64,000 bases of DNA. Origin: Bryobacteraceae bacterium. GTDB taxonomy: Bacteria > Acidobacteriota > Terriglobia > Bryobacterales > Bryobacteraceae. How positions within the stretch are numbered: position 1 is the first letter of the stretch; each line of letters begins with the position of its first letter. The stretch spans positions 21,087 to 85,086 of the forward strand of contig DASREJ010000239.1 of the NCBI GenBank assembly GCA_035652115.1, written 5' to 3'. The notes below the pieces were generated by a model. That model was not told where the DNA came from. It searched no databases and saw nothing but the letters and a program-made list of their open reading frames with translations. Positions 1 to 64,000 of the stretch are shown here, in pieces. A program made the position numbers and the translations under genes.

Positions 1-528
1 AACGTTGCGCGCAAGGGCCGGCAGCAAGTCCTCTGGGGCTGCATCGGGCGAAAGCGCCGCCATTCTGGCGAACGAGGAAAGAGGCCCCGGTATCGAAACC
101 GTCGAGTAATGTTGTGCGTTTGCGCTACGCTTGGGCGATTGCAGATCCTGACCCCCGGCTGCCCGGTATTCGGAGAGATCACGAGACAGGTCGGCGTCTT
201 TACCCTGCATGAAGTCGATCAAGACGGCTTGCTTCAGAGCCAGCTTGCGAACTTCCGGATCTGTTTCGACAGCAGCCCACTTGAGAAAGGCTTCGCGGCG
301 TCCATCTTCCGTGTGGCGATCAAGAAATAGAGCAAAATTCTTCAGCGACTGGGGCGTACCATCACCAGCCTGTTTTTGGAGCAGAGCGAGCGCTCCCGCC
401 ATGTCGCCCGCTGCTTCGCGCTGCTGCGCCGGGTCAGATGGACTTCGATCGGAAGCTGCCAACGCGGGCAGGGAGAGGATGCAGGCGGATAGGCCCGCAA
501 GTATAAAGAGAACGAGTGTTCCCTTCAC
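1..528 (-). CDS. hypothetical secreted protein, N-terminal part only (gene runs off the left edge)
   Basis: Own reverse-strand translation from GTG at 526..528 gives VKGTLVLFILAGLSACILSLPALAAS..., which looks like a signal peptide. The frame stays open for all 176 codons to base 1. It is absent from the ORF track because no stop lies in the window. The + strand ORFs 109..330 and 209..535 look like shadows of it. Confidence 0.45.
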   Translation of the reverse strand, partial: MKGTLVLFILAGLSACILSLPALAASDRSPSDPAQQREAAGDMAGALALLQKQAGDGTPQSLKNFALFLDRHTEDGRREAFLKWAAVETDPEVRKLALKQAVLIDFMQGKDADLSRDLSEYRAAGGQDLQSPKRSANAQHYSTVSIPGPLSSFARMAALSPDAAPEDLLPALARNV

Positions 529-730
529 GGGATAGTTTTCCCGGAGACGCAGAGTCACGGCGCATAGCCCCCAACTAGGTTTTCTAATCTATCACCTGGA
601 AATCGAGATGGAATGAAGAACTTGTAAAGAATTCTACGGTAAACCTCTTAGTACGGTTGGAAGATGCCGATTAGAAGTGAGAACCTCCTATCTAAGAAAA
701 GAGCCCGGAGGATGCATTTTTCATCTCTGA

Positions 731-2323
731 ATGTCATCTGCGCAAGCTACATGGCCCAGCACGAAAGCGGTGTTCGTTAACGGGACTGCGCTGAAGAAGT
801 TCGCGCTCTATGGCCTGATTGCGCTGATTGCCGGGCTCTATCTTTTTCCCTTTGTGCGCGTGCTTTCCGGCGCAACCGATGAAGGGCTCTATATCTACGC
901 GGCGCAAGAGGCGGCGGAAGGAGCGATTCCAGGGCGCGATTTCATTCAGGAAAATCCACCGGGCGCTTACTACTGGCTGGCGTGGTTCTTCCGCTTATTC
1001 GGCAGCAGCATGATCACAGCGCGCGCCGTATTGTTTTTGACCGGTATCGCGACAGTTCTGGTGGTGTTTTACCTGGCACGGCGTATAGGAAGCCACGGGA
1101 TATTCGCGGTGACGTTTTTGCTGACTACGTCGATTCCGCTTACCCCGATCAATTCACCTCATTACGATTCCAATCTTTTTGCGTTGCTTGCCTTCGCCAT
1201 ATTTCTGATTGGCATCGATTCCACGTCGCATGGACCTATTAAATACTGGCCTTTCGTAGTCGCGGGAGTGCTTGCGGGTTGGGCGAGTTGCATCCTACAA
1301 CAAAAAGGATTTCTGTTCCTGGCGGCATTTGTAGCCGCAAGCTTTTTTCTTTACCGAAAACGTGGCATTCGGCCGAGCTTGCTCATGGTTTCGTCTTATG
1401 CGGCCGTGCTCGTCGCGGAGATCGTGCCTTACATTCTCTGGGGCGCATTACCGGACTTATTTTTTAGCACAGTAAAGATGCCGCTCGCAGGCTATAACAA
1501 CGTGAATCACGTGACTTACGGGTTTCCGTTATGGACGGTATGGTTTCCAGGGCTGTTCGGGCATCTGCGACTTACTCCTTCCGTTCTTTTAACCGCGCCG
1601 ATACTTGCCGCAATGAGCCTTCCGTTTCTGTTAATGCTCGTGCTGCCCCTGCTGTTGGGTGTCATGGGCTATATATGGAGACCGCAAGCTTTTGAGCACC
1701 GGCTGATCCCGTATTGGATCGCGGGCTACGCGATGTGGCTTTCTGAGCTGCATCGGCAAGACATGAGCCATTTTCGAAACGGCTGCATACTGCTCGTGGT
1801 TCTCTTCTTTGCGCTTTGCGAGCGGTTCGGTACGCGATTGTTCAAACAAGCAGCGTTTGCCGTAGCGCTTGGGGCGTTATTGATGGGAACCACAGATCTG
1901 AACGGAACGTTGCACGCGCGACAACCTATCGTTACTCGGCGCGGAACCTTGCTCGCGCAGCGAAAAGATCCCGTAATCGACTTTCTTCTTGCGCATACCC
2001 ACCCAGGAGATTACGCGTTCATCTACCCGTACTCGCCCGTTTACTACTTTTTGGCTGATGTTCGGAATCCCACGCGCTTCAATGTCATCGTCGATCAGAG
2101 AAAGAGCCCGCTCATTCTGGAAGCAATACGCGATCTGGATGCTAAGAAGCCGCGGTATGCAATTGCGCAAACAGCGCTACTCGGCGATGGCATGCAAACC
2201 GTTTTTCCTGCGTATCGTCCTCCCGCTCCAAAAGACCGCATGATCGATAAATACCTGGATGAAAATTATCATCAGGTCGCGTTTGAAAACGGATTTCGAT
2301 TCTTGGAACGAAATTCGGAATGA
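731..2323 (+). CDS. polytopic membrane protein, candidate ArnT/PMT-like (GT39/GT83-type) glycosyltransferase
   Basis: 530 aa with more than ten hydrophobic helices. An acidic motif follows the first helix (GATDEGLYIYAAQ), as in lipid-linked-sugar transferases. The family call is from memory of this architecture only. Confidence 0.5.
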   Translation: MSSAQATWPSTKAVFVNGTALKKFALYGLIALIAGLYLFPFVRVLSGATDEGLYIYAAQEAAEGAIPGRDFIQENPPGAYYWLAWFFRLFGSSMITARAVLFLTGIATVLVVFYLARRIGSHGIFAVTFLLTTSIPLTPINSPHYDSNLFALLAFAIFLIGIDSTSHGPIKYWPFVVAGVLAGWASCILQQKGFLFLAAFVAASFFLYRKRGIRPSLLMVSSYAAVLVAEIVPYILWGALPDLFFSTVKMPLAGYNNVNHVTYGFPLWTVWFPGLFGHLRLTPSVLLTAPILAAMSLPFLLMLVLPLLLGVMGYIWRPQAFEHRLIPYWIAGYAMWLSELHRQDMSHFRNGCILLVVLFFALCERFGTRLFKQAAFAVALGALLMGTTDLNGTLHARQPIVTRRGTLLAQRKDPVIDFLLAHTHPGDYAFIYPYSPVYYFLADVRNPTRFNVIVDQRKSPLILEAIRDLDAKKPRYAIAQTALLGDGMQTVFPAYRPPAPKDRMIDKYLDENYHQVAFENGFRFLERNSE

Positions 2324-3121
2324 TCAAGCCCGCAGGCCGTTAGCTTTAGGCTGCATCGCTGCGCTCGATTGACTTCCGCAAAGCAGAAAGAACGCGCCGA
2401 GTGCGAAGAGTGCTAGTGCGATCCACTGCGTGAGGGAGAACGGACCCACCAATGCTTGCTCATGCTCGCGGAAAAATTCAATGATGAAGCGCGCGGTGGA
2501 GTAGAGAACGAGATAGAGGCCGATAATTTGGCCCGAGCGATAACTGCGCTTGAACTGACGATAGAGAATCAGGAAAATAAGCAAATCCGCCGCCGATTCG
2601 TAAAGTTGCACAGGGTGCAGCGGTTTATCTAGCGGGACTGGCGCAGCAAAATCCGAACGGAAGTGCACGCCCCAGGGAAGGTAACATACTTTACCCCAGC
2701 AACAACCCGCGGCGAAACATCCTAATCGGCCGATTGCCTGGCCGACGGCAACACCCGGGGCAAACACGTCCATGGTTTTCAGTACGGGAAGCTTTTGGCG
2801 ATCTAAATAAAGATACGCGAAGATCAGGGCCACGATAAATCCGCCGTGGAAAACGCCGGCCGCCTGCAACGTGGCCATGCTAAAGATCTGGCCCGGATCG
2901 CGAATGTAGTCGCCAATATCGAACAGAAACATGAACAGCTTCGCTCCGACGATGCCTGCGATCGCGCAATAAACCGCGAGATTCGTGATCTTGTCAGGAG
3001 GCAGGCCGGCACGCCGAGCTAACCGCGTGGTAATAGCAAGTCCGGTGAGAAATGCAGTTGCCACCAATACGCCGTACGTGGGCAGGTAGAACGAACCGAT
3101 CCGGAATAGTACAGGAAACAT
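2324..3121 (-). CDS. lgt: prolipoprotein diacylglyceryl transferase
   Basis: 265 aa. N-terminus is MFPVLFRIGSFYLPTYGVLVA. The motifs GRLGCFAAGCCWG and HPVQLYES are typical of Lgt. It lies downstream of lspA. Confidence 0.9.
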   Translation of the reverse strand: MFPVLFRIGSFYLPTYGVLVATAFLTGLAITTRLARRAGLPPDKITNLAVYCAIAGIVGAKLFMFLFDIGDYIRDPGQIFSMATLQAAGVFHGGFIVALIFAYLYLDRQKLPVLKTMDVFAPGVAVGQAIGRLGCFAAGCCWGKVCYLPWGVHFRSDFAAPVPLDKPLHPVQLYESAADLLIFLILYRQFKRSYRSGQIIGLYLVLYSTARFIIEFFREHEQALVGPFSLTQWIALALFALGAFFLLCGSQSSAAMQPKANGLRA

Positions 3122-3134
3122 CCGCTATTTGTCG

Positions 3135-3650
3135 CTACCCTTCTTTGATGCCTTTACGATGCGGCTTGATGAGATCAAACAGCAATAAGACGGCTCCCAC
3201 GCTAATGGCGCTATCGGCAACATTGAAGGCCGGAAACGACCATGTACCGTGGTACACCTCGATGAAATCGGTCACCGTACCTCGAAAAATTCGGTCGAGC
3301 AGATTTCCGAACGCGCCTCCTAATATCAACGCAAGACCGAACCGCGTAGCTGCTGAACGAAAAGCGCCGTTTCGGCTCCACAGCGCCGAGGCCACAAATA
3401 CCAGAACGGTTGCCGAGATACCTATTAAGACGATACTGCGCAAAATCGGGTTGCCTTCGGCCAAAACACCAAAGGCCGCACCGGGATTTTCGGCATGGAC
3501 GATACGAAGCCAATCCGGAATAATCGAGATGCTGTCGAATGAGCGCAGTGAGTGGAGAATGAGCAACTTGGTAATACGATCAGCTACCAAGATGAGCAAC
3601 GCGGCTCCGGCTGCGGTGATCCGAGCGCTTACATAAGGCCGGCTCGGCAC
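3135..3650 (-). CDS. lspA: lipoprotein signal peptidase II
   Basis: Carries the motifs FGNLLDRIFRGTVTDFIEVY and FPAFNVADSAISVGAVLLL. The ORF-track start at 3752 overlaps ileS by 100 nt. An in-frame GTG at 3648..3650 overlaps the ileS TAG by 1 nt (TAGTG) and gives a normal 171-aa LspA. Confidence 0.88.
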   Translation of the reverse strand: MPSRPYVSARITAAGAALLILVADRITKLLILHSLRSFDSISIIPDWLRIVHAENPGAAFGVLAEGNPILRSIVLIGISATVLVFVASALWSRNGAFRSAATRFGLALILGGAFGNLLDRIFRGTVTDFIEVYHGTWSFPAFNVADSAISVGAVLLLFDLIKPHRKGIKEG

Positions 3651-6466
3651 TAGTTCAAATGTTCCGGCAGAACTGAGGCACACGCCGCGCATACGGTCGG
3701 AAAATCGGGATTGCTGCCAACGTCTGTAGTGTATTTCCAGCAGCGCTCGCATTTATCGCCCCGGGCCCGCTCCACTTCAACCGCTAATTCATTGTCATCG
3801 GCGCCTTGCTGCAACTCCACTTGAGAGACGATGAACCAGGCTGGCAGATCGGACAAGTGCGCATTCAGCAGTCGGTGATTCGCTTCGGAAGCCCTCAAAA
3901 CAACTGCTGCTTCTAACGAACCACCGATGAGTTTGTCTTCACGCGCATTGTCGAGAGCTTTAAGAACTTCGTTGCGAATGGGGACCAACTTGTCCCAATC
4001 GGCAGCCTCGCGACGCTGCGCGTCAGTTATCCCGTCGGTCAATTCGTCGGGTGCAGGGAAGTATGACAAGTGGACACTTTCAGTCGCCGTACTCTTCGAA
4101 TCGGGATGTTGCCAGACTTCTTCGCAGGTAAACGATAATATTGGAGCGAGCAGCCGAACAAGCGCCATATTCAGGCGATGAAGGACGGTTTGATTCGTAC
4201 GGCGCGCTGTTCTGCTTTGGGTATAGAGCCTGTCCTTCGATACGTCAAAATAAAGCGCGCTGAGATCTGTGATGACGAAATCGTAGACTGCGCGGTAGAC
4301 TTTGTGAAATTCGTATTGGTCGTACCAAGCGCGGCAGCGGCGGACCAAGTCTTCGGCACGAACCAGAATCCAGGAATCGATGCCGGAGAGACGATCGCCA
4401 GACACCGTATTAATCGCTGGATCGAAGTCATGGAGATTGCTCAGCATGTAGCGGAAGCCGCTGTTGCGAATCTTTCGATAAGCGTCTTCGAGACGAGTCA
4501 GAATCGTTTCCGACATGCGCACGTCTTCGGTGAAGTCTACCGACGCCACCCAGAGCCGGAGCACGTCCGCTCCTTTTTTCATCACGATTTCAGAAGGCTC
4601 GATGATATTGCCTAAAGACTTGGACATCGCGCGACCATCGGCATCGAGTGTCCAGCCGTGAGTGGCGCACTCGCGATAGGGTGAAGCGTTCTTCAGCCCA
4701 ACGCCAATGAGTAATGAGCTGTGGAACCAGCCGCGATATTGATCGCCGCCTTCGATATACATGTCGGATGGCCAAGTGACGCCGTTCTGCGGCGTGAGTG
4801 TTGCCAAGTGGCTTGATCCGGAATCGAACCACACGTCCAAGATGTCGGTCTCTTTGCGAAAGGTCGTGGCGCCGCAGCGGGAGCAAGCGCAGCCAGGACC
4901 CATCAGCTCTTCAACGGTTTTTGAATACCAGACGTCGGCCGTGTGCTCGCGGAATTGTGCGACCACCTTTTCGAGCACGGCGCGATCCGTAAAGGGCGTG
5001 GCGCAGCTCTCACAATAGAAGACAACGATGGGAACGCCCCAGACCCGTTGACGCGAGATGCACCAGTCCGGGCGCGCCGCAATCATGTTCCACATCCGCT
5101 CTTCGCCCCAGCTCGGATGCCAGCTCACTTGCTTGATTGCGTGAAGAGAGCGAGCGCGAAGATCGTTGCGATCCATGCCGATGAACCATTGCTCGGTCGC
5201 GCGGAAAATCACCGGATTGTGACAGCGCCAGCAATGCGGATAGCTGTGATCGAGACGCTCTTGTCCTGCAAGTGCGCCATGCTCTTCGAGCAGCTTAATG
5301 ACGAGCGGATTGATCTCCCAAACCGTTTTGCCGATCAATTCGTCAGGAAGTTTTCCGCTGGCGCCTTCCGCGTGAAAAATACGGCCGGCGGCATCGACCG
5401 GGCAATACACGGGAATCCCATAACGTTGGCCGATAACGAAGTCTTCTTGTCCGTGACCAGGAGCAGTGTGTACTGCGCCGGTACCTTGTTCGAGCGTGAC
5501 GTGATCGCCGAGAAGGCCTAGTGAATCGCGGTCAATAAAAGGATGGCGGAACACCGCGCGCTCGAGTTTTGAACCAGGGAAGCGCGCAACGATGGTCTGA
5601 TCCCAGCCCAACGCCTCCGCTAACTTCGGCAAGAGCCCTTCTGCAACAATCGCAACGCCCTGGGGCGTATCGACCGCCACGTACTCAAATTTCGGATTGA
5701 AGGCGATCGCTAGATTGGCCGGAATCGTCCATGGGGTCGTGGTCCAGATCAGGCAATAAACATTGCGCCCGGCTAAGGCAGGATCGATCGCGGCCGGATC
5801 GGAAGCGAGCTTGAACCGGACATAAATGGAAGGGCTGGTGTGATTTTCGTATTCAACTTCGGCTTCGGCGAGCGCGGTGCGGTCTTTGATGCACCAGTGG
5901 ACAGGCTTCAAGCCCTTATAAATGTAGTCTTCATGAAGAAAGTCAACGAACGCCTGCGCGATGATCGCTTCATATTCGGCGCTCATCGTTAAGTAGGGGT
6001 CAGCCCAACGTCCCAGCACGCCGAGACGCTTGAACTCCGTGCGGTGAATGTCGACGAATTTTGCGGCGTATGCCCGGCAATGCGCACGAATTTCCACGAT
6101 GGACATTGCGGCCTTGCGCTTACCGAGTTCTTGATCGACTTTGAACTCAATCGGCAGGCCATGACAATCCCAACCGGGAATGTATGGTGCATCGAAACCG
6201 GCCATTGTTTTGGATTTGACGATGAAGTCCTTCAGGATTTTGTTAAACGCCGTACCCAGGTGAATGTTCCCGTTGGCGTAGGGAGGTCCATCATGCAAGA
6301 CATATTGCGTTAGCCCGGCGCGAGACTCCCGAATCCTTTGATAAAGGTTGATTTCCTCCCAGTGCTCTAGGGTCTTAGGTTCCTTTGAAGGCAGATTTGC
6401 CTTCATGGGGAAGGTAGTTTTCGGCAGGTTGACCGTCTTTTTCAGGTCAACGGAGGAGACATTCAT
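3650..6466 (-). CDS. ileS: isoleucine--tRNA ligase
   Basis: 938 aa. HIGH-type motif PYANGNIHLGTAFNKILKD, KMSKS motif (AMSKSLGN) and a C-terminal Zn-finger cysteine cluster (CERCW...CAAC). Confidence 0.97.
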   Translation of the reverse strand: MNVSSVDLKKTVNLPKTTFPMKANLPSKEPKTLEHWEEINLYQRIRESRAGLTQYVLHDGPPYANGNIHLGTAFNKILKDFIVKSKTMAGFDAPYIPGWDCHGLPIEFKVDQELGKRKAAMSIVEIRAHCRAYAAKFVDIHRTEFKRLGVLGRWADPYLTMSAEYEAIIAQAFVDFLHEDYIYKGLKPVHWCIKDRTALAEAEVEYENHTSPSIYVRFKLASDPAAIDPALAGRNVYCLIWTTTPWTIPANLAIAFNPKFEYVAVDTPQGVAIVAEGLLPKLAEALGWDQTIVARFPGSKLERAVFRHPFIDRDSLGLLGDHVTLEQGTGAVHTAPGHGQEDFVIGQRYGIPVYCPVDAAGRIFHAEGASGKLPDELIGKTVWEINPLVIKLLEEHGALAGQERLDHSYPHCWRCHNPVIFRATEQWFIGMDRNDLRARSLHAIKQVSWHPSWGEERMWNMIAARPDWCISRQRVWGVPIVVFYCESCATPFTDRAVLEKVVAQFREHTADVWYSKTVEELMGPGCACSRCGATTFRKETDILDVWFDSGSSHLATLTPQNGVTWPSDMYIEGGDQYRGWFHSSLLIGVGLKNASPYRECATHGWTLDADGRAMSKSLGNIIEPSEIVMKKGADVLRLWVASVDFTEDVRMSETILTRLEDAYRKIRNSGFRYMLSNLHDFDPAINTVSGDRLSGIDSWILVRAEDLVRRCRAWYDQYEFHKVYRAVYDFVITDLSALYFDVSKDRLYTQSRTARRTNQTVLHRLNMALVRLLAPILSFTCEEVWQHPDSKSTATESVHLSYFPAPDELTDGITDAQRREAADWDKLVPIRNEVLKALDNAREDKLIGGSLEAAVVLRASEANHRLLNAHLSDLPAWFIVSQVELQQGADDNELAVEVERARGDKCERCWKYTTDVGSNPDFPTVCAACASVLPEHLN

Positions 6467-6568
6467 GGATCATTTTCATGGTAGCGGACGAAACAGGATT
6501 CGCCGGTGTGTTGCGCATGAAGTCGCTGATGGAGTGCGTGATATTCTCGTCAATTCCCGTCCATTCCG

Positions 6569-9500
6569 ATGCGTTTGATCGTTCAGCAATTTCAGTTGCA
6601 AAACCCGACCTGGCAGGGGAATGCCTGGCCGGGACAGAATCTCACCGCAAGCGTGACCGCGGCAGGAATTACCAACGATGAACGAATCGAATTTGTCATT
6701 CAGGATAATGCCACGAATGAGCGTGTGGATTCGGTCATGGCGGCTGCGGGGCAGACCTCGGTGCAATGGCCGGTTCCGAACCTTCCTAGTACGGCCAATG
6801 TAAGTTTTAGAGCGATTTTGCGCGAAGCTCCTTCGCCAGCGAATGGACAGCTTGCAACGATTATGAGCGTTACATCGCCGGTGCAAGCGCTGCAAAGTTT
6901 TGGTGTCCAGATCAATAACGTCGACGCTGCGTTCGTGCCGGGCCCAGCGCGGGAGCAGCTACAACTCAGCTTCACGGTAACTGACGCCAATAATCGCGCC
7001 ACCCAGGGGCGCTATGAAATTTGGGGCGAACGCTATCCCGGCGCAACACCGGAGCCGCTCTATCGCGAGAATTTTGTTCCGGCGGCGGGGGCTATGAACT
7101 GGAATACTTGGCGCGGTCTCGCGAATAAAGGGCATCTGAACGGAAAATACATCACTCCGGAGTTCAGCCCCTATCGCGTACGCATCATCATCGGAACCAG
7201 CGCCGGCGATGTGGACGATCCGTATGGAGTGGGATTAGGCAAAGTGGCGTGCGCCGAGTCCCCGTTTGAAGTCAAGTTCAAGACAATCGGAATCAAGAAG
7301 TGGCAGAACCTGCAGGAGGCTACAACCGAGGCTGAATATAGGCTGGATAAAACGTTGATGGTAATGCCGCCGCGGAATGCCGACGGCACTTATGCGGCGG
7401 TGGCAGAGTTACCTGAGGATCGGCCTTTAGCCGTCCCTGCCATCGCACAAACAGCGCGAATTCGGGTACCTATCGCACGGCACCAGGCCAAAAAAGATGA
7501 ACTTGACCAGGGTTCTCTCGCAATTGGCGGCAGTTACATGGAAAAAGGCGACACCAAATGGAAAATGGAAGAGCCACTCTACTCTCGTCCCGAGTTGCCG
7601 ATTCAGTTCGAGCCAAAGCTGGCGAGTCGAGTTCCCGGCGCCAATCCCGAAGGTATTTTTGAACCGCAGGCGGTAGGACCGGCAGTTATTGAACCGGTTG
7701 CCGAGGAGTTCTATAACACTGCCTTACTCGATGGCGCCGGTGTTAATCCCACGTATTGCAGGAACGCCGCATTCAAAGTAAAGAAGGGCAAACACGACGC
7801 GCCTTATCACGATGCGAACAACCAGCCTGAATTTCACTATTGGCAGGCCAGGATTGAGGTCTCCAATGCGGACGTCACTGGGAATGTGCGTACGTACGAT
7901 GTGACAACCTTCGATAATGCCCTGAAATATCTCGCAGGGCAGGACGAATTTAAAGAATTGTACGTCTACCTGAACCGGCGGCTTCTGAGCCGGTCAGACC
8001 GGAACGATGACCAGGAGCTAGACAAACATTATTACGACTATCGGGAAATACCGAACGGCCCGAACTCGGTTCAGATTAGGCTCCGTCCGAACTTCACACA
8101 TGTTGACGATGTGCTCTGGATTGTGCGAACGGATTCCACCGCAAGCGGGGACAACAAGGTAAAGAACTGGGAAGTGTTTCCTCCAGGACCGAACTGTCAC
8201 AAATATTATGGCGGCGTGCGCGGCGAAGAACCCACTTCCGATCTCAGCAATTATTTCCGAGCTAATTTTTCGAAGAAAGGTAAGAAGAAACCGATAATCG
8301 GGAAGGCCAATGCCGCCTTTCCGTTTAATAAATATATAGATCTAAAGCCGGATCTTACCAAGCCAAAAGAGCGGCAGGAGCGAGTGGAAACCGGTGTGAT
8401 GCTTAGCGGAAATGAGCTTGGCCGCGCCGGCGTAATTTTTTCGCCCAGTTGCATCGGGGGTGACGCCTATGTCGTTCATGCCTGGATTGAGCGCGAGGGA
8501 TATGCGCGAAGATTCGGGTTTATTGAAGAAGAAGCGGCCATCAAGAGTAAATCGGGAACCATGACCGTATGGCGCTGGGCGCGCATAAAGAATAGCTACC
8601 GGTTGCCGAACATAAACACAAATGGCTTGGCGGCTACCGTGGGAGGAGATGCGGAAACGCCAATGCCTGGACGCGGCTATGCGGGCAATGGCGTGAACAT
8701 GCCAATTGATGGTGCAGCGAATTCCATCAACACTTTTTTCGGAGACAATAAAGCGTTCAATGAATGGACACTGACGGCGCCTCCAGCCGGGGGCGGCGGA
8801 GATCCCGTGCATCAGCACGTCGATCTCAACGCCTATCGCACAAAACACGCTTCTGTAACAAGCTCCTGGACCGGATATGTGTCCATGGCCAACAACGGCG
8901 CCATCAAGAACTACTGCGCGGTGTGGGACGCTTATCGAATGCGGCTGCCGCCGGGGCTTCCTAATCTGCCAAACTTAATCGCGAATACAATCGCAGCGCA
9001 GGCGGTGGGCACTTCCACGCACGACGTCGGAGTTGCAGTCGAAAATGCGATTACCGGTCACGGCGCGAATCCCGATGTCGCGCTCAATGGCGGCGTGGCG
9101 GTGATCCCTAACTACCCCAGCAACGACCCTGACGATTACGAAAATTGGCTGGACGGCCGGTGGGACACCGAATATAACGGAGTGCTGGATGCGCTTGTCC
9201 CCGCGGAAAGCAAGCCTGAAAAAGTAAATGTTCTGCGCTGGCCCTTTCTGCATGAACATGAAGCCTGGATAGGATATGACGATCCTAACGATACCGCGGT
9301 GTATTCAGGCAGCATGACGAACGGCTTTTCTTCCGGCGACGCACAAAGCATGTTTCGTACCGCGGATTTAGTAGGTGGGGTCCGGCAGGCGGCCGACACG
9401 GGAACGTTTCCACATGAAATGGGCCATGCGATGAATCTGATCCATTTTGTCGCTGGAAATTTCGGATGGAAACATCATGATGTCAATTCTCCGGATTGCC

Positions 9501-9790
9501 TCATGAGCTACACATATTGCGGGGCAATTATTCCGCGGGCAAGTTGTAGCGCGCCGGTTGCTGCCGGTGTAACCCGCGAAGATGGTTGGCCGGATAATAT
9601 TCCATCTCCGATCCCATCAAACACGAAAGTCGGGCCTGGGGCGGTGGCCGCCGCAGCATGTATCTACTTTCAAAAATTGCAAACTCTGGGACAACAGCGA
9701 AACGGTCCTTGCGCGAAATGTCAATTGAAGGTCCGAGGCTGGAAAGATGAATTGCTTCCGTTCGCGTGGAAGCATCCCGATTTGTTTTGA
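6569..9790 (+). CDS. large hypothetical protein with a C-terminal metzincin-like zinc-protease signature
   Basis: 1073 aa with no signal peptide. HEMGHAMNLIH lies at 9413..9445 and CLMSY (Met-turn-like) at 9497..9511. An N-terminal ~60-aa module is shared with the ORFs at 14082..15179 and 13687..14070. The ATG at 6569 is the first start after an in-frame TGA at 6539. Confidence 0.7.
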   Translation: MRLIVQQFQLQNPTWQGNAWPGQNLTASVTAAGITNDERIEFVIQDNATNERVDSVMAAAGQTSVQWPVPNLPSTANVSFRAILREAPSPANGQLATIMSVTSPVQALQSFGVQINNVDAAFVPGPAREQLQLSFTVTDANNRATQGRYEIWGERYPGATPEPLYRENFVPAAGAMNWNTWRGLANKGHLNGKYITPEFSPYRVRIIIGTSAGDVDDPYGVGLGKVACAESPFEVKFKTIGIKKWQNLQEATTEAEYRLDKTLMVMPPRNADGTYAAVAELPEDRPLAVPAIAQTARIRVPIARHQAKKDELDQGSLAIGGSYMEKGDTKWKMEEPLYSRPELPIQFEPKLASRVPGANPEGIFEPQAVGPAVIEPVAEEFYNTALLDGAGVNPTYCRNAAFKVKKGKHDAPYHDANNQPEFHYWQARIEVSNADVTGNVRTYDVTTFDNALKYLAGQDEFKELYVYLNRRLLSRSDRNDDQELDKHYYDYREIPNGPNSVQIRLRPNFTHVDDVLWIVRTDSTASGDNKVKNWEVFPPGPNCHKYYGGVRGEEPTSDLSNYFRANFSKKGKKKPIIGKANAAFPFNKYIDLKPDLTKPKERQERVETGVMLSGNELGRAGVIFSPSCIGGDAYVVHAWIEREGYARRFGFIEEEAAIKSKSGTMTVWRWARIKNSYRLPNINTNGLAATVGGDAETPMPGRGYAGNGVNMPIDGAANSINTFFGDNKAFNEWTLTAPPAGGGGDPVHQHVDLNAYRTKHASVTSSWTGYVSMANNGAIKNYCAVWDAYRMRLPPGLPNLPNLIANTIAAQAVGTSTHDVGVAVENAITGHGANPDVALNGGVAVIPNYPSNDPDDYENWLDGRWDTEYNGVLDALVPAESKPEKVNVLRWPFLHEHEAWIGYDDPNDTAVYSGSMTNGFSSGDAQSMFRTADLVGGVRQAADTGTFPHEMGHAMNLIHFVAGNFGWKHHDVNSPDCLMSYTYCGAIIPRASCSAPVAAGVTREDGWPDNIPSPIPSNTKVGPGAVAAAACIYFQKLQTLGQQRNGPCAKCQLKVRGWKDELLPFAWKHPDLF

Positions 9791-11415
9791 TATGGTGGCG
9801 CTCAAGACAGAACAAAGGTGGAAATTTGTATTCACGGCGAATGTTTGTCGGCGCGCTCGGAGGGGTGTGGCTTTTCCCTCGAAATTGTCTTTACGGAAAA
9901 GAGCGTAATACTGGCATGAGCGTTGCCACTTCGCAGTTCGTGCTGGAGATTTCTCCTCGCGGCGATTGGAAGCACGAGCTATTTCCCGAGCAAAGCGCGG
10001 AATTTAACCTGAATCTGCGAAACGCCGGAGCCTCTGTTGCCTCCGCGTTTGCCTTATATGGCAGCTACGAGACTCCGCGTATTGTTGTGTATGACAGCCA
10101 GGGCGCTCGCATCGGAATCTACACGAAAGCGCAACAATACGAACGAAAAGTCGGCGATTTGGCGCGGCGCGAACCTCCGGAGCCGCAACAGCGGCCGATG
10201 CAGCCCGGCAAAGGCAGCAGCATCTCGTTCAATATTTGGGGGTATCGGCCGCCGCTGCCGCCTGGCCACTACTCCGTTCAGGTAGAGCATCAGACCGGTC
10301 CAAGCGAGCCGTTCATTTCTTCGGACCGTTACTCGTTTGAGATTGTTCCGGCCGCAGTGAAGAGTGCGGCGCTTAGTTACGATACAGCAAATCGCATTTC
10401 GTCTGTACTGGCTTGGCTGGACGCGGAAACGCACGGAACCGCGGCATCTGAACGCCTCTTGTTGCGCGTTTCCGCGGTTAAAGGACATGCGTCGGCGATG
10501 CAAGGCGCAACAAGCCACGGGCAGTTTCCCACAGGATCTCTGGTGTCCGTCGCGCAGCTCGCTCGCGGTTCGCAAGAGGACGGGTTGGGGTGGGCGGCGG
10601 TGCTTTCCGGTAAACATGTGACCCTTATTCGCCATAACCTGAGCTATCCCTATTGGAAAAGCGAAGCCGAATTGGCGATTGACGATGCGGTACCCGTTTC
10701 GCGATTTCCGAGCATGGAAGGACAGGCGCTTTTTCTTGCCACCGGCCATGGTGCAAAGGGGCCTACGCTCACAGGAGCGCTGTTCGAACAACCGAAGGGG
10801 CTTTTACAACAGTGGACTATGCCGCTGGCCGAAAGTCCATCCCTGACCGCTTGCTTAGCGCGAGTAAAGCGGCCTGCAGCACTGCTATTGGCGACGAACC
10901 GCCAAAGCGACAGTCAAGTCTCGCGTATTGACGTGACCGCGGAAGGAAAACTAAGCGGCGAAGAAAAGATAGTCCGGCGGTCCCCGAATATCGTAATCGC
11001 TGCTGCGTCCGCATTCAATGCGGAATCGGGAGATGCTTTCTTCGTTCTCGAAGCCGATAGAGAGCAAGCGGACAAAATGGCCGTCGTGACTGTTCCAATG
11101 AGCGGTCCGGTTCGCGCTCCTAAATTGCAGCCGGTGCCTGGATGGCCGCGCGAGGAGAATGGGAGCGCCATCAAGCCGTTGCAAACACAGATAGAGCAAG
11201 CTGTGGACGGCTCAATAGCGATCGTGTTCGTCGATTCGCGTGGATTTTTCTATGGAGGAAAGCTATCCCCGAAGCCCTTTGTCGGAAAGCTCAGGGCGAA
11301 TCCGGAATCGCCGTGCACTTTTCCGCATGTCGCCGCTTTGTCTCGTAATGTCACACCCGCGTGTTTTACGTCGCAAGGCCTCCTCTTCACGCCTGGAGCC
11401 GAGGCTGAGGAGTAA
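9766..11415 (+). CDS. hypothetical protein (start uncertain)
   Basis: 549-aa ORF with no motif I recognise. The track start (GTG 9766) overlaps the upstream gene by 25 nt. Alternative ATG starts are at 9841 and 9916. It ends 9 nt before the next gene, so it is probably co-transcribed. Confidence 0.55.
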   Translation: MEASRFVLIWWRSRQNKGGNLYSRRMFVGALGGVWLFPRNCLYGKERNTGMSVATSQFVLEISPRGDWKHELFPEQSAEFNLNLRNAGASVASAFALYGSYETPRIVVYDSQGARIGIYTKAQQYERKVGDLARREPPEPQQRPMQPGKGSSISFNIWGYRPPLPPGHYSVQVEHQTGPSEPFISSDRYSFEIVPAAVKSAALSYDTANRISSVLAWLDAETHGTAASERLLLRVSAVKGHASAMQGATSHGQFPTGSLVSVAQLARGSQEDGLGWAAVLSGKHVTLIRHNLSYPYWKSEAELAIDDAVPVSRFPSMEGQALFLATGHGAKGPTLTGALFEQPKGLLQQWTMPLAESPSLTACLARVKRPAALLLATNRQSDSQVSRIDVTAEGKLSGEEKIVRRSPNIVIAAASAFNAESGDAFFVLEADREQADKMAVVTVPMSGPVRAPKLQPVPGWPREENGSAIKPLQTQIEQAVDGSIAIVFVDSRGFFYGGKLSPKPFVGKLRANPESPCTFPHVAALSRNVTPACFTSQGLLFTPGAEAEE

Positions 11416-11424
11416 TCAGTCGCG

Positions 11425-13686
11425 ATGAAGCGTCCGTCCAGCCCACCGTATGGTGAGCGCGTTCTCCAGTTGGACCCGCCCTGTCAGGGACGCGATGTTT
11501 GGGACCTGCAAATCAAGCTAATCGCTTGGGGCTCCGGCTCCAATAATGACGGCATCGGCGCGCCGTTCATGCCTGTGCTGGTGACGGGCAAGTTCGACCG
11601 TGCTACGCACGATGCGGTGAAACGCTTCCAACGGACGGCGGGATTGCCGCTCACGGGAATAGTAGATGCACACACGTTTCGAGCCATCGATCGGGAGGGC
11701 GGCCAATACGCGGTCATGGTACACACCATGCGTTGTCCGTGCATTGAACCCGAGCCCATGCCGATTCGGTGCCGTTGTGCGGATCATCACAAAAAAGGGC
11801 CCTGCGACGGCTTCGGCAACGGTCTCTTTGCGGGCAAGTTCCTGCTGGATGGCGTAAAGCTGGCAGACGGAACATCGTTATCCGGCGAGAAACTGGACGT
11901 CTACGATATGCAGGAGTATCCCGGCGTTGACAAGGCGCTGCTTTGGGCTGTACGCGGGCTGATGCGGCGTGCGAATGTAGACCGAATCAAAGTGGTAGCG
12001 GGATACCGCTGCTGGCAGGACAACTACCGTTACACCGATTGGCGGCGATGGCGGCATAGAAAAGCCACTTTTCACTTCGGCAAATCAATAGAGTTCTATC
12101 ACGACAACACCACCACCGGATGCACGGAATGGGGCCAGAATGCCAACGTCCTTGTCGCGTGCGTCCGTTGCCAGGCGATCCGGCGAGCGGCGCTGGATCT
12201 TTGTGGTTTCCAGGCGCGCTGGCAGGAACCCGACCGCGTCAGCTTGGGGGAGGTTGCGGACCGGCTGAGGGAAGGTGACCCATTGGCTAATGCGCCTCAG
12301 CCAGCAAATACGTTCGCCGTACATGTCAGCACGGTGCGACGGCGTGATCGGGAAAAAGACGAATTTGTCAAGTTATACGCCGATAGCGTCAAGCCTATCT
12401 ACGAGGGGAAAGCTCCGGCTTATTCGTATCCGCTGGACTTGGGCAGCGGATACGATTGGCGCACGGCCGGTTGTCTGGATTTCTTCAACAACACGGAAAC
12501 GGGGCAGGGCGGATGGTTTCCGTTCGGTCCGAACAGGATATGGCATACGGGCATTCATCTCTTTCAAGCGGCCAACAGCCCTGTGTACGCCATCGCTGAT
12601 GGCGAAGTACTGGTGTGCAGGGCCGGCGAGAATGAAACGGCGCAGCCGTTCGGATCGCGAAACTTCGTTCTATTGCGCCATAAGCTGAAGGACAAAACTT
12701 GGTATAGCCTCTACATGCATCTGGATAACGGTGCAATAGGCGCCGCTGCGGCAATTGCAGGTAATCCCGTCAAATGGCGGCGAAAAGCGGCCCTATTGAC
12801 TCGCGACCACGTAGAAATGAAGCTGCCGTCGCCGTTTTTTCAAATCGTGAACGGAGGCACAGCAAACAGTTATTTGGGCGGACTTCACGCGCCCGGTGTG
12901 GGAGTGCGCCAGGGCGGCTTGGGACCGGGCGATTGGGTGGAAATTACCGCAAATGCAAATGCTGTCGATCCTACTGCAGGAGGACCCAATCCGACGGACC
13001 CGAAGGTTCCGCAGAACTCCACTATTATCCAGGTTCAGTTGGCGGCCGCAGGCAATCCATATGTGTTCCTGACATTAGAGGGCCAAGAACTGGGAACGAT
13101 CATACGCGCGAATGGCACTCTCGCGCCTGCAATTAATAATCAACGCACTTTCGCACTGTCGAGCCCGATTGGGGTAGCGGCAGGCGAGTTACTTGGTTCT
13201 ATCGGAGCAGCTCCAACGGACGCGCGATTGAATCCGCACGGATCGTATTTGCATTTGGAAGTCTTTTCCGAAGAGGCACTGTTGTCCGGCCCGGGTTACA
13301 TCACGATTGATGCCACAGACAGAACCATCATGATGGACCGCAAGGCGATCTATCAGAAACTTCGCGACAGTAAGATCATTTCCGCGGAGCCCGCTGATGT
13401 GCTGCTCGAAAGCGATGTGGCGGCTCCCGGCGCGGGCATTAATCGCGGTTCATGCCGCAGCGTAATTCTGAAGACCGTATGCCCATGGAACGAAAATATG
13501 AAGACGCGGCTCAATAACTCGCCGTCTTTCACGTATATGCCGGATGGGGACCGCAACAACTTGGGCGATCAAATGAATCAGTACCGGTGGTGGAACAACA
13601 TTGCCGGCGCGCCATCGCTACCTGATCCTAGCGCGCTGTTCTACTATCACCCCATCGCTTTTATGCTGCAGTTAGCAACGAAGTAA
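11425..13686 (+). CDS. multi-domain cell-wall-hydrolase-like protein (PG_binding_1-like + LAS/M15-like + divergent M23/LytM-like)
   Basis: 753 aa with no signal peptide. The PG-binding repeat signature GKFDRATHDAVKRFQRTAGLPLTGIVDAHTFRAI lies at about 11482..11688. GYRCWQDN...HFGKSIEF...FAVHVS (about 11917..12330) resembles the peptidase M15A/DUF882 core. HTGIHLF...VYAIADGEVL...YSLYMHLD...GSYLHLEVF (about 12532..13269) resembles M23. Confidence 0.75.
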   Translation: MKRPSSPPYGERVLQLDPPCQGRDVWDLQIKLIAWGSGSNNDGIGAPFMPVLVTGKFDRATHDAVKRFQRTAGLPLTGIVDAHTFRAIDREGGQYAVMVHTMRCPCIEPEPMPIRCRCADHHKKGPCDGFGNGLFAGKFLLDGVKLADGTSLSGEKLDVYDMQEYPGVDKALLWAVRGLMRRANVDRIKVVAGYRCWQDNYRYTDWRRWRHRKATFHFGKSIEFYHDNTTTGCTEWGQNANVLVACVRCQAIRRAALDLCGFQARWQEPDRVSLGEVADRLREGDPLANAPQPANTFAVHVSTVRRRDREKDEFVKLYADSVKPIYEGKAPAYSYPLDLGSGYDWRTAGCLDFFNNTETGQGGWFPFGPNRIWHTGIHLFQAANSPVYAIADGEVLVCRAGENETAQPFGSRNFVLLRHKLKDKTWYSLYMHLDNGAIGAAAAIAGNPVKWRRKAALLTRDHVEMKLPSPFFQIVNGGTANSYLGGLHAPGVGVRQGGLGPGDWVEITANANAVDPTAGGPNPTDPKVPQNSTIIQVQLAAAGNPYVFLTLEGQELGTIIRANGTLAPAINNQRTFALSSPIGVAAGELLGSIGAAPTDARLNPHGSYLHLEVFSEEALLSGPGYITIDATDRTIMMDRKAIYQKLRDSKIISAEPADVLLESDVAAPGAGINRGSCRSVILKTVCPWNENMKTRLNNSPSFTYMPDGDRNNLGDQMNQYRWWNNIAGAPSLPDPSALFYYHPIAFMLQLATK

Positions 13687-14070
13687 TCAAGCTGAGTGCA
13701 ACGGCGGAATCAGATCTACAGCCATCGGATCCGACAATGCCGTGACATTGTTCAGCCCGACGACGGTTGCTCTGACTTGGACTTGTGTAGGGTAGGGCGG
13801 CGGTTGGGGAAGCAAGGTTTTCCAGTTGAGCGTGTAAGGAACATCCAATTTGTTACCCGTAATCGGTTGGTTCGCAAGCTGATGGAAATGATTGGCAGCG
13901 CCCTGCGCCAGGACCTGAAGCTGGATCATATAGCCATCGGTCACGCGCTCCGTCCTGACGCGAATGGTGACGTCGTCGCCATGCCAGCAACGCGGTTGTG
14001 ACCAGCTAACGGTCACGCGCTCAGTCAACTGAGCAGGATTTACGGTGTCGTGAGTGTTCTCGACATTCAT
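13687..14070 (-). CDS. hypothetical protein carrying one copy of the island-specific W-x-W/G-T module
   Basis: 127 aa with an ATG start. VSWSQPRCWHGDDVTIRVRTERVTDGYMIQLQV aligns with modules in the 1073-aa and 366-aa proteins. Its stop directly abuts the stop of the convergent 753-aa gene. Confidence 0.5.
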   Translation of the reverse strand: MNVENTHDTVNPAQLTERVTVSWSQPRCWHGDDVTIRVRTERVTDGYMIQLQVLAQGAANHFHQLANQPITGNKLDVPYTLNWKTLLPQPPPYPTQVQVRATVVGLNNVTALSDPMAVDLIPPLHSA

Positions 14071-14081
14071 ATATGCGCGCT

Positions 14082-15179
14082 TTAAGGTTTGGTAATTGTG
14101 CTATCGGCCTGATCCGAACCTTGCATCTTGATTCGACAGCGCGTAATAGCAGGTAAATCGATGCGAACTATCTGTTCTTTCCAAGGCGTTGGAATCATGG
14201 CCTGTCCGACTGGAGAATTACCGTTCCAAGTGCCGCCTCCCGAGAAGTAAGCGGTAATCTGAGTATCAAACAGGACGCTGCCGGGTCTCTCAACATTGAG
14301 AATTTGTGTTTTGCGTACCGTTCGTATGTCGCTGAGGCAAACACTTCGGTCGCACTTTGCCTTGAAACGAATGCGGCTTTGTGTCAAAGCGGAGAAGTTT
14401 CCCTCTGACGGCATCCAGGTCACCTGCATCTGGAAATTAGGGCCGGCTGCGGTAATTGTTGCCGGAATGGTATGGATCACTTTGCCGTCATCGAAAGCGT
14501 CAATAATCTGGAACTCGCCGGTCTCGCCAGCATCGAAGCCTGATGCCGAGACCGTTAAAGTCTGATTTGCCCCAATATCTACGAAAGCTGGAGCCGACCA
14601 TTGCGGATTGGACAAGATAGGAATGCTTAGCTTGTATCGTCCGGTGGGAACTTCGTCTTTTTCAACTTTGCCGTTCGCAGGGGTATAGCCGGATTCGAGC
14701 AAAGTCCAAGCGCCCCCGATAGGCGGCTGATATTTCAGCTTGTAGGGAACGTTTTGATCGGGCTGGTTAGCCGAATCGCTAACATCGAACTCTATCCAGT
14801 GCCACGGAACTATGAAGTCATATTGGGTAACGACGCCCGCATTCAGCACTTTGTTCTGAGAAATTCCAGGCTGAACGTTCGCTGTGTCGTACTTGGATGC
14901 AATACCCGGCGGAAAAGTCAGCGTAACCGTGTAATTGCCAAGATGAAGCGGACCGAAGCCGCGGCGGCCGTCGTTTTTCGTATCCTGTGCCGCTGGATTA
15001 TCGGGTCCCGCAGCCGTCGCGGTAACGCCCTCTATGGGGCGCGTCTGGGCCGGCGGCGGTGGTATCGGAGCGCGCCCGCCCTGCACGGATACCTGAATGA
15101 TGCCTCTTTGAGCGCGGCAAGTGACAGTGGGACTATTGATGTTTCTTTTTGTTAGTTGGTCTTGTAGGAAGCTCGCCAT
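14082..15179 (-). CDS. hypothetical protein with beta-sandwich-like repeats and one island-specific module
   Basis: The track start is TTG 15182. The next codon is ATG (15177..15179), preceded by a GAAAGG Shine-Dalgarno-like sequence 7 nt upstream. Segments such as GFGPLHLGNYTVTLTFPPG and VPTGRYKLSIP resemble carboxypeptidase-regulatory-like folds. The shared module lies at 14412..14609. Confidence 0.6.
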   Translation of the reverse strand: MASFLQDQLTKRNINSPTVTCRAQRGIIQVSVQGGRAPIPPPPAQTRPIEGVTATAAGPDNPAAQDTKNDGRRGFGPLHLGNYTVTLTFPPGIASKYDTANVQPGISQNKVLNAGVVTQYDFIVPWHWIEFDVSDSANQPDQNVPYKLKYQPPIGGAWTLLESGYTPANGKVEKDEVPTGRYKLSIPILSNPQWSAPAFVDIGANQTLTVSASGFDAGETGEFQIIDAFDDGKVIHTIPATITAAGPNFQMQVTWMPSEGNFSALTQSRIRFKAKCDRSVCLSDIRTVRKTQILNVERPGSVLFDTQITAYFSGGGTWNGNSPVGQAMIPTPWKEQIVRIDLPAITRCRIKMQGSDQADSTITKP

Positions 15180-15182
15180 CAA

Positions 15183-15611
15183 TTAGCCTTTCGCAGGCGT
15201 GCCGTTTATGGCGTTGAGTGTTTGGAGACGCGTTTCCAACCATTCCACACGGTCGTCGCCCGTTCCTTCGCGCGAGTTGAGAATATCCACCGCCCAAGCG
15301 CATTCCGGGCGCGATTCGAAGTCTTCACCGTGAAGGATCAGGAAATTCAAAAACGTGGCGACATGCAGCTCAGATGCAATCCCGTACTTCAAGGCCTTCG
15401 GAATGTTGGATTCGACAAACGAGGCCGCCTGCTCGGTCCCGCCTGTGAACTTTTGCGGATACCTTCGCGCAAATATCGCGGCTACGCGCTGCACGTACTC
15501 GCGCCGCAGAGCGTTATTGAGCACTTCCATTTGCTCGTTTCTGATGGTGAGCATGGGCCAGGAGGAAATACGCAGCTTGCATCGTAGCATGCGAGTTGCG
15601 GTCTGGATCAC
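15183..15611 (-). CDS. small hypothetical protein, predicted all-helical (start uncertain)
   Basis: 142-aa ORF from GTG 15611, which lies 5 nt after the GH13 stop. An internal ATG at 15554 gives MLTIRNEQMEVLNNALRREYVQRV..., which looks like a more natural N-terminus. Its stop lies 3 nt before the next gene's ATG. Confidence 0.45.
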   Translation of the reverse strand: MIQTATRMLRCKLRISSWPMLTIRNEQMEVLNNALRREYVQRVAAIFARRYPQKFTGGTEQAASFVESNIPKALKYGIASELHVATFLNFLILHGEDFESRPECAWAVDILNSREGTGDDRVEWLETRLQTLNAINGTPAKG

Positions 15612-15616
15612 GCTAA

Positions 15617-17341
15617 TTAGGGTTCAAGCTGCCCTATATAAGCGCCGTATGGCTGAAGATTGATATGCGATAGATCGTTCGTTTCCCGAGCGTTGGGATA
15701 AGACACAAGAATCGTCTTCGCGTGCTTGCCGGAAACGCCCCTTGCGTCCGACACGTTGATGGCTTGTGGCGAAGCGGTGAAGTTCAATGCGACCAGGACG
15801 GCCCTTCCGTCCTTTGTCTTGCGTAGGTAAGACAGAACCGTGTTGCTGCTGTCGTCTATGGGAATAAAATCGCCATCGCGCAATTGCGGATTTGTCTTGC
15901 GCAGGTCAATTAGCTTTTTGTAATAGCTCAGCAGCGAATTCGGATCTTTTTCCTGAGCCGCGACATTGACTGTTTTATAATCGCTGCCGACTGGAAGCCA
16001 CGTGCTTTTCCCTGCGCTGAATCCTGCGTTGACGCCGGCGTTCCATTGCATCGGCGTGCGCTCCGCGTCGCGACCTTTGTCTTTGGGCCAGCCTGTGCGC
16101 CCCACAGGATCACGAACATCTTCGATGTGCGCCGGCGGATGATCGACCATGCCAATCTCTTCACCGTAATAAATGAGCGCCGCATCACGAGGTGTGAGCA
16201 GAAGTGTCGCGAGTAAGCGGGCAATCTCGGCGTTGTGCTTGCCGTCGCCATACCGATTGATGCTGCGCGAATTATCATGATTCTCAAACACGAAAAGCGG
16301 CACGTTTCCGTTCAGCTTCGTTTCGGCGTCGGCCAGCTTTTGACGGAATTCCGAAACGGCCAAGCGATTTATGAAGCCGAACTGGGTGTCCATCGGCAAC
16401 TGCAATTCATCGTTGGTGGACCCGTACATCTTTGCGAGCTCACCCACGTTGGGCACGTATGTCTCTCCGATCAAGACACAGCCCGGATACTCATCGGTGA
16501 CTTTTCGCAACTCGCGCAAAACGTCATGTACCTTGGGCAGATTGTCCGTATACACGCGCTTGCGCTTTCTTTCACCGAACGCATCCAATCCTGCTTCGGG
16601 ACCGGCTAGATAGGCATCGTCTCTCAAAGCAATGTCTTCGAAAAGACTCGTAATCGCATCGAGACGGAGGCCGGCCACACCCTTTGCCATCCAGAATCGG
16701 CAAACATCATACATCGCTTTGCGGACGTCGGAATTTTCCCAATTCAGATCGGGCTGCTCTTTATAGAACCGGTGATAGTAGAACTGCTTGCGAGCAGGAA
16801 CATACTGCCAGGCAGAGTGGCCGAACTCCGATTGCCAGTTGTTCGGCGGTTGGCCGCCGGGTTTGCCGTCTTTCCAGATGTACCAATCGGCTTTCGGATT
16901 GTTGCGCGAAGATGCGGACTCGATAAACCAGGGATGCTTATCGGAACTATGGTTCAAAACCATGTCGTTAAGCACTCGTATGTTGCGCTTCTTGGCTTCG
17001 GCCATCAGCTTGTCAAAGTCCGCCATGGTGCCGAATTGCTTGTCGATACCGCGGTAGTCGGAAATATCGTAGCCGAAATCGACTTGCGGGGACGGATAAA
17101 ACGGCGTGATCCAGATGGCGTCGACGCCGAGCGCCTTTAGATAATCTAAATTCTCCGTGATTCCGTTGAGGTCGCCAATACCGTCTCCGTTGGAATCACC
17201 AAAACTGCGCGGATAGACTTCATAAATCACGGCTCTTCGCCACCAGTTGTTGTCATCCATGCTCGCCGCCGGCAACCAGCAGGGAGCGAGCACGGCGGCG
17301 GCTAAGCAGGCGACGGCAGAACTGTGCAACAGGGAGCGCAT
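15617..17341 (-). CDS. secreted GH13 alpha-glucosidase / oligo-1,6-glucosidase-like enzyme
   Basis: Signal peptide MRSLLHSSAVACLAAAVLA. WWRRAVIYEVYPRSFGDSNGDGIGDLNGITENLDYLKALGVDAIWITPFYPSPQVDFGYDISDY is a classic GH13 subfamily signature. Also GLRLDAI and the FENHDNSR region. Confidence 0.9.
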   Translation of the reverse strand: MRSLLHSSAVACLAAAVLAPCWLPAASMDDNNWWRRAVIYEVYPRSFGDSNGDGIGDLNGITENLDYLKALGVDAIWITPFYPSPQVDFGYDISDYRGIDKQFGTMADFDKLMAEAKKRNIRVLNDMVLNHSSDKHPWFIESASSRNNPKADWYIWKDGKPGGQPPNNWQSEFGHSAWQYVPARKQFYYHRFYKEQPDLNWENSDVRKAMYDVCRFWMAKGVAGLRLDAITSLFEDIALRDDAYLAGPEAGLDAFGERKRKRVYTDNLPKVHDVLRELRKVTDEYPGCVLIGETYVPNVGELAKMYGSTNDELQLPMDTQFGFINRLAVSEFRQKLADAETKLNGNVPLFVFENHDNSRSINRYGDGKHNAEIARLLATLLLTPRDAALIYYGEEIGMVDHPPAHIEDVRDPVGRTGWPKDKGRDAERTPMQWNAGVNAGFSAGKSTWLPVGSDYKTVNVAAQEKDPNSLLSYYKKLIDLRKTNPQLRDGDFIPIDDSSNTVLSYLRKTKDGRAVLVALNFTASPQAINVSDARGVSGKHAKTILVSYPNARETNDLSHINLQPYGAYIGQLEP

Positions 17342-17423
17342 AGGATTAGCCTAGAACGTGCACAACGGGTGTCAACGCCCAGTGCACTCTCTGTTGTATT
17401 ACAAAAACAGGCGGCCCGAGTAA

Positions 17424-18260
17424 TTACTTGGTGAGAACTTCTTCGATGTATGCCAAAGCGCGTGGATCTTTGGATTGACCCAACCAGAAGAAAGCCTGCT
17501 TGCGCACTTCCGGATTACGCTGTGTGCGCGCGACCTCGATTAATTTCGGCACGCCTTCATCTTTCGGCAATTGCGACAAGGCAAATACTGCGCGTTTTTT
17601 AACGTTCGTGTCAGGGTCATTGAGAATTGCATCCGTGATGGTGGCGCTGGCGCGCGCGCCGGCCTTCTGTGCCAACCAAAAAAGCGCTTGCTCGCGGATG
17701 TGCGGCGAGGCGTCCGACCGGGCAAGCTTCACAAGCGCATCAAGAGCCGCCGGATCCTCTTGCATGGATAGCGCAAGAATCGCGCCGTTAGAAACGCGGT
17801 TCGAAATGTCCTGGTGAATGGTCTGGTCTAGAAATTCTACGCTCTTCGCCGCGGGCACGCCGGTTATCCATGTGAAAGGCAGGCCGCCGGCATCGAGGGG
17901 GCATTCGAGAGAGTAGATGTGAATCTTCTGAATCTGGTTATTTTCAGCCCGTACTAGAAGCGCCACCGTATCGGAGCCTTCCAATTGAATTGGCTGCGTT
18001 GGACGCGTGTTGATCACAGCACCCGAGCGGTTGTCCTCGAGCCAACAGCCTCCGCCATTGCCGCTCCAGCAGCAACTATCGTGATCGCCCCGTTTTGTCT
18101 TGATGGCATAACCGAACCATGCAGGCGCCGATGATTTGACTTGTGCCGAAAGATCGCCGGAAAAAGCTCGCGTTTCCAGGCGCGCGTTTACGACGTTCGG
18201 TGAGCCTGATTGTCCAAAAGCGACAGCCGAGGCGAGTAAAAAGCCGGCTAAATATCTCAC
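17424..18260 (-). CDS. secreted HEAT-repeat protein with a Cys-rich N-terminal domain
   Basis: The C-terminal half has PBS-lyase/HEAT-like repeats (DPDTNVKKRAVFALSQL, RNPEVRKQAFFWLGQ). A GTG at 18258..18260 overlaps the upstream stop (GTGA) and yields the signal peptide VRYLAGFLLASAVAFG. The track start at 18338 is over-extended. Confidence 0.72.
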   Translation of the reverse strand: MRYLAGFLLASAVAFGQSGSPNVVNARLETRAFSGDLSAQVKSSAPAWFGYAIKTKRGDHDSCCWSGNGGGCWLEDNRSGAVINTRPTQPIQLEGSDTVALLVRAENNQIQKIHIYSLECPLDAGGLPFTWITGVPAAKSVEFLDQTIHQDISNRVSNGAILALSMQEDPAALDALVKLARSDASPHIREQALFWLAQKAGARASATITDAILNDPDTNVKKRAVFALSQLPKDEGVPKLIEVARTQRNPEVRKQAFFWLGQSKDPRALAYIEEVLTK

Positions 18261-19477
18261 TTCAGCACCTCCATCATGTAGTCGGTCACTTCCTTGGAAT
18301 GGACCAGGGACATTTTCTGTACGATCTCCTGTTTCCATTTGGGATCTTTCTCACTGCGCGCTAAATCAACTAATGCTTTGCCGTTCTGCTGCAGAAAGAG
18401 AGAGTTCAAAACCGCGTGACGAATGTCGGGGTTCTGATCGCTTTGGTAAATGCTAACCAGTACCTCGCCATTGCCTCTTCTGCCCATTATTCCCAGATCC
18501 TTAATCGCTGCCAAACGTAGAGCCGGATCTTTCTCATTTCGGGCAAGCTCTTCCATCCAAGTTGAATTCCCACTGACAAACATCGAATTCAAAATCGTTT
18601 TCTTGTTTTCGACGGAGGTTTCGGATTCGTAAAGCTGCCGAAGCTGATCTTGCGCGCCCATCACTCCCAACTGCCGGATGGCGTCCTTGCGCAACTCCGG
18701 ATTTTGTTCGGTTTTGGCAACGTCAAACAGGAAATCGCGAGATCCCGATTGCATAAAACTGCGGATAATGTCGTGTTTGAGCTGCACATCCGAAGAAGAC
18801 TTGTAGATGGAGACCAAGTCGGCGCGAGTTTGAGGATTTCCCATCAGGCCCATGTAGCGAATTGCTCTTCGTTGCAATGCCGGATTCGCCGAATCATGCG
18901 CGATTTGGTTAAGCGTATTGCGCGCCTCCGGCGATGAACTCTGCGTCAGCACAAACATTGCCCGCTCTTTCAGTTTTTCTGAAGCATCTCCCTTCAGCAG
19001 TTTCTGCAGGATCGGAACGGCCTGATCGGGGTCGCTCTGCATCAAGCTGTTGATGGCCAAAAGCTTGAGTTCTTCGTCAGACTGCGCATTGGGATTGGGG
19101 GGCGCGCCGGCTTGCCCTCGCATTTCCAGTTCAAGGGCGTTGGCGTCCTTAGTCCAGCGGCTGGATGGAAACTGCGAGCGCAAAGCAGCCACGGTTGCGA
19201 GAGCCTCCTCACGGCGGCCCGCCCGGCTCTCTGCATACGCTTTCCAATACAGAGCGGCATCGCTGCTCGCACGATTGCGCGATACGGAGGCTTCGAAATC
19301 CCTTATGGCCCTGTCCCAATGGCGCTCATCCAGTTCGCGCATGCCGTTTTGATACTCGGAGTCGTCACGGTTAATACTGCGTGCGGATTGAAAGCTCATC
19401 GCGCCCGGCGCAGGCGGCCATCCTTGAGCCGCAAGAGAGCCGGCAAAAGCGAGAGATAAAAGAAAATTACGAATCAT
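18257..19477 (-). CDS. secreted TPR/HEAT-repeat protein
   Basis: 406 aa with signal peptide MIRNFLLSLAFAGSLAAQG. It carries repeated ...NPELRKDAIRQLG..., ...DPALRLAAIKDLG... and ...NPDIRHAVLNSL... units. An ATGA overlap joins it to the anti-sigma gene. Confidence 0.75.
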   Translation of the reverse strand: MIRNFLLSLAFAGSLAAQGWPPAPGAMSFQSARSINRDDSEYQNGMRELDERHWDRAIRDFEASVSRNRASSDAALYWKAYAESRAGRREEALATVAALRSQFPSSRWTKDANALELEMRGQAGAPPNPNAQSDEELKLLAINSLMQSDPDQAVPILQKLLKGDASEKLKERAMFVLTQSSSPEARNTLNQIAHDSANPALQRRAIRYMGLMGNPQTRADLVSIYKSSSDVQLKHDIIRSFMQSGSRDFLFDVAKTEQNPELRKDAIRQLGVMGAQDQLRQLYESETSVENKKTILNSMFVSGNSTWMEELARNEKDPALRLAAIKDLGIMGRRGNGEVLVSIYQSDQNPDIRHAVLNSLFLQQNGKALVDLARSEKDPKWKQEIVQKMSLVHSKEVTDYMMEVLK

Positions 19478-20211
19478 AATGTCTGTCCTTTGGAACGCGT
19501 GTCCGTATTGGTAACGCGCACTTTAAATAAAAGTCCTTGGTTTTCGATGCGCTGGCGCAGTCCGGCAACATCTTCGGAAGAAAGCCGGCTCGGGCTGTTG
19601 GCTAGATCGACAAAAACACGTTCCAAATCGTCGAGCAGCGCCGCATGCGCTTGATCTCCCGAACGGAAAGCGCTTTCGCGCAATAGGCGATTTTCTTCTA
19701 ACAGATCGCGCGCACGGGCGCGTTGGTCGCCAAGACCAGCATCACCGGGGTTCGAATTCAACAATTGGACCAGCAGGATTTCCGAACGGTCCAGATGGTC
19801 GCCTAACGCCGCCAGCAAGATGCGCTGACGGTCCTTCTCCGAGATTCCAGTCACCGGTTGCGTACCGGCAATAATCTGCTGCGTGGCGCCCGTTTGATGC
19901 CTTTGAACAGTCAGCATGCCGCCCACAAACGCGGCGACTAGCAGTGTTAGAGCAGCGGGAACCAACACCCAGGAACGAGTCCACCAACGCGTTTTTCGAA
20001 TCGGCAGGCGCGGCTCTAACCGAGCCCACACTTCACGGCCGTAGCCTTCGCCGCGGGACGGAATCGGCACATCCCGAACGCCATCTAGCAACTCCGACAG
20101 ACGCGCAAGCTGATCGCGGCATTCGGCGCATTCATCTAAGTGTTCCCGGCAAGCCGATGGTGCATCGTTGTAATAAGCGTCAATCAATTCTTGTTCAGTT
20201 AGATGAGTCAT
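19474..20211 (-). CDS. anti-sigma factor (zf-HC2-like N-terminus, single transmembrane helix)
   Basis: HLDECAECRDQLARL is a zinc-finger-like motif. There is one transmembrane segment (WVLVPAALTLLVAAFVGGML). An ATGA overlap joins it to the ECF sigma gene upstream. Confidence 0.75.
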   Translation of the reverse strand: MTHLTEQELIDAYYNDAPSACREHLDECAECRDQLARLSELLDGVRDVPIPSRGEGYGREVWARLEPRLPIRKTRWWTRSWVLVPAALTLLVAAFVGGMLTVQRHQTGATQQIIAGTQPVTGISEKDRQRILLAALGDHLDRSEILLVQLLNSNPGDAGLGDQRARARDLLEENRLLRESAFRSGDQAHAALLDDLERVFVDLANSPSRLSSEDVAGLRQRIENQGLLFKVRVTNTDTRSKGQTL

Positions 20212-20786
20212 TTGGCGGCACTCCGAACCGGCTCCAACTCACGTCGCAGCTTCTGAACTGCACGGAACACGGTGTGTTTGGCGGCATTTGCGTGAACACC
20301 TAAGGTGCAAGCGATCTGCTCGATATCGCAACCTTCGTAATGGCGAAGAATAAAGGCGGTTCGTTCCATATCGCTGAGCTTCTTGAGCGCCGGCTCCAAC
20401 ATGCTCGCGATCTGGCCGCTCTGCGTCAGCCGTTCCGGGTTCGGGCCGGGTGCGGCGACACGATCAAGCCAGTGCATCGACTCGTCATCATTCACAAACG
20501 GCTGGTGTTCGTTCCGGTTCTTTTTGACCCTCAGAAGATCGAGCGAGCAGTTCGAGCAGATCCGATACAACCAGGTACTGAACGCGGCGCGGCCGTCAAA
20601 CCTGGCGATTTGCTTGTAGGCTCGAAGGAAAGTTTCCTGAACCAGGTCCTCGGCATCTTGTTCGTTCGCAGTCATACGGTAGGCGAGACGGAACAGGGCG
20701 TGGCTGTGCCGCTCTACTAAGACACGAAAGGCGTATTGATTTCCCTTCCGGGCCTCGTCGGCAGCGGCCGCATCGGTCCATTCCAT
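20208..20786 (-). CDS. ECF-type RNA polymerase sigma factor (sigma-70 group 4)
   Basis: 192 aa. Region 2 is DAEDLVQETFLRAYKQIARFDGRAAFSTWLYRICSNCSLDLLR. Region 4 is the helix-turn-helix LSDMERTAFILRHYEGCDIEQIACTLGVHANAAKHTVFRAVQKLR. Confidence 0.92.
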   Translation of the reverse strand: MEWTDAAAADEARKGNQYAFRVLVERHSHALFRLAYRMTANEQDAEDLVQETFLRAYKQIARFDGRAAFSTWLYRICSNCSLDLLRVKKNRNEHQPFVNDDESMHWLDRVAAPGPNPERLTQSGQIASMLEPALKKLSDMERTAFILRHYEGCDIEQIACTLGVHANAAKHTVFRAVQKLRRELEPVRSAAK

Positions 20787-20828
20787 CCGGCAGTCCTTAG
20801 ACTCGAAAGTTATTTACCGGTTAGGTTG

Positions 20829-20846
20829 AAAAACTGCAAATTGCAG
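20829..20846 (-). terminator. weak hairpin plus T5 downstream of the GH57 gene
   Basis: On the minus strand it reads CTGCA-ATT-TGCAG followed by TTTTT, 12 nt after the GH57 stop. The stem is only 5 bp. Confidence 0.3.
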
Positions 20847-20857
20847 CTATAGCTAAG

Positions 20858-23278
20858 TTATTGCACGCGAAGGGATAGTAGATCGCTAAGTCCCAGGTAG
20901 GCGTCGACCCAAAGTTGCGCTTTGGTGTCGCCCCGTTGCGCTTTTCGTTTCGTGCGCTGGTAGAGACCGCTCTGGATTGCATAGACATGATTCTGAGCCG
21001 ACCAGAGATTGATCGCAAACGGCATTTGCTTAACGATCTTCAGCGTACCCGTCAAGTCGTTCAGCTTCTCTAGACTGGACGGGTCGCCTGCAAAACGCGC
21101 GGAAAGACTGTCGATCTTCCGGCGCAATAGGAACTCTAAAGTAGTCTTGTCGAGAGTAATATTGCTCCCTTGTGCTTCGCGCAGTAAATTCCGAATGCGC
21201 TCGCCGTCTAGTTCGTCGTTTGAACACGCGCGGCGCAGCAAACTGTTGATTGCGTATTCGACCGCCGCCGCGAATTCGCGCGGCATCGGCGTGCCTAAAC
21301 TGGTGATGAATCTCATCAGTGCGGCGTGGTGTTCATACAACTGCAGATAAGCCGATTCTGCTTCCGCCACCGTGGACGACAAAATAGTGCGGACGATGCG
21401 GCGCTGCTCATCGCGGAAAAGCGAACGAAGCGAATATGTTTTCTCGCCGAAGCGGCGATCTAACAGCCGCACTACCTCGGGAATATCGACACGAGCAAAC
21501 GATTCGCTGATCGACTCGAGCATCTCTTTATAGCTGCCGTCGCCATCGTCTTTGCGTACGCCACCCGCGACGTTGTGGTCTCCGAAGTGGACAACCCAGA
21601 ACGTGAGCACTTCAGACTGCTGCGTGATTTTTGACGTGAAATCCGCCTGACCGATTGCCATGCGCAACTTGCCTGCGTCACCGGTGTGGTAGTCAAGGCG
21701 TTTCACCGTGTACGAGAAGATATCGGTGCGCTCGCCATACGGCGAAAAGAGGGAGCTAATGGAATAATGCGCCCCCACCTTTTCGAGATCGACAATTGCA
21801 GGTTTAACGTACTTGCGGTAAATGGCGGCCCCGTCACCGTATTCGGCCAAATTACTCTTCGCCGCAGAAAGACGTTCCATGAAGTCGGGTTCGATGGGTT
21901 GACCGAAGATCTCCTCGGCGAGCTGGACTACGCGGCCGGCGTATTGAATGACTTGAACCGTTTCGATGCCCGAGAGTTCGTCGAAAAACCAGCCGCAGCT
22001 CGTATACATGAGCATGGCATGGCGCTGCAACTCCATGAGTTTCCAGACCAGTACTTGCTCGTTCTGATCCAGCTTTCGCGCAAAGTGCTCGCTGCCGAAA
22101 CGCAGACGCACGTCCGGCGACCGATCCAACACGATGGAGATATAGGCGTCCCGAGCGGCCCAAGGATCCTTAAGCAACGTAGCGCCAAGTTTTTCGAACC
22201 GATCCGCCACCGTATCCCGCAGCCAGTCAAGCGCATCGCGCAGCGGCTTGCGCCATTGCTGATTCCATCCAGCCCGTCCTGAGTTGCAGCCGCAGTTGCT
22301 GCGCCATCGCTCCACGCCGTGCATGCAACTCCACGCCGTGTTTTCGAAGATCTGCACCTCATGCGTCGGGGGCTGCTTCGAAAGAAACTCGCCGTAGTTG
22401 GTGATCTTGTAGCTTTTCTTATTCTCGATATAGTCGAGAGCATAAGCCAAGGCCATTTCGCCGTGCTTATGATGATGCCCGTATGTTTCGCCGTCGGTAG
22501 CAATGTGCGCAAGTTGCGGCCAACTGCGCGTGTCGGAAAAAGCGGCGACAAGGCGCGTCGCAAATTTTTCGCCGTTGTCCAGCAACTTCTCAAACGCTAC
22601 TGCTTGCGAAATCGGCCCGTCATAGAAGAACAAGTTAATCGTTAGGCCGCTCGGTGTGCGAAGAAGATAAGCGCGGCTGGGGTCGATTTTTGAGCCGCTG
22701 ACATCCTGCCACGATTCCTTTCCGATCTCGCGCACCGCTTTCGCTTGATGGGGCGCCAAAATTGTGAACGACAGTCCGGCCTGCGCCATCAGGTCCAGTG
22801 TTTCCAGATCGACAGCCGTTTCCGGCAGCCACATGCCTTCCGGCAAACGCCCGAAGCGGTTAACGAAGTCTTCGAAGCCCCACCGCACTTGCGTTTTCTT
22901 GTCGCGGCTATTTGCCAGCGGCATAATCATGTGGTTGTAGGCTTGCGCCAAAGCCGAACCGTGGCCTGAGAATAGCTTTTGGCTTTGGCGGTCCGCTTCG
23001 ATAATTCCCTTGTATGTTTCGGCTGAATGCTCTGCCGCCCATGAGAGAAGCGTTGGGCCGAAATTGAAACTTATGCGCGAATAGTTGTTGACAATGCGCG
23101 TGATCCGCTGCTGGTCATCCAGAATGCGAGCCGCCAGATTCGGCGCGTAGCACTCTGCGGTGATGCGTTCGTTCCAGTCGTGATAGGGATACGCCGAATC
23201 TTGCACCTCTATCTGTTCAAGCCACGGATTTTCTCGCGGAGGCTGATAAAAGTGGCAATGAATACAGAGATAATTCAT
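20858..23278 (-). CDS. glycoside hydrolase family 57 protein with a DUF3536-like C-terminal region
   Basis: 806 aa. N-terminus is MNYLCIHCHFYQPPRENPWLEQIEVQDSAYPYHDWNERITAECYAPN, and the ATDGETYGHHH motif is characteristic of GH57 alpha-glucan enzymes. Confidence 0.85.
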   Translation of the reverse strand: MNYLCIHCHFYQPPRENPWLEQIEVQDSAYPYHDWNERITAECYAPNLAARILDDQQRITRIVNNYSRISFNFGPTLLSWAAEHSAETYKGIIEADRQSQKLFSGHGSALAQAYNHMIMPLANSRDKKTQVRWGFEDFVNRFGRLPEGMWLPETAVDLETLDLMAQAGLSFTILAPHQAKAVREIGKESWQDVSGSKIDPSRAYLLRTPSGLTINLFFYDGPISQAVAFEKLLDNGEKFATRLVAAFSDTRSWPQLAHIATDGETYGHHHKHGEMALAYALDYIENKKSYKITNYGEFLSKQPPTHEVQIFENTAWSCMHGVERWRSNCGCNSGRAGWNQQWRKPLRDALDWLRDTVADRFEKLGATLLKDPWAARDAYISIVLDRSPDVRLRFGSEHFARKLDQNEQVLVWKLMELQRHAMLMYTSCGWFFDELSGIETVQVIQYAGRVVQLAEEIFGQPIEPDFMERLSAAKSNLAEYGDGAAIYRKYVKPAIVDLEKVGAHYSISSLFSPYGERTDIFSYTVKRLDYHTGDAGKLRMAIGQADFTSKITQQSEVLTFWVVHFGDHNVAGGVRKDDGDGSYKEMLESISESFARVDIPEVVRLLDRRFGEKTYSLRSLFRDEQRRIVRTILSSTVAEAESAYLQLYEHHAALMRFITSLGTPMPREFAAAVEYAINSLLRRACSNDELDGERIRNLLREAQGSNITLDKTTLEFLLRRKIDSLSARFAGDPSSLEKLNDLTGTLKIVKQMPFAINLWSAQNHVYAIQSGLYQRTKRKAQRGDTKAQLWVDAYLGLSDLLSLRVQ

Positions 23279-23366
23279 CCGGGAATGGCTGTATGCACAC
23301 GCGAAAGCCTGTGCATCTTAGACGCGAAAATAGCGAAATTGCACGCAGAAGCTTTTTGAGTAGGTG

Positions 23367-24002
23367 TCAATTGGCCGGCAAGAGAATGGTGAAGATTGCT
23401 CCAGTGGTGCGCGCGCGGTTTTCCGCGGTGACACTGCCTGAATATTTGTTCACGATTGAGTCGACGATATGAAGTCCTAAACCGCTACGTCTTGAGCTTA
23501 CTTTAGTGGATACGTTCGGGCGAAATAAACGAGGCAGCATATCAGCCGGAATTCCTGGACCATTGTCCGCAACAGTAATAGCCAGCGAATCATCAGTCTG
23601 CTGCGCGCCGATGTCGATTCGACCGGGTTTCTTCATCGCTTGAGCGGCGTTCAGAAACAAGTTGGCGAAAACCCGCTCCCAATCCTTGGATGATCCGGGA
23701 AGGCGAAAGTCGGCCGGTATTTGGCGAACAAACCGCATACGAGGCTTGCGGGCCGCAATGCAATAGTCGGTGACGGACTGAATCGAATCCTCCACGATGG
23801 CGGCAAGCGTAGGCGTTCTGTCCGGAATTGCTCCCAGAAGCCTTTTTCCGCGCACAACCGTTCGCGACAGTGTTGCGGCAAGCGACTTCCAGCGGCGATC
23901 TGCACTCAGGAGTTCTGCCGCCTCCGTTATAGTCTCGAAAACATTGTTGAGATCGTGAATTAAACTCTCATGCGTAAGATCGGCGTCGAGTGAATCGTCC
24001 AT
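23367..24002 (-). CDS. minimal histidine kinase core (no sensor or transmembrane domain)
   Basis: 211 aa. H-box LIHDLNNVFETI, N-box FANLFLNAAQAM, G-boxes DNGPGIP and GLGLHIV. Confidence 0.75.
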   Translation of the reverse strand: MDDSLDADLTHESLIHDLNNVFETITEAAELLSADRRWKSLAATLSRTVVRGKRLLGAIPDRTPTLAAIVEDSIQSVTDYCIAARKPRMRFVRQIPADFRLPGSSKDWERVFANLFLNAAQAMKKPGRIDIGAQQTDDSLAITVADNGPGIPADMLPRLFRPNVSTKVSSRRSGLGLHIVDSIVNKYSGSVTAENRARTTGAIFTILLPAN

Positions 24003-24012
24003 ACCAAGGCGG

Positions 24013-25305
24013 CTACCGAGCTATACGGCGGAGAACACCAAAGAATTCAGGATAGGACACCGAGGCAGCTTCCGCATTCTGGATGTTGCAGACGCCGTCA
24101 GCGGCAAGCGCGGCAACGGCGAATGCCATAGCAATGCGGTGGTCGCCGCAAGAATCCAGTTCAGCGGCTCGAAACTTCTGTCCGCCGGGAACGGCAAATC
24201 CGTCTTCAGCGGTTTCGATTGTTACTCCCATTCGGTGCAGGTTCTCAGCAATTGTAGCGATTCTATCCGTTTCTTTCACGCGCAGTTCGGAGGCATTGCG
24301 CACGATCAATCCATTTTTGCTGACAGCGCCAAGTACCGCCAGCGCCGGGATCTCATCGATAAGCGCAGCAGTCGTTGCGCCTTCGATTACGCCGCCGGTA
24401 ATGTTGGAACCGCGAACCTGCAAATTGCCAATCAATTCTCCGTTGACTTGTTCGATATGGAGAAGCTTGATGGAAGCGCCCATAGAACGAAGAAAATCTA
24501 GTAACGCCGTGCGCGTCGGATTCAGACCAACGTCGGTGATGATCAGATCGGAATCCGGAACAACCAGCGCGGCGACCAGAAAGAATGTCGCTGAGGAGAT
24601 ATCGCCGGGGACAACCAGAGATTTACCCGAAAGAGTGGCTCCGCCTCGAACCTTTATGATGCGCCGTTCGCTGGTGATATCAGCGCCCAGTTCGGTAAGC
24701 GCGATTTCGGTGTGATCGCGCGTAACGGTCGGCTCGCGAACGACCGTTTCGCCATCTGCATAAAGGCCAGCCAGCAGAACGCAGCTCTTAACCTGGGCGC
24801 TGGCTACGGGCATCTCATAATCGATGGCGCGCAGTTTGGTTCCAGCAATCACCAGCGGCGGATACTGACCGTTCTTTGCTTCAATATGAGCGCCCATTGC
24901 GGAAAGTGGCTTCATAATGCGAGCCATGGGTCGCCGCGCGAGAGAGTCGTCGCCGGCAATGGTCGTCGTAAACGGCTGTGCTGACAAAATGCCGGATAGC
25001 ATGCGAATCGTTGAGCCGGAGTTACCCGCATCCAGATCTTGCTTGGAAGCTTGCAGGCCATTCAAGCCTCGGCCATGTACCGTCAGTACGCGCCGGCCAT
25101 CGTTTTCAGAAAAGTCATGTGCGATGCCAAGCTCGCGCATGCACGCAAGTGTCGAATGACAATCTGCGCCGGTGGCAAAGTTGTAGATTTGGGAATTGCC
25201 TTTGGCTATCGCGGTCAACATTGCATAGCGATGTGAAATGGACTTGTCGCCCGGCGGAGTAACGACGCCGTGAAGACTTCGTGCCGGCGAGACTAGCTCG
25301 GTCAT
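24013..25305 (-). CDS. aroA: 3-phosphoshikimate 1-carboxyvinyltransferase (EPSP synthase)
   Basis: 430 aa. Motifs PGDKSISHRYAMLTAIAKG, GNSGSTIRML, RVKETDRI and GDHRIAMAFAVAAL. Confidence 0.95.
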   Translation of the reverse strand: MTELVSPARSLHGVVTPPGDKSISHRYAMLTAIAKGNSQIYNFATGADCHSTLACMRELGIAHDFSENDGRRVLTVHGRGLNGLQASKQDLDAGNSGSTIRMLSGILSAQPFTTTIAGDDSLARRPMARIMKPLSAMGAHIEAKNGQYPPLVIAGTKLRAIDYEMPVASAQVKSCVLLAGLYADGETVVREPTVTRDHTEIALTELGADITSERRIIKVRGGATLSGKSLVVPGDISSATFFLVAALVVPDSDLIITDVGLNPTRTALLDFLRSMGASIKLLHIEQVNGELIGNLQVRGSNITGGVIEGATTAALIDEIPALAVLGAVSKNGLIVRNASELRVKETDRIATIAENLHRMGVTIETAEDGFAVPGGQKFRAAELDSCGDHRIAMAFAVAALAADGVCNIQNAEAASVSYPEFFGVLRRIAR

Positions 25306-25362
25306 GGAACTCGTATTGTAGCGTCGGGCCGTAGCGCGTCCGCAGAGGAGCCGCTGTTCGCG

Positions 25363-26754
25363 CTATTGTTGCCAGCCGCCGCCGAGCGCGTTATAAAGTT
25401 GCACCAGCGAAAGGCGTTCGTTCAACCGGGCCTGCACGAGCGTCAGCTCCGCCGAAAAGTAATTCGTCTGGTTTGTCAGCACTTCCAGGTAGCTGGTGAC
25501 GCCGCCTTTGTAGCGCACATCCGAGAGAGTGGCTGCGTCTTCGGCGTAATGAGCAAGCGCTTCCAGGTGCTCGCGATATTGGCGGTATTTCCGATAAGCG
25601 ATCAAGGCGTTGGAAACATCGCCGAAGGCGCGCTGAATCGTTTGCTTATAGCTCAGCACCATCTGTTGTTGTTGCGCTTCGGCGAGGCGTACATTGCCGC
25701 GCAGCCTGCCTCCCTCGAAGATCGGCTGCACCGCAGCGGCGCTGAAGTTCCAGACGCCGGAGGATAGAGTGAATAAATTGTGGAGTCCGATGCTTTCAAA
25801 CCCGCCACTGCCGGTGAGTGAAATTTGCGGAAAAAGCTCGGCCTTCGCCACGCCAATTTGCGCATTCGCGGCAATAAGCTGCTGTTCGGCCTCACGAATG
25901 TCTGGCCGTCGCTCCAGCAATGCAGACGGCAGGCCGGCTGGGACGACTGGCGGGACCGCCTCTTCGGTGAGTTTGCGCCCTCGGGAAATTTCGGCCGGAT
26001 TCTCGCCCAGCAGAATGCTGATGCTGTTTTCCTGTTGTCCGATCTCGCGTTCAGTGTCGGGAATCGTAGCGGCCGCGGTTTCGACTAGTTGTTGGGCCTG
26101 TCGCACATCTTCGAGCGATGCCGCGCCGCCGTTTTCTAAGGTTTCTGTCAACTTCAGAGATTCCTGCCGCGACGCCAGTGTTTGCCGCGCGATGTCCAGC
26201 GCAAGATCGAACGCTCGTAGTTGGAAATAGGCAGCGGCGACACTCGAAACTACAGTGCTCATGACCGCACGGCGGTTCCATTCGGCGCCCAATAAGTTAG
26301 CCCTGGCGGCCTCCGTCGCTCTACGATACTGACCCCAAAAATCGGGAACCCAGGAAGCCGATATCGTCAGTGCCGGCGCGACGTACTGATAACCCTGGAA
26401 CACACCAGGAATGGAAGGCGACCGAATGCCGCTGATGGCGGGACCGCCGCTAACGGTGGGAAATTCGCTCGCCCGCGTAATCGAAAGCTGAGCCTGCTCC
26501 TGCAGCACTCGATTGGCGGCAATTTGCAAATTGTAGTTCTGCGCGAGCGCTGTACGAATCAGCTTCTGCAGTTCTTCGTCGCCAAAGACGGTCCACCATT
26601 TTTCGTCGCCCAGCGATTGTGCGGTCTCCGGTTGCGACGGCGCACGATAGGTTGCGGGCACATCTACCGCCGGCCGCTTATAGTTCGGTCCCATCGTGCA
26701 GCTTGAAAGAGATAGTCCGGCAACTAACGCGACAGCGGCACATGCTCCTTTCAT
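25363..26754 (-). CDS. RND efflux outer-membrane factor lipoprotein (NodT family)
   Basis: 463 aa with lipobox LSLSSC. Carries the duplicated OEP-type helical repeats, and the C-terminal ALGGGWQ is typical of the family. An ATGA overlap joins it to the RND pump gene. Confidence 0.9.
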
Positions 26755-29700
26755 GCGTGTGCTCCCGGTTCGCCTACCGGCTCTGTCTCGCGAGGCCTGT
26801 TCTTGCCTTTAACACGGTGCGATAATCTCTCCACCACATCGAAGGAAACCGGAATGATAAACACTTCGATCAAGGTTGCGGCCAGCATGCCCCCGATCAC
26901 CGCGGTTCCTAAGATCTGCCGCGAGACCGCGCCAGACCCGGAAGCTCTCCAGAGCGGAACGCATCCCAGAATGAACGCAAAGGCTGTCATAAGAATAGGC
27001 CGCAGGCGGATGCGGGCACCCGTGAGTGCCGCTTCTTCAATGCTCTTGCCGCGCTCTTCATACTCTTTTTTGGCGAACTCGACGATCAGGATCGCGTTCT
27101 TTGCCGCCAACCCGATAAGCATGACCACGCCAATCTGCGCATAAACATCGTTGTCGAAATGCCGCGACCACAGAAATATATACGCTCCGAACAGGGCGAT
27201 CGGGGTGCCGAGAAGCACACTGAATGGCAGCGACCAACTTTCATACTGCGCCGACAAAATAAGAAAAACGAAGATGAAAGATAGGCCGAAAACTACACTG
27301 GTGGGTACACCTTTAGCTGCTTTTTGCTCCTGATACGACATGCCCATGTAGTCGAAGCCCATCTGGCTCGGCATGGTCTGTGCAAATACTTCTTCTAGTG
27401 CCTGCATCGCCTGTCCCGAACTGTATCCCGGCGCTGCGGCGGCAATGATCTGGGCAGCTTCGTATTCGTTGTAGCGCATCGCGAACTCGGGCCCGTTCGT
27501 CGGCTCCATGGAAGCCACAGCGTTCAGCGGCACCATCGTGTTTTGGTTGTTCGAAACATAAAACTGCCGCAGATCGTCTGCGCGCGTGCGGAAATTTCCT
27601 TCGGCTTCGACATAAACCTGCCACTGTCTGCCAAAGCGATTGAAGTAATTAACCAGGTATCCGCCCAGAAACGTCTGCAGCGTCTGGTAAACGTCGGAGA
27701 CGTTGACGCCTTGCCTTTCCACCTTTGCGCGATCGACATTCACATACTGCTGCGGGACACTCGGCAGGAATGTGGTTGTAAGGCCGGCCAGTTCTTTCCG
27801 CTTCCGCGCAGCAGCAACAAACTTTTCAACATTTGAAGCAAGGAACTGAAGCGAGCTGCCTGACCGGTCTTCAAGCACGAATGTGACGCCGCCCGATGTT
27901 CCGACGCCGGGAATTGAAGGAGGCGTAAACGAAAACCCGATGCCGTCTTGGACTTTCGCTAGTTCGGTCGAAATGTGATTGCGGATTGCAGTGTAACTTT
28001 CGTTGTCGCCGTGACGTTCACTCCAGGGCTTCTCGGTGACGAAGAAGAATGCGCTATAGGTGTCCTGGACGCGGCTTAGCAGGCTGAATCCGATTACGGA
28101 GGTGCAGCCTGCCACGCCGGGAGTGTTCATGATGACCTTCTCTACCTGCTGTGCTGCCGCTGACGTGCGTTGCAGGGAAGCCGCATTGGGCAATTGCAAA
28201 GCGACGAACACATAGCCCTGATCTTCCTCCGGCAGAAATGACGAAGGCAGCCGTTTGTTGATGAAAAATGCGACGACGGCAATCCCCGCAAGTAGTAACA
28301 GCGCGAATGCCGCTTTATGAATCAGAGCTCTTGAAACGCGAATGTAGCCCGCGTTGGCGTGGCCGAACATGCGATTGAACCAATCGAAAAATCGCCGCAG
28401 CCAGCCGCGCGATTTCTTCTTCGGCTTTAACAGCATTGCCGCCAATGCCGGGCTCAGTGAAAGAGCATTGAAAGCGGAAAAAATAACTGAGATCGCAATT
28501 GTGACGGCAAACTGCTGATATAGACGTCCAGTAATTCCCGGAATAAACACCGTGGGGACAAAGACGGCCGTCAGGATCAGAGCCGTCGCGATCACCGGTC
28601 CCGAAACCTCTTCCATGGCGCGGAAGGCGGCATCCCGCGGCGCCATGCCTTCTTCGATATGCCGTTCGACCGCTTCCACCACGACAATCGCGTCGTCGAC
28701 AACCAAACCGATCGCGAGCACCAGTCCGAAGAGCGACAGTGTATTGATGGAAAACCCCAGAAGCGGAAAGACGACGAACGTGCCAATCAGTGAAACGGGT
28801 ACTGCTGCCAGCGGAATGAGCGTTGCGCGCCAGCCTTGCAGAAAGATGTAGACCACCAAAATGACCAACGCTAACGCCTGTAACAGCGTGCGCACGATCT
28901 CCTCAATTCCGGACGTTACCGCCCGTGTTGTATCCAGGCTGACTTGATACGAGAGATCCTGCGGGAAACGTTTGGCCAACTGCGCCATCTGCGCTTGCAC
29001 GGCTTTCGCCGCATCCACGGCATTTGAGCCAGGCAGTTGATAAACGGCCAGAATTGCCGAAGGATTTCCGTTGTAGCGGCCGGTCAGATTGTAAGTTTGC
29101 GACCCGAGTTCAAGCCGGGCCACATCTTTAAGCCGCAGCGTAGACCCGTCCGGGTTTGCGCGCAGGATAATGTCGCCAAACTGTTCGGTCGATGTCAGGC
29201 GGCCCTGAGCTTGCACGGAGTACGTGAACTGCTGTCCGTCGGGTGCCGGTTCAGCGCCCAGTTGTCCGGCGGGGTTCACCGCATTCTGCGCGTTAAGTGC
29301 CGAGATGATCTGTGGAACCGTTACGCCTGTTGACGCCAGGCGATCTGGGTTGACCCAGCAGCGCATCGCATACTGGCCTGCGCCGAACACTTGCACACGC
29401 GCCACGCCCGGAACGCGCGTGAGCTGATCCACCAGATTGATGTATCCGTAGTTCGCCAGGAAAATGCTGTTATACGTCCCGTGTGGCGAATAGAGCGCGA
29501 TCAGCAACAGCGGTGACGAGAGCGACTTCTGGATGGTTAATCCGGCTGCGTTGACCTGCGCCGGAAGCTGCGACTGCGCCTGTGCGGTGCGTAGTTGTGT
29601 CAACACCTGATCGATATTCGGATCGGTGCTCACATCGAAATCGACGGTGATCTGCGATTGCCCGTTGTTGGCGTTGATCGAATACATGTAGTTCATGTTG

Positions 29701-29918
29701 TCGACGCCGCTGATCTGCGCCTCAAGCGGCGTTGCGACAGATTGTTCCAGAGTTTGGGCGTTTGCTCCGGGATAGATCGCCGTGACCAGAATCTCGGGTG
29801 GAACGATTGCCGGAAACTGCGAGATCGGCAACCGTAACATGGAGATCACGCCGACCAGAACCATCAGGATCGCGATCACAATCGCAACAATCGGGCGATT
29901 GATGAAGAACTTAGACAT
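26751..29918 (-). CDS. RND multidrug efflux permease (AcrB/HAE1-like)
   Basis: 1055 aa. N-terminus is [23 protein letters not shown]. It has 12 predicted transmembrane helices and two large periplasmic loops. Confidence 0.95.
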
Positions 29919-29920
29919 CG

Positions 29921-31141
29921 TTACTGTCCTTTGCCTCTCGTTCCGTAAGGAGATATCGGTTTTGCTTGACTCGGTTGTGGAGTCACCACCTCTCCGTTCC
30001 TAACCTTCGAAGTTCCTTCGGCTATGATGCGCTGGCCGGCAGTGAGGCCGCTGTCGATTACCCAGAGATTCTGATACTTATCTCCGACTTGAACGTCGAC
30101 GATCTTGACCGTATTGCCGGGTTGGACCACCGCAACCTGATAACGACCTTGAATTTCGGTGACCGCTTGCTGCGGAACAAGCAGCGCGTTTTCGTTCATA
30201 GCGGTTAAGGCCCGAATTCGACCGAACTGGCCGGGCCGGAGGATGTTGCCGGGATTTGCAAATGCGCCGATGATCCGGATTGTGCCGGTCTGCGTGTTCA
30301 CACTTCGATCGGCAAACAAAATTCGTCCCTTCTGCTCATAAACTTTGTTATTAGCCAAAGTAAGTTGAATCGGGACTGAATTCTTGGCGCCGAGCAGGTC
30401 CATAGATTGGGAACCCGGCATCCTTGTTTTAATTCGGTTAGCAAGACTCAAGTACTCTTGCTCGCTGATAGAAAAGTAAACCTTGATCGGATTCACCTGG
30501 GAGATCATGGTCAGCACGGTGCTCGGATTGACCAGATTGCCGATCTGTGTCGCAGCAATCCCGGCTATTCCATCCACGAGCGACCGAACGTTCGTGAAGC
30601 CCAGGTTCAACTCGGCTGTTTCCACACTCGCTTCCGCCGCCTTGATGGATGCCTGGTTGGTTTGTATCAGAGCTTCGTTCTGCTTTTCAGTCTGGATGTC
30701 GTTATCAAGCTGGCTCTGCGCGATCGCATGAGCTTGCGCAAGCGGTGTGTCGCGCTTCACATTGATGCGAGCTAATCCAAGCTGCGCTTGCGCCTGTGCC
30801 AGTTGCCCGTTGGCCTGCGCGAGTTGCCCCTTAGCCTGATCGAGCGCCGCTTGGAAGGGGCGCGGATCGATCTCAAAGAGTACGTCTCCTTTGTGAACGA
30901 ATGAGCCCTCGCGATAGTTCTGCTTAACGAGATAACCGGTGACTTGAGGCTGGATATTGGCGTTTATATATCCATCAAGGCTTGCCACCCAATTGCCATA
31001 GATGGGAACGTTCTGCTGGATCACGGTGACAACTCCTACGGGTGGCGGCGCAGGTTTCGGCGGCGCCTCCGATTTGCCAGCGCAACTAATCAACAGCAGT
31101 AACGCGCTTACCAGCGGGAGAGCTACAAAGACGTTCCTCAA
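29921..31141 (-). CDS. RND efflux periplasmic adaptor (membrane fusion protein) lipoprotein
   Basis: HlyD/AcrA-like coiled-coil region ([20 protein letters not shown]). The track start is TTG 31165. An in-frame TTG at 31139..31141 overlaps the TetR stop (TTGA) and gives a clean lipoprotein signal, (M)[19 protein letters not shown]. Confidence 0.88.
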
Positions 31142-31752
31142 GAAATTCCTCTGTTCAGATAGCAATTCAAGATGAATTTAAATTCCTGTACGATGTGGGG
31201 TTTCTCGCTACGTTTGGCGTCCTTATAGAGGACCAACATTCCGTTCACGAGTTTTAGCGATACCGCCGCCATGCGCAGAGCTTTCGCATTTGACATGCGC
31301 GGCTTGCGCAAAAGAAAAAACCTGGCCATCAACTGGCAAAAACGTTTTCGAATTTCCCCCGAATGGTGATGGGCCGGCGGTGCGTCTAACAGCGCCAGAA
31401 ATGCCGGATGTTCGTTTGCGAACTGGATAGTCAGGTCAAGCAGACGATCCACGAACGTATCCAGATTCAGAGTGCTCGACCGGTCGAACAAAGGCTGCCA
31501 AAGTTCCTCGATTTGCTGCGAGTACTTGGTGCGAAGCGCCCGTGTGACGGCTTCTTTATTGGGAAAGAATTGATAAAGCGAGCCGACGGCTGCGCCCGCG
31601 CGCTCGGCGATTTCGCTCATGGTGGTCGCGTCATAGCCGAATTCGGCTAGGACGGAAGCGGCCGCATCCAGCAATCCCGCTACTCTGCGTTCACCGCGAT
31701 GCTGGCGCGGAATGCGCCTTTGCACCGCCACGAAACGTGACGACACCCTCAC
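31138..31752 (-). CDS. TetR family transcriptional regulator
   Basis: Helix-turn-helix region LLDAAASVLAEFGYDATTMSEIAERAGAAVGSLYQFFPNKEAV. It sits directly upstream of the RND operon. Confidence 0.85.
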   Translation of the reverse strand: MRVSSRFVAVQRRIPRQHRGERRVAGLLDAAASVLAEFGYDATTMSEIAERAGAAVGSLYQFFPNKEAVTRALRTKYSQQIEELWQPLFDRSSTLNLDTFVDRLLDLTIQFANEHPAFLALLDAPPAHHHSGEIRKRFCQLMARFFLLRKPRMSNAKALRMAAVSLKLVNGMLVLYKDAKRSEKPHIVQEFKFILNCYLNRGIS

Positions 31753-32215
31753 ATCATATACAGATGCGAGGGGACCCTCACATCTCTAAAAGCGGCAGAA
31801 TAGAGTGCCTTTGATTTGAATTTGTAATTGAACTGGATTTCAGTGTGCCGGCTTATTCGGCCTAGAGCACGTTGCGGTGCAACGGATGTTCGCCGCCGCG
31901 GACGATTCCACCGGGAGGGTTAGCTGCGAAACGTCAGCTTGTCGCCTTCAAAGCGGGTATCTTCGCCCGACTCGCGAAGGACCGAAACCAACATCACTAC
32001 AACCTGGAGGGCAATCACGATCAGTGTCAGCGTCATGCCCTATAGACGGCACGCAATGCGCCAGCGAAAACCAAGGGCTAAGTTGTTGAAAATACAATCT
32101 ATTAATGGCTGACTTGCAAGGCCGGCCCGAAACTGAAACAGTAATCCATGCCATTTCGGAACCGCCGGCCGTTTTGCGGCCCAAAATGGGGCGACGAAGT
32201 ACACTAACTAGTGAA

Positions 32216-33350
32216 ATGACTCTGGAAGAACTGGAAAGAGAGTACGTTACGCTCCGGCAGCAAGGTGAAGCTGTGCGGAGCTATCTTTGACGCCCCTGCC
32301 AAGCAACAAGAGCTAACAAAGCTCGAAGTCGAAATCGGCGATCCCGATTTTTGGAACCAGCCCGAAAAGAGCCAGCGCGTCATGCAGCAGCGCAAGCGGC
32401 TGGAAGAAGCAATTCAAAATTCTGAATCGGTTGTTTCTGCCACTTCCGATATAGACACGCTTTTCGAACTCGCGCGAGAAGGCGAGAACGTGAACGGCGA
32501 CCTGGAACGCGAGATAAGAACGTTCCAGAACAGATTGGAGGAGCTGGAGACCGGCATGTTGCTCTCCGGCGAAAACGATAAGCGCGACGCGATTATCACG
32601 ATCCACCCCGGCGCCGGCGGCACCGAAAGTCAGGATTGGGCGGAGATGCTGCTTCGCATGTATCTGCGCTGGGCGGAGCGCCACAAATTCGACGCAGTGA
32701 TTACAGACCGGCTGGAAGGCGAAGGCGCGGGCATTAAATCGGCCACTGTCGAAGTCAATGGCGAGAATGTCTACGGCCAGTTGCAATCGGAGGTTGGCGT
32801 CCATCGCCTGGTGCGCATTTCGCCGTTCGACGCCAACGCCCGGCGCCACACGTCGTTTGCGTCCGTTTTTGTTTATCCGCAAATTGAAGACGACATCAAT
32901 ATTGAGATCAAGCCGGAAGATCTGAAGATCGATGTCTTTCGCGCGAGCGGAGCCGGCGGTCAGCACGTGAACCGGACTGAATCGGCTGTGCGCTTTACGC
33001 ACCTACCCACCGGCATCGTGGTTCAGTGCCAGAACGAGCGTTCCCAGCACAAAAACCGTGCCAGCGCTATGAAGCAGTTGCGGGCCAAGCTCTATGAGTA
33101 CGAGATGGAAAAGAAGCGCGCCGCGGATGCCAAGCTGGAAGAAACTAAGCTGGAGATCAACTTCGGCAATCAGATTCGCAGCTATGTGCTGGCTCCTTAC
33201 CGCATGATTAAGGATCATCGCACCAAGCTTTCGATTGGCGATGTCGACCGTGTGCTCGACGGGGACATCGACTCCCTGATTCACGCGTATTTGGTCTGGC
33301 GCAAGACGGGCAAAACAGCCGGCGACAGTAAAGAGGATCTGCCCGAGTAA
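32216..33350 (+). CDS. prfB: peptide chain release factor 2, requires a +1 programmed frameshift at 32287/32289
   Basis: Frame 0 reads MTLEELEREYVTLRQQGEAVRSYL then TGA. Frame +1 continues DAPAKQQELTKLEVEIGDPDFWN and carries the SPF and GGQ motifs (RISPFDANARRHTSFASV, ASGAGGQHVNRTESAVR). The ORF track splits this gene into 32105..32290 and 32265..33350. Confidence 0.92.
32277..32291 (+). promoter_or_regulatory. prfB +1 frameshift site (SD-like GGAG, slippery CTT, TGA, C)
   Basis: The sequence is GGAG-CTAT-CTT-TGA-C. The E. coli prfB site is AGGGGG-TAT-CTT-TGA-C. Confidence 0.88.
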
Positions 33351-33359
33351 TCCGTCCTG

Positions 33360-34271
33360 ATGGTTGTTCAACCGAACGAAGAAGCGCTTGATCGGGCAGC
33401 GCGGTTGATTCAGAGCGGCGCGCTCGTCGCTTTTCCAACGGAAACGGTTTATGGGTTGGGCGCCAATGCGCTGGATGAAGAGGCGATTGCGCGCATCTAC
33501 GCCGTAAAGAGCCGCCCTTGGGCTAGTCCTCTGATTGTGCACGTGGCCGATGAAGCAATGGCCCGCTCTGTGACCATCGAATGGCCGCATATAGCGCAGG
33601 TGCTCGCGGCGCGATTCTGGCCGGGGCCGTTGACGATGGTTCTGAAGAAAGCGGCGGCTATTCCTGGCCTCGTTACGGCGGGCCTTGATACGGTCGGCAT
33701 CCGAATTCCATCTCACCCAATCGCCCTGGCGCTGATTCGGCGCGCCGGAGTTCCCATTGCGGCCCCCAGCGCGAATCGCTTTACACAACTTTCCCCTACC
33801 ACCGCGGAGCACGTACAGCAGGGATTGGGCGAAGACATCGATTTAATTCTGGATGGCGGACCCACTCAGGTGGGAATCGAATCGACTGTCGTGTCATTGT
33901 GGCGAGACCCGCCTGTCATTCTGCGACCCGGCATGATTTCGCAAACGGATTTGGAAGCCGTCAGCGGAATCGGGTGGGAACGTGAAACAGACCTGCCGAA
34001 GATTGTCGAATCGCCAGGAATGCATGTCCGCCACTACGCACCGCGCACTCCGTTCCACGTGTTGGAACCGGGCGCCGCGAAGCCTGCTGGGCGTGGACGT
34101 CTAATCGAAATGCCATCCGATCCAAAAGCTTTTGCGGCCTGCCTCTACGCGGAACTGCACAAAGCCGACCAGGAAGGGTGGGAGTGGATTGCGATCGCGA
34201 AACCGCCGGAAACACCCGAGTGGGCAGGCGTTTTGGACCGGCTCAAAAGAGCCAGCGCCGCTGACGAGTAG
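33360..34271 (+). CDS. tsaC: L-threonylcarbamoyladenylate synthase (Sua5/YwlC/TsaC family, long form)
   Basis: 303 aa. Carries the YrdC-domain motifs ALVAFPTETVYGLGANALDEEAIARIYAVKSRP and APSANRF, plus a Sua5-type C-terminal extension. Confidence 0.88.
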   Translation: MVVQPNEEALDRAARLIQSGALVAFPTETVYGLGANALDEEAIARIYAVKSRPWASPLIVHVADEAMARSVTIEWPHIAQVLAARFWPGPLTMVLKKAAAIPGLVTAGLDTVGIRIPSHPIALALIRRAGVPIAAPSANRFTQLSPTTAEHVQQGLGEDIDLILDGGPTQVGIESTVVSLWRDPPVILRPGMISQTDLEAVSGIGWERETDLPKIVESPGMHVRHYAPRTPFHVLEPGAAKPAGRGRLIEMPSDPKAFAACLYAELHKADQEGWEWIAIAKPPETPEWAGVLDRLKRASAADE

Positions 34272-34368
34272 GAGGTGAGAATATTTCCGGCAAGACCGTC
34301 ATATCTGACACTGAGGCCTTTTAATTGCATAAGTAATTGGGAATTTCCTTTGGAGCAGCACGCAATTA

Positions 34369-35196
34369 ATGGACCGCAAACCCGTATCTAACCCTGAGCT
34401 GGCGGCTTTGGGAGGCTTTCAAGGCACTATTGACCGCAGCTCTAATTTTCGCCAACAGGCGTTAGACCATAACCTCGCTAGGAACGTCCGCGTCGCAAAA
34501 CTCTTGGGCTATATTGCGCTGCTCCGGCAAGCAGGCATATCGTTCGTCGGGAGCGTGAGCTGCGTCGCCGCTGTCCGCCAAAATTTCTCTTCGAGCGCGT
34601 CCATGACTCATTTGGGGATGCCAACCGGTCCAAATCAGGCTGCGCACTTTCTGCCCGGGCAAATTCGTGTTGGGACAAAAGAAATCTGGCAATTTGCAAA
34701 GAATCCTGTAACTCGTGGTCATATCGAGTTTCTCTTTGCTGAGGTCGAGCATCTTCCTATTCCCTTCAACCAAGCCGACACCGCAGCGGAGGCTAAGGGG
34801 CAGGCTGGTGGACTTTGCTCTGCCCTTGCGCGCGCTTGTACAACACTCATCCGTGGCAACGCGACAGGTCAGGTGCCGCCCGGAAAAATCTCGTCCCATC
34901 TTCTGCAAGCGGCATACGAAGATTGGTCTCGTGGCGCCATATCGGCTTTGAACGACGCGATTGCGGCTAAAACGGCGAAACCGGGAATTCCTCCGCTGGA
35001 AGGCGATCCATTTGAGGGCTATACGCTGGAATCAATATCGGCGCGGTCAACGGCAAGTGCCACGCAATGGAACCGAGATGACGCACTTCGCATTTTGCAA
35101 TATTACCTGGAGGATCAAAGGCAGCGTACGTCGCAATGGCTAACCGCAAGCTGTCAAGGAGCTCTGCGAGAAGTCGAAACGAATTTCAAAGGATAG
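34369..35196 (+). CDS. hypothetical protein
   Basis: 275-aa ORF with an ATG start and no motif I recognise. It is flanked by roughly 100 nt of AT-richer spacer upstream. Coding status rests on ORF length only. Confidence 0.45.
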   Translation: MDRKPVSNPELAALGGFQGTIDRSSNFRQQALDHNLARNVRVAKLLGYIALLRQAGISFVGSVSCVAAVRQNFSSSASMTHLGMPTGPNQAAHFLPGQIRVGTKEIWQFAKNPVTRGHIEFLFAEVEHLPIPFNQADTAAEAKGQAGGLCSALARACTTLIRGNATGQVPPGKISSHLLQAAYEDWSRGAISALNDAIAAKTAKPGIPPLEGDPFEGYTLESISARSTASATQWNRDDALRILQYYLEDQRQRTSQWLTASCQGALREVETNFKG

Positions 35197-35202
35197 GCCA
35201 GA

Positions 35203-35859
35203 CTACGCCGGCGTCAGTTCGAACGCTTCGCGATAATCTTTCAAAAACTGCTGTAGACCTTTTTCCGTCAGCGGGTGTCGAAACACCTGCTCCAAAACCT
35301 TCAGTGTCAGCGTGACGATGTGGGCGCCAGCCTTGGCTGCCTGCACCAAGTGCAAGGGGCCGCGTACCGACGCTGCCAAGACCTGCGTTTTGAACTCGTA
35401 GTTTTTATAAATCGTCAGGATGTCAGTCAGCACATCGGCCCCCGGTGTACCCATATCGTCGATACGCCCGATGAACGGGCTAACGATGTACGCACCGGCC
35501 TTGGCCGCGACAATTGCTTGAGCGGCGCTGAAGCACAACGTGACATTTGTGCGAATGCCGTCTTTTGCGAGTTCTTTTGCCGCCACGATGCCTTCAGAGA
35601 CGAGCGGAATCTTAACGATGACATTGCGATGAAGTCTCGCGAGGCCGCGGCCCTCCGCAATCATCTCCTTCGCGTCGGTCGCGATCACCTCCGCGCTGAT
35701 CTCGCCGTTGATTATTTCGCAAATCCGGCGTATTTGATCTTCAACGGGAATACCTTCCTTCGCGATTAGCGATGGATTGGTTGTGACACCGTCAATGATG
35801 CCCCACGCGCATGCTCTTTTGATTTCATCAATATTTGCTGAATCGAGAAAAAACTTCAC
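35203..35859 (-). CDS. tal: transaldolase / fructose-6-phosphate aldolase family (short TalC/Fsa type)
   Basis: From GTG 35857..35859 it reads (M)KFFLDSANIDEIKRACAWGIIDGVTTNPSLIAKEG...VKIPL...ASVR, 218 aa, typical of this family. The track's 349-aa version adds an Arg-rich extension that overlaps the permease gene. Confidence 0.9.
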   Translation of the reverse strand: MKFFLDSANIDEIKRACAWGIIDGVTTNPSLIAKEGIPVEDQIRRICEIINGEISAEVIATDAKEMIAEGRGLARLHRNVIVKIPLVSEGIVAAKELAKDGIRTNVTLCFSAAQAIVAAKAGAYIVSPFIGRIDDMGTPGADVLTDILTIYKNYEFKTQVLAASVRGPLHLVQAAKAGAHIVTLTLKVLEQVFRHPLTEKGLQQFLKDYREAFELTPA

Positions 35860-35894
35860 TGAAGCCCCAATTTCCTGATCGTAACAGAGTAGCG

Positions 35895-38504
35895 TTACTC
35901 GTATCGCAAAGCGACAATTGGATCGACGCGAACGGCCCGGCGTGCGGGAATCGCGCACCCCGCTACGCCCGCGGCAACAAGCGCCAGCACGACACCGAAC
36001 AGCGTAATAGGATCGCCTGGCGAGACGCCAATCAATATTCGCTGAAGAACATGTGCCATGCCGAATGCCACCGGTATTCCCAAGCCTATGCCTATTAACA
36101 TCGGCCGCATCCCTTGTACGAACACGAGCCGAAGAATATCGCGGCGCGAGCCTCCGACCGCCATCCGAACTCCAATCTCCTGAGTGCGTTGACTCACCGA
36201 GTGAGCGATTACGGCATACAAGCCAACTGAGGCCAACACCAGCGCGATGCACGCGAATACGGAGAACAGACCGCTCAAAAGACTGACTTCAAAGCGAAAT
36301 TGCGCCAGACGATTTTCCAGAGTTCCAACCTGATAAAGCGCCAGATTTGGATCGATCCTTTGTACTTCCCGACGAAGCGCGTCAGCGAGGGTCCCTGGCG
36401 GAACGTGTGTCTTCGCCACAATGAAGGCTTGATGCTGCGGTTCCTGGGCGTAAGGCAAGTAAATTAGCGGATCGTGTTCTAACGGATGTTGTGAGTTTTG
36501 AAGTATATCGGGAAGCACGCCGATTACAGAAAGCCATTGCTGGGGTATTCGGCCTTTCACTAGCCGCATGCGCTTGCCGATAACATCTTCGCCGGGCCAA
36601 TATTTTCGCGCGAAACTCTCATTCACCATTACCACTGGCGGTCCGGTAAGGCCGTCGGATTCTGTAAAAACACGTCCGCGGCGAATCTTCACCTGCATTG
36701 CTCGAAAATAATCGGAGGTGGCGATAATCGCACCGGTTTGTGGCCAGCTTCCCGTTTCAGCGGGTGCGCCTTCGAGTTCGTAAGAAAATCCAATCCAGTG
36801 TCCAAAAGGCAGGTTGGAGGCAACCGACGACGCCTCAACGCCCGGCAGCGAATCGAGTCGCCTCTTGAGCGCGCGATGGAAGTTGATCTCGTCCTCTGGC
36901 CGTGGGTACTTGGCTTCGGGAAGATTTATTTGCGCGGTCAGTATGTTCGCGGAATTCACGCCGACCGGCGCGGCATAGAGATTCACGGTGCTTCGAATCA
37001 TCAATCCGGCTCCCGTTAACAGCACTATGCACAAGGTCATCTCGGCCACAACCAGCAAATTTGAAATAGAAGCCAGACGCCGCCCTCTTCCGCTTCCTTG
37101 GCCCCCATCTTTAATCGCGTTATACACATCGATTCGGGCGAGCCGGAGCGCTGGCGCAATTCCAAAAAGAATTCCCGTACCGATTGAGACCGCAGCCATA
37201 TACGTGAATACCGTTTTATCCATGGACAGCTTCAGCCATACCGGTTTCGCTTGGCTACTCGTCGCCGCGTCGAACCAGCCCAGGTATCCCAGCGCCACAA
37301 GCCAGCCGAAGAATCCTCCAGCAACTGCAAGAAGCACGCTTTCGATAAGAAGTTGCCTGATAATGCGGGCACGGCCAGCCCCGATAGCCACGCGAATCGA
37401 AATCTCGCGAACACGGCCAGCGCCGCGCGCCAGCAGCATGTTAGCGACGTCTGCGCATGCGATCAGCAGCACGAATCCCACGGCCAGCCACAGTGCAATG
37501 AAGATCGGCCGCGAATTATAGACACCGGTGATTTCCGCGATAGTTCGGACATCCGCAACGAAACTCTTGTTCGTGGCCTGATACTGTCTGGCGAGTGGGG
37601 CGGCAAGAGCCGTCAATTCCGTTTGCGCCGCAGCCATGCTAACACCCTCACGCAGACGGCCGAATGCAGTCACACTGCGATTCGCGCGGCTTTCCATCTG
37701 TGCATCGGGGATTAACGGTATCCACAGGTCCGTTTCTTCGGGAAAGCGCTTTCCTTGCGGCATTACACCGATTACTGTCGACGGAACATCGTTGACGCGA
37801 ATCGTTTTTCCCAGAATCCGCGGATCTTTGCCGTATCGATCCTGCCAAATGTGATAGGTCAGCACGACCACTGCCGCGGCCCCGGGTCGCTCATCATCTG
37901 CGGTGAACGTGCGGCCCAACAGCGGCTTCTGCTCGGAAACGAAGAATCCATTAGCCGACATCTTCACGCACCAGTAACGTTCCGGCAAAGCTTGGCTGTC
38001 ACTGAGATTGGCTGGTATGAACTGATAGCCCGCCAAGCCGGCAAGCGATTTTGTTTGGGAACGAAGAGCGCGAAAATCCGGATAGGGCACGCCAAAACTT
38101 CGTCGCCGCGACGAATCAGTCAAACTAACAAGGACAATCCGGTCCACGTGATCTAGCCCGAAATTCCAGGAGAATGCGCCGTTGACGATCGTGAAGACCG
38201 CCGTATCGGCGCCGATGCCCAATGCCAGCGCAATAACGGCGACCACGCTGAACCCGGGCGTCTGGGCCAGTGTGCGGGCCGCATAACGCAGGTCCTGCCA
38301 CCAGCTTTCGAGCTTCGAAAAGCTCCAGAGATCGCGGCAGGTTTCCTTGAATTGGGTCGAGTTACCGATGCTGCGGCCGGCTTCCGCTCGATCGCCCAAT
38401 TCCGTGGCTTTCATTTCAAGATGAAAGCGCAACTCGTCTTCTAAGTCGCGATCTAGTTGGCGGCGGCGCCAGAGTGCTTTAAACTTCTTTCCCAGCTTGC
38501 TCAT
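35895..38504 (-). CDS. duplicated FtsX/MacB-type ABC permease (acidobacterial duplicated orphan permease type)
   Basis: From ATG 38504 it reads [33 protein letters not shown]. It has two MacB_PCD-like periplasmic domains and two FtsX four-helix bundles. An ATGA overlap joins it to the PadR gene. Confidence 0.85.
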
Positions 38505-38845
38505 GCCGTCTCCATGACGCGAGCAATCGCCTCCGCCAGGCGCTTCCAATTAGTCGCTTCGGTGTTCAGTTGCTTGCGGCCTCTCGGGGTCAAGCGGTAG
38601 TATTTAGCGCGCCGGTTATTAGCTGATGGGCCCCACTCGGAATCAAGCATGCCTTCCAATTCAAGCCGGTGCAATGCGGGATATAGCGAACCTTCTTCCA
38701 CCCTCAAGACTTCCTCTGAGACCTGCTGAATCGATTGCGCAATGCCATAACCATGCATGGGACCTCTGACCAGCGTTTTAAGGATCAGCATGTCGAGCGT
38801 CCCTTGGACCAACTCACCTTCAGGCCGTTGCTGCGCCTTTCCCAT
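38501..38845 (-). CDS. PadR family transcriptional regulator
   Basis: 114 aa. [57 protein letters not shown]...[16 protein letters not shown]. Confidence 0.92.
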
Positions 38846-38859
38846 AGATTCTTGATAGG

Positions 38860-38888
38860 AGTATGCGCCTGATCTGTAGACGTGTCAA
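38860..38888 (-). promoter_or_regulatory. candidate sigma-70-type promoter of the PadR/permease operon
   Basis: The minus strand reads TTGACA (38883..38888), a 17-nt spacer, then CATACT (38860..38865). The -10 element ends about 14 nt before the PadR ATG, implying a very short leader. Confidence 0.35.
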
Positions 38889-38934
38889 GCCCTATATAAG
38901 CTGAGCTCAAGCCAGTATTAGAAACATGTGCGCC

Positions 38935-40401
38935 TTACGGCAGCAACTCCAGCACAGCATCGCTGGGTTCCAATTCCTCTGCATGCGGCGGTAAAGTTGC
39001 GCCAGCTTCTAAAAGCGCCCGAATGGTTTCGACGAAATTTCCTGTGTCGCGGTGCCAGCCGTTGCCGGATCCGTAAACGGCCCACGAAAGCGCGGTTCCT
39101 GGGTATTCTCTCGATTTCAGCGCCAAGTCCGGATCAAACCGCAGGATCTCGCGTGTCATCTCGACATTGCCGTTGAAGCCGGCCCAGTGTAGCGCGGTCG
39201 CTCCCATCTCGCCAGCGGTATTCACGGGCCAACCTGCCTCCAACATCAACCGCACCGCTTTCGTGTTGTTATTCTGCGCCGCATTGGGCAGCTTCTGCTT
39301 CTCCTGTTCAGACAACGCGCTGGCCGCCTCCGGATGTTTTGAAAGAAATTCGTGAAATACGGCATCATCGCCCAATTCGCAGGCCAGCGCCAGCTTCAAC
39401 TCATTCGGCGTTCGCTCCATGAGTAATTGGAACACCTGTTCGTGACCGAAGTCGCGTGCGACCGTGTGCGCGGTGCGGTATCTCCCGAGTGTCCAGATGT
39501 AAATCGTGCCGCCTGCTCGTGGATTCTGCCTCGGGAACCATTCGTCCGATACCGTCATCCCGATACACGCCGGATCGGCATCCAAATGGCGGCGGACCAG
39601 GCCAGCGTCACCTAATGCTGCGGCCATCAAGATGTCCGTCTTGCATCCACGAGACACCAGGAAACGAGCTACATCCTGCCGATCCGTCGGATAGTGCCGC
39701 TTCTGCATAACACGCAGCATATATTGGGCCGGGGTTGACTCATGATCCACGTCGCGCGCGTCGATTTCAGCTCCGTTTCCCAGAAGAAAATTGGCAATTT
39801 CCATCGTCGAGGCAAAGTGCAGCGGAGTTTGCCCATCTCCACCCTTTGCATGCACCACGCCCGGATCAGCGGCGACCAGATCTTGCAGCTTCGACATCAT
39901 ATCCAAGCGGGCTGCCGCATGGGCGTCGATGATAGCGCCACGTTCAACAAGAAACGGGACTAAGCCGGGATCGCAGTCGTCCAACACTCCGAAGCCGCCC
40001 GCCCACCATTCAGTGCGTTTATTGATTTCGGCCCCCGCCCGCAAAAGCAAGTCGATGGTTTTCCGGTCGCTACGCTGTACGGCTGCGAACAATGCCTGTT
40101 GGCCGAAACCATAATTAGGCAATGGATCGTTAATCTTCGTCCGCAATTCCGGATATCGATCGAGAAGTTCTTGAACACGGTTTGCATCACTGTCGCAGAC
40201 CGCCGCCTTCAGCGCTTCTGCCGACGTGAGCCCCAACAATTCAATGTGGGATTTCAGCTTCGCCCAGGTAGCAAAACCGTATTCGTTTGCTAACACGCGT
40301 TGCGCATCGGTCAATTTATCCGCCTTGCCGCTGCGCAGCAGTTGCTTGGCTTGTTTCTTTAAATATTGAAGATTTGGGTTTTCAGGTAACTGACGAGACA
40401 T
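38935..40401 (-). CDS. ankyrin-repeat protein
   Basis: 488 aa with multiple canonical ANK units, for example GQTPLHFASTMEIANFLLGNGAEIDARD and GATALHWAGFNGNVEMTREIL. There is no signal peptide. Confidence 0.8.
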   Translation of the reverse strand: MSRQLPENPNLQYLKKQAKQLLRSGKADKLTDAQRVLANEYGFATWAKLKSHIELLGLTSAEALKAAVCDSDANRVQELLDRYPELRTKINDPLPNYGFGQQALFAAVQRSDRKTIDLLLRAGAEINKRTEWWAGGFGVLDDCDPGLVPFLVERGAIIDAHAAARLDMMSKLQDLVAADPGVVHAKGGDGQTPLHFASTMEIANFLLGNGAEIDARDVDHESTPAQYMLRVMQKRHYPTDRQDVARFLVSRGCKTDILMAAALGDAGLVRRHLDADPACIGMTVSDEWFPRQNPRAGGTIYIWTLGRYRTAHTVARDFGHEQVFQLLMERTPNELKLALACELGDDAVFHEFLSKHPEAASALSEQEKQKLPNAAQNNNTKAVRLMLEAGWPVNTAGEMGATALHWAGFNGNVEMTREILRFDPDLALKSREYPGTALSWAVYGSGNGWHRDTGNFVETIRALLEAGATLPPHAEELEPSDAVLELLP

Positions 40402-40590
40402 TACTCCTCCTTCTTTGGCCCGATGTCCGCTATGACGGGCAGAAGAGAAGTCAATGACTCCGTTGCAAGAACTTAGTCAGGCGGGATGTTCCCTTTCCGC
40501 GGACGGGTTGCAACCTGAATTGCAGTCTCGACTATATCAAATGACTGGTGAGAGCTTTGCGCGGAAACTCAGCCCCTATAATCAGGAACG

Positions 40591-41580
40591 ATGCCCGTAC
40601 TTTCGGCAGTGGCCGAGCGGCTTACCGCTATCCCGAATCTGACGGTGATTGCCAAGTCACCCCTATCCGCTTATACGCGTTTTCGCATTGGGGGCCCGGC
40701 CGCCGTCCTATGCGATACTTCCGACGCACAGGAGTTTGCTCAGGCGCTGCAACTGGTACAAGCGCTCGCGGTGCCCCGCATGGTCATTGGCGGCGGTACG
40801 AACCTGATCGTTGCCGATACGGGATTTGACGGTGTGGTTTTGCGTTTCACGGGAGCCAAGATCGTGCGCAATGGGTTCAATCTGACAATAGAATCCGGCG
40901 CAGTCCTTCAGGATGTGGTGGACCGCAGCGTCGAACTCGGGCTGAAGGGGATGGAAACGCTGACTGGCATTCCCGGTTATCTAGGGGGCGCCGTTTATGG
41001 AAATGCCGGCGCGTATGGTCATTCGATGCAGGAGTTGGTGCAGCGAGTCTGGTTCACCGACGGTAGCCGCGTCGAAGAGTTTAACAATTCAGAGTGCCAG
41101 TTTCATTACCGGGAGAGCATCTTCAAAGAACAGAAAGACTGGGTCGTTCTCTCGACAGAATTGAAGTTCCACGAAGGCAATACCGCGGAGTTGGCAAAGA
41201 TCGCAGCGGACATCCGGACCATACGGGACGCGAAGTACCCGCCGTCCATGAAGTGTGCCGGCAGCATCTTCAAGAACATTTTCTTTGCGGAACTGCCCCC
41301 CGCCGTTCAATCCCAAGTGCCGGCTAACGTCGTGCGGGAAGGTAAGGTTCCGTCGGCATGGTTTCTCGAACAGGTTCAGGCAAAGGGGATGCGGCGGGGC
41401 GACATCAAAGTGGCGGATTATCACGCCAACCTGATTTATAACGATGGGAATGGCACTGCCGCGGACTTGATCGTCATTATCGAAGAATTAAAGAGGCGTG
41501 TGCGGGAACATTTCGGTTTTGAATTGGAAGAAGAAGTTCAATTTGTTGGTTTTGAATACAGCGCGGAGCCCGCGTTATGA
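40591..41580 (+). CDS. murB: UDP-N-acetylenolpyruvoylglucosamine reductase
   Basis: 329 aa. FAD-binding domain motifs are FRIGGPAAVLCDTSD and IGGGTNLIVADTGFDGVVL. A C-terminal AGSIFKN motif is present. Confidence 0.9.
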   Translation: MPVLSAVAERLTAIPNLTVIAKSPLSAYTRFRIGGPAAVLCDTSDAQEFAQALQLVQALAVPRMVIGGGTNLIVADTGFDGVVLRFTGAKIVRNGFNLTIESGAVLQDVVDRSVELGLKGMETLTGIPGYLGGAVYGNAGAYGHSMQELVQRVWFTDGSRVEEFNNSECQFHYRESIFKEQKDWVVLSTELKFHEGNTAELAKIAADIRTIRDAKYPPSMKCAGSIFKNIFFAELPPAVQSQVPANVVREGKVPSAWFLEQVQAKGMRRGDIKVADYHANLIYNDGNGTAADLIVIIEELKRRVREHFGFELEEEVQFVGFEYSAEPAL

Positions 41581-43304
41581 CCAGGTATTTTTCAGCGGTC
41601 TTTGTTCTTGCGATGCTTTTAGCTTCTGGCGCTCTTTTGAACTCTCAAGATGGCATGACGCTGCTGCTGATCAACGGAAAATTTTGGACCGTTAATCCAC
41701 AACAGAAAGAAGTCGAGGCCGTGGCGATTCGCGGGAACCGCATCGCGGCAGTTGGCACGACGGTTGACATTCTGAAGCTGAAATCCGCGGGTACTCAAGT
41801 CTTCGACCTCGAAGCAAAACGTGTTCTCCCCGGTTTCGACGATTCGCACGTGCATTTCTATCGAGGCGGAGCAGCCCTCGCCGGACCGCAACTTCGCTAT
41901 TCAAAAAGCCAGGAAGAGTTTCGCAATACGCTGGCAGAGTACGCGAAGCACAGGCCGTTAGGAAGTTGGATCACTGGAGGCGAATGGGACCACGAGAATT
42001 GGTCGCCGGCGGTTTTGCCAACTCATCAATTGACTGATCCAGTCACGAACAATTGGCCGGTCTATGTAAGCCGCCTGGACGGGCACGAAGGGCTGGCCAA
42101 TTCTTTAGCCATGAAGCTGGCGGGCGTTGACAAAAACACGAAAGACGTTCCGGGTGGTGTCATTGTGCGCGATGCCGAAGGAAATCCGACGGGCATCTTC
42201 AAAGACGCGGCTCAGTCGCTTATCGAGAAAGTAATTCCCGCTCCCTCCCAATCGGAAATCATCGAAGCCATTCGCGCCGCACAAAATTACGCCAACGCGC
42301 AAGGCGTCACTAGTGTGCAAGATATGGCATCCGTTCCTTCCAGTTTTCGCGCGTATCAAACCATGATGCATCAGGGCATGCTGCGCGTGCGCATCTCCGT
42401 CCATCAGCTTCTGACGCAGTGGCAGCATCAGGCAAGCGTCGGTATCGCGGCTGATTTTGGCAACGAATATTTGCATATCGGCGGCGTCAAATCGTTTGCC
42501 GATGGATCGCTCGGCTCGACGACCGCTCTTCTGTTTGCGCCTTATCTCGATTCCCCGAACACCAGCGGCATTACCAGCGCCGAACTTTCGAATCCCGATC
42601 AGATGTGGCGCAACATGGAAGGCGCGGATACGGCCGGGCTTCAAATTGCTACGCACGCGATTGGAGACAGGGCTAACGACATCATTCTTGGGATGTACGA
42701 ACGGCTGGAACGCGAGCATGGAGCGCGCGATCGCCGCTTGCGAATCGAACATGCCCAACATTTGACCGCCGCGGACATTCCGCGCTTCGGACGCGATCAT
42801 GTGATCGCATCCATGCAACCGTATCATCTGATCGATGATGGCCGCTGGGCGGAAAAGCGCATTGGCCCGGAACGAGCAAAAACATCCTACGCGTTTCGAT
42901 CTTTATTGGATTCGGGCGCGACGCTCGCCTTCGGGTCCGACTGGCCGGTGGCTCCCATGAGCCCCCTTATGGGTATTTATGGTGCTGTGACCCGGCGCAC
43001 GCTGGATGGCAAACATCCCGACGGCTGGGTGCCACAGCAAAAGATCACCGTCGAAGAAGCCGTGAAAGCCTATACGATGGGCGCGGCTTTCGCAAGCTTC
43101 GAAGAAAAAATTAAAGGTTCGACGGAGCCGGGAAAGTTAGCGGATTTTGTCGTGCTCTCGGATGACATTTTTGCGATTGATCCCGTGAAGATTGCTGACA
43201 CAAAGGTCCTGATGACAATCTTTGACGGCAAATTTGTTATTCCCGAGCAATCTGAAGATCTTTTCTATAAAAGGTTGCCAAGTGGATTGATTCTTCGTCC
43301 ATAA
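41577..43304 (+). CDS. secreted amidohydrolase family protein (Amidohydro_3 / YtcJ-like)
   Basis: Signal peptide MTRYFSAVFVLAMLLASGALL. Metal-binding motif LPGFDDSHVHF, plus HAIGDRAN, RIEHAQ and GSDWPV. An ATGA overlap joins it to murB. Confidence 0.85.
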   Translation: MTRYFSAVFVLAMLLASGALLNSQDGMTLLLINGKFWTVNPQQKEVEAVAIRGNRIAAVGTTVDILKLKSAGTQVFDLEAKRVLPGFDDSHVHFYRGGAALAGPQLRYSKSQEEFRNTLAEYAKHRPLGSWITGGEWDHENWSPAVLPTHQLTDPVTNNWPVYVSRLDGHEGLANSLAMKLAGVDKNTKDVPGGVIVRDAEGNPTGIFKDAAQSLIEKVIPAPSQSEIIEAIRAAQNYANAQGVTSVQDMASVPSSFRAYQTMMHQGMLRVRISVHQLLTQWQHQASVGIAADFGNEYLHIGGVKSFADGSLGSTTALLFAPYLDSPNTSGITSAELSNPDQMWRNMEGADTAGLQIATHAIGDRANDIILGMYERLEREHGARDRRLRIEHAQHLTAADIPRFGRDHVIASMQPYHLIDDGRWAEKRIGPERAKTSYAFRSLLDSGATLAFGSDWPVAPMSPLMGIYGAVTRRTLDGKHPDGWVPQQKITVEEAVKAYTMGAAFASFEEKIKGSTEPGKLADFVVLSDDIFAIDPVKIADTKVLMTIFDGKFVIPEQSEDLFYKRLPSGLILRP

Positions 43305-44034
43305 GCTTCCGAATGCGCGGAGACGTCAGCGCCTCCAACTCACGAACGCGCGATTCTTTCAAACGTGTCCGCGCAGCCTTCAGTTCTGCGTTGCAAAATC
43401 CTGGATGGCACATGAATTCCGTAGTGCCGTCTTGCAATCCGCGCAGTGCGATGGCGAAACTTTCTTCAGTTAAGTAACCTGTTAGCCGAAATCCGAGAAA
43501 ATGATCGGTCATCTGCACATTTGAGCCAGCCGCCATTCGTCGGTAATATACATCCGCCACTTGGCAAGCCGCCCCTACAAATCGTGTCGTGTGATCGAGA
43601 GGCAAACGAACGTACGGAATAGCGAACTCCTGCGCAAGCCTGACGACCGTTCTAAATACAGACGGAATAATGTGCGTGTGCTTGTGCGAATCCAGATGAC
43701 TCAAGACGATGCCAACATCCCGAATTTTTTCGATTTGCGCACGAAGCTCGGAATACACATCCACTTGTCCGGAGCCCAATTCCTTCAAAAGCCGCAGGGG
43801 TGATTCTGGAAAGGGGCGCCCGGTACGTAATGACGTCCCTTGTACCAGCGCTAAATGACATCCGATATCGAGCCCAGGCGTTTCATATGCCAGCCGGACC
43901 GCATCTTCGAAAGCCTCGCCGTTTGCCATCAACGTTGTAGAAGTCAGTACGCCTTCACGATGCGCATGCACGATTCCCGCATTCACATCGGGCGTGAAGC
44001 CAAAATCATCGGCGTTGATGATCAGCCGCTTCAA
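43237..44034 (-). CDS. ChbG/HpnK (YdjC-like) carbohydrate deacetylase family protein
   Basis: The N-terminus MKRLIINADDFGFTPDVNAGIVHAHREGVLTSTTLMANG and the motif LDSHKHTHI are typical of the YdjC family. Confidence 0.85.
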   Translation of the reverse strand: MKRLIINADDFGFTPDVNAGIVHAHREGVLTSTTLMANGEAFEDAVRLAYETPGLDIGCHLALVQGTSLRTGRPFPESPLRLLKELGSGQVDVYSELRAQIEKIRDVGIVLSHLDSHKHTHIIPSVFRTVVRLAQEFAIPYVRLPLDHTTRFVGAACQVADVYYRRMAAGSNVQMTDHFLGFRLTGYLTEESFAIALRGLQDGTTEFMCHPGFCNAELKAARTRLKESRVRELEALTSPRIRKLMDEESIHLATFYRKDLQIARE

Positions 44035-44035
44035 A

Positions 44036-45112
44036 TTAAAAAATGTGTAGCCGGATGGTTAGGAACTTCTTGGGATTCGCACGAAAATCCTTCAGCAAAT
44101 CGTGCAACTCCCGAGTCGTACCAGTCGCTTGATCGTATAGCGCGGGATTCACCAGTAATTGGCCGATCGTTCCCTGTCCTGAATTGATCTTGTCTATAGT
44201 AACGTTCACTTTGTCCAGTGTCGTCGACACCTGATTGGCGATCTTATCGCTAACCAGAAGTTGTCCGGCCGTCCCCTTGCCTTCATTCAGGTTCTTAAGT
44301 ATCGTGTTGAGCTGGTCAATCGAATGATCCAGATCCGTGGCAATCTTTGGATCTTTCAAAAGTATTCCCGCGGTCCCCTGCCCCTCTTGAAGGCCTTTGG
44401 TGATGTCATTTAACCGCGTCACGATTTCTTCCGCCTGGTTATACAGAGTGGGGTCGTTGACCAGATGGCCAATCGTTCCAGTTCTGGAATTAAGAGTCGT
44501 GGCAAGTTGTTGAACCTGATTGACAGTCTGCAGCAGGCTGTTGTACATGCTTTCATCGACAAGTAACTTGCCAATCGTCCCCTTTCCGACCTGCACTTGA
44601 TTGACGATATCCTCAATCTTCTGAAGAATCGACTGCGCGGAATCGAGGACGCCAAAGCCTTGCTGCACAAGTTGCTGGAACTCCTGCGTATTGGCGGATT
44701 GCATATATGCGCCCGACTGAACGGTCTCTGTGTTCTTACCCTTATCGATCTGAAGAAACTTTGTGCTGCCTAAGAGATTGTCGCTCGCGATGGACGCAAT
44801 GGAGTCCTTCGGAATCTGCTTGAGCATATCCTGATCTACTTCGAAGTCAACCTTGATAACCCGCGCTGGATTCGTTTCTCCCGAAAGCGCTACGCCGGTA
44901 ACCTTTCCGGCCGGTATGCCGTTGATGCGAACCGGCGAACCCTGCGTAAGCCCCGAAGCATCCGACACGTATACGTGAAGGGGAACGGTGTGCTGGAACC
45001 AACTGATTCCACCCGTCAACAGGAATATTAGAAGCGTAATAAAAAAGAGCGCAATAATCCCCAGAATTCCAACCTTCAATTGCGCTACACTAACTCGTTC
45101 CTTGCTGGGCAT
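44036..45112 (-). CDS. MCE/MlaD-family substrate-binding protein with a long helical C-terminal extension
   Basis: N-terminal transmembrane helix, the MCE core (VYVSDASGLTQGSPVRINGIPAGKVTGV), then repeated GKGT(I/A)G(K/Q)LL units. Confidence 0.85.
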   Translation of the reverse strand: MPSKERVSVAQLKVGILGIIALFFITLLIFLLTGGISWFQHTVPLHVYVSDASGLTQGSPVRINGIPAGKVTGVALSGETNPARVIKVDFEVDQDMLKQIPKDSIASIASDNLLGSTKFLQIDKGKNTETVQSGAYMQSANTQEFQQLVQQGFGVLDSAQSILQKIEDIVNQVQVGKGTIGKLLVDESMYNSLLQTVNQVQQLATTLNSRTGTIGHLVNDPTLYNQAEEIVTRLNDITKGLQEGQGTAGILLKDPKIATDLDHSIDQLNTILKNLNEGKGTAGQLLVSDKIANQVSTTLDKVNVTIDKINSGQGTIGQLLVNPALYDQATGTTRELHDLLKDFRANPKKFLTIRLHIF

Positions 45113-45114
45113 AA

Positions 45115-45966
45115 TTAATGTTCGTGTCTCACAAAACGTTTCACGTACGCGTCCTCACATTGTTCTAATTCGTGCCGGGTGCCGCGAAACACGATTTCCC
45201 CCTCTTTCATCACAATAAACTTTGTGCGCGTAAGATTCGGATCGTTCTGTTCCTCTTCGCTGACCGGCGCCAGTTCTCCGTTCTGGGCGTCATAGCGATA
45301 ATTCGCCATCAACTCGCCGTCCTGATAGCGATGAGTAACTATCAATGACGCTGTATTGCGCGTATCGCGTTCCTTCGCAATTAAAGCCATGATGATATTG
45401 GCCGTAATCGGGTCCAGCCCCGCTGTCGGCGAATCGTAGAGCACCAGCGGTGGTTCTGTAACTGTAGCGCGCGCGATGCCGACACGCCTTCTCATGCCGC
45501 CAGATAACTCGCTTGGGAATTTATCGAACGTATGTTCCAGTTCGACAAAGCGCAGCGTCTCTCTGACACGCTGCTCCAGATTCTTGCCGGAAACGTCGTT
45601 GTTGTCCGTTCCAGTTTGCTGGTTGACCAGCGGATACTCGACGTTCTCTCCCACCAGCAGCGAGTCGAAGAGTCCTCCTTCCTGAAACAAAAAACCAGCG
45701 CGGCTGCGCAGCGTGTACAGATCTTGTTCCTTCCGGGTTGTGACGTCTTCGCCAAAGAGTTTGATGTCCCCCGAATCCACTTTCACCAGGCCGATCACGG
45801 CTTTCAGCAGGGTGGTTTTTCCGGCTCCCGCCGCGCCGAAAATGATGCGCGTCTCGCCCGGCTTCAATGTCATTGATATATTGCGCAGCGCCCACGATTC
45901 TTCATATTGAAGATTTACGTCGCGAATTTCGATGAGGGGTGCTCCCGCTTCGGGCATGCTGCTCAC
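45115..45966 (-). CDS. ABC transporter ATP-binding protein (MlaF-like)
   Basis: Walker A GAAGAGKTT, signature LSGGMRRRVGIARA and Walker B LVLYDSPTAGLD. Confidence 0.9.
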   Translation of the reverse strand: MSSMPEAGAPLIEIRDVNLQYEESWALRNISMTLKPGETRIIFGAAGAGKTTLLKAVIGLVKVDSGDIKLFGEDVTTRKEQDLYTLRSRAGFLFQEGGLFDSLLVGENVEYPLVNQQTGTDNNDVSGKNLEQRVRETLRFVELEHTFDKFPSELSGGMRRRVGIARATVTEPPLVLYDSPTAGLDPITANIIMALIAKERDTRNTASLIVTHRYQDGELMANYRYDAQNGELAPVSEEEQNDPNLTRTKFIVMKEGEIVFRGTRHELEQCEDAYVKRFVRHEH

Positions 45967-46721
45967 AAGTTAACGAAGATCTTGTCGATCAGGAACGTAA
46001 CGGCAAAGATCCAAATCGAGGCGCTAACTACCGCCTGCGTGGTGGCATGACCTACGCCCTGCGTTCCGCCTGTTGTGCGCAAACCGTAAAAACAGCCGAT
46101 GAGCGAAATAATCATCCCGAAGAGAAGCGGTTTGATGAGGCCTTGGGCTAGATCGTTCAATACCAGCGCGCGCCAGGAACTTGACCAGTAATAACTCGCG
46201 CTAAGGAGATGTAATAACGGAACCGCGATCAGATACGCGCCAAACAGGCCAACCGCGTCGGCGATCACCGTTAAACAAGGAAGCATAATTGCAGTGGCGG
46301 TGAGACGCGGCGTCACCAGTTTCTGAACCGGGTCTGTACCAAGCGCGCGCATGGCGTCGATTTGCTCGGTCACCTTCATCGAGCCGAGTTCGCTCGCGAT
46401 TCCTGAAGCGTTGCGTCCTGCGACAAGCAATGCGGTCAGCACGGGCCCAAGCTCGCGGACCAGCGTCAGCGAAACAATCGAGCCAACCTCGCTGCTGGCT
46501 CCGTAGGTATTCAAAGCGCGGGCCATCTGCAACGCGATAATTGCGCCGCTGAAAAACCCGGTTAGAAGCACAATCGGAATGCTTCCGAATCCGATAAGGT
46601 CCATCTGGATGACTACGTCGTTGTAGTAGTGAGGCCTTCGGAAAATATTCAGAAAAGAGCGGCCAGCGAGAAAGAGAAATTCCTGGAAGGACCCGATCCA
46701 ACTCGTCAGGAAGCGGTCCAA
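45963..46721 (-). CDS. ABC transporter permease (MlaE-like)
   Basis: 252 aa with the VRELGPVLTALLVAGRNASGIASELGSMKVTEQIDAMRALG motif typical of MlaE. The start is TTG in the track and is uncertain. Confidence 0.88.
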   Translation of the reverse strand: MDRFLTSWIGSFQEFLFLAGRSFLNIFRRPHYYNDVVIQMDLIGFGSIPIVLLTGFFSGAIIALQMARALNTYGASSEVGSIVSLTLVRELGPVLTALLVAGRNASGIASELGSMKVTEQIDAMRALGTDPVQKLVTPRLTATAIMLPCLTVIADAVGLFGAYLIAVPLLHLLSASYYWSSSWRALVLNDLAQGLIKPLLFGMIISLIGCFYGLRTTGGTQGVGHATTQAVVSASIWIFAVTFLIDKIFVNL

Positions 46722-46800
46722 ACAGCGGTCCCCCGCACCGGCCGAGCCTTCATACCACCGAGGCTACCATATGGTGCGACAAACCTAAGCCTGGTAATTC

Positions 46801-47796
46801 TTAGAATGCAATCGGCTCAGTGGGCGGCGATTTTGCGCTTTCGTTGGCCTTCTGATCCACGGCGCTGATCTCGTAGCGATAAGATTTTCCGTGCTCCACG
46901 GTGTGATCGCTGAATGTCGGCACATTCACCACATCGCCCTGCCGTACGAAGTCGCCGCCGTTGGTCGATCGATACACGTAATAGCCCTTTAAATCAGCGT
47001 CAGGACTGCGCGACCACGACACTTCGATTGAGTCTGGCCCCGCCAGCGCCACTATGCTCGCGGGAACATCGGGCGCGAATGTGTCGGCGTGAGTGATGGT
47101 GAGTTCTTTCGACGAATTGCTCTGCGCGGTCCCTTTCTGGGCGACAACCGTATAGTTGTACAACGTGTCCCATTGCGATGTTCTGTCCAAATAAAGAGGA
47201 TCATCGGAAGTTCCGATTTGTACCGGTGTCTTATCCGTGGGGCCGCGTCGAAAAATAAGATAGTGAACGCCCGCTCCCTCATCAGGCCAAGTCAATAGAT
47301 AGCCATTCTTTGTAGCCTCAACCTTTGTATTCGGGGCAGACAGCGGCGAAATGACATCTAGCAGAACGCGATTCGACCATTGCGAAAAGTGGTCCTCTTT
47401 TCTCGTCGAAGTGCGGACGGCAACTACAACATGCTTGCCCACCCATTCGGCGGCAGGCAATGCTTTCGATACTGGCTCTGGTTTCGGCGCTTCCGGGTCG
47501 ACCGGCGGCGCCGCAACTTCAAAGTGCTGGGCAGAAGCCGACCACTTGTCAAAATCGAACGGCGTGTCAGCCGGGCCTATGGCGAGATCGATCGCGGTGT
47601 AATGCTTGATAACGATGCTGTCCGTTGTGCGCGGTGGAACGCTGAACGTAATATTGAGCCGGTCGCCCTTCTCGATAGCTTGCAGATCCGTGACCGGATT
47701 TGGAATGTTGGGAGAAGGCGGCAGGACAGGACCGACATACCCGCATCCTGCCAGCATCAAACAGGCCAACAGCAATGCAGCGCCACTCGGCCGCAC
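46801..47796 (-). CDS. lipoprotein with a C-terminal fibronectin type III domain
   Basis: Lipobox LMLAGC. FN3-like PDVPASIVALAGPDSIEVSWSRSPDADLKGYYVYRS...YRYEISAVD. The GTG start overlaps the hslU TAG by 1 nt. Confidence 0.7.
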   Translation of the reverse strand: MRPSGAALLLACLMLAGCGYVGPVLPPSPNIPNPVTDLQAIEKGDRLNITFSVPPRTTDSIVIKHYTAIDLAIGPADTPFDFDKWSASAQHFEVAAPPVDPEAPKPEPVSKALPAAEWVGKHVVVAVRTSTRKEDHFSQWSNRVLLDVISPLSAPNTKVEATKNGYLLTWPDEGAGVHYLIFRRGPTDKTPVQIGTSDDPLYLDRTSQWDTLYNYTVVAQKGTAQSNSSKELTITHADTFAPDVPASIVALAGPDSIEVSWSRSPDADLKGYYVYRSTNGGDFVRQGDVVNVPTFSDHTVEHGKSYRYEISAVDQKANESAKSPPTEPIAF

Positions 47797-49154
47797 TAAA
47801 GAATATACCTGCTCAAATCTTGATCTTTGACAATATCGGCTAGCTGCTTACGCACATACGCGGAATCGATTTTGATGTTCTTTTTCTTAAGGTCGGGCCC
47901 GTCGAAAGAGATATCTTCCAGCAGTTTCTCCATGATGGTGTGAAGGCGCCGGGCGCCGATGTTCTCCGCCGATTCATTCACTTGCGCGGCATTGCGTGCG
48001 ACCTCCACTATTGCGTCGTCGGTAAAGGTCAACTTGATGCCTTCAGTTTCGAGCAACGCCGTGTATTGCTTGACCAGCGCCGATTTCGGTTCTTTCAGAA
48101 TGCGAATAAAATCGGCTTCCGAAAGCGATTTCAATTCGACCCGAATGGGGAAACGGCCTTGCAGTTCCGGAATCAGGTCGGCGGGCTTCGAAACGTGGAA
48201 TGCGCCGGCCGCAACAAACAGAATATGGTCAGTACGCACAAATCCATGTCGCGTATTGACTGTGGTTCCTTCGACGATCGGCAGAATATCGCGCTGCACT
48301 CCCTCCCGGCTGACATCCGGCCCATGACCGCCTTCACGACCCGCAATCTTGTCAATTTCGTCGAGAAAGATAATGCCGTTCCGTTCCACTCGCTCCAGCG
48401 CGATGCGAGTGACTTGATCCATATCGACAAGCTTCTGCTCTTCCTCTTGAATCAGGTACTCCATCGCCTCGGAAACGCGCATGTTGCGTTTCTTGCTGCG
48501 CGGGCCGAACAAACCGGGGATGACATCTTTGAGATTGATGTCCATCTCTTCGATGTTGCCGTTGGTTGAAACTTCAAACGTGGGTCCCCGCTCTTTGACA
48601 TCTACTTCCACGGTGCGGTCGTCCAACTTGCCGGCGCGCAACTTCTCGCGCAGCTTTTCGCGCGTGCGATCCACACTTTCAGCGGCTTCCGGTTGCGGCG
48701 GCATCAGCAGATCGAGTAACCGGTCTTCTGCCTGTTGCTCGGCGCGATCGGCCACTTGTTCCAGCCGTTCCTCGCGCACCATGTCAATCGCCACATCGAC
48801 GAGATCTCGAATCATCGATTCCACGTCGCGGCCCACATAGCCGACTTCGGTAAACTTGCTGGCCTCCACTTTCAGAAACGGCGAGTTCGCGAGCTTGGCC
48901 AATCGGCGCGCAATCTCGGTCTTTCCCACGCCGGTGGGGCCAATCATCAGGATGTTCTTCGGCATGACCTCTTCGGCCATTTCCGGATCGAGTTTCTGAC
49001 GCCGAACTCGATTGCGAAGCGCAATCGCAACGGAGCGCTTTGCGTCCGTCTGACCGATGACGTGCTTATCCAACTCAGCTACGATCTCGCGTGGCGTGAG
49101 TTCGTCAAGCAGAGGTGTCTCATCCGAGGATTGCTGCGGCAGATAAATAACCAT
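47796..49154 (-). CDS. hslU: ATP-dependent protease ATPase subunit HslU
   Basis: 452 aa. [31 protein letters not shown], Walker [16 protein letters not shown], and [10 protein letters not shown]. Confidence 0.97.
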
Positions 49155-49693
49155 TACGACAGTTCCTCATAGGTGACGTTGCTGTTTGTATAAATGCATA
49201 CTTCGCCCGCGATTTTCATCGCCTTTTCGACGATTTCCCGCGCGCCGAGGTTCGTATTTTCAAGCAGCGCCACGGCAGCGCATTTGGCAAACGGACCGCC
49301 CGAACCAATCGCGGCGATCGGACTATCCGGTTCTATCACGTCGCCTGTGCCACTCACGATATACATATCCTGAACGTCGGCAACCAGCAACAATGCCTCC
49401 AGGTGGCGCAGCATACGGTCGGTTCGCCATTCCTTCGCGAGTTCTACAACACTGCGAGGTAAATTACCGGTGTATTGTTCCAACTTCGCTTCGAAACGTG
49501 CAAATAATGCGAAGGCATCTGCCGTCGAGCCCGCAAAACCGGAGATGATCTTCCCGTTGTAAAGGCGTCGTAGCTTTTTCGCTCCGCTCTTCAAAACTTC
49601 ATTTCCCATGGTGACTTGACCATCGCCCGCCAACACTACTTTGCCGCCGCGGCGTACGCACAGGATGGTAGTCGAACGGATTTTCTTACTCAT
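49154..49693 (-). CDS. hslV: ATP-dependent protease peptidase subunit HslV
   Basis: From ATG 49693 it reads [28 protein letters not shown]..., with the catalytic Thr after a short propeptide. Its TAA overlaps the hslU ATG (TAATG). The track start at 49735 is over-extended. Confidence 0.93.
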
Positions 49694-49910
49694 TCGATAT
49701 TCTTTTGCCTGAACTGAAAGGATCAAATCGCACAAAGAGCGTTGAGATCCCCGTGGAACCTTTATTTCATCACAGGGGCTGCTCCGCTAAGACGCCTCGC
49801 AAAGGCGAACCATCTTTTAGTTTGAATTGGATACTCGACTTTCCGCCGACGTAACCCATCCAATCCGGTGCTATTCTGTCTCACAAGATACGAAAGTGCT
49901 GACACTCTGA

Positions 49911-51143
49911 ATGTTTCGCAAGTCGCTCCTCGGCCTCATCGGTTGTCTTCTGCTTTCCTTCCTGCTTCTCGCCTATCCTCTATATGTCCTTCGCCCGTTT
50001 CGCTATCAAGGTCCGCGTGAGCTGAGCGCGGCGCTCGCCGTCATGCGTCTCAGACCGTTTCTCGAAGTGATTCTGGTTATTACTGCCCTGATGTTTTTAA
50101 TTTGGGTTTGGCGCACGACACCGCGCATCTCGCGCAAGATCGTCGCCTTGCTCTGCTTCCTGGCCGTTGCTTCCTGCGGAGTGCTATCTCGTGTGAACGT
50201 TTACGAATTGCTGTTTCATCCATTGGACAAGCCCAGCTTTTCTCCCGCGCCAAAAACGAGCTTGGATGGCCGCGAGCAAGTGATCGCGATCAACGTCAAC
50301 GGCGCCGCCCGAGCCTACCCCATCCGAATCATCTCCTACCATCACCTCGTTAACGATGTAGTCGGCGGCGTGCCCATCATCGCGACGTATTGAACGCTCT
50401 GTCACACCGGTCTGGTGTTTCAAAGAACTGTCGAAGGGGTTCCGCTCAATTTCCATCTGGCTGGCATAAACAACCAGAATTTCCTCATGCGAGATGAGCA
50501 AACGGGAACGTATTGGCAGCAGATTACCGGACTTGCCGTGGCGGGGCCGCTCGCTGGTCATCGCCTCACGCTTGTCGCGGCCGACGAACTTACGTTTGCG
50601 CTTTGGAAATCGGAACGGCCCGAAGGTACCGTGTTGAACGATGTTAGCCGCTATGTGCACGACTATGCTCCCGAAGACTGGGATGTAAAAATGGCCAGCA
50701 CTCCCACCGTCATAAGCTACGCGCAAGCGGGTCTCAAACCACGTGATCTGATGTTGGGCGTGCGGGCTTTTGGCGCTAGCCGTGCATTCCCCTATGCGGC
50801 GGTTCTTAAACAGAAGTTGATTGAAGATCATGTGAGCGGTGAACCCGTCCTGCTTGTGGTCGGCCCCGACAATCTGTCCGTTCGTGTCTTTCGACGTCGG
50901 CTGCCCGGATCGGCAACACCAGAGTTCTATCGCATTCCCGAGGCCAAGGAACAATCGCAATCTGGAGTTCTACTACTAGACGCGCAGAGCGGCAGCAGGT
51001 GGAATTTCCACGGATGCGCCATTGACGGCAAATTCAAAGGAGTTTGTCTTGAACCTCTCCAAGTAATAAAGGATTACTGGTTCGATTGGCGCAACTACAA
51101 TCCGCAGACCACTGTATACGGCATCAAACAACAAATTCACTGA
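49911..51143 (+). CDS. membrane-anchored DUF3179-family protein with one in-frame TGA at 50391..50393 (candidate selenocysteine codon; otherwise a pseudogene)
   Basis: ORFs 49911..50393 and 50415..51143 are in the same frame and separated only by the TGA. The joined product reads ...ARAYPIRIISYHHLVNDVVGGVPIIATY-[TGA]-TLCHTGLVFQRTVEG... This matches my memory of the DUF3179 core (..AYP...L..HE(I/V)VND.(V/I)GG.P(V/I)..TYCPLC.(S/T)G..(F/Y)..). Confidence 0.6.
50396..50428 (+). promoter_or_regulatory. candidate bacterial SECIS-like stem-loop
   Basis: The upper stem is ACACC (50404..50408) paired with GGTGT (50414..50418), closing the loop GGTCT, which begins 16 nt after the TGA. A possible lower stem pairs G50396, T50398, C50399, T50400 and G50401 with C50428, A50426, G50425, A50422 and C50421, across an internal loop. 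The loop resembles the GGUC-containing apical loop of E. coli fdhF SECIS (from memory). Confidence 0.4.
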
Positions 51144-51288
51144 AGTCCGCTCGCGCACCGCGGCGTTTGAAAGCATCGTGTCCCGGCCACCTTACTTGCG
51201 TCAAAACCTGCCGATCCTTTTTTCTAAGTAGTTTTGAGAGGTGTTGCTCTGGCCCCGTGTGCATCCACTCAAAAGAACAGGAAGAAGA

Positions 51289-52104
51289 ATGTATCACCAC
51301 GTAAAAGAATTGATGTACACGGTTCGAGTGGACACGCCGAGCCCTCGCTTCGGCAACATGTTACTGGAGCAGTTCGGCGGCGCCAATGGTGAGTTAGCAG
51401 CGGCCATGCAGTACTCCGTACAAGGCATTAATTGCGACGATCCTGAACGCAAGGATCTGTTCATGGACATCGGAACTGAGGAACTCAGTCATCTGGAGAT
51501 AATCGGCGTTCTGGCGCGCATGCACTTGAAGCCATCGAGAAGTCACCGCACCGCGGCTGAAGAAGATCCTTTGATTGCCGTCGTCGGAGGCGGAGGTGTG
51601 AACTTATATAACTCTATGGGTTCGGCCTGGACCGCGGATTACCTCAAAATTACTGGAGAACTCGACGTTGATCTTCGCAACGACATCGCCGCGGAAGCCC
51701 GGGCAAAAATCACGTACGAGCGTCTCATGAACTTTTGCGATGATGCCGGCACTCTCGACGCGCTTCAGTTCTTGATGACGCGCGAAATTACTCACATGAA
51801 GGCATTTAGTTTGGCTCTGGAAAGCCTGGGTAAGCCGATGCTCTCTATTGGAAGAATCCCGCCCACTCCAGGTATTGTCGATCAGTATTTCAACGACTCT
51901 ACAGGCATCGGTGATCGGGGCGAGCCCGACGCTCGTGGTCCCTGGAACCAGGGAGATAGCTGGGAATTTGTGGAAGCGCCGGCATTTCAAAGATTCCGGT
52001 CACCCCAAAGCGGGGAACGCGAAGCCGAAGAGTTTGCACTTAGCGATGCTTCAAACGGCCATTCGGCCGCGGCAAGGCGAACTGCTAACAAGCAATCCAG
52101 CTAA
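51289..52104 (+). CDS. manganese catalase
   Basis: From ATG 51289 (AGGAAG Shine-Dalgarno-like sequence upstream) it reads MYHHVKELMYTVRVDTPSPRFGNMLLEQFGGANGELAAAMQYSVQGINCDD...DIGTEELSHLEIIG...REITHMKAF. These are the di-Mn ligand motifs of Mn catalases. Confidence 0.9.
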   Translation: MYHHVKELMYTVRVDTPSPRFGNMLLEQFGGANGELAAAMQYSVQGINCDDPERKDLFMDIGTEELSHLEIIGVLARMHLKPSRSHRTAAEEDPLIAVVGGGGVNLYNSMGSAWTADYLKITGELDVDLRNDIAAEARAKITYERLMNFCDDAGTLDALQFLMTREITHMKAFSLALESLGKPMLSIGRIPPTPGIVDQYFNDSTGIGDRGEPDARGPWNQGDSWEFVEAPAFQRFRSPQSGEREAEEFALSDASNGHSAAARRTANKQSS

Positions 52105-52137
52105 GGGCCTCACTAAGTTCATCGAAAGGAATAATTT

Positions 52138-52695
52138 ATGACACAAATGAAAGAACTCTTGCAAGATCAATTGGAAGATCTGTTGAATGCCGAGGCTCAA
52201 TTGACGAAAGCCTTGCCAGAGATGGTGAACGCGGCGCACCATCCAAAGTTGAAAGAGGCCCTCGAAAAACATTTGGTGCAAACGGAAGGTCATATAGAGC
52301 GCCTCAAGAACGCTTTCGGCATGCTCGGTGAAAAGGCGCAATCCAAGCCCTGTAAGGGGATGATGGGTCTCATCGAAGAAGGTCAGGAGGTCATTGCGAA
52401 GGGAAAGGAAAAAAATGAATTGACCGCCGACTTGGCGCTTATTACTGCTGCGCAAAAAGTGGAGCATTATGAAATATCGGCGTATGGAACTGCGAAGAGC
52501 TTGGCCCGGCTCCTCGGCGAGATAGACGTCGCAAAACTCCTCACTCATACATTAGGCGAGGAGGAAAGTGCCGATTTCTTATTGACAGAAATAGCGAAGC
52601 CCCTGGCGCAGGACGCATTGCGTGCCGATGGCGCGGGCAAAGTCGAACATCACGTTCGTAAAACTGCTGCTTCCGCCAAAGCCGCCTCAAAGTGA
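52138..52695 (+). CDS. ferritin-like YciE/YciF (DUF892) stress protein
   Basis: 185 aa. LLQDQLEDLLNAEAQLTKALPEMVNAAHHPKLKEALEKHLVQTEGHIERLKNAF and VEHYEISAYGTA are typical of DUF892. Confidence 0.85.
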   Translation: MTQMKELLQDQLEDLLNAEAQLTKALPEMVNAAHHPKLKEALEKHLVQTEGHIERLKNAFGMLGEKAQSKPCKGMMGLIEEGQEVIAKGKEKNELTADLALITAAQKVEHYEISAYGTAKSLARLLGEIDVAKLLTHTLGEEESADFLLTEIAKPLAQDALRADGAGKVEHHVRKTAASAKAASK

Positions 52696-52697
52696 GC

Positions 52698-52717
52698 GTG
52701 GGGCGTTTCCGCCCCAC
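52698..52717. terminator. GC-rich hairpin between convergent genes (possible bidirectional terminator)
   Basis: GTGGGGCG-TTTC-CGCCCCAC, a perfect 8-bp stem. It starts 3 nt after the TGA of the + gene and ends 11 nt before the stop of the - gene. There is no clean U-tract on either side. Confidence 0.5.
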
Positions 52718-52728
52718 AACAACATTCT

Positions 52729-53835
52729 TTACTGTGCGCCTTGTCTGAGTACGTCGGGCGCCGGTTCTAGTTCCTCATTTAGGGTGCGTGCGGCTCGCCT
52801 GCCGAGAGAGGTAAACATATGGAAGGACCAGCCGAACATAGGATCTAGCGAGTGCCCGCCAACGGCATTCTTAGATTCGCCTCCTTCAGGCAAAAGAAAA
52901 CGGTTGGCGGCGGCCAGCATCGTTCTTGTTGTATTAGGGAGAAGAGCCTCACAGGCAACCAGAATTTTGGCCGGCAATGAGATGGTGCAGACATGTCGGC
53001 CATCTTCAACTGCGCGCCGGACGCAGTGAGCCGCATAATTCGCCGCGACAGAAAATCCCGGGAGATTGCCGAAGAGACCAAACCAGGCGAACTCCCGTTT
53101 GGCGTCTCCCTTGAATTTTGCTTTAAGATAGGAACCCGTTCGCATCAGCCCGGGCACAATCGTTAACACACGCACGCCTGCCGCGCGCAATTCCGTGTTG
53201 AGGCCGGTCGAAAATCCGACCAAGGCAAACTTCGCACAACTATAAGGCAACAGATGAGGAACACTAACGCGGCCGCCGATTGACGTGATGTTAACTATAT
53301 GGCCTCCGCCCTGTTTCTTCATCTGGGGAAGCACTGCAAACGTCAGCTTCACCGGAGCCCAGAACATCAAATCCATCGCATTCCTGAAATCGGAATACTC
53401 AAAGCTCTCAAGCGGTCCCACTTGAATCTCGCCTGCATTGTTGATGAGGATGTCGATCCTTCCGAACCGCTGCAAAACGTTATGGATGAGCGTCGCGATG
53501 TCGCTGTCGTTCGTTATATCGCACGGAAAGGGCGCAGCTTCAATGCCTTCCTGGGTCAGAGATTCGCAGGCCTTCTGAAGTTCGTCGGCGTTTCGGGCGC
53601 ACAAAGCTAGGTATGAGCCGTGTTGACCGAATTCGCGCGCGAGCGCCAAGCCTAGCCCGCGCGAGCCCGTAATCAACACGACCTTTCCAGCTAAGTCAAA
53701 CTTTGTCTTAGGCGCTTTTCTAAATAGTTGTAACCCAGCCAAAACTCCCGCTGCAGTTAGGCCGATCGTTCCCCATAGCGGCAAATGGCGGGACGTTGTT
53801 TTTTTGAGTCCTTGGCGAACTGTAAGCATCCTCAT
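52729..53835 (-). CDS. membrane-anchored short-chain dehydrogenase/reductase (SDR)
   Basis: N-terminal transmembrane helix, cofactor motif GKVVLITGSRGLGLALA, NNAG, and the catalytic YSCAKFAL (YxxxK). Confidence 0.85.
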   Translation of the reverse strand: MRMLTVRQGLKKTTSRHLPLWGTIGLTAAGVLAGLQLFRKAPKTKFDLAGKVVLITGSRGLGLALAREFGQHGSYLALCARNADELQKACESLTQEGIEAAPFPCDITNDSDIATLIHNVLQRFGRIDILINNAGEIQVGPLESFEYSDFRNAMDLMFWAPVKLTFAVLPQMKKQGGGHIVNITSIGGRVSVPHLLPYSCAKFALVGFSTGLNTELRAAGVRVLTIVPGLMRTGSYLKAKFKGDAKREFAWFGLFGNLPGFSVAANYAAHCVRRAVEDGRHVCTISLPAKILVACEALLPNTTRTMLAAANRFLLPEGGESKNAVGGHSLDPMFGWSFHMFTSLGRRAARTLNEELEPAPDVLRQGAQ

Positions 53836-54082
53836 TCAAGGAAGAATTGTTTGGTCGGTCGAAAGTTTCAAGTCGCCCTCGCACGGAAAACTGCCGTCCC
53901 GGAAAATTTCGCGTCGGGCTCCTGCCATACCCGCAGTCTGACGGCATGCGTAGCATCGAAAACTCGTGTGGCGTTTGTCACAGATTTGTGATGCAGTAAC
54001 CAATGTCCGCGGGTAGACGTTCATATATAATTCCGCAATCAACCCAAGCTCCTGCGGCAGAGCCGCTTATAACTGCTGGTAA

Positions 54083-55690
54083 ATGGCTGACAAATATCAA
54101 CAAGATATCGAGAAGATAAGCCGTATAGAAGCCGTCCCAACCATTCTCGAAGTTGTTCACCGCATCACCGGGATGGGGTTTGTAGTCGTTGCTCGTGTCA
54201 CCGAAGAGCGATGGGTTGCGTGCCGGGTGCTGGATCAAATTGGTTTTAATCTGGAACCCGGCGGTGAGCTGAAAATCGAGACAACAATCTGCAACAAAAT
54301 ACGGCAGAGCCGCGAGCCGGTAATTTTCAATGACGTCGCGGAAGACGAGTCTTGGTCTAAGCATGCTGCCACGTATGGCTTCAAGAGCTATATCTCTGCC
54401 CCCATCATTCTGGCCGACGGATCCTTCTTTGGTACTTTGTGCGCGCTTGATCGACGGCCTGCTCGCGTGAAGGCGCCGGAAATTGTGGGGATGTTTAGGC
54501 TTTTTGCCGAGCTTGTTGCTAAACACCTCGACACCTACCGAAAACTGGCCGAAGCCGAATCCGCCCTGATAGAGACATCTGCAATTGCGGACTTGCGCGA
54601 GAAGGCGTTACAAACCAGCGAGGAACGATATCGCTGGGTAGCGGAGACCCAGACAGAAATGATCGTTCGATGTCGTCCGGACGCGACACTAACCTTTGTC
54701 AATGACGCTTACTGCCGCTACTTTGGCAGGACGCGAGACGATTTACTTGGCAGGAATTTTCTCGAGCTCCTTCCACACGAGGAGCGAACGGCTGTGCGTG
54801 CGCTTCTTCAGGCCACATTGGAAGGGCGGCATTCAGGCGCAAGTGAACACCAGCATCGCCAACCGGACGGAAGCATTCGTTGGTCACAGTGGGTGAATCA
54901 CGTAATTCGAGATGCGGCGGGCGACATTGAAATCCAAGGCGTTGGGTGGGATATCACGGCACAAAAACAGGCGCAAGAGGCCCTACAAAAGAATCAAGAG
55001 GAACTGCGATCGAGCCACGCGCAAATTCGCCAATTGGCAGGACGTCTGATGAAAGCACAGGAAGAGGAACGGCGGCATATTGCACGAGAGCTGCACGACG
55101 ATCTTAATCAACAAATCGCATCTATTTCGATATCGCTGAGTAACCTGAAACGCCAACTTTCACCTTCGGATTCTCTTGTCCATCAAGTAGAACAACTGCA
55201 TGAACGCACGGTTCACGTTGCAAGCGCGCTGCGCAGCCTGTCTCATGAACTGCATCCGGTAGTGTTGGAATATGGTGGACTGGCTGCCGCGCTGCAATCG
55301 TTGATTGCCGAATCAGACACTTCGGCGGGACTGCGGATCGCCTTGCGAGTACCCGAGCATCTCGAGCCAATACCAAACGATGTCGCAATTTGTATCTTTC
55401 GACTGACGCAGGAGGCCATCCGCAATATAAGCAAGCACTCGGGCGCCAGACACGTGGATATCGAAGTCACTCACGGCAAAAATTGCATCAATCTGTTAAT
55501 CACTGATGACGGGCGTGGATTCGAAATCGCAAGTGCTCGCGCCAAGGGAGGCCTTGGACTCGTCAGTATGGCGGAGCGTGTTCATTTGCTGCAGGGCCTC
55601 TTTGAAATACGATCCAAACCTGGTGATGGTACTGTTCTCCGGGCAGTATTGCCGCTAGCGCAAGAATCGATCGCAGCCAGTCATCAGTAA
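54083..55690 (+). CDS. cytoplasmic sensor histidine kinase (GAF + PAS + HisKA_3 + HATPase_c)
   Basis: GAF-like N-terminus (..FKSYISAPIILADGSFFGTLCALD), a PAS region (FVNDAYCRYFGRTRDDLLGRNFLELL), the H-box RRHIARELHDDLNQQIASI, and the ATPase G-box GGLGLVSMAERV. Confidence 0.85.
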   Translation: MADKYQQDIEKISRIEAVPTILEVVHRITGMGFVVVARVTEERWVACRVLDQIGFNLEPGGELKIETTICNKIRQSREPVIFNDVAEDESWSKHAATYGFKSYISAPIILADGSFFGTLCALDRRPARVKAPEIVGMFRLFAELVAKHLDTYRKLAEAESALIETSAIADLREKALQTSEERYRWVAETQTEMIVRCRPDATLTFVNDAYCRYFGRTRDDLLGRNFLELLPHEERTAVRALLQATLEGRHSGASEHQHRQPDGSIRWSQWVNHVIRDAAGDIEIQGVGWDITAQKQAQEALQKNQEELRSSHAQIRQLAGRLMKAQEEERRHIARELHDDLNQQIASISISLSNLKRQLSPSDSLVHQVEQLHERTVHVASALRSLSHELHPVVLEYGGLAAALQSLIAESDTSAGLRIALRVPEHLEPIPNDVAICIFRLTQEAIRNISKHSGARHVDIEVTHGKNCINLLITDDGRGFEIASARAKGGLGLVSMAERVHLLQGLFEIRSKPGDGTVLRAVLPLAQESIAASHQ

Positions 55691-55761
55691 CCATTCCTTT
55701 GCTGGCATAACTGCCAGGGGCATCCCGGCTGACTTTTGCGGTCTACCTAACGTAGTCTCAG

Positions 55762-57087
55762 ATGTCGGCCCCTGGTATCAGTTCTACCGATGCACCAACT
55801 CCGCGGAGGGAATTCTCGGCTTCCCCGCCGACAAACCGCTCTAAAGGAATCATTCGGGCCATCGGTCTAGGCCTGATAACTGGCGCAGCGGATGACGATC
55901 CCTCGGCGATCGGAACATACGCAAGCGCGGGCGCCAAGTTGGGCCCTTCATTCCTGTGGACAGCCCCGGTCACGTTTCCGATGATGGTGGCGGTCGTATA
56001 CCTTTCATCCAAGCTCGGTCTGGTCACCGGAGAAGGGCTTTTCGCGGTGATTCGCCGGCACTATCGGCCTTGGTTTCTCTACATGGTGTTAACGGGCGTA
56101 ATCATCGGCAATCTGATCGAAGCCGGCGCAGATATCGGCGGCATGGCGGCCGCCTTAAACCTGCTCATTCCGCTTCCAATCGGCGCGATTGTAATCATCA
56201 CCGGCTTGCTTGTTCTGGCGCTCCAGATATGGGCGTCTTATACGCTTATTCGCAATGTGTTTCGCCTGCTCGCAATGGCATTACTCGCTTATATAGGTGC
56301 CGCGGTTCTCGCTCATCCAGAAGCTGGCGCGGTGCTGCGAGGGTCCTTCATTCCCACCATTCAGTTCAATAAAGACTTCCTGAGCATGATTGTCGCGGTG
56401 ATCGGGACTTCTCTCTCGGCTTATTTATACACATGGCAATCGAATGAAGAAGTGGAGGAGAAAATAGCCTCTGGAAAAAGGCGATTGTGGCAGCGAAGAG
56501 GCGCAAGCCGGTCTGAACTAAAGCAGTCTATGTGGGACATCATCTTTGGAATGTTCTTCTCGAACACCGTGATGTACTTCATCATTCTTTCCACGGCCGC
56601 AACACTTTTCAAAACCGGAAAAACCGACATCAATACCGCAGCGCAAGCTGCCCAAGCCTTACAGCCACTCGCCGGAAACGCAGCGGGTCTGTTGTTTGCG
56701 TTAGGAGTAATTGGTGTGGGATTTCTTGCCGTGCCTGTTATGACAACCGGCGCAGCGTATGACCTCTGCCAGAGCGCCGGCTGGAAACATGGTCTCTACA
56801 GAAAGCCTGCAGAAGCGAAACGATTCTACGCCGCCATCGCGATTTTTACTTTAATCGCCATCGGCCTGAATTTTTTTGGCATCAATCCCATGAAAGCGCT
56901 TGTCCTTGCGGGAATTGTGCAAGGTTTCTCGACGCCCCCTCTGATGCTCTTGATCCTGCGCATGACAAACAATCAAGAGCTGATGGGAAAGCGTGTCAAC
57001 GGCCGCGCCATCAACATACTGGGCTGGATCACAACAGTTGTTATCTTTGCCGCTTCAGCCGGGCTCGTCATCAGTTGGTTCGTTTAA
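55762..57087 (+). CDS. NRAMP-family divalent metal cation transporter
   Basis: 441 aa. GLITGAADDDPSAIGTYASAGAKLG is the conserved NRAMP motif region. About 11 transmembrane helices are predicted. Confidence 0.88.
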   Translation: MSAPGISSTDAPTPRREFSASPPTNRSKGIIRAIGLGLITGAADDDPSAIGTYASAGAKLGPSFLWTAPVTFPMMVAVVYLSSKLGLVTGEGLFAVIRRHYRPWFLYMVLTGVIIGNLIEAGADIGGMAAALNLLIPLPIGAIVIITGLLVLALQIWASYTLIRNVFRLLAMALLAYIGAAVLAHPEAGAVLRGSFIPTIQFNKDFLSMIVAVIGTSLSAYLYTWQSNEEVEEKIASGKRRLWQRRGASRSELKQSMWDIIFGMFFSNTVMYFIILSTAATLFKTGKTDINTAAQAAQALQPLAGNAAGLLFALGVIGVGFLAVPVMTTGAAYDLCQSAGWKHGLYRKPAEAKRFYAAIAIFTLIAIGLNFFGINPMKALVLAGIVQGFSTPPLMLLILRMTNNQELMGKRVNGRAINILGWITTVVIFAASAGLVISWFV

Positions 57088-57176
57088 CGGAATTGGAGCA
57101 GCCTGGCAGGCCGCGTGGTGCTTGGAAATCAGAATGGAGATCGCTAAAGCTCCGCGCGGCCGTTTGCCGGTTAATT

Positions 57177-60100
57177 TTAGAAATCCAACCGCAAGCCCAT
57201 CTCGATCCAACGTGCGGAATTGCTGCGGTTCGGTGGCGTGAACGTGCTCGTAATCACGCCGAAAGTTGCCGGGCTGGTGAAAGTCAGGGCCGGGTTCGCA
57301 AAATTGTCGTGATTGAAAATATTGAAGAAATCTGCGGAATAGCCCAGCTTGAACCGTTCCGTAATGTTGGTCGTTTTTCCCACTCGTAGATCCAGGTTCC
57401 AGAAAGGCAAACCGTACATCGGGTTTGCGCTGCCAGTGCGTCCGTCTGTCGAAAGCTGGATATACCCAAAGTCGCAGTAAGCTGCTGCCGGATTGGCAAA
57501 AATATCCTGTCCGGTTCCCGAAACCGAGGTTGCCACAGCGGAATTCGCGATTCCGTTGCTGCACGTTCCCGATGACACACCGCGGTTCAGTCCCGTTGAG
57601 GGGAGCGGTCCGTTCGGAACCATAAAATCGTTCGCGCCGATCACCGATGTTCCGCCGCCCCAGACTTGGCTGCCCTCCAGCACGCGAACCGGTACTCCGG
57701 TCCAGGCCGAAAAGATACCGGAAGCATACCAGCCGCCGATGATGTGGTTGACCAGGGAATTACCGTGCACTAAGTGGCCATTGCCAGCGGGAAGGTCGTA
57801 TTGCGAAATGATGTTCACAACGTGCCGCCGGTCATAGGAGGAAGGCCCATACTGCACGCTCGGATTAAAGCTATTGGAAAAGAATCCTGCATTGTTCTGG
57901 TTCGACAATCCATCGTCTAGCGCCTTGGAGTAAGTGTAGTTGCCGATAATCGTGAACCCATGCGAAAGCCGTTTCGTAAGGGTTAGAACGCCGGCATTGT
58001 AGTTGCCGTAACCAATATACGTGCGCAGGAATTCCACTTGAGCTTGATCGCTGTCATACGCCTGCAAGCCTAGGCCGCGCCGATAGGTATCCATATTGAG
58101 GAACAGACTGCCCACGCTGCCTTGCGTAAAGAAGGCCGAGTTCTTTCCCGCGACATACGCTGTCGCGCTGGCAGTCCCTTGTTGTGCGGCAAGTCCCGGA
58201 AACTGGTTCTCAAACCAGGGCTGCACCGGCACAGAGCGGCCCGAGCGTAGCGCATTTGCCACCGCATCATAATCCTGCGCAAAAGACTGTCCTGAAGCCT
58301 TGTCCACGAACATGTAGGGCACCGAATTAACATTTACTGCTTGCGGCAGGTCACGCGACATCCGGCCGACGTACGCTGCTTCCATGAGGATGCCGCCCGG
58401 AAGTTCACGCTGGAAACTGAAGTCGATGTTGTAGCTGCGCCCAGTCTTGGCGGCAGGATCTACCTGGAACGAAAGTGTCTCCGCCCCTACGCCGGGAACA
58501 ATCGGCGAAGTAGCTGCCGTCGCGGTTGGCAGTGGCAGCGTGCCGTCGATGCCTACGCGGAAACTCGACAAACCTGGATTCGCGTTGCCCGCCGCCGCGT
58601 TGCAGCCCGCTCCCCCAGCACCCGTGGCGGTGCACAGTGGAGCCGGCACAATCGCGTTCTGGTCGAAGCCGATGCCGAGCATGGGAATCTCGACGCTCTG
58701 CACGGTATTCGAGCGGTCATACACCATCGCGAATCCGCCCCGGATCACCGATTTTTTGTCACCCAGCAACTTGCCTAGAAATCCGCTGGTTGCTGACGGA
58801 TTCCATGCCATCGCCACGCGCGGCGCTATGGCGCCGTAGTCGGGGTGGTAGACAGGAAGGTGCGATGAGCCAACCGTCGCAAATCCAAACGTCGGGTTAT
58901 AAATCTGTCCCTGCAGCGCGAAGTTTTCTTTCTGCTGCATAAACAATCCTGTGATCGGTTGTCCCGTAGACGCATCGATCATGACCGTCTGCAGATTGTG
59001 CTGCTCAGTCGGTGAAGTCTGCCATCCATACGACAAGCCATAATACAGAGTTAAATTCGGCTTGATGCGCCAGGAATCCTGTGCATAAAAATAAGGTGCC
59101 CACTGATTCGTCACGTCCCGTAAGGGTGTCCCGAAAGGCTGAGGCTGCAGATTGTTGTTGCGTACCGCAAGCACGCTGACGTTATCCACCAAACCCAAAA
59201 GCGACGCGTAATAGCGATCCCAATTCGTAAGTTGACTCGAAGGAAGACAATTTGCCGTCACGGTTGACGAACAGGACGCCGGTCGGTCTGCTGCGGGAAT
59301 GGCCAGATAGGTCTGGTCCCCATCCACCTGCGCGATCAGCGATGTAATGGACCCGATCACCTTGTCCGCGCGACCATGGGTAAAAGGAAGCTGGAACAAC
59401 TGCCCGCCGAACTGAATCTGGTGTGTGCCCATGACCTTGGTCACGTCGTCGTAGATTTGCCGGCTTTGTGTCCACGATCCCTGAAAGCGTGCCCGCTGGG
59501 TATCCATATCAATTGGCGAATCGATAAAGGTGCTCACGCCGCTCCCGATCAATAACGCGATCGGCCCCGCCGACGTTTGCGTTCCCGGAATATTCAGAGT
59601 CCCGGCTGCTTGAGTGGGCGAGGCTACGTTAGCTTGTGTCGTATCTCGAATCCATCCAACCCGCGTCACATTTAACCACGTCGGTGAAATCTGCCACGTC
59701 AATTGTGCCAGCGGAACAATGGCGCGCGCCGGTGACGTCGCGATATCTTTCGGAGTTCCACCCAAAAGGGAAATTTGGGGTGTGCCCGTGTTGGCCTGAT
59801 CGATTCGGTAATAAGTGAAACTCGTATTTAACGTGAACTTCTCGTTGAAGGTATGATCCAGACGCATCACGCCGTAGTCGGTTTGAATAGGGGTCGGGGC
59901 ATTGACGAAATAGCCGCTCGTGTTTAGTCCATCGCCGACTCCTGGTAAGTTCGGCAACGGCATATCCGCAAACTGCGCTGCCACCGAGGGATTCAACCCG
60001 ATCCCGCGCGGATCCAGGCTCTTTAAATTGAATTGTTCGACTCCGGTCGGGCCTGGAATCTCAATGATGCCCTGACGCAACGTCGCAGTGGGGACTGTGC

Positions 60101-61055
60101 GGGTCGTCTGCAATACGCTGTCGAAACGTCTTGCCTCATAATTTGCGAAAAAGAAAGTCTTGTCTTTTTGAAGCGGGCCGCTTAGGCGCACACCGTAGCG
60201 GTTGTCGCGAATCGAAGCTTTCGGCTGGTGTACGCGGTTGTTATCCCATGTATTCGTATTCAGCGCCGTATTCTGCAGATATTCATACAGAGCGCCATGA
60301 AGCTCGTTGCCGCCGCGCCGTCCGATAAGCGTCACCTGCCCGCCGGAGGCGCGTGTCAAACTCGCCGTCGGATTCGCGACGTTTTCGCGGAACTCCTCCA
60401 CACTGTCGGCTGGCGTTGGAATGGAAGTGTTGGTCGCAACAATATTCTGCGTAATATCGATCCCGTCCAGCGTGACCGTATTCTGATCGTCAATCGCGCC
60501 GCTAACCCGCATGTTGAGTCCGCTTGTGCCGGATGCGCCGGAAGCCACTACTCCAGGCTGCAGATTCATTAGCTCCGTCGCATTGCGCTGCAGAGTCGGC
60601 AGGCGCAAGATGTTGTTCGTGGAAATAACGTTTCCGATTTGTGCATCCTGCGTTTGCAGTGCGGCGGCAGCCGCGGCCGTCACTTCGACAACCTGATTCT
60701 GCCCCCCAACTTCCAGTTGGACCGGCAAGTTCAAGCTCTTATTCACTTCGACGGTGCCGTTCTCGACCATCGTGCGAAAGCCGCTGGCGGTCACTGTGAC
60801 CTTGTAACTCCCGGGAGCAACGTTCGGAAACGTGAACCCGCCGTCGTTATTGGTGGTCGCGTTAGCCGTCGCGTTGGTGCCCGTATTCAGCAGTTGCACG
60901 TTCGCGTTCGGTACCGCCGCGCCGCTCGGGTCTGTAACGGTTCCGACAACAACGCCCGTTGTAGATGTTTGAGCGAGCGAAAGACTCGGGGCGACGAGGC
61001 CAACTAGAGAAACAAACAACAGACACAGCACGAGCGAACGCTTGTCGATGTCCAT
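57177..61055 (-). CDS. giant TonB-dependent receptor-like outer-membrane protein with an N-terminal CarboxypepD_reg domain
   Basis: 1292 aa with a signal peptide. GVVVGTVTDPSGAAVPNANVQLLNTGTNATANATTNNDGGFTFPNVAPGSYKVTVTASGF, followed by plug and barrel regions. The terminal aromatic residue (..GLRLDF) is present. Confidence 0.85.
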   Translation of the reverse strand: MDIDKRSLVLCLLFVSLVGLVAPSLSLAQTSTTGVVVGTVTDPSGAAVPNANVQLLNTGTNATANATTNNDGGFTFPNVAPGSYKVTVTASGFRTMVENGTVEVNKSLNLPVQLEVGGQNQVVEVTAAAAAALQTQDAQIGNVISTNNILRLPTLQRNATELMNLQPGVVASGASGTSGLNMRVSGAIDDQNTVTLDGIDITQNIVATNTSIPTPADSVEEFRENVANPTASLTRASGGQVTLIGRRGGNELHGALYEYLQNTALNTNTWDNNRVHQPKASIRDNRYGVRLSGPLQKDKTFFFANYEARRFDSVLQTTRTVPTATLRQGIIEIPGPTGVEQFNLKSLDPRGIGLNPSVAAQFADMPLPNLPGVGDGLNTSGYFVNAPTPIQTDYGVMRLDHTFNEKFTLNTSFTYYRIDQANTGTPQISLLGGTPKDIATSPARAIVPLAQLTWQISPTWLNVTRVGWIRDTTQANVASPTQAAGTLNIPGTQTSAGPIALLIGSGVSTFIDSPIDMDTQRARFQGSWTQSRQIYDDVTKVMGTHQIQFGGQLFQLPFTHGRADKVIGSITSLIAQVDGDQTYLAIPAADRPASCSSTVTANCLPSSQLTNWDRYYASLLGLVDNVSVLAVRNNNLQPQPFGTPLRDVTNQWAPYFYAQDSWRIKPNLTLYYGLSYGWQTSPTEQHNLQTVMIDASTGQPITGLFMQQKENFALQGQIYNPTFGFATVGSSHLPVYHPDYGAIAPRVAMAWNPSATSGFLGKLLGDKKSVIRGGFAMVYDRSNTVQSVEIPMLGIGFDQNAIVPAPLCTATGAGGAGCNAAAGNANPGLSSFRVGIDGTLPLPTATAATSPIVPGVGAETLSFQVDPAAKTGRSYNIDFSFQRELPGGILMEAAYVGRMSRDLPQAVNVNSVPYMFVDKASGQSFAQDYDAVANALRSGRSVPVQPWFENQFPGLAAQQGTASATAYVAGKNSAFFTQGSVGSLFLNMDTYRRGLGLQAYDSDQAQVEFLRTYIGYGNYNAGVLTLTKRLSHGFTIIGNYTYSKALDDGLSNQNNAGFFSNSFNPSVQYGPSSYDRRHVVNIISQYDLPAGNGHLVHGNSLVNHIIGGWYASGIFSAWTGVPVRVLEGSQVWGGGTSVIGANDFMVPNGPLPSTGLNRGVSSGTCSNGIANSAVATSVSGTGQDIFANPAAAYCDFGYIQLSTDGRTGSANPMYGLPFWNLDLRVGKTTNITERFKLGYSADFFNIFNHDNFANPALTFTSPATFGVITSTFTPPNRSNSARWIEMGLRLDF

Positions 61056-61161
61056 GCACTACCCCCTCGGTGGTGTTTAGCGAAGACTACCTGTTTCGAA
61101 ATACTACCACCGCGGGAGCAGATGTCAATAGACTTTCTAGGCTTCGGATGCTAACGCTTTG

Positions 61162-64000
61162 TCAAAAATTAAACTTGCCGCTGACCACCAGTACGCGACC
61201 CGACACCGCCGAGCCTTGGAAAGACCCATACATGCTCGTCGGCGGAGGGGCGGTCGAAGTAATCCGGCCAAAGGATCCGGCGGTTACGCTACCTGACGGA
61301 TTTAGGAAATTTGGATGGTTGAGCATGTTATACGCTTGCGCTCCCAACGTGAACTTTACTCTTTCATGGATAGTGAAATTCTTCAGCAGTTGCGTATCGA
61401 TATCAAAGTAACCGGGCCCATAAAACGCGCCTGGCGCCAAATTGCCGTAGTCCGTCTGTATAAAAGGATCTTTATAGCTATTCCCCGGCGCGGCAGCAAA
61501 CTGCGTGTTAGCGTAGCAGGCAGTATTGATTGTGCTCTTGCCGCAGTTCGTCGTCACGGACGGACTAACTAAGTCCGCCATTATAGTAATTCCGGTGGTG
61601 TACTTACTATTGATTTTCCCCGGGATCGCACTGTTCGTGACGGAAAATGCCGAGCCGCTGTAAAGATATAGCTTGGTTCCAACCGTCCATCCGCCTGCGA
61701 TTAGATTTAGCGCTCGATTCTGGAATTTCCACGGTGCGTTCCAAACCAGATCGCCGGTCACTTGGTGGCGTGTGTCGAATGGCAGATTGCCATAGTTTGC
61801 GTTAATGTTGCTGGGATTCACCAGCGGCGTGCCGCCGTTCACAGTCGTGAATGTGGCAGTGCCTAGAGCATGACTCCACGTGTATCCAATCTGTCCTTGG
61901 AATCCGAAGCTGAACGCGTGCCGTACTTGAGCACTCAGGCCGTCGTAATTCGAATAACCGTTTGTCAGCACCTGGTCCACGGCATAGAATCGTGGATCGA
62001 GCGGCGCAAGCGGAAGACCCCCATAGCCGTTCGGATAGCTCGCCGTGCCCGTCAGATAGAAGTTGGGCCAATAATTCGACATTGCCTCGTTGTATCCGTG
62101 GTTGCCTGCGTACGTGACGTCAAGCACGTTGTGAGCGGTTAGTGGCTGTTGAATTTCAAAGCTCCACTCCCACACCTTTGGCGCTTTAAAGAGCGAAGGC
62201 GGCGAATAGTAGCTGGGCGGTGTAAACGCTACTTTGCCCAACCCGGCCTGAATTTGCGTCAAGGTGTAACCCTGCGAGAAACCATTCTCAAATGCCTGTG
62301 CCGAAGAAATGGCCGTGTACAGCGCACTATTGGGATCGGCCGACAGTCCGACCGTGCCGGACGGAACCGTTGGCGAAAACTTGTTCGGTGAGTTGTTAAA
62401 AACATACGAAGCCACGCTTCCCGCGAACAGGTTGGCAAAAAGTCCGACGCCGCCGCGAAAAACAGTCTTACTCGGTCCGAATGGAGTCCATGCAAACCCA
62501 ACCCGCGGTTCGTAGACCATCGATTCCAAGCCCTGGTAAGCATTCGATAACCCGGTGGTGATGGTGGAATTGTATGGAACATTGGCGCCGCCCTGGTACC
62601 CCGATGTGCCGAACTGCGTGTTCATGCGCGCGAAACATTTGTCCACGCATGAAGGATTGCCGTCGCGCTCGAAACGCATGCCGTAGGTCAATTTGAACGA
62701 CTTAGTAACTGCCCACTCGTCTTGAAGGTAAAAGTTCAGCGAGTACAGCCGGATGTGCGCCGCATAGAGTAGCGGAAACGATTGGCTGAAACTGCTGGCC
62801 AACCCCTTGGAGCCATTCACCGAGGCTACCTGTCCGGCCGCGAAATCGGCAAGATCGCTAAACGCATAAGTGCCCTCGTACGCGCCGCTCGCAATGCTGG
62901 TGTCTGTAACACGGTTGTATCGATAGTTTGCGCCAAACTTCAGCGAGTGCTTGCCAAGGGACCATGACAAATCATCGATAAGTTGCGCCTGGCCCACATT
63001 TCGGCCCGTCGGAAAGCTTGCGCCGACCGTCGCGAAACCAGTGCCATTGCTTCCATTGGCGCCTCCGTCGGTAAACGTGAACCGTTCCGGCATCAGCGAC
63101 TCCGCCTTTGGGAAATCGGCAACACCAAATATCGCGCTATACCAGCTCGCACCGCCAATAAAGCTGTTCACCAGAGTAGGCGTAATCACATAGGTGTAAT
63201 TAAGTTGACCTTGATGCTGCGGTTGGGTGCTCTGGGAATTAAAGACCGGATTAATGGGACTCGCGGCCGTAGCCTGCAGGCCCCAATCGTACTCATATCG
63301 GAAATTGATCTTTTGTTTGCTGCTGATGTCCTGGTCTACCCGAGCGATCAGCAATCCTTCCGTGTTCAACTGTGAAACGTTAGTTGAAAATGCACGAGCA
63401 CAGGGAACGCTTACGCCAAAGATACCGCCTCCCGGAGCTGGTGTCCCTACAAACGAGCCCTTGCTCTGACAGCCTAAATTGCCGTTGGCATCCTGAAGAA
63501 TTCCCGGGCCGTTCGTCACGTTTTGTGCCCGGCTGATCCCGGGCGCGCTGTTATACAAATTGAATGCATCCTGGTACAGAGGCGCGGAAGCTGCCGGAAC
63601 ATGCGCCAGCACATAATTCTCAAATTGCTGCGTCGGAATAGACACCACGCCGCTGCTGGGCAGCACATAGCGCAGTCCCTCGGTATCGAAGTAGAAGAAC
63701 GTCCTGTTCTTGCCGTTGTAAACCTTAGGAATCCAAACCGGCCCTCCGATCGAACCGCCATATTGATTCGCAATCGCGATGCCTTTCGGCGTCCCCGAAA
63801 TGTTATTGAAAAAGTCGTTCGCGTTCAGGATGCGGTCGTTGTAGTTATACAGCAGATTTCCATGGAAATCATTGGTTCCCGACTTACCGATCAGGTTGAC
63901 CTGCCCGCCCGCCATGCGGCCGTATTGCGCGCTATAGGCGTTTAGCACCACCGCCGCCTCGGCGATTTCATTCTGCCCCAGTAAGTTGTTGCTCGCGCCC
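61162..64000 (-). CDS. TonB-dependent receptor-like outer-membrane protein, C-terminal part (N-terminus beyond the right edge)
   Basis: The frame stays open from 63951 to base 64000 (...GASNNLLGQNEIAEAAVVLNAYSAQYGRMAGGQVNLIGKSGTN, plug-like). The beta-barrel-like remainder ends in ..VSGKFNF. It is a paralogue of the adjacent gene. Confidence 0.8.
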   Translation of the reverse strand, partial: GASNNLLGQNEIAEAAVVLNAYSAQYGRMAGGQVNLIGKSGTNDFHGNLLYNYNDRILNANDFFNNISGTPKGIAIANQYGGSIGGPVWIPKVYNGKNRTFFYFDTEGLRYVLPSSGVVSIPTQQFENYVLAHVPAASAPLYQDAFNLYNSAPGISRAQNVTNGPGILQDANGNLGCQSKGSFVGTPAPGGGIFGVSVPCARAFSTNVSQLNTEGLLIARVDQDISSKQKINFRYEYDWGLQATAASPINPVFNSQSTQPQHQGQLNYTYVITPTLVNSFIGGASWYSAIFGVADFPKAESLMPERFTFTDGGANGSNGTGFATVGASFPTGRNVGQAQLIDDLSWSLGKHSLKFGANYRYNRVTDTSIASGAYEGTYAFSDLADFAAGQVASVNGSKGLASSFSQSFPLLYAAHIRLYSLNFYLQDEWAVTKSFKLTYGMRFERDGNPSCVDKCFARMNTQFGTSGYQGGANVPYNSTITTGLSNAYQGLESMVYEPRVGFAWTPFGPSKTVFRGGVGLFANLFAGSVASYVFNNSPNKFSPTVPSGTVGLSADPNSALYTAISSAQAFENGFSQGYTLTQIQAGLGKVAFTPPSYYSPPSLFKAPKVWEWSFEIQQPLTAHNVLDVTYAGNHGYNEAMSNYWPNFYLTGTASYPNGYGGLPLAPLDPRFYAVDQVLTNGYSNYDGLSAQVRHAFSFGFQGQIGYTWSHALGTATFTTVNGGTPLVNPSNINANYGNLPFDTRHQVTGDLVWNAPWKFQNRALNLIAGGWTVGTKLYLYSGSAFSVTNSAIPGKINSKYTTGITIMADLVSPSVTTNCGKSTINTACYANTQFAAAPGNSYKDPFIQTDYGNLAPGAFYGPGYFDIDTQLLKNFTIHERVKFTLGAQAYNMLNHPNFLNPSGSVTAGSFGRITSTAPPPTSMYGSFQGSAVSGRVLVVSGKFNF

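Follow-up and report, generated by a model that had tools for sequence, protein, structure and literature searches.

What kind of system is formed by six adjoining genes whose products include a metzincin-like protein and a peptidoglycan-binding protein, none of them with an export signal, and where would these products act? The genes lie in a 64-kb stretch of Bryobacteraceae (Acidobacteriota) DNA, which we analyzed as a whole and refer to as the window. A preliminary description of the same DNA could not place the set in any described system and offered, as its first reading, cargo for a contractile or type VI-like apparatus encoded elsewhere. Direct homology and synteny back the type VI part of that reading through three independent lines, namely the WHIX domain of g3, the adaptor-lobe identity of g6, and vgrG neighbors in two related loci: with a probability of about 70%, we interpret the island as an orphan T6SS cargo cassette, encoded away from any vgrG or T6SS core genes. 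From the earlier interpretation as a whole, the absence of export signals, the coherence of the unit, and the T6SS cargo role survive, whereas the undescribed system, an M23 site, and two gene starts do not.

Gene layout and surroundings

The six-gene convergent island first reported is real, and all six ORFs were recovered intact at their reported positions, with the 9-nt and 11-nt gaps and the abutting stops. On the plus strand are g1 (6569..9790; 1073 aa), g2 (9916..11415; 499 aa), and, 9 nt after the g2 stop, g3 (11425..13686; 753 aa). On the minus strand are g4 (13687..14070; 127 aa), g5 (14082..15179; 365 aa counted from its ATG), and g6 (15183..15554; 123 aa). The stops of g3 and g4 abut with zero spacer (13686/13687), and 11 nt separate the g4 start from the g5 stop. 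The remaining gap, between the g6 stop and the g5 start, is 3 nt, as first given, with the ATG start of g5 and 0 nt with a TTG start. Two gene starts had to be moved. A 549-aa g2 overlapping the g1 stop region proved to be a longest-ORF artifact: its homologs and the NCBI call (P0070; 499 aa) begin at the ATG at 9916, so that a 125-nt spacer lies downstream of g1. Likewise, g6, formerly a 142-aa product beginning 5 nt after the stop of the GH13 gene, starts with a conserved MLxIRxEQM at 15554 and hence lies 62 nt from that stop. The composition of the island is the same as that of its flanks.

With the starts corrected, a Kyte-Doolittle scan of the six proteins found no hydrophobic N-terminal or transmembrane segment (maximum 19-residue mean, 1.27), and the reported lack of export signals thus persists. 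Similarly, the claim that no secretion-apparatus, phage, or mobile genes lie beside the island extends to the 64-kb window, in which we found no T6SS, phage, or mobile genes and, specifically, no vgrG, DUF4123 N-lobe, PAAR, or T6SS core gene. Signal-peptide genes of the kind expected for periplasmic immunity are also absent, both beside the cassette in the window and among the neighbors in the loci examined.

The WHIX-type protein and the adaptor lobe

Profile comparisons identify g3 as a predicted subclass II WHIX-type T6SS protein combining a PG_binding_1 domain, a Cys4-His cluster, an M15-like domain, and a WHIX domain, with no C-terminal toxin extension. This subclass includes Awe1 (WP_266216180.1) from Aeromonas jandaei and the effector that founded the WHIX class, Va01435 (WP_005373349.1) (Fridman et al., PLoS Biol 2025, PMC12135965). 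The PG_binding_1 domain (11488..11688, plus strand; aa 22-88) scores above the Pfam threshold (E = 2.6e-11; 44 bits versus a 23-bit cutoff) and is matched by 13/13 members of the g3 family; this domain also recurs at vgrG loci (PMC10673891). The M15-like region (11902..12339, plus strand; aa ~160-305; GYRCW..TFHFGKSIEF..AVHV) follows, and hhalign matched g3 aa 18-341 to the extension ("PG_binding1 + Peptidase M15") at the N terminus of WP_266216180.1 (99.5% probability; E = 3e-22), so that the two proteins share a homologous peptidoglycan-directed extension. Its putative Zn ligands are poorly conserved in the family (H217 in 10/13, E/T/Q at the Asp position, and the third His in 7/13); the g3 of the window keeps H217, E223, and H300.

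The WHIX domain (12457..13686, plus strand; aa ~345-753) is bipartite, with region one at ~345-440, a variable insert at ~441-575, and region two at ~576-753. In hhalign, the g3 family matched aa 1-452 of the founding WHIX effector, V. alginolyticus WP_005373349.1 (98.1%; E = 1.1e-13), with g3 356-696 aligned to 24-399 of that protein, thereby covering both WHIX regions. The WHxxxH signature that gives WHIX its name (PMC12135965) lies at 12541..12558 on the plus strand (W373-H374-T-G-I-H378), with H374 and H378 invariant in 13/13 family members and W373 present in 11/13. This motif, the split domain with its variable insert, and the lack of a signal peptide are all features of subclass II effectors.

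Of the three modules formerly assigned to g3 (PG-binding, LAS/M15-like, and M23-like), the first stands, the second is recognizable but has a poorly conserved site, and the third is the WHIX domain. The first WHIX region does align to lysostaphin and to Pfam M23, like canonical LytM/lysostaphin enzymes, but we rejected a canonical M23 site: HxxxH takes the place of HxxxD in 13/13 members, F/Y-L-H replaces HxH (with F/Y/S for its first His in 13/13), and a ~135-aa insert splits the domain. The Vibrio WHIX founder itself matches the M23 profile at E = 0.07 only.

The nearest relatives of g3 outside its family, all distant (P0161-P0167), are WHIX proteins whose C-terminal GH19, GH24, or amidase domains give them lysozyme, chitinase, or amidase ends, and one of them (P0164) lies in a Pseudomonas T6SS cluster (ClpV, VgrG, PAAR, TssA, TssF, TssG, and TssJ), accompanied by a signal-peptide (immunity-type) gene. 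WHIX is reported to be sufficient for T6SS secretion and to cap or bind the C-terminal tail of the VgrG spike, and a T6SS is present in >98% of WHIX-bearing genomes (PMC12135965); such a domain would explain a peptidoglycan-binding protein without a Sec signal. Unlike typical WHIX effectors, g3 lacks a C-terminal toxin domain, which 96.5% of WHIX proteins carry, and the flanking signal-peptide immunity genes that they normally have (PMC12135965); its M15-like ligands are weakly conserved, and it belongs to an invariable five-gene core whose four other proteins are uncharacterized (see below). The missing toxin and the poorly conserved M15-like site suggest that g3 may be mainly a carrier.

By homology, g6 is a stand-alone version of the helical lobe that lies at the C terminus of DUF4123/Tap T6SS adaptors and binds the effector. 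Its sequence shares 46% identity with aa 179-296 of a 297-aa DUF4123 protein in a related locus (L001), where the g6-type domain is fused to DUF4123; the proteins that carry this domain C-terminally to DUF4123 are P0171, P0276, and P0305. Many ~120-aa representatives show that the stand-alone form is common. The lobe with which g6 aligns is the one that recognizes the effector in the DUF4123/Tap model (PMC11582642), and with the WHIX class (PMC12135965) it provides the described system to which the set had seemed not to belong.

The metzincin-like protein and its partners

The candidate toxin of the set is g1, in which β-sandwich arrays precede a C-terminal metzincin-like zinc-peptidase domain. 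The zinc site noted earlier (9413..9511, plus strand) comprises HEMGHAMNLIH (H949, E950, H953, and H959) and a CLMSY turn (C977, M979, and Y981), and all seven residues are invariant in 35/35 homologs, a constancy that speaks for a functional enzyme. The assignment remains that of a candidate peptidase, drawn from these motifs and from subthreshold profile matches (Peptidase_M66 in 12/35 members, Reprolysin_5 in 11/35, and a weak serralysin [Protease C] zinc-site match at E = 0.9). Family members are few, forming 41 clusters in a set of 5.8 billion proteins. An AF2 model (pLDDT 82.8; much of aa 958-1036 poor, at <50) matched complement C3/CD109 macroglobulin-type and FN3 arrays in Foldseek, with low TM-scores. 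A metallopeptidase T6SS effector, the C-terminal domain of P. aeruginosa VgrG2b, was reportedly described by Wood et al. in 2019. With such an effector g1 would share a zinc-metallopeptidase motif, T6SS linkage, and lack of a signal peptide; it would differ in that its 1073 aa form a protein of their own, with long β-sandwich arrays and no known immunity partner, and in its serralysin/astacin-like motif (HExxHxxxxxH plus the CLMSY turn).

The N-terminal β-sandwich module of g1 (6596..6859, plus strand; aa 10-97) is common to g4 and to g5 aa 190-289. Profile-profile comparison backs the earlier observation of a private module on both arms, aligning g4 with g1 aa 15-97 (90% probability; E = 1.4e-6) and g5 aa 190-258 with g1 aa 10-69 (85%); BLASTP between g1 and g5 gave E = 0.003-0.007, depending on search direction. 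A single such module makes up g4, which neighbors g5 wherever the flanks of a locus could be read and has only a weak Pfam match (DUF7383; E = 0.004). In g5, the module is preceded by two transthyretin/prealbumin-like β-sandwich domains and followed by a C-terminal region; in the PDB, the family profile recovered the SdrD B-domain over aa 35-92 (E = 3e-8) and, over aa 131-185, a transthyretin-like protein (E = 0.002), and the Pfam CarboxypepD_reg match, weak in the window, is stronger in homologs from L017 and L016. The remaining protein, g2, consists of an N-terminal β-sandwich and a β-propeller, has no signal peptide, and matched nothing in Pfam, NCBIfam, or PDB sequences; with its AF2 model (pLDDT 78.2), Foldseek recovered generic propellers only (sialidase with CBM, clathrin, and WD40). 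It could be a partner, a chaperone, or a cytoplasmic inhibitor.

Conserved linkage and proposed delivery

In every one of the ~17 loci with readable flanks, g1-g2-g3 adjoins g5-g4, the two blocks being colinear, convergent, or divergent; they form one conserved five-gene core, and the synteny expected of the coherent unit first proposed is thus present. Unlike the WHIX survey (PMC12135965), which covered Proteobacteria, this set comes from Acidobacteriota, Myxococcota, and Victivallales-type MAGs; Sorangium, Byssovorax, and Acidobacteriota represent predatory or soil lineages among these hosts. A vgrG adjoins the cassette in only 2/~17 loci. One of these (L017) reads VgrG-DUF4123-g6-g5-g4-g1-g2-g3 on one strand, the textbook order of vgrG, DUF4123, and cargo, with g6 beside a stand-alone DUF4123 N-lobe; that of Sorangium cellulosum (L002) reads g5-g4-g1-g2-g3-DUF2169-VgrG. 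A DUF4123 N-lobe is present in 4/~17 loci; DUF4123 lies upstream of g1 in L012, where g6 was not detected on the contig, and L007 holds g6 together with fragments of a DUF4123 gene. The flanks are purely housekeeping, with no vgrG, in ~14/17 loci. Linkage is the one tie of g1, g2, g4, and g5 individually to secretion. Splits into two ORFs affect homologs of g2 and g3 in L001, L006, and L007, possibly as metagenome assembly errors.

As T6SS cargo, the products would be made in the cytoplasm and loaded on a VgrG spike encoded elsewhere, via the WHIX domain of g3 and via g6 paired with a Tap N-lobe that is provided in trans. They would be fired into a neighboring cell, where g3, perhaps mainly a carrier rather than a toxin, would bind peptidoglycan and g1 would be the main enzymatic payload; g2, g4, and g5 would be codelivered subunits or loading/stabilizing partners. 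Speaking against this reading are the missing vgrG and T6SS core genes of the window, the rarity of adjoining vgrG genes and DUF4123 N-lobes, the missing immunity gene, a g3 with unconserved M15-like ligands and no C-terminal toxin, the motif-level and subthreshold assignment of g1, with its partly poor model, and the fact that linkage is the one tie of the other core proteins to secretion.

An unlikely alternative is a T6SS-associated accessory set, in which g3 and its partners decorate or stabilize the spike or aid peptidoglycan crossing without killing. Such a role would explain needing no immunity gene and fits the lack of signal-peptide neighbors in any locus, the state of the M15-like ligands, a WHIX region short of one M23 catalytic His, and the absent toxin; multiprotein VgrG accessory complexes are known (e.g., Tvp complexes; PMC13373197). 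However, the invariant g1 site points to a working enzyme, H217, E223, and H300 are retained in the window, and most cassettes lie apart from any vgrG, where structural accessories would not usually be encoded. We consider it still less probable that these are T6SS-independent antibacterial or predatory enzymes, using lysis, vesicles, or another route, with the VgrG/Tap neighbors coincidental or secondary. The housekeeping flanks and the predatory or soil hosts favor this, but the g3 domain class is reported as T6SS-specific, g6 is homologous to a lobe repeatedly fused to DUF4123, and, depending on the lineage, this core is flanked by one or the other of two T6SS adaptor types and by VgrG. The lysis-released set and the envelope-remodeling complex of the preliminary description are likewise less likely.

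Slimmer again is the chance of a stranded, decaying remnant whose vgrG and VgrG-binding adaptor half were lost in this genome. The lone C-lobe (g6) without vgrG, the split homologs, and the fragmented DUF4123 gene are consistent with decay; on the other side, the window ORFs are intact with conserved starts and invariant motifs, stand-alone g6 is common, T6SS cargo is frequently encoded far from its vgrG, and the splits may be assembly errors. A phage-derived lysis/tail module, extracellular contractile injection system cargo, or an antiphage defense system is highly improbable: the PG-binding part of g3 does match PHROGs of phage endolysins, and FN3-rich phage proteins resemble the β-sandwich arrays of g1, but the structural matches are generic Ig-like folds (TM-scores <=0.15), viral contigs hold no g1 or g3 relative, PHROG matches are lacking for g1, g2, g4, g5, and g6 and PADLOC matches altogether, and sheath, tube, and baseplate genes occur in no locus, leaving the non-T6SS contractile part of the earlier reading without support.

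Besides the WHIX effectors, VgrG-DUF4123 (Tap/TEC) adaptor-dependent cargo islands are among the closest known counterparts. Tap-1/TseL of V. cholerae is one such case. Others are Tap6 and Tap14 of P. aeruginosa (Colautti et al. 2024, PMC11582642). Unlike in those islands, the window and most of its relatives encode the two adaptor lobes separately, and their loci lack the VgrG-binding one. Unlike the five DUF4123 neighborhoods described (Rhs, Tle, α/β-hydrolase, MIX, and MATE), the cargo is a five-gene set.

Gene layout and conservation of the cassette

All six ORFs of the island (g1 to g6) are present as laid out in the preliminary description, with g1 (6569-9790, + strand, 1073 aa), g2, and g3 (11425-13686, +, 753 aa) forming the plus arm and g4 (13687-14070, −, 127 aa), g5 (14082-15182, −, 366 aa), and g6 forming the minus arm. 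The g2-g3 and g4-g5 gaps of 9 and 11 nt, respectively, hold, as do the abutting stops of g3 and g4. Two further junctions described there prove to be artefacts of taking the longest ORF. The longest form of g2 (9766-11415, +, 549 aa) overlaps g1; because its homologs are about 499 aa in length and NCBI annotates the same gene as a 499-aa protein (P0070), we place its start at the ATG at 9916, which leaves a 125-nt spacer between g1 and g2. Similarly, the longest form of g6 (15183-15611, −, 142 aa) begins 5 nt after the preceding stop; as MLxIRxEQM opens all of the g6 homologs, its start was corrected to 15554 (123 aa), 62 nt from the upstream stop. After correction of the two starts, a hydrophobic N terminus or a membrane-spanning stretch is seen in none of the six proteins, in agreement with the earlier claim that export signals are missing. 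The island is flanked on one side by the isoleucyl-tRNA synthetase gene (3650-6466) and on the other by a 574-aa ORF, which had been put down as a putative GH13 glucosidase.

Promoter and terminator scans of the island region returned nothing beyond chance; a weak terminator-like hairpin in the g1-g2 spacer (9852-9869, +) is one of the sites of this kind, which in this region are not above chance. A repeat scan recovered no flanking repeats that would mark an insertion, and base composition gave no sign of recent transfer. Elsewhere in the window are genes unrelated to the cassette, namely, those for two very large tandem OMP_b-brl_4 outer-membrane proteins (57177-63951, −), a GH57+DUF3536 protein (20858-23278, −), and an ankyrin-repeat protein (38935-40401, −).

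Members of the g1 family are few, forming 41 clusters in a set of 5.8 billion proteins, and a scan of a genome collection with a single protein yielded only two matches, both to unrelated metallopeptidases. The contexts of related loci were recovered by exact look-up and a metagenome scan, and every ORF found there was searched with the six window proteins. The synteny that the preliminary description had proposed to look for is found: a five-gene core (g5, g4, g1, g2, and g3) stands together in about 17 loci with readable flanks, where g5-g4 invariably adjoin g1-g2-g3, and the order and adjacency of the latter three genes are kept wherever their neighbors are readable. The layout is colinear, g(6)-g5-g4-g1-g2-g3, in loci L002, L008, L016, L017, L025, and L030; convergent, as in the window itself, in L001, L003, L006, L007, L010, L012, L015, L019, and L027; and divergent in L026. 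The outer flanks of these loci are unrelated housekeeping genes. Since the two blocks have been kept together through inversions, g1-g2-g3 and g5-g4 constitute one functional unit. The sixth gene, g6, is common but not universal, being missing from the Sorangium cellulosum (L002) and Byssovorax (L030) loci.

The WHIX domain of g3

In Pfam, g3 matches PG_binding_1 and, in part, M23. A profile search with g3 recovered about 80 full-length relatives, followed by an abrupt fall to partial matches that share two blocks with g3, the "M23-like" one and a C-terminal WW...HP one, and carry GH19, GH24, or amidase domains at their ends. One of these, a Pseudomonas protein (P0164), is encoded inside a T6SS cluster with ClpV, VgrG, PAAR, and TssA/F/G/J and is followed by small signal-peptide ORFs. 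Such an architecture is found in the WHIX effectors (PMC12135965). The bipartite WHIX domain takes its name from its WHxxxH motif; it was reported to be sufficient for T6SS export and proposed to cap the C-terminal tail of VgrG (PMC12135965). It is fused at one or both ends to peptidoglycan-targeting toxins, and WHIX proteins lacking a C-terminal extension can stand upstream of a separate gene for a peptidoglycan-degrading enzyme (PMC12135965).

We took residues 1 to 452 of the founding Vibrio effector (WP_005373349.1) from the structure file of the same study (PMC12135965) and aligned them with the g3 family by using hhalign (98.1% probability; E = 1.1e-13; 299 columns). The alignment places residues 356 to 696 of g3 on residues 24 to 399 of the founder and covers both WHIX regions, the first of which also matches the founder in BLASTP (E = 2e-7). 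The WHxxxH motif of g3 reads W373-H374-TGI-H378, with both histidines conserved in 13/13 members and the tryptophan in 11/13. Further, the N-terminal ~340 residues of g3 match the "PG_binding1 + Peptidase M15" extension of another described WHIX effector, WP_266216180.1 (99.5% probability; E = 3e-22). On account of the founder alignment, the motif, and this N-terminal match, profile comparison assigns g3 to the WHIX proteins of subclass II. A canonical M23 enzyme, as the Pfam match to this part of g3 (aa 374 to 612) would have it, can be dismissed, the HxxxD motif being HxxxH and the HxH motif [F/Y/S]-L-H in all 13 members. A partial Pfam M23 match with HxxxH may thus signal a T6SS loading domain and not a peptidase.

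Unlike the described WHIX effectors, g3 lacks a C-terminal toxin, and its M15-like zinc ligands are conserved only in part: H217 is found in 10/13 members, the Asp position is occupied by E, T, or Q, and the third His is retained in 7/13. Its loci also lack the flanking signal-peptide immunity genes that the P0164 locus has; g1, g2, g4, g5, and g6 are without a hydrophobic N terminus, and no signal-peptide immunity gene is conserved across the related loci. Hence, g3 may not be a toxin but a carrier, and it provides an example of a WHIX protein with neither a C-terminal toxin nor a flanking immunity gene. The available portion of the supplements of the WHIX study (PMC12135965) contains no Acidobacteria, no Myxococcota, and no entry for the Pseudomonas strain in question.

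Two other features were observed in this family. Between the PG_binding_1 and M15-like regions of g3 (aa 104 to 127; window 11734-11805) lies an invariant Cys-x-Cys...Cys-x-Cys-x2-His...Cys cluster, probably a structural zinc site, that is undescribed for WHIX effectors. The Pseudomonas T6SS cluster (L028/L029, 5183-13601) encodes, in addition to the 864-aa WHIX-like P0164, a 927-aa protein with a near-identical N terminus, and after each of the two come small signal-peptide ORFs and a PAAR gene.

g6 and the T6SS genes near the cassette

The T6SS adaptor DUF4123 (Tap) consists of a conserved N-terminal lobe, which binds the C-terminal helix-turn-helix of VgrG, and a variable helical C-terminal lobe, which binds the effector (PMC11582642). 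Residues 2 to 118 of g6 are 46% identical to residues 179 to 293 of a 297-aa DUF4123 protein (P0171) that is the product of the sixth gene in L001, and the g6-type domain is likewise fused behind DUF4123 in P0276 and P0305. No match to the DUF4123 N-terminal lobe was found in g6, and there is no DUF4123 ORF anywhere in the window. Given that the C-terminal lobe of DUF4123 is the effector binder and that g6 is homologous to it, g6 is predicted to be a stand-alone effector-binding lobe. The domain is widespread, with at least 1435 representative clusters in a full HMMER search (P0168-P0317), mostly as the only domain of ~120-aa proteins or twice in tandem in proteins of ~250 aa, with fusions of the DUF4123+g6 and FHA+DUF4123+g6 types. 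No Pfam model exists for this domain with its MLxIRxEQM start (window 15183-15554, −).

Of the related loci, L017 has the order VgrG-DUF4123-g6-g5-g4-g1-g2-g3 on one strand throughout, its VgrG comprising the Phage_GPD, Phage_base_V, and Gp5_trimer_C domains. In the Sorangium locus, the five-gene core is followed by DUF2169-VgrG; by analogy with Tvp systems (PMC13373197), this DUF2169 may serve its own VgrG-PAAR module, and we therefore count the locus only as a linkage of the cassette to a vgrG island. The conserved five-gene core is thus placed after VgrG-DUF4123 in one lineage or more and adjacent to VgrG in another. These two loci are the only ones among those related in which vgrG stands beside the cargo, and no vgrG or other T6SS gene was found in the window (64 kb of the 87.9-kb contig). 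A DUF4123 gene also occurs shortly upstream of g1 in L012, and fragments of one lie at that position in L007 (9190-9869). The g2 and g3 homologs are split in two ORFs in L007 (13273-16982), L001 (14853-17025), and L006 (13191-16975); such splits and the fragmented DUF4123 gene could represent decaying cassettes or metagenome frameshift errors.

The remaining proteins and the cassette as candidate T6SS cargo

The C terminus of g1 contains the pattern HEMGHAMNLIH...CLMSY, in which H949, E950, H953, H959, C977, M979, and Y981 are invariant in 35/35 homologs. The zinc motif of metzincins is HExxHxxGxxH, in which the three His residues are ligands and the Glu is catalytic; in the g1 family, the Gly is replaced by N, H, D, Q, or L. 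The CLMSY turn, with its invariant C977, M979, and Y981, resembles the SxMxY turn of serralysin and astacin and lies in a region modeled with a pLDDT of <50. The g1 family has no significant match to any curated metzincin family; the matches below threshold are to Peptidase_M66 for 12/35 members (best E = 3.8e-5) and to Reprolysin_5 for 11/35. A profile search against PDB gave nothing significant (serralysin, E = 0.9). The model as a whole (pLDDT, 82.8) displays long arrays of β-sandwich domains, for which Foldseek found no counterparts in PDB or among viral structures beyond generic arrays of the Ig, FN3, or macroglobulin type (TM-scores of ≤0.15). The invariant zinc-site and CLMSY residues, together with the subthreshold M66 and reprolysin matches in a third of the members, make g1 a putative metzincin-like peptidase, with a weakly modeled fold in that region, and the best toxin candidate of the set.

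The g2 model, built from an alignment of 11 sequences, shows a β-sandwich followed by a β-propeller, for which Foldseek with the whole model found generic β-propellers only; neither these matches nor those of the g1 model point to a function. In g5, there are two transthyretin/prealbumin-like domains, and g4 is a single β-sandwich; profile searches with g2, g4, and g6 against PDB sequences gave nothing significant. The sequence module said earlier to be private to the island is borne out, in that the N terminus of g1, g4, and one of the g5 domains are related.

A phage, eCIS, or defense origin of the cassette finds no support, as viral contigs contain no relatives of g1 or g3, PHROG and PADLOC gave nothing beyond generic g3 domains, and sheath or tube neighbors are seen in no locus. 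Through the WHIX domain of g3 and the Tap lobe of g6, the island, which the preliminary description could place in no described system, can be connected with T6SS and is most plausibly an orphan cassette of T6SS cargo. Its products would be loaded on a VgrG encoded elsewhere; g1 would be the enzymatic payload and g3 a carrier that binds peptidoglycan, while g2, g4, and g5 would be their partners. Two puzzles stand beside this T6SS reading, namely, the missing immunity genes and the fact that most loci have no vgrG. We tentatively propose, with a probability of roughly 0.3, that the five-gene core is a preassembled multisubunit T6SS payload, in which a toxin-less WHIX protein acts as the VgrG-capping carrier for the large metzincin-like g1 together with the β-sandwich and β-propeller proteins, recognition comes from a split Tap adaptor, and the targets are unlike the producer. 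The lack of an immunity gene would mean just such targets, for example, Gram-positive bacteria, fungi, or protists.

If the payload proposal is true, the cassette is a so far undescribed type of T6SS cargo in Acidobacteriota and Myxococcota, two phyla in which T6SS biology is, to our knowledge, almost unexplored. The predicted roles of g3 and g6 carry the WHIX secretion domain and the Tap adaptor logic beyond Proteobacteria, into soil Acidobacteriota, Myxococcota, and PVC-type lineages. The linkage, in turn, associates g3 with four conserved families that have no annotation: a rare metzincin-like one of 1,000 residues, a β-propeller family, and two β-sandwich families. Were these proteins codelivered, the cassette would offer a tractable case of multiprotein T6SS cargo with a split adaptor.

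Several individual loci show further features. L003 has an rve integrase (20848-21678) some 2 kb away from its cassette, and L027 has a DDE transposase (9017-9775) immediately upstream of g1, which hints at cassette mobility. Certain g1 homologs are 1230 to 1390 aa in length and contain an inserted E1_FCCH-like β-barrel domain (L008, 10001-13822; L025, 2386-6558; P0029, P0030, P0032, and P0036), and one member of the family also matches a phage endosialidase β-barrel family. In the colinear locus L008, a bpX2-domain protein of the MoxR-vWA-β-propeller ternary system is encoded directly 3′ of g3 (17628-19121).

What the first reader, a model, noticed from the sequence alone, without database searches (positions are those of the whole stretch)
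50379..50405. In-frame TGA at the first Cys position of the DUF3179 CxxC motif: candidate new selenoprotein
The two ORF-track entries 49911..50393 and 50415..51143 share one frame and are separated only by the TGA at 50391..50393. Read through, the sequence is VGGVPIIATY-[TGA]-TLCHTGLVF. As I remember the DUF3179 family core, it reads ..GG.P(V/I)..TYCPLC.(S/T)G.., so the TGA falls exactly on the first Cys and would give a UxxC redox-type motif. Cys/Sec replacement at a conserved CxxC is the classic signature of bacterial selenoproteins. The joined 410-aa protein keeps three N-terminal transmembrane helices and an intact domain with no other lesion. The alternative GTG start at 50415 would delete the motif. 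I do not recall DUF3179 among described selenoprotein families. The gene sits beside Mn catalase and a ferritin-like stress protein, a plausible redox context.
Basis: partly seen in the sequence, partly recalled or inferred. Interest (0 to 1): 0.7.

Follow-up and report, generated by a model that had tools for sequence, protein, structure and literature searches.

The report
Known selenoprotein family, mis-split gene
The in-frame TGA is real and almost certainly encodes selenocysteine in a membrane-anchored DUF3179 protein, but DUF3179 is already catalogued as a selenoprotein family, so this is a well-supported new member and not a new family.

Summary
TGA at 50391-50393 joins ORFs 49911-50393 and 50415-51143 into one 410-codon DUF3179 gene (Pfam 209 bits). 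The TGA sits on the first Cys of the family-invariant CxxC.

Evidence for Sec decoding is strong:
- All 80 orthologues fetched from other species (53-68% identity) carry TGA at the same column and are otherwise intact.
- The 16 nt at 50403-50418 (CAC ACC GGT CTG GTG T) are invariant in 81/81 TGA-form genes, including five synonymous sites. In 61 distinct Cys-form genes the same amino acids use freely varying codons.
- This block folds into a 5-7 bp hairpin with a GGUCU loop, a minimal bacterial SECIS.
- TGA is otherwise a normal stop in this window.
- One orthologue locus has a bona fide tRNA-Sec about 180 nt from the gene.

The novelty claim fails. Two reviews (2022, 2026) list DUF3179/PF11376 as a selenoprotein family with motif UxxC/T, and RefSeq uses the name "DUF3179 domain-containing (seleno)protein".

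The Mn-catalase/DUF892 neighbourhood is real but is not conserved in any of the 80 relatives.

Sec machinery in the source genome could not be tested. Function remains unknown. A confident model of a Cys homologue shows three TM helices plus a duplicated all-beta domain with weak Rieske-like similarity.

The parts
49911..51143 (+). Complete DUF3179 selenoprotein gene: 410 codons plus stop, with Sec at codon 161
   Evidence: Orthologues are intact on both sides of the TGA, and pN/pS is 0.2-0.5 in both halves.
49911..50192 (+). N-terminal membrane anchor with three hydrophobic helices (about residues 5-27, 49-67, 77-94)
   Evidence: Kyte-Doolittle scan. The AF2 model of Cys homologue P0010 has helices at 2-37, 46-77 and 84-103.
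50223..51110 (+). DUF3179 domain (residues 105-400), made of two homologous repeats of about 95 residues
   Evidence: Pfam PF11376, 209.5 bits. hhalign of the two halves gives probability 98.3%, E 1.8e-14.
50340..50342 (+). Codon for His144, the only His invariant across the wider family, 16 residues before the Sec
   Evidence: Alignment A4 with members at 23-31% identity.
50388..50390 (+). TAT (Tyr160) immediately 5' of the UGA
   Evidence: TAT in 81/81 TGA-form genes, against TAC 41 / TAT 20 in Cys-form genes.
50391..50393 (+). UGA read as selenocysteine (U161), the first position of the U-T-L-C motif
   Evidence: TGA in 80/80 orthologous loci. TGC/TGT in 80/80 Cys-form loci.
50400..50402 (+). 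TGT codon for Cys164, the second residue of the UxxC motif
   Evidence: Invariant Cys in all alignments.
50403..50418 (+). 16-nt block CACACCGGTCTGGTGT, invariant at every position, containing the SECIS apical hairpin: stem 50404-50408 / 50414-50418 and loop GGUCU at 50409-50413
   Evidence: 81/81 invariant, including 5 synonymous sites. The hairpin is in the MFE fold of 81/81. 0/61 Cys-form genes have the block. It occurs once in the window.
50397..50425 (+). Whole predicted SECIS stem-loop in this window, including a weak lower stem (C7-G35, U8-A34, U10-A32, G11-C31, numbered from the U of UGA)
   Evidence: MFE fold. The lower stem pairs only partly across orthologues and shows no clean covariation.
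50415..50417 (+). GTG (Val169), which ORF callers use as a false start for the truncated 242-aa product
   Evidence: Database entries of about 240 aa at 67-81% identity are truncated calls of this kind.
51141..51143 (+). The gene's own terminal stop, also TGA
   Evidence: It shows that UGA is not generally reassigned.

Best explanation
49911-51143 is a single gene for a 410-residue, membrane-anchored DUF3179 selenoprotein. During translation, UGA161 (50391-50393) is recoded to selenocysteine by the standard bacterial route (Sec-tRNA-Sec delivered by SelB). The guide is a minimal SECIS hairpin inside the coding sequence: stem ACACC/GGUGU with apical loop GGUCU at 50404-50418, with 15 nt between the A of UGA and the first loop base. 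The product carries U161-T-L-C164 in place of the family-invariant CxxC, with invariant His144 sixteen residues upstream.

Shown: this is one reading frame; the UGA is conserved; there is an RNA-level constraint on the hairpin; and the Sec/Cys pair falls at an invariant column.

Inferred: SelB/tRNA-Sec are the decoding agents. The domain faces the periplasm, because distant homologues carry signal peptides where this protein has TM helices. The Sec acts either as the attacking residue of a selenenylsulfide redox couple with C164 or as a metal ligand together with C164 and H144.
For: (1) 80/80 orthologues from different species (53-68% identity) have TGA at this column.
(2) All 81 genes are intact, with 233-273 codons after the TGA. 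Both halves are under purifying selection (pN/pS 0.20-0.51) while synonymous sites are near saturation (pS 0.66-0.83).
(3) The three codons after the UGA (Thr, Leu, Cys) show synonymous changes only, and the next five are invariant, so the seven codons between the UGA and the GTG are translated.
(4) Nucleotides 13-28 after the U of UGA are invariant in 81/81, including five third positions, while neighbouring third positions are only 32-83% conserved.
(5) Control: 61 distinct Cys-form genes encode the same H-T-G-L-V with CAC 28 / CAT 33, all four ACN, all four GGN, five Leu codons and four Val codons. None has the block.
(6) The block forms a hairpin present in the MFE fold of 81/81. It meets published bacterial SECIS descriptions: a 5/6-bp apical hairpin a few nt after the UGA (PMC4607533), conserved G in the loop (PMC1976440), and a spacing at the short end of 16-37 nt (PMC10778597).
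(7) UGA is an ordinary stop here: 6 of 27 Pfam-supported ORFs end in TGA, including this gene.
(8) L062 has a tRNA-Sec (Rfam 72.3 bits against a gathering score of 47, anticodon UCA) about 180 nt from its TGA-form gene.
(9) Acidobacteria are documented Sec users (PMC1794560).
(10) L161 has TGC at this codon with the whole hairpin block intact, i.e. a one-base Sec-to-Cys change.
(11) The family is already catalogued as a UxxC/T selenoprotein.
Against: - No selA, selB, selC or selD was found in the 64-kb window: no tRNA, no Rfam hit, and 30 ORFs checked with Pfam. The source genome's machinery is therefore untested.
- The hairpin is supported by invariance and not by compensatory changes. The lower stem is weak in this window (total -8.3 kcal/mol, z-score not significant) and pairs inconsistently across orthologues.
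- No Rfam SECIS family matches, even at E<=10.
- The spacing to the loop is one codon shorter than in E. coli fdhF (my own knowledge of that sequence).
- There are no protein-level data.
Confidence: 0.88

Rival explanations
1. The UGA is read through, but a residue other than Sec is inserted. One route is Cys delivered by a tRNA-Sec-like tRNA-Cys (selC*-type, possibly via SelB). Another is Ser or another residue delivered by an acidobacterial allo-tRNA suppressor.
For: Mukai et al. (PMC5389517) describe allo-tRNAs in Acidobacteria that may act as nonsense suppressors, and selC* tRNA-Cys with U73 and GCA or UCA anticodons. L054 carries a tRNA-Sec-like gene (Rfam tRNA-Sec 45.5 bits) with anticodon GCA and a U discriminator about 40-70 nt upstream of its TGA-form gene.
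Against: The L054 tRNA has a GCA anticodon and cannot read UGA. It was seen in 1 of 80 loci. L062 has a canonical tRNA-Sec(UCA) next to the gene. General suppression is unlikely because UGA terminates 6/27 genes in the window, including this one. A Sec/Cys pair at an invariant CxxC followed by a SECIS-like hairpin is the classic Sec signature, and the family is already catalogued as a selenoprotein family.
Confidence: 0.05
2. There are two separate products. A 160-residue membrane protein terminates at the UGA, and a 242-residue soluble domain starts at GTG 50415 by coupling or re-initiation. The invariant block would then be a translational-coupling signal.
For: This is how gene callers annotate the locus: many database entries of about 240 aa, including NCBI entries. 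The GTG is invariant in 81/81.
Against: The seven codons between the UGA and the GTG encode T-L-C-H-T-G-L, identical to the Cys-form proteins. The only changes seen there are synonymous, so they are translated. The split would remove both residues of the family-invariant CxxC from either product. No Shine-Dalgarno-like sequence precedes the GTG (sequence). In L161 a single A-to-C change gives a continuous ORF.
Confidence: 0.03
3. The gene is a pseudogene, or the TGA is a sequencing or assembly error for TGC/TGT.
For: A single base separates TGA from TGC/TGT. One relative (L161) does read TGC.
Against: 80/80 independent assemblies from different species have TGA. No other stops or frameshifts occur. 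Purifying selection acts on both sides, and the downstream hairpin is conserved only in TGA forms.
Confidence: 0.01

Closest known systems
DUF3179 (PF11376) selenoprotein family, as listed in PMC9312934 Table (2022) and PMC13188914 (2026), credited to Zhang & Gladyshev 2007
   Same: Same Pfam family, and same Sec position and motif (UxxC, with Sec replacing the first Cys of the CxxC). Cys-containing homologues are the majority. Function is unknown.
   Different: Both reviews credit the Olavius symbiont metagenome study (Zhang & Gladyshev 2007). Here the gene belongs to a large acidobacterial (mostly Bryobacteraceae/Bryobacterales) subfamily. That subfamily has a three-helix membrane anchor, an extra His after the motif (UxxCH) and an extra C-terminal Cys pair. 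Its members are annotated in public databases as truncated proteins of about 240 aa.
E. coli fdhF-type minimal bacterial SECIS
   Same: A short apical hairpin in the coding sequence just 3' of the UGA. The loop begins GGUC, the same four bases as in the fdhF loop whose G and U contact SelB (own knowledge). A 5/6-bp apical hairpin is the common bacterial feature (PMC4607533).
   Different: The loop lies 3 nt closer to the UGA than in fdhF (own knowledge of the fdhF sequence). No bulged U is evident. In this window the lower stem is weak. No Rfam SECIS model matches.
Rieske-type [2Fe-2S] domains (e.g. PetC3 5cxm, CntA 6y9c, biphenyl dioxygenase)
   Same: These are the only consistent Foldseek hits to the confident model of the Cys homologue (probability up to 0.99; TM 0.60 normalised to the 99-residue PetC3). 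The spacing His-x16-Cys-x-x-Cys recalls the Rieske C-x-H-x15-17-C-x-x-H motif (own knowledge).
   Different: No hit reaches E<=1e-3. The four Rieske ligands (2 Cys + 2 His) are not present. There is no sequence-level match to any PDB entry.
selC* tRNA-Cys / allo-tRNAs (Mukai et al., PMC5389517)
   Same: The RNA at L054:2835-2927 has a tRNA-Sec-like shape, a U discriminator and a GCA anticodon, which is the published definition of selC* tRNA-Cys.
   Different: It was found in only one related locus and not in the window. The class was reported from Firmicutes, Thermodesulfobacteria, Nitrospirae and Proteobacteria, not from Acidobacteria. It is not needed to explain the finding.

Membership tests
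DUF3179 (PF11376) | Score above the Pfam gathering threshold over the whole domain | tested here: met
   209.5 bits against a cut-off of 27, profile positions 7-292 of 292.
DUF3179 (PF11376) | Family-invariant CxxC preceded by a conserved His/Asn segment | tested here: met
   H144, N148, C161 (here U) and C164 are invariant in alignments with members down to 23% identity.
Bacterial SECIS/SelB-dependent selenoprotein | In-frame UGA aligned with a conserved Cys in homologues | tested here: met
   TGA here, against TGC/TGT in 80/80 Cys-form loci and Cys in all protein homologues.
Bacterial SECIS/SelB-dependent selenoprotein | The UGA is conserved in orthologues that are otherwise intact and under purifying selection on both sides | tested here: met
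   80/80 have TGA. All are intact, with pN/pS 0.2-0.5.
Bacterial SECIS/SelB-dependent selenoprotein | Stem-loop immediately 3' of the UGA with G in the apical loop at the appropriate spacing | tested here: met
   Hairpin ACACC-GGUCU-GGUGU, invariant in 81/81 and absent from Cys forms. Caveats: there is no compensatory covariation, the spacing is at the short limit, and no Rfam model matches.
Bacterial SECIS/SelB-dependent selenoprotein | selA, selB, selC (tRNA-Sec) and selD present in the same genome | not testable with these tools
   None lies in the 64-kb window, and the rest of the genome is not available. Indirect evidence: tRNA-Sec lies next to the orthologue in L062, and the Sec trait is known in Acidobacteria.
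Bacterial SECIS/SelB-dependent selenoprotein | Selenium demonstrated in the protein | not testable with these tools
   This requires 75Se labelling or mass spectrometry.
Rieske [2Fe-2S] domain | Rieske fold | tested here: inconclusive
   The top Foldseek hits are all Rieske domains, but with E 0.013-0.3 and query-normalised TM about 0.16.
Rieske [2Fe-2S] domain | C-x-H ... C-x-x-H cluster ligands | tested here: not met
   Only H144 ... U/C161-x-x-C164 are conserved. The motif definition is from own knowledge.
c-type cytochrome (CXXCH heme attachment) | Conserved CXXCH motif | tested here: not met
   H165 is invariant only in the acidobacterial subfamily. In distant members that position is G, N, A or D. 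The only literature link is a bare motif scan.
Thioredoxin-fold thiol:disulfide oxidoreductase | Thioredoxin fold around the CxxC | tested here: not met
   The model is an all-beta duplicated domain. No thioredoxin-fold hits appeared in Pfam or among the listed Foldseek hits.

The most novel reading that the evidence does not exclude
In this subfamily the Sec is not a thioredoxin-style redox residue. It would instead be a ligand of an extracytoplasmic metal centre (His144 + Sec161 + Cys164, possibly with His165 and the subfamily-specific Cys369/Cys379), held in a duplicated Rieske-like beta fold on a three-helix membrane anchor. That would be a new kind of selenium-ligated metal site in an abundant group of soil bacteria.
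Probability: 0.15. Interest if true: 0.6.

Novelty: new member of a known kind. Interest (0 to 1): 0.3.

Why it matters
For annotation: this gene and at least 80 orthologues in soil and peat Acidobacteriota are called as truncated proteins of about 240 aa that lack the catalytic motif. They should be joined and marked as selenoproteins.

For biology: this is a clean natural experiment. The Sec and Cys forms share the same residues but differ sharply in synonymous-site freedom, which delimits a 16-nt minimal SECIS core. The family is widespread and has no known function, and the Sec marks its CxxC as the functional centre. None of this is a new principle.

Tried and rejected
- Rfam scan of the whole window at gathering threshold, and of 50330-50520 at E<=10: no SECIS or other family.
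- NCBIfam: no model hits the joined protein. The '(seleno)protein' name therefore appears to come from NCBI's naming of the Pfam family and not from a dedicated model.
- PDB by sequence profile: nothing at E<=1.
A 48%-identical Cys homologue was modelled instead.
- Exact-protein look-up of the window's 242-aa product: not on record, so the source genome was not identified.
- Synteny: the window's neighbours are absent from all 80 orthologous loci. The best recurrent neighbours were an unannotated ORF cluster with a TonB-dependent-receptor-like look (my own reading; 14/80) and a CMD/AhpD-like CxxC protein (11/80), in variable position and orientation. This is too weak to use.
- Compensatory covariation in the SECIS: none. 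The upper stem never varies and the lower stem is inconsistent.
- Scan of the window for other ORF pairs split by a TGA: 20 mechanical candidates, none credible other than this one.
- CXXCH heme reading: rejected as a family-wide feature.
- The single-sequence fold of 50385-50470 was not more stable than shuffles (z = +1.05). Thermodynamic stability alone would not have flagged this SECIS.

Full report
**1. Observation**

The sequence is as described. TGA at 50391-50393 lies in the frame shared by ORF 49911..50393 and ORF 50415..51143. Read-through gives ...VGGVPIIATY-[TGA]-TLCHTGLVF..., and the frame is otherwise open until the terminal stop at 51141-51143.

With Cys substituted at the stop, the 410-residue protein matches Pfam PF11376 (DUF3179) at 209.5 bits over residues 105-400. 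Three hydrophobic segments precede the domain. The neighbours are HslV/HslU upstream on the other strand, then Mn catalase, DUF892 and an SDR downstream.

**2. Is the TGA column a conserved Cys?**

Yes.
- In 70 homologues at 42-60% identity, C161, C164 and H165 are invariant.
- In five distant members at 23-31% identity (Thiothrix, Deinococcus, Pseudanabaena and two haloarchaea, taken from annotated plasmids), the invariant residues are H144, N148, C161 and C164.
- H165 and the C-terminal Cys pair (C369, C379) are specific to the acidobacterial subfamily.

**3. Is the TGA conserved?**

A scan of one genome per species returned 546 relatives. The best 80 are mostly Bryobacteraceae/Bryobacterales/Terriglobia MAGs at 53-68% identity.
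- All 80 have TGA at exactly this column, in the context ..ATY[TGA]TLCHTGLV.
- All 81 genes are intact, with at least 168 open codons before the TGA and 233-273 after it.
- Against the window gene, pN/pS is 0.31-0.51 for the N-terminal part and 0.20-0.30 for the C-terminal part. Synonymous sites are close to saturation (pS 0.66-0.83).

A pseudogene or a sequencing error is therefore excluded.

**4. One product or two?**

The seven codons between the TGA and the GTG at 50415 encode T-L-C-H-T-G-L, as in the Cys-form proteins. The only differences seen there among the 81 sequences are synonymous: ACG/ACA, CTC/CTT/CTA/CTG and TGT/TGC. These codons are therefore translated, and the split model would discard the family's invariant motif. 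The many entries of about 240 aa in protein databases, at 67-81% identity and including NCBI entries, are truncated calls of this gene form.

**5. RNA signal**

Numbering from the U of the UGA, nucleotides 13-28 (CAC ACC GGU CUG GUG U; window 50403-50418) are identical in all 81 TGA-form genes. This includes five synonymous third positions, while third positions on either side are only 32-83% conserved. The Tyr codon before the UGA is also fixed as TAT (81/81).

As a control I fetched 80 Cys-form loci from metagenomes. They carry TGC in 70 cases and TGT in 10, and give 61 distinct sequences.
- The same residues H-T-G-L-V are encoded with CAC 28 / CAT 33, all four ACN, all four GGN, five Leu codons and four Val codons.
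- Tyr is encoded with TAC 41 / TAT 20.
- None has the block.

The constraint is therefore at the RNA level and specific to the TGA form.

The block folds as ACACC-[GGUCU]-GGUGU. In the 58 sequences that have TGG next, the stem extends to 7 bp. The hairpin is in the MFE structure of 81/81. It fits published descriptions of bacterial SECIS elements:
- a stem-loop immediately 3' of the UGA (PMC9312934);
- a 5/6-bp apical hairpin resembling the minimal fdhF element (PMC4607533);
- conserved G in the apical loop (PMC1976440);
- 16-37 nt from the UGA to the loop (PMC10778597). Here 15 nt lie between the A of UGA and the first loop base, which is the short limit.

From my own knowledge, the loop begins with the same GGUC as E. 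coli fdhF and sits one codon closer to the UGA.

Weaknesses of the RNA evidence:
- The upper stem never varies, so there is no compensatory evidence.
- The lower stem pairs inconsistently.
- In this window the whole structure is only about -8 kcal/mol and no better than shuffles.
- No Rfam model matches.

**6. Is UGA otherwise a stop?**

Yes. Six of 27 Pfam-supported ORFs in the window end in TGA, including this gene. Recoding is therefore site-specific.

**7. Sec machinery**

Nothing in the window: no tRNA, no Rfam hit, and 30 ORFs checked against Pfam. The source genome could not be identified.

Indirect support:
- L062 (a Terracidiphilus-labelled MAG contig) has a tRNA-Sec (72.3 bits against a gathering score of 47, anticodon UCA) about 180 nt downstream of its TGA-form gene.
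- Acidobacteria were already counted among Sec-decoding phyla in 2006 (PMC1794560).

**8. A natural revertant**

P0002 is the Cys-form protein closest to the Sec clade. It is encoded on L161 by TAT TGC ACG CTC TGT CAC ACC GGT CTG GTG TGG, which is the complete TGA-form block with a single A-to-C change. That is either a very recent Sec-to-Cys replacement or a variant or error in that contig, whose N-terminal part is also truncated. Either way it shows the expected Sec/Cys interchange.

**9. Novelty**

DUF3179 is already catalogued.
- PMC9312934 (2022) lists 'DUF3179 domain-containing protein, pfam11376, UxxC/T'.
- PMC13188914 (2026) lists the same with PF11376.
- Both credit Zhang & Gladyshev 2007. 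The 2007 paper predates the Pfam name and does not use it.
- NCBI names Cys-form homologues in Edaphobacter, Tunturibacter and haloarchaea 'DUF3179 domain-containing (seleno)protein'.
- No paper in the searched library links Bryobacteraceae to this selenoprotein.
- No full-length Sec-form protein of this clade appeared among the best database hits.

The specific subfamily is therefore unreported and mis-annotated, but the kind is known.

**10. Function**

The context offers no help. None of the window's neighbours occurs within 3 kb of the gene in any of the 80 loci, and no other neighbour is widely conserved.

A model of the 48%-identical Cys homologue P0010 is very confident (pLDDT 95.2, pTM 0.90). 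It shows three long N-terminal helices and an all-beta domain.
- The domain is an internal duplication (hhalign 98.3%, E 1.8e-14). Only the first repeat carries the motif.
- Foldseek against the PDB finds nothing at E<=1e-3, but the top hits are consistently Rieske domains.
- Distant homologues have signal peptides in place of the membrane anchor (by inspection), so the domain is probably extracytoplasmic.
- A CXXCH heme reading was prompted by a motif-scan table in PMC9230427. It is not supported family-wide, because H165 is not conserved.

I commit to a redox-active or metal-binding centre formed by H144, U161 and C164. Within that, I rate a selenenylsulfide couple as somewhat more likely than a metal site. 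That choice is inference.

**11. Verdict**

This is a real, well-supported selenoprotein gene that gene callers split. It belongs to a selenoprotein family that is already known. Interest is modest: it is a correction to annotation, a neatly delimited minimal SECIS, and a pointer to the active site of a domain of unknown function.

Noticed in passing
L054:2835-2927 (+): A 93-nt tRNA lies about 40-70 nt upstream of that MAG's TGA-form DUF3179 gene. It matches Rfam tRNA-Sec (45.5 bits, gathering score 47, E 3.5e-8) but has anticodon GCA and a U discriminator. That is the published definition of a selC* tRNA-Cys (PMC5389517), a class not reported from Acidobacteria. It was not found in the other 79 loci or in the window.
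   Followed up: partly
L062:4363-4452 (-), also L062:493-587 (-) and L062:2326-2613: A canonical tRNA-Sec (72.3 bits, UCA) sits directly downstream of the TGA-form gene. The same short contig has a 95-nt tRNA-Tyr and a Phd/YefM antitoxin gene. This recalls the association of unusual tRNAs with toxin-antitoxin loci noted by Mukai et al..
   Followed up: partly
L161:416-1432 (protein P0002): A Cys-form gene (TGC) retains the complete SECIS block of the TGA forms, and its N-terminal membrane region is truncated. It is either a very recent Sec-to-Cys conversion or an error-bearing contig.
   Followed up: yes
window 50223-51110; P0010 residues 118-215 vs 275-372: The DUF3179 domain is an internal duplication of a module of about 95 residues (hhalign 98.3%, E 1.8e-14). 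Only the first copy keeps the His...CxxC residues.
   Followed up: yes
window 50388-50390: The Tyr codon before the UGA is TAT in 81/81 TGA-form genes, against TAC 41 / TAT 20 in Cys-form genes. This suggests a constraint on the base 5' of the recoded UGA.
   Followed up: partly
L162 (Thiothrix subterranea plasmid NZ_CP133216.1, 6264-8189): A distant DUF3179 gene lies next to a 'GDCCVxC domain-containing (seleno)protein', a DUF4395 gene and an EamA transporter. In Deinococcus deserti the homologue lies near chrA. These may hint at a link to metal handling.
   Followed up: no
window 32265-34271: A class-I peptide chain release factor (PCRF + RF-1 domains) is followed by Sua5/TsaC. Whether the release factor is RF1 or RF2 was not determined.
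   Followed up: no
window 15617-23278 and 24013-31165: There is a glucan-metabolism cluster (alpha-amylase, GH57 + DUF3536, HEAT-repeat proteins). There is also an efflux set (outer membrane efflux protein, an unscanned 1055-aa ORF, and a HlyD-like adaptor) next to EPSP synthase. An ankyrin-repeat protein lies at 38935-40401.
   Followed up: no
public protein databases (hits P0001, P0046, P0055, P0113, P0120 etc.): Orthologues of this gene are systematically deposited as proteins of about 240 aa that start at the GTG inside the SECIS hairpin. This includes NCBI entries named 'DUF3179 domain-containing protein'.
   Followed up: yes
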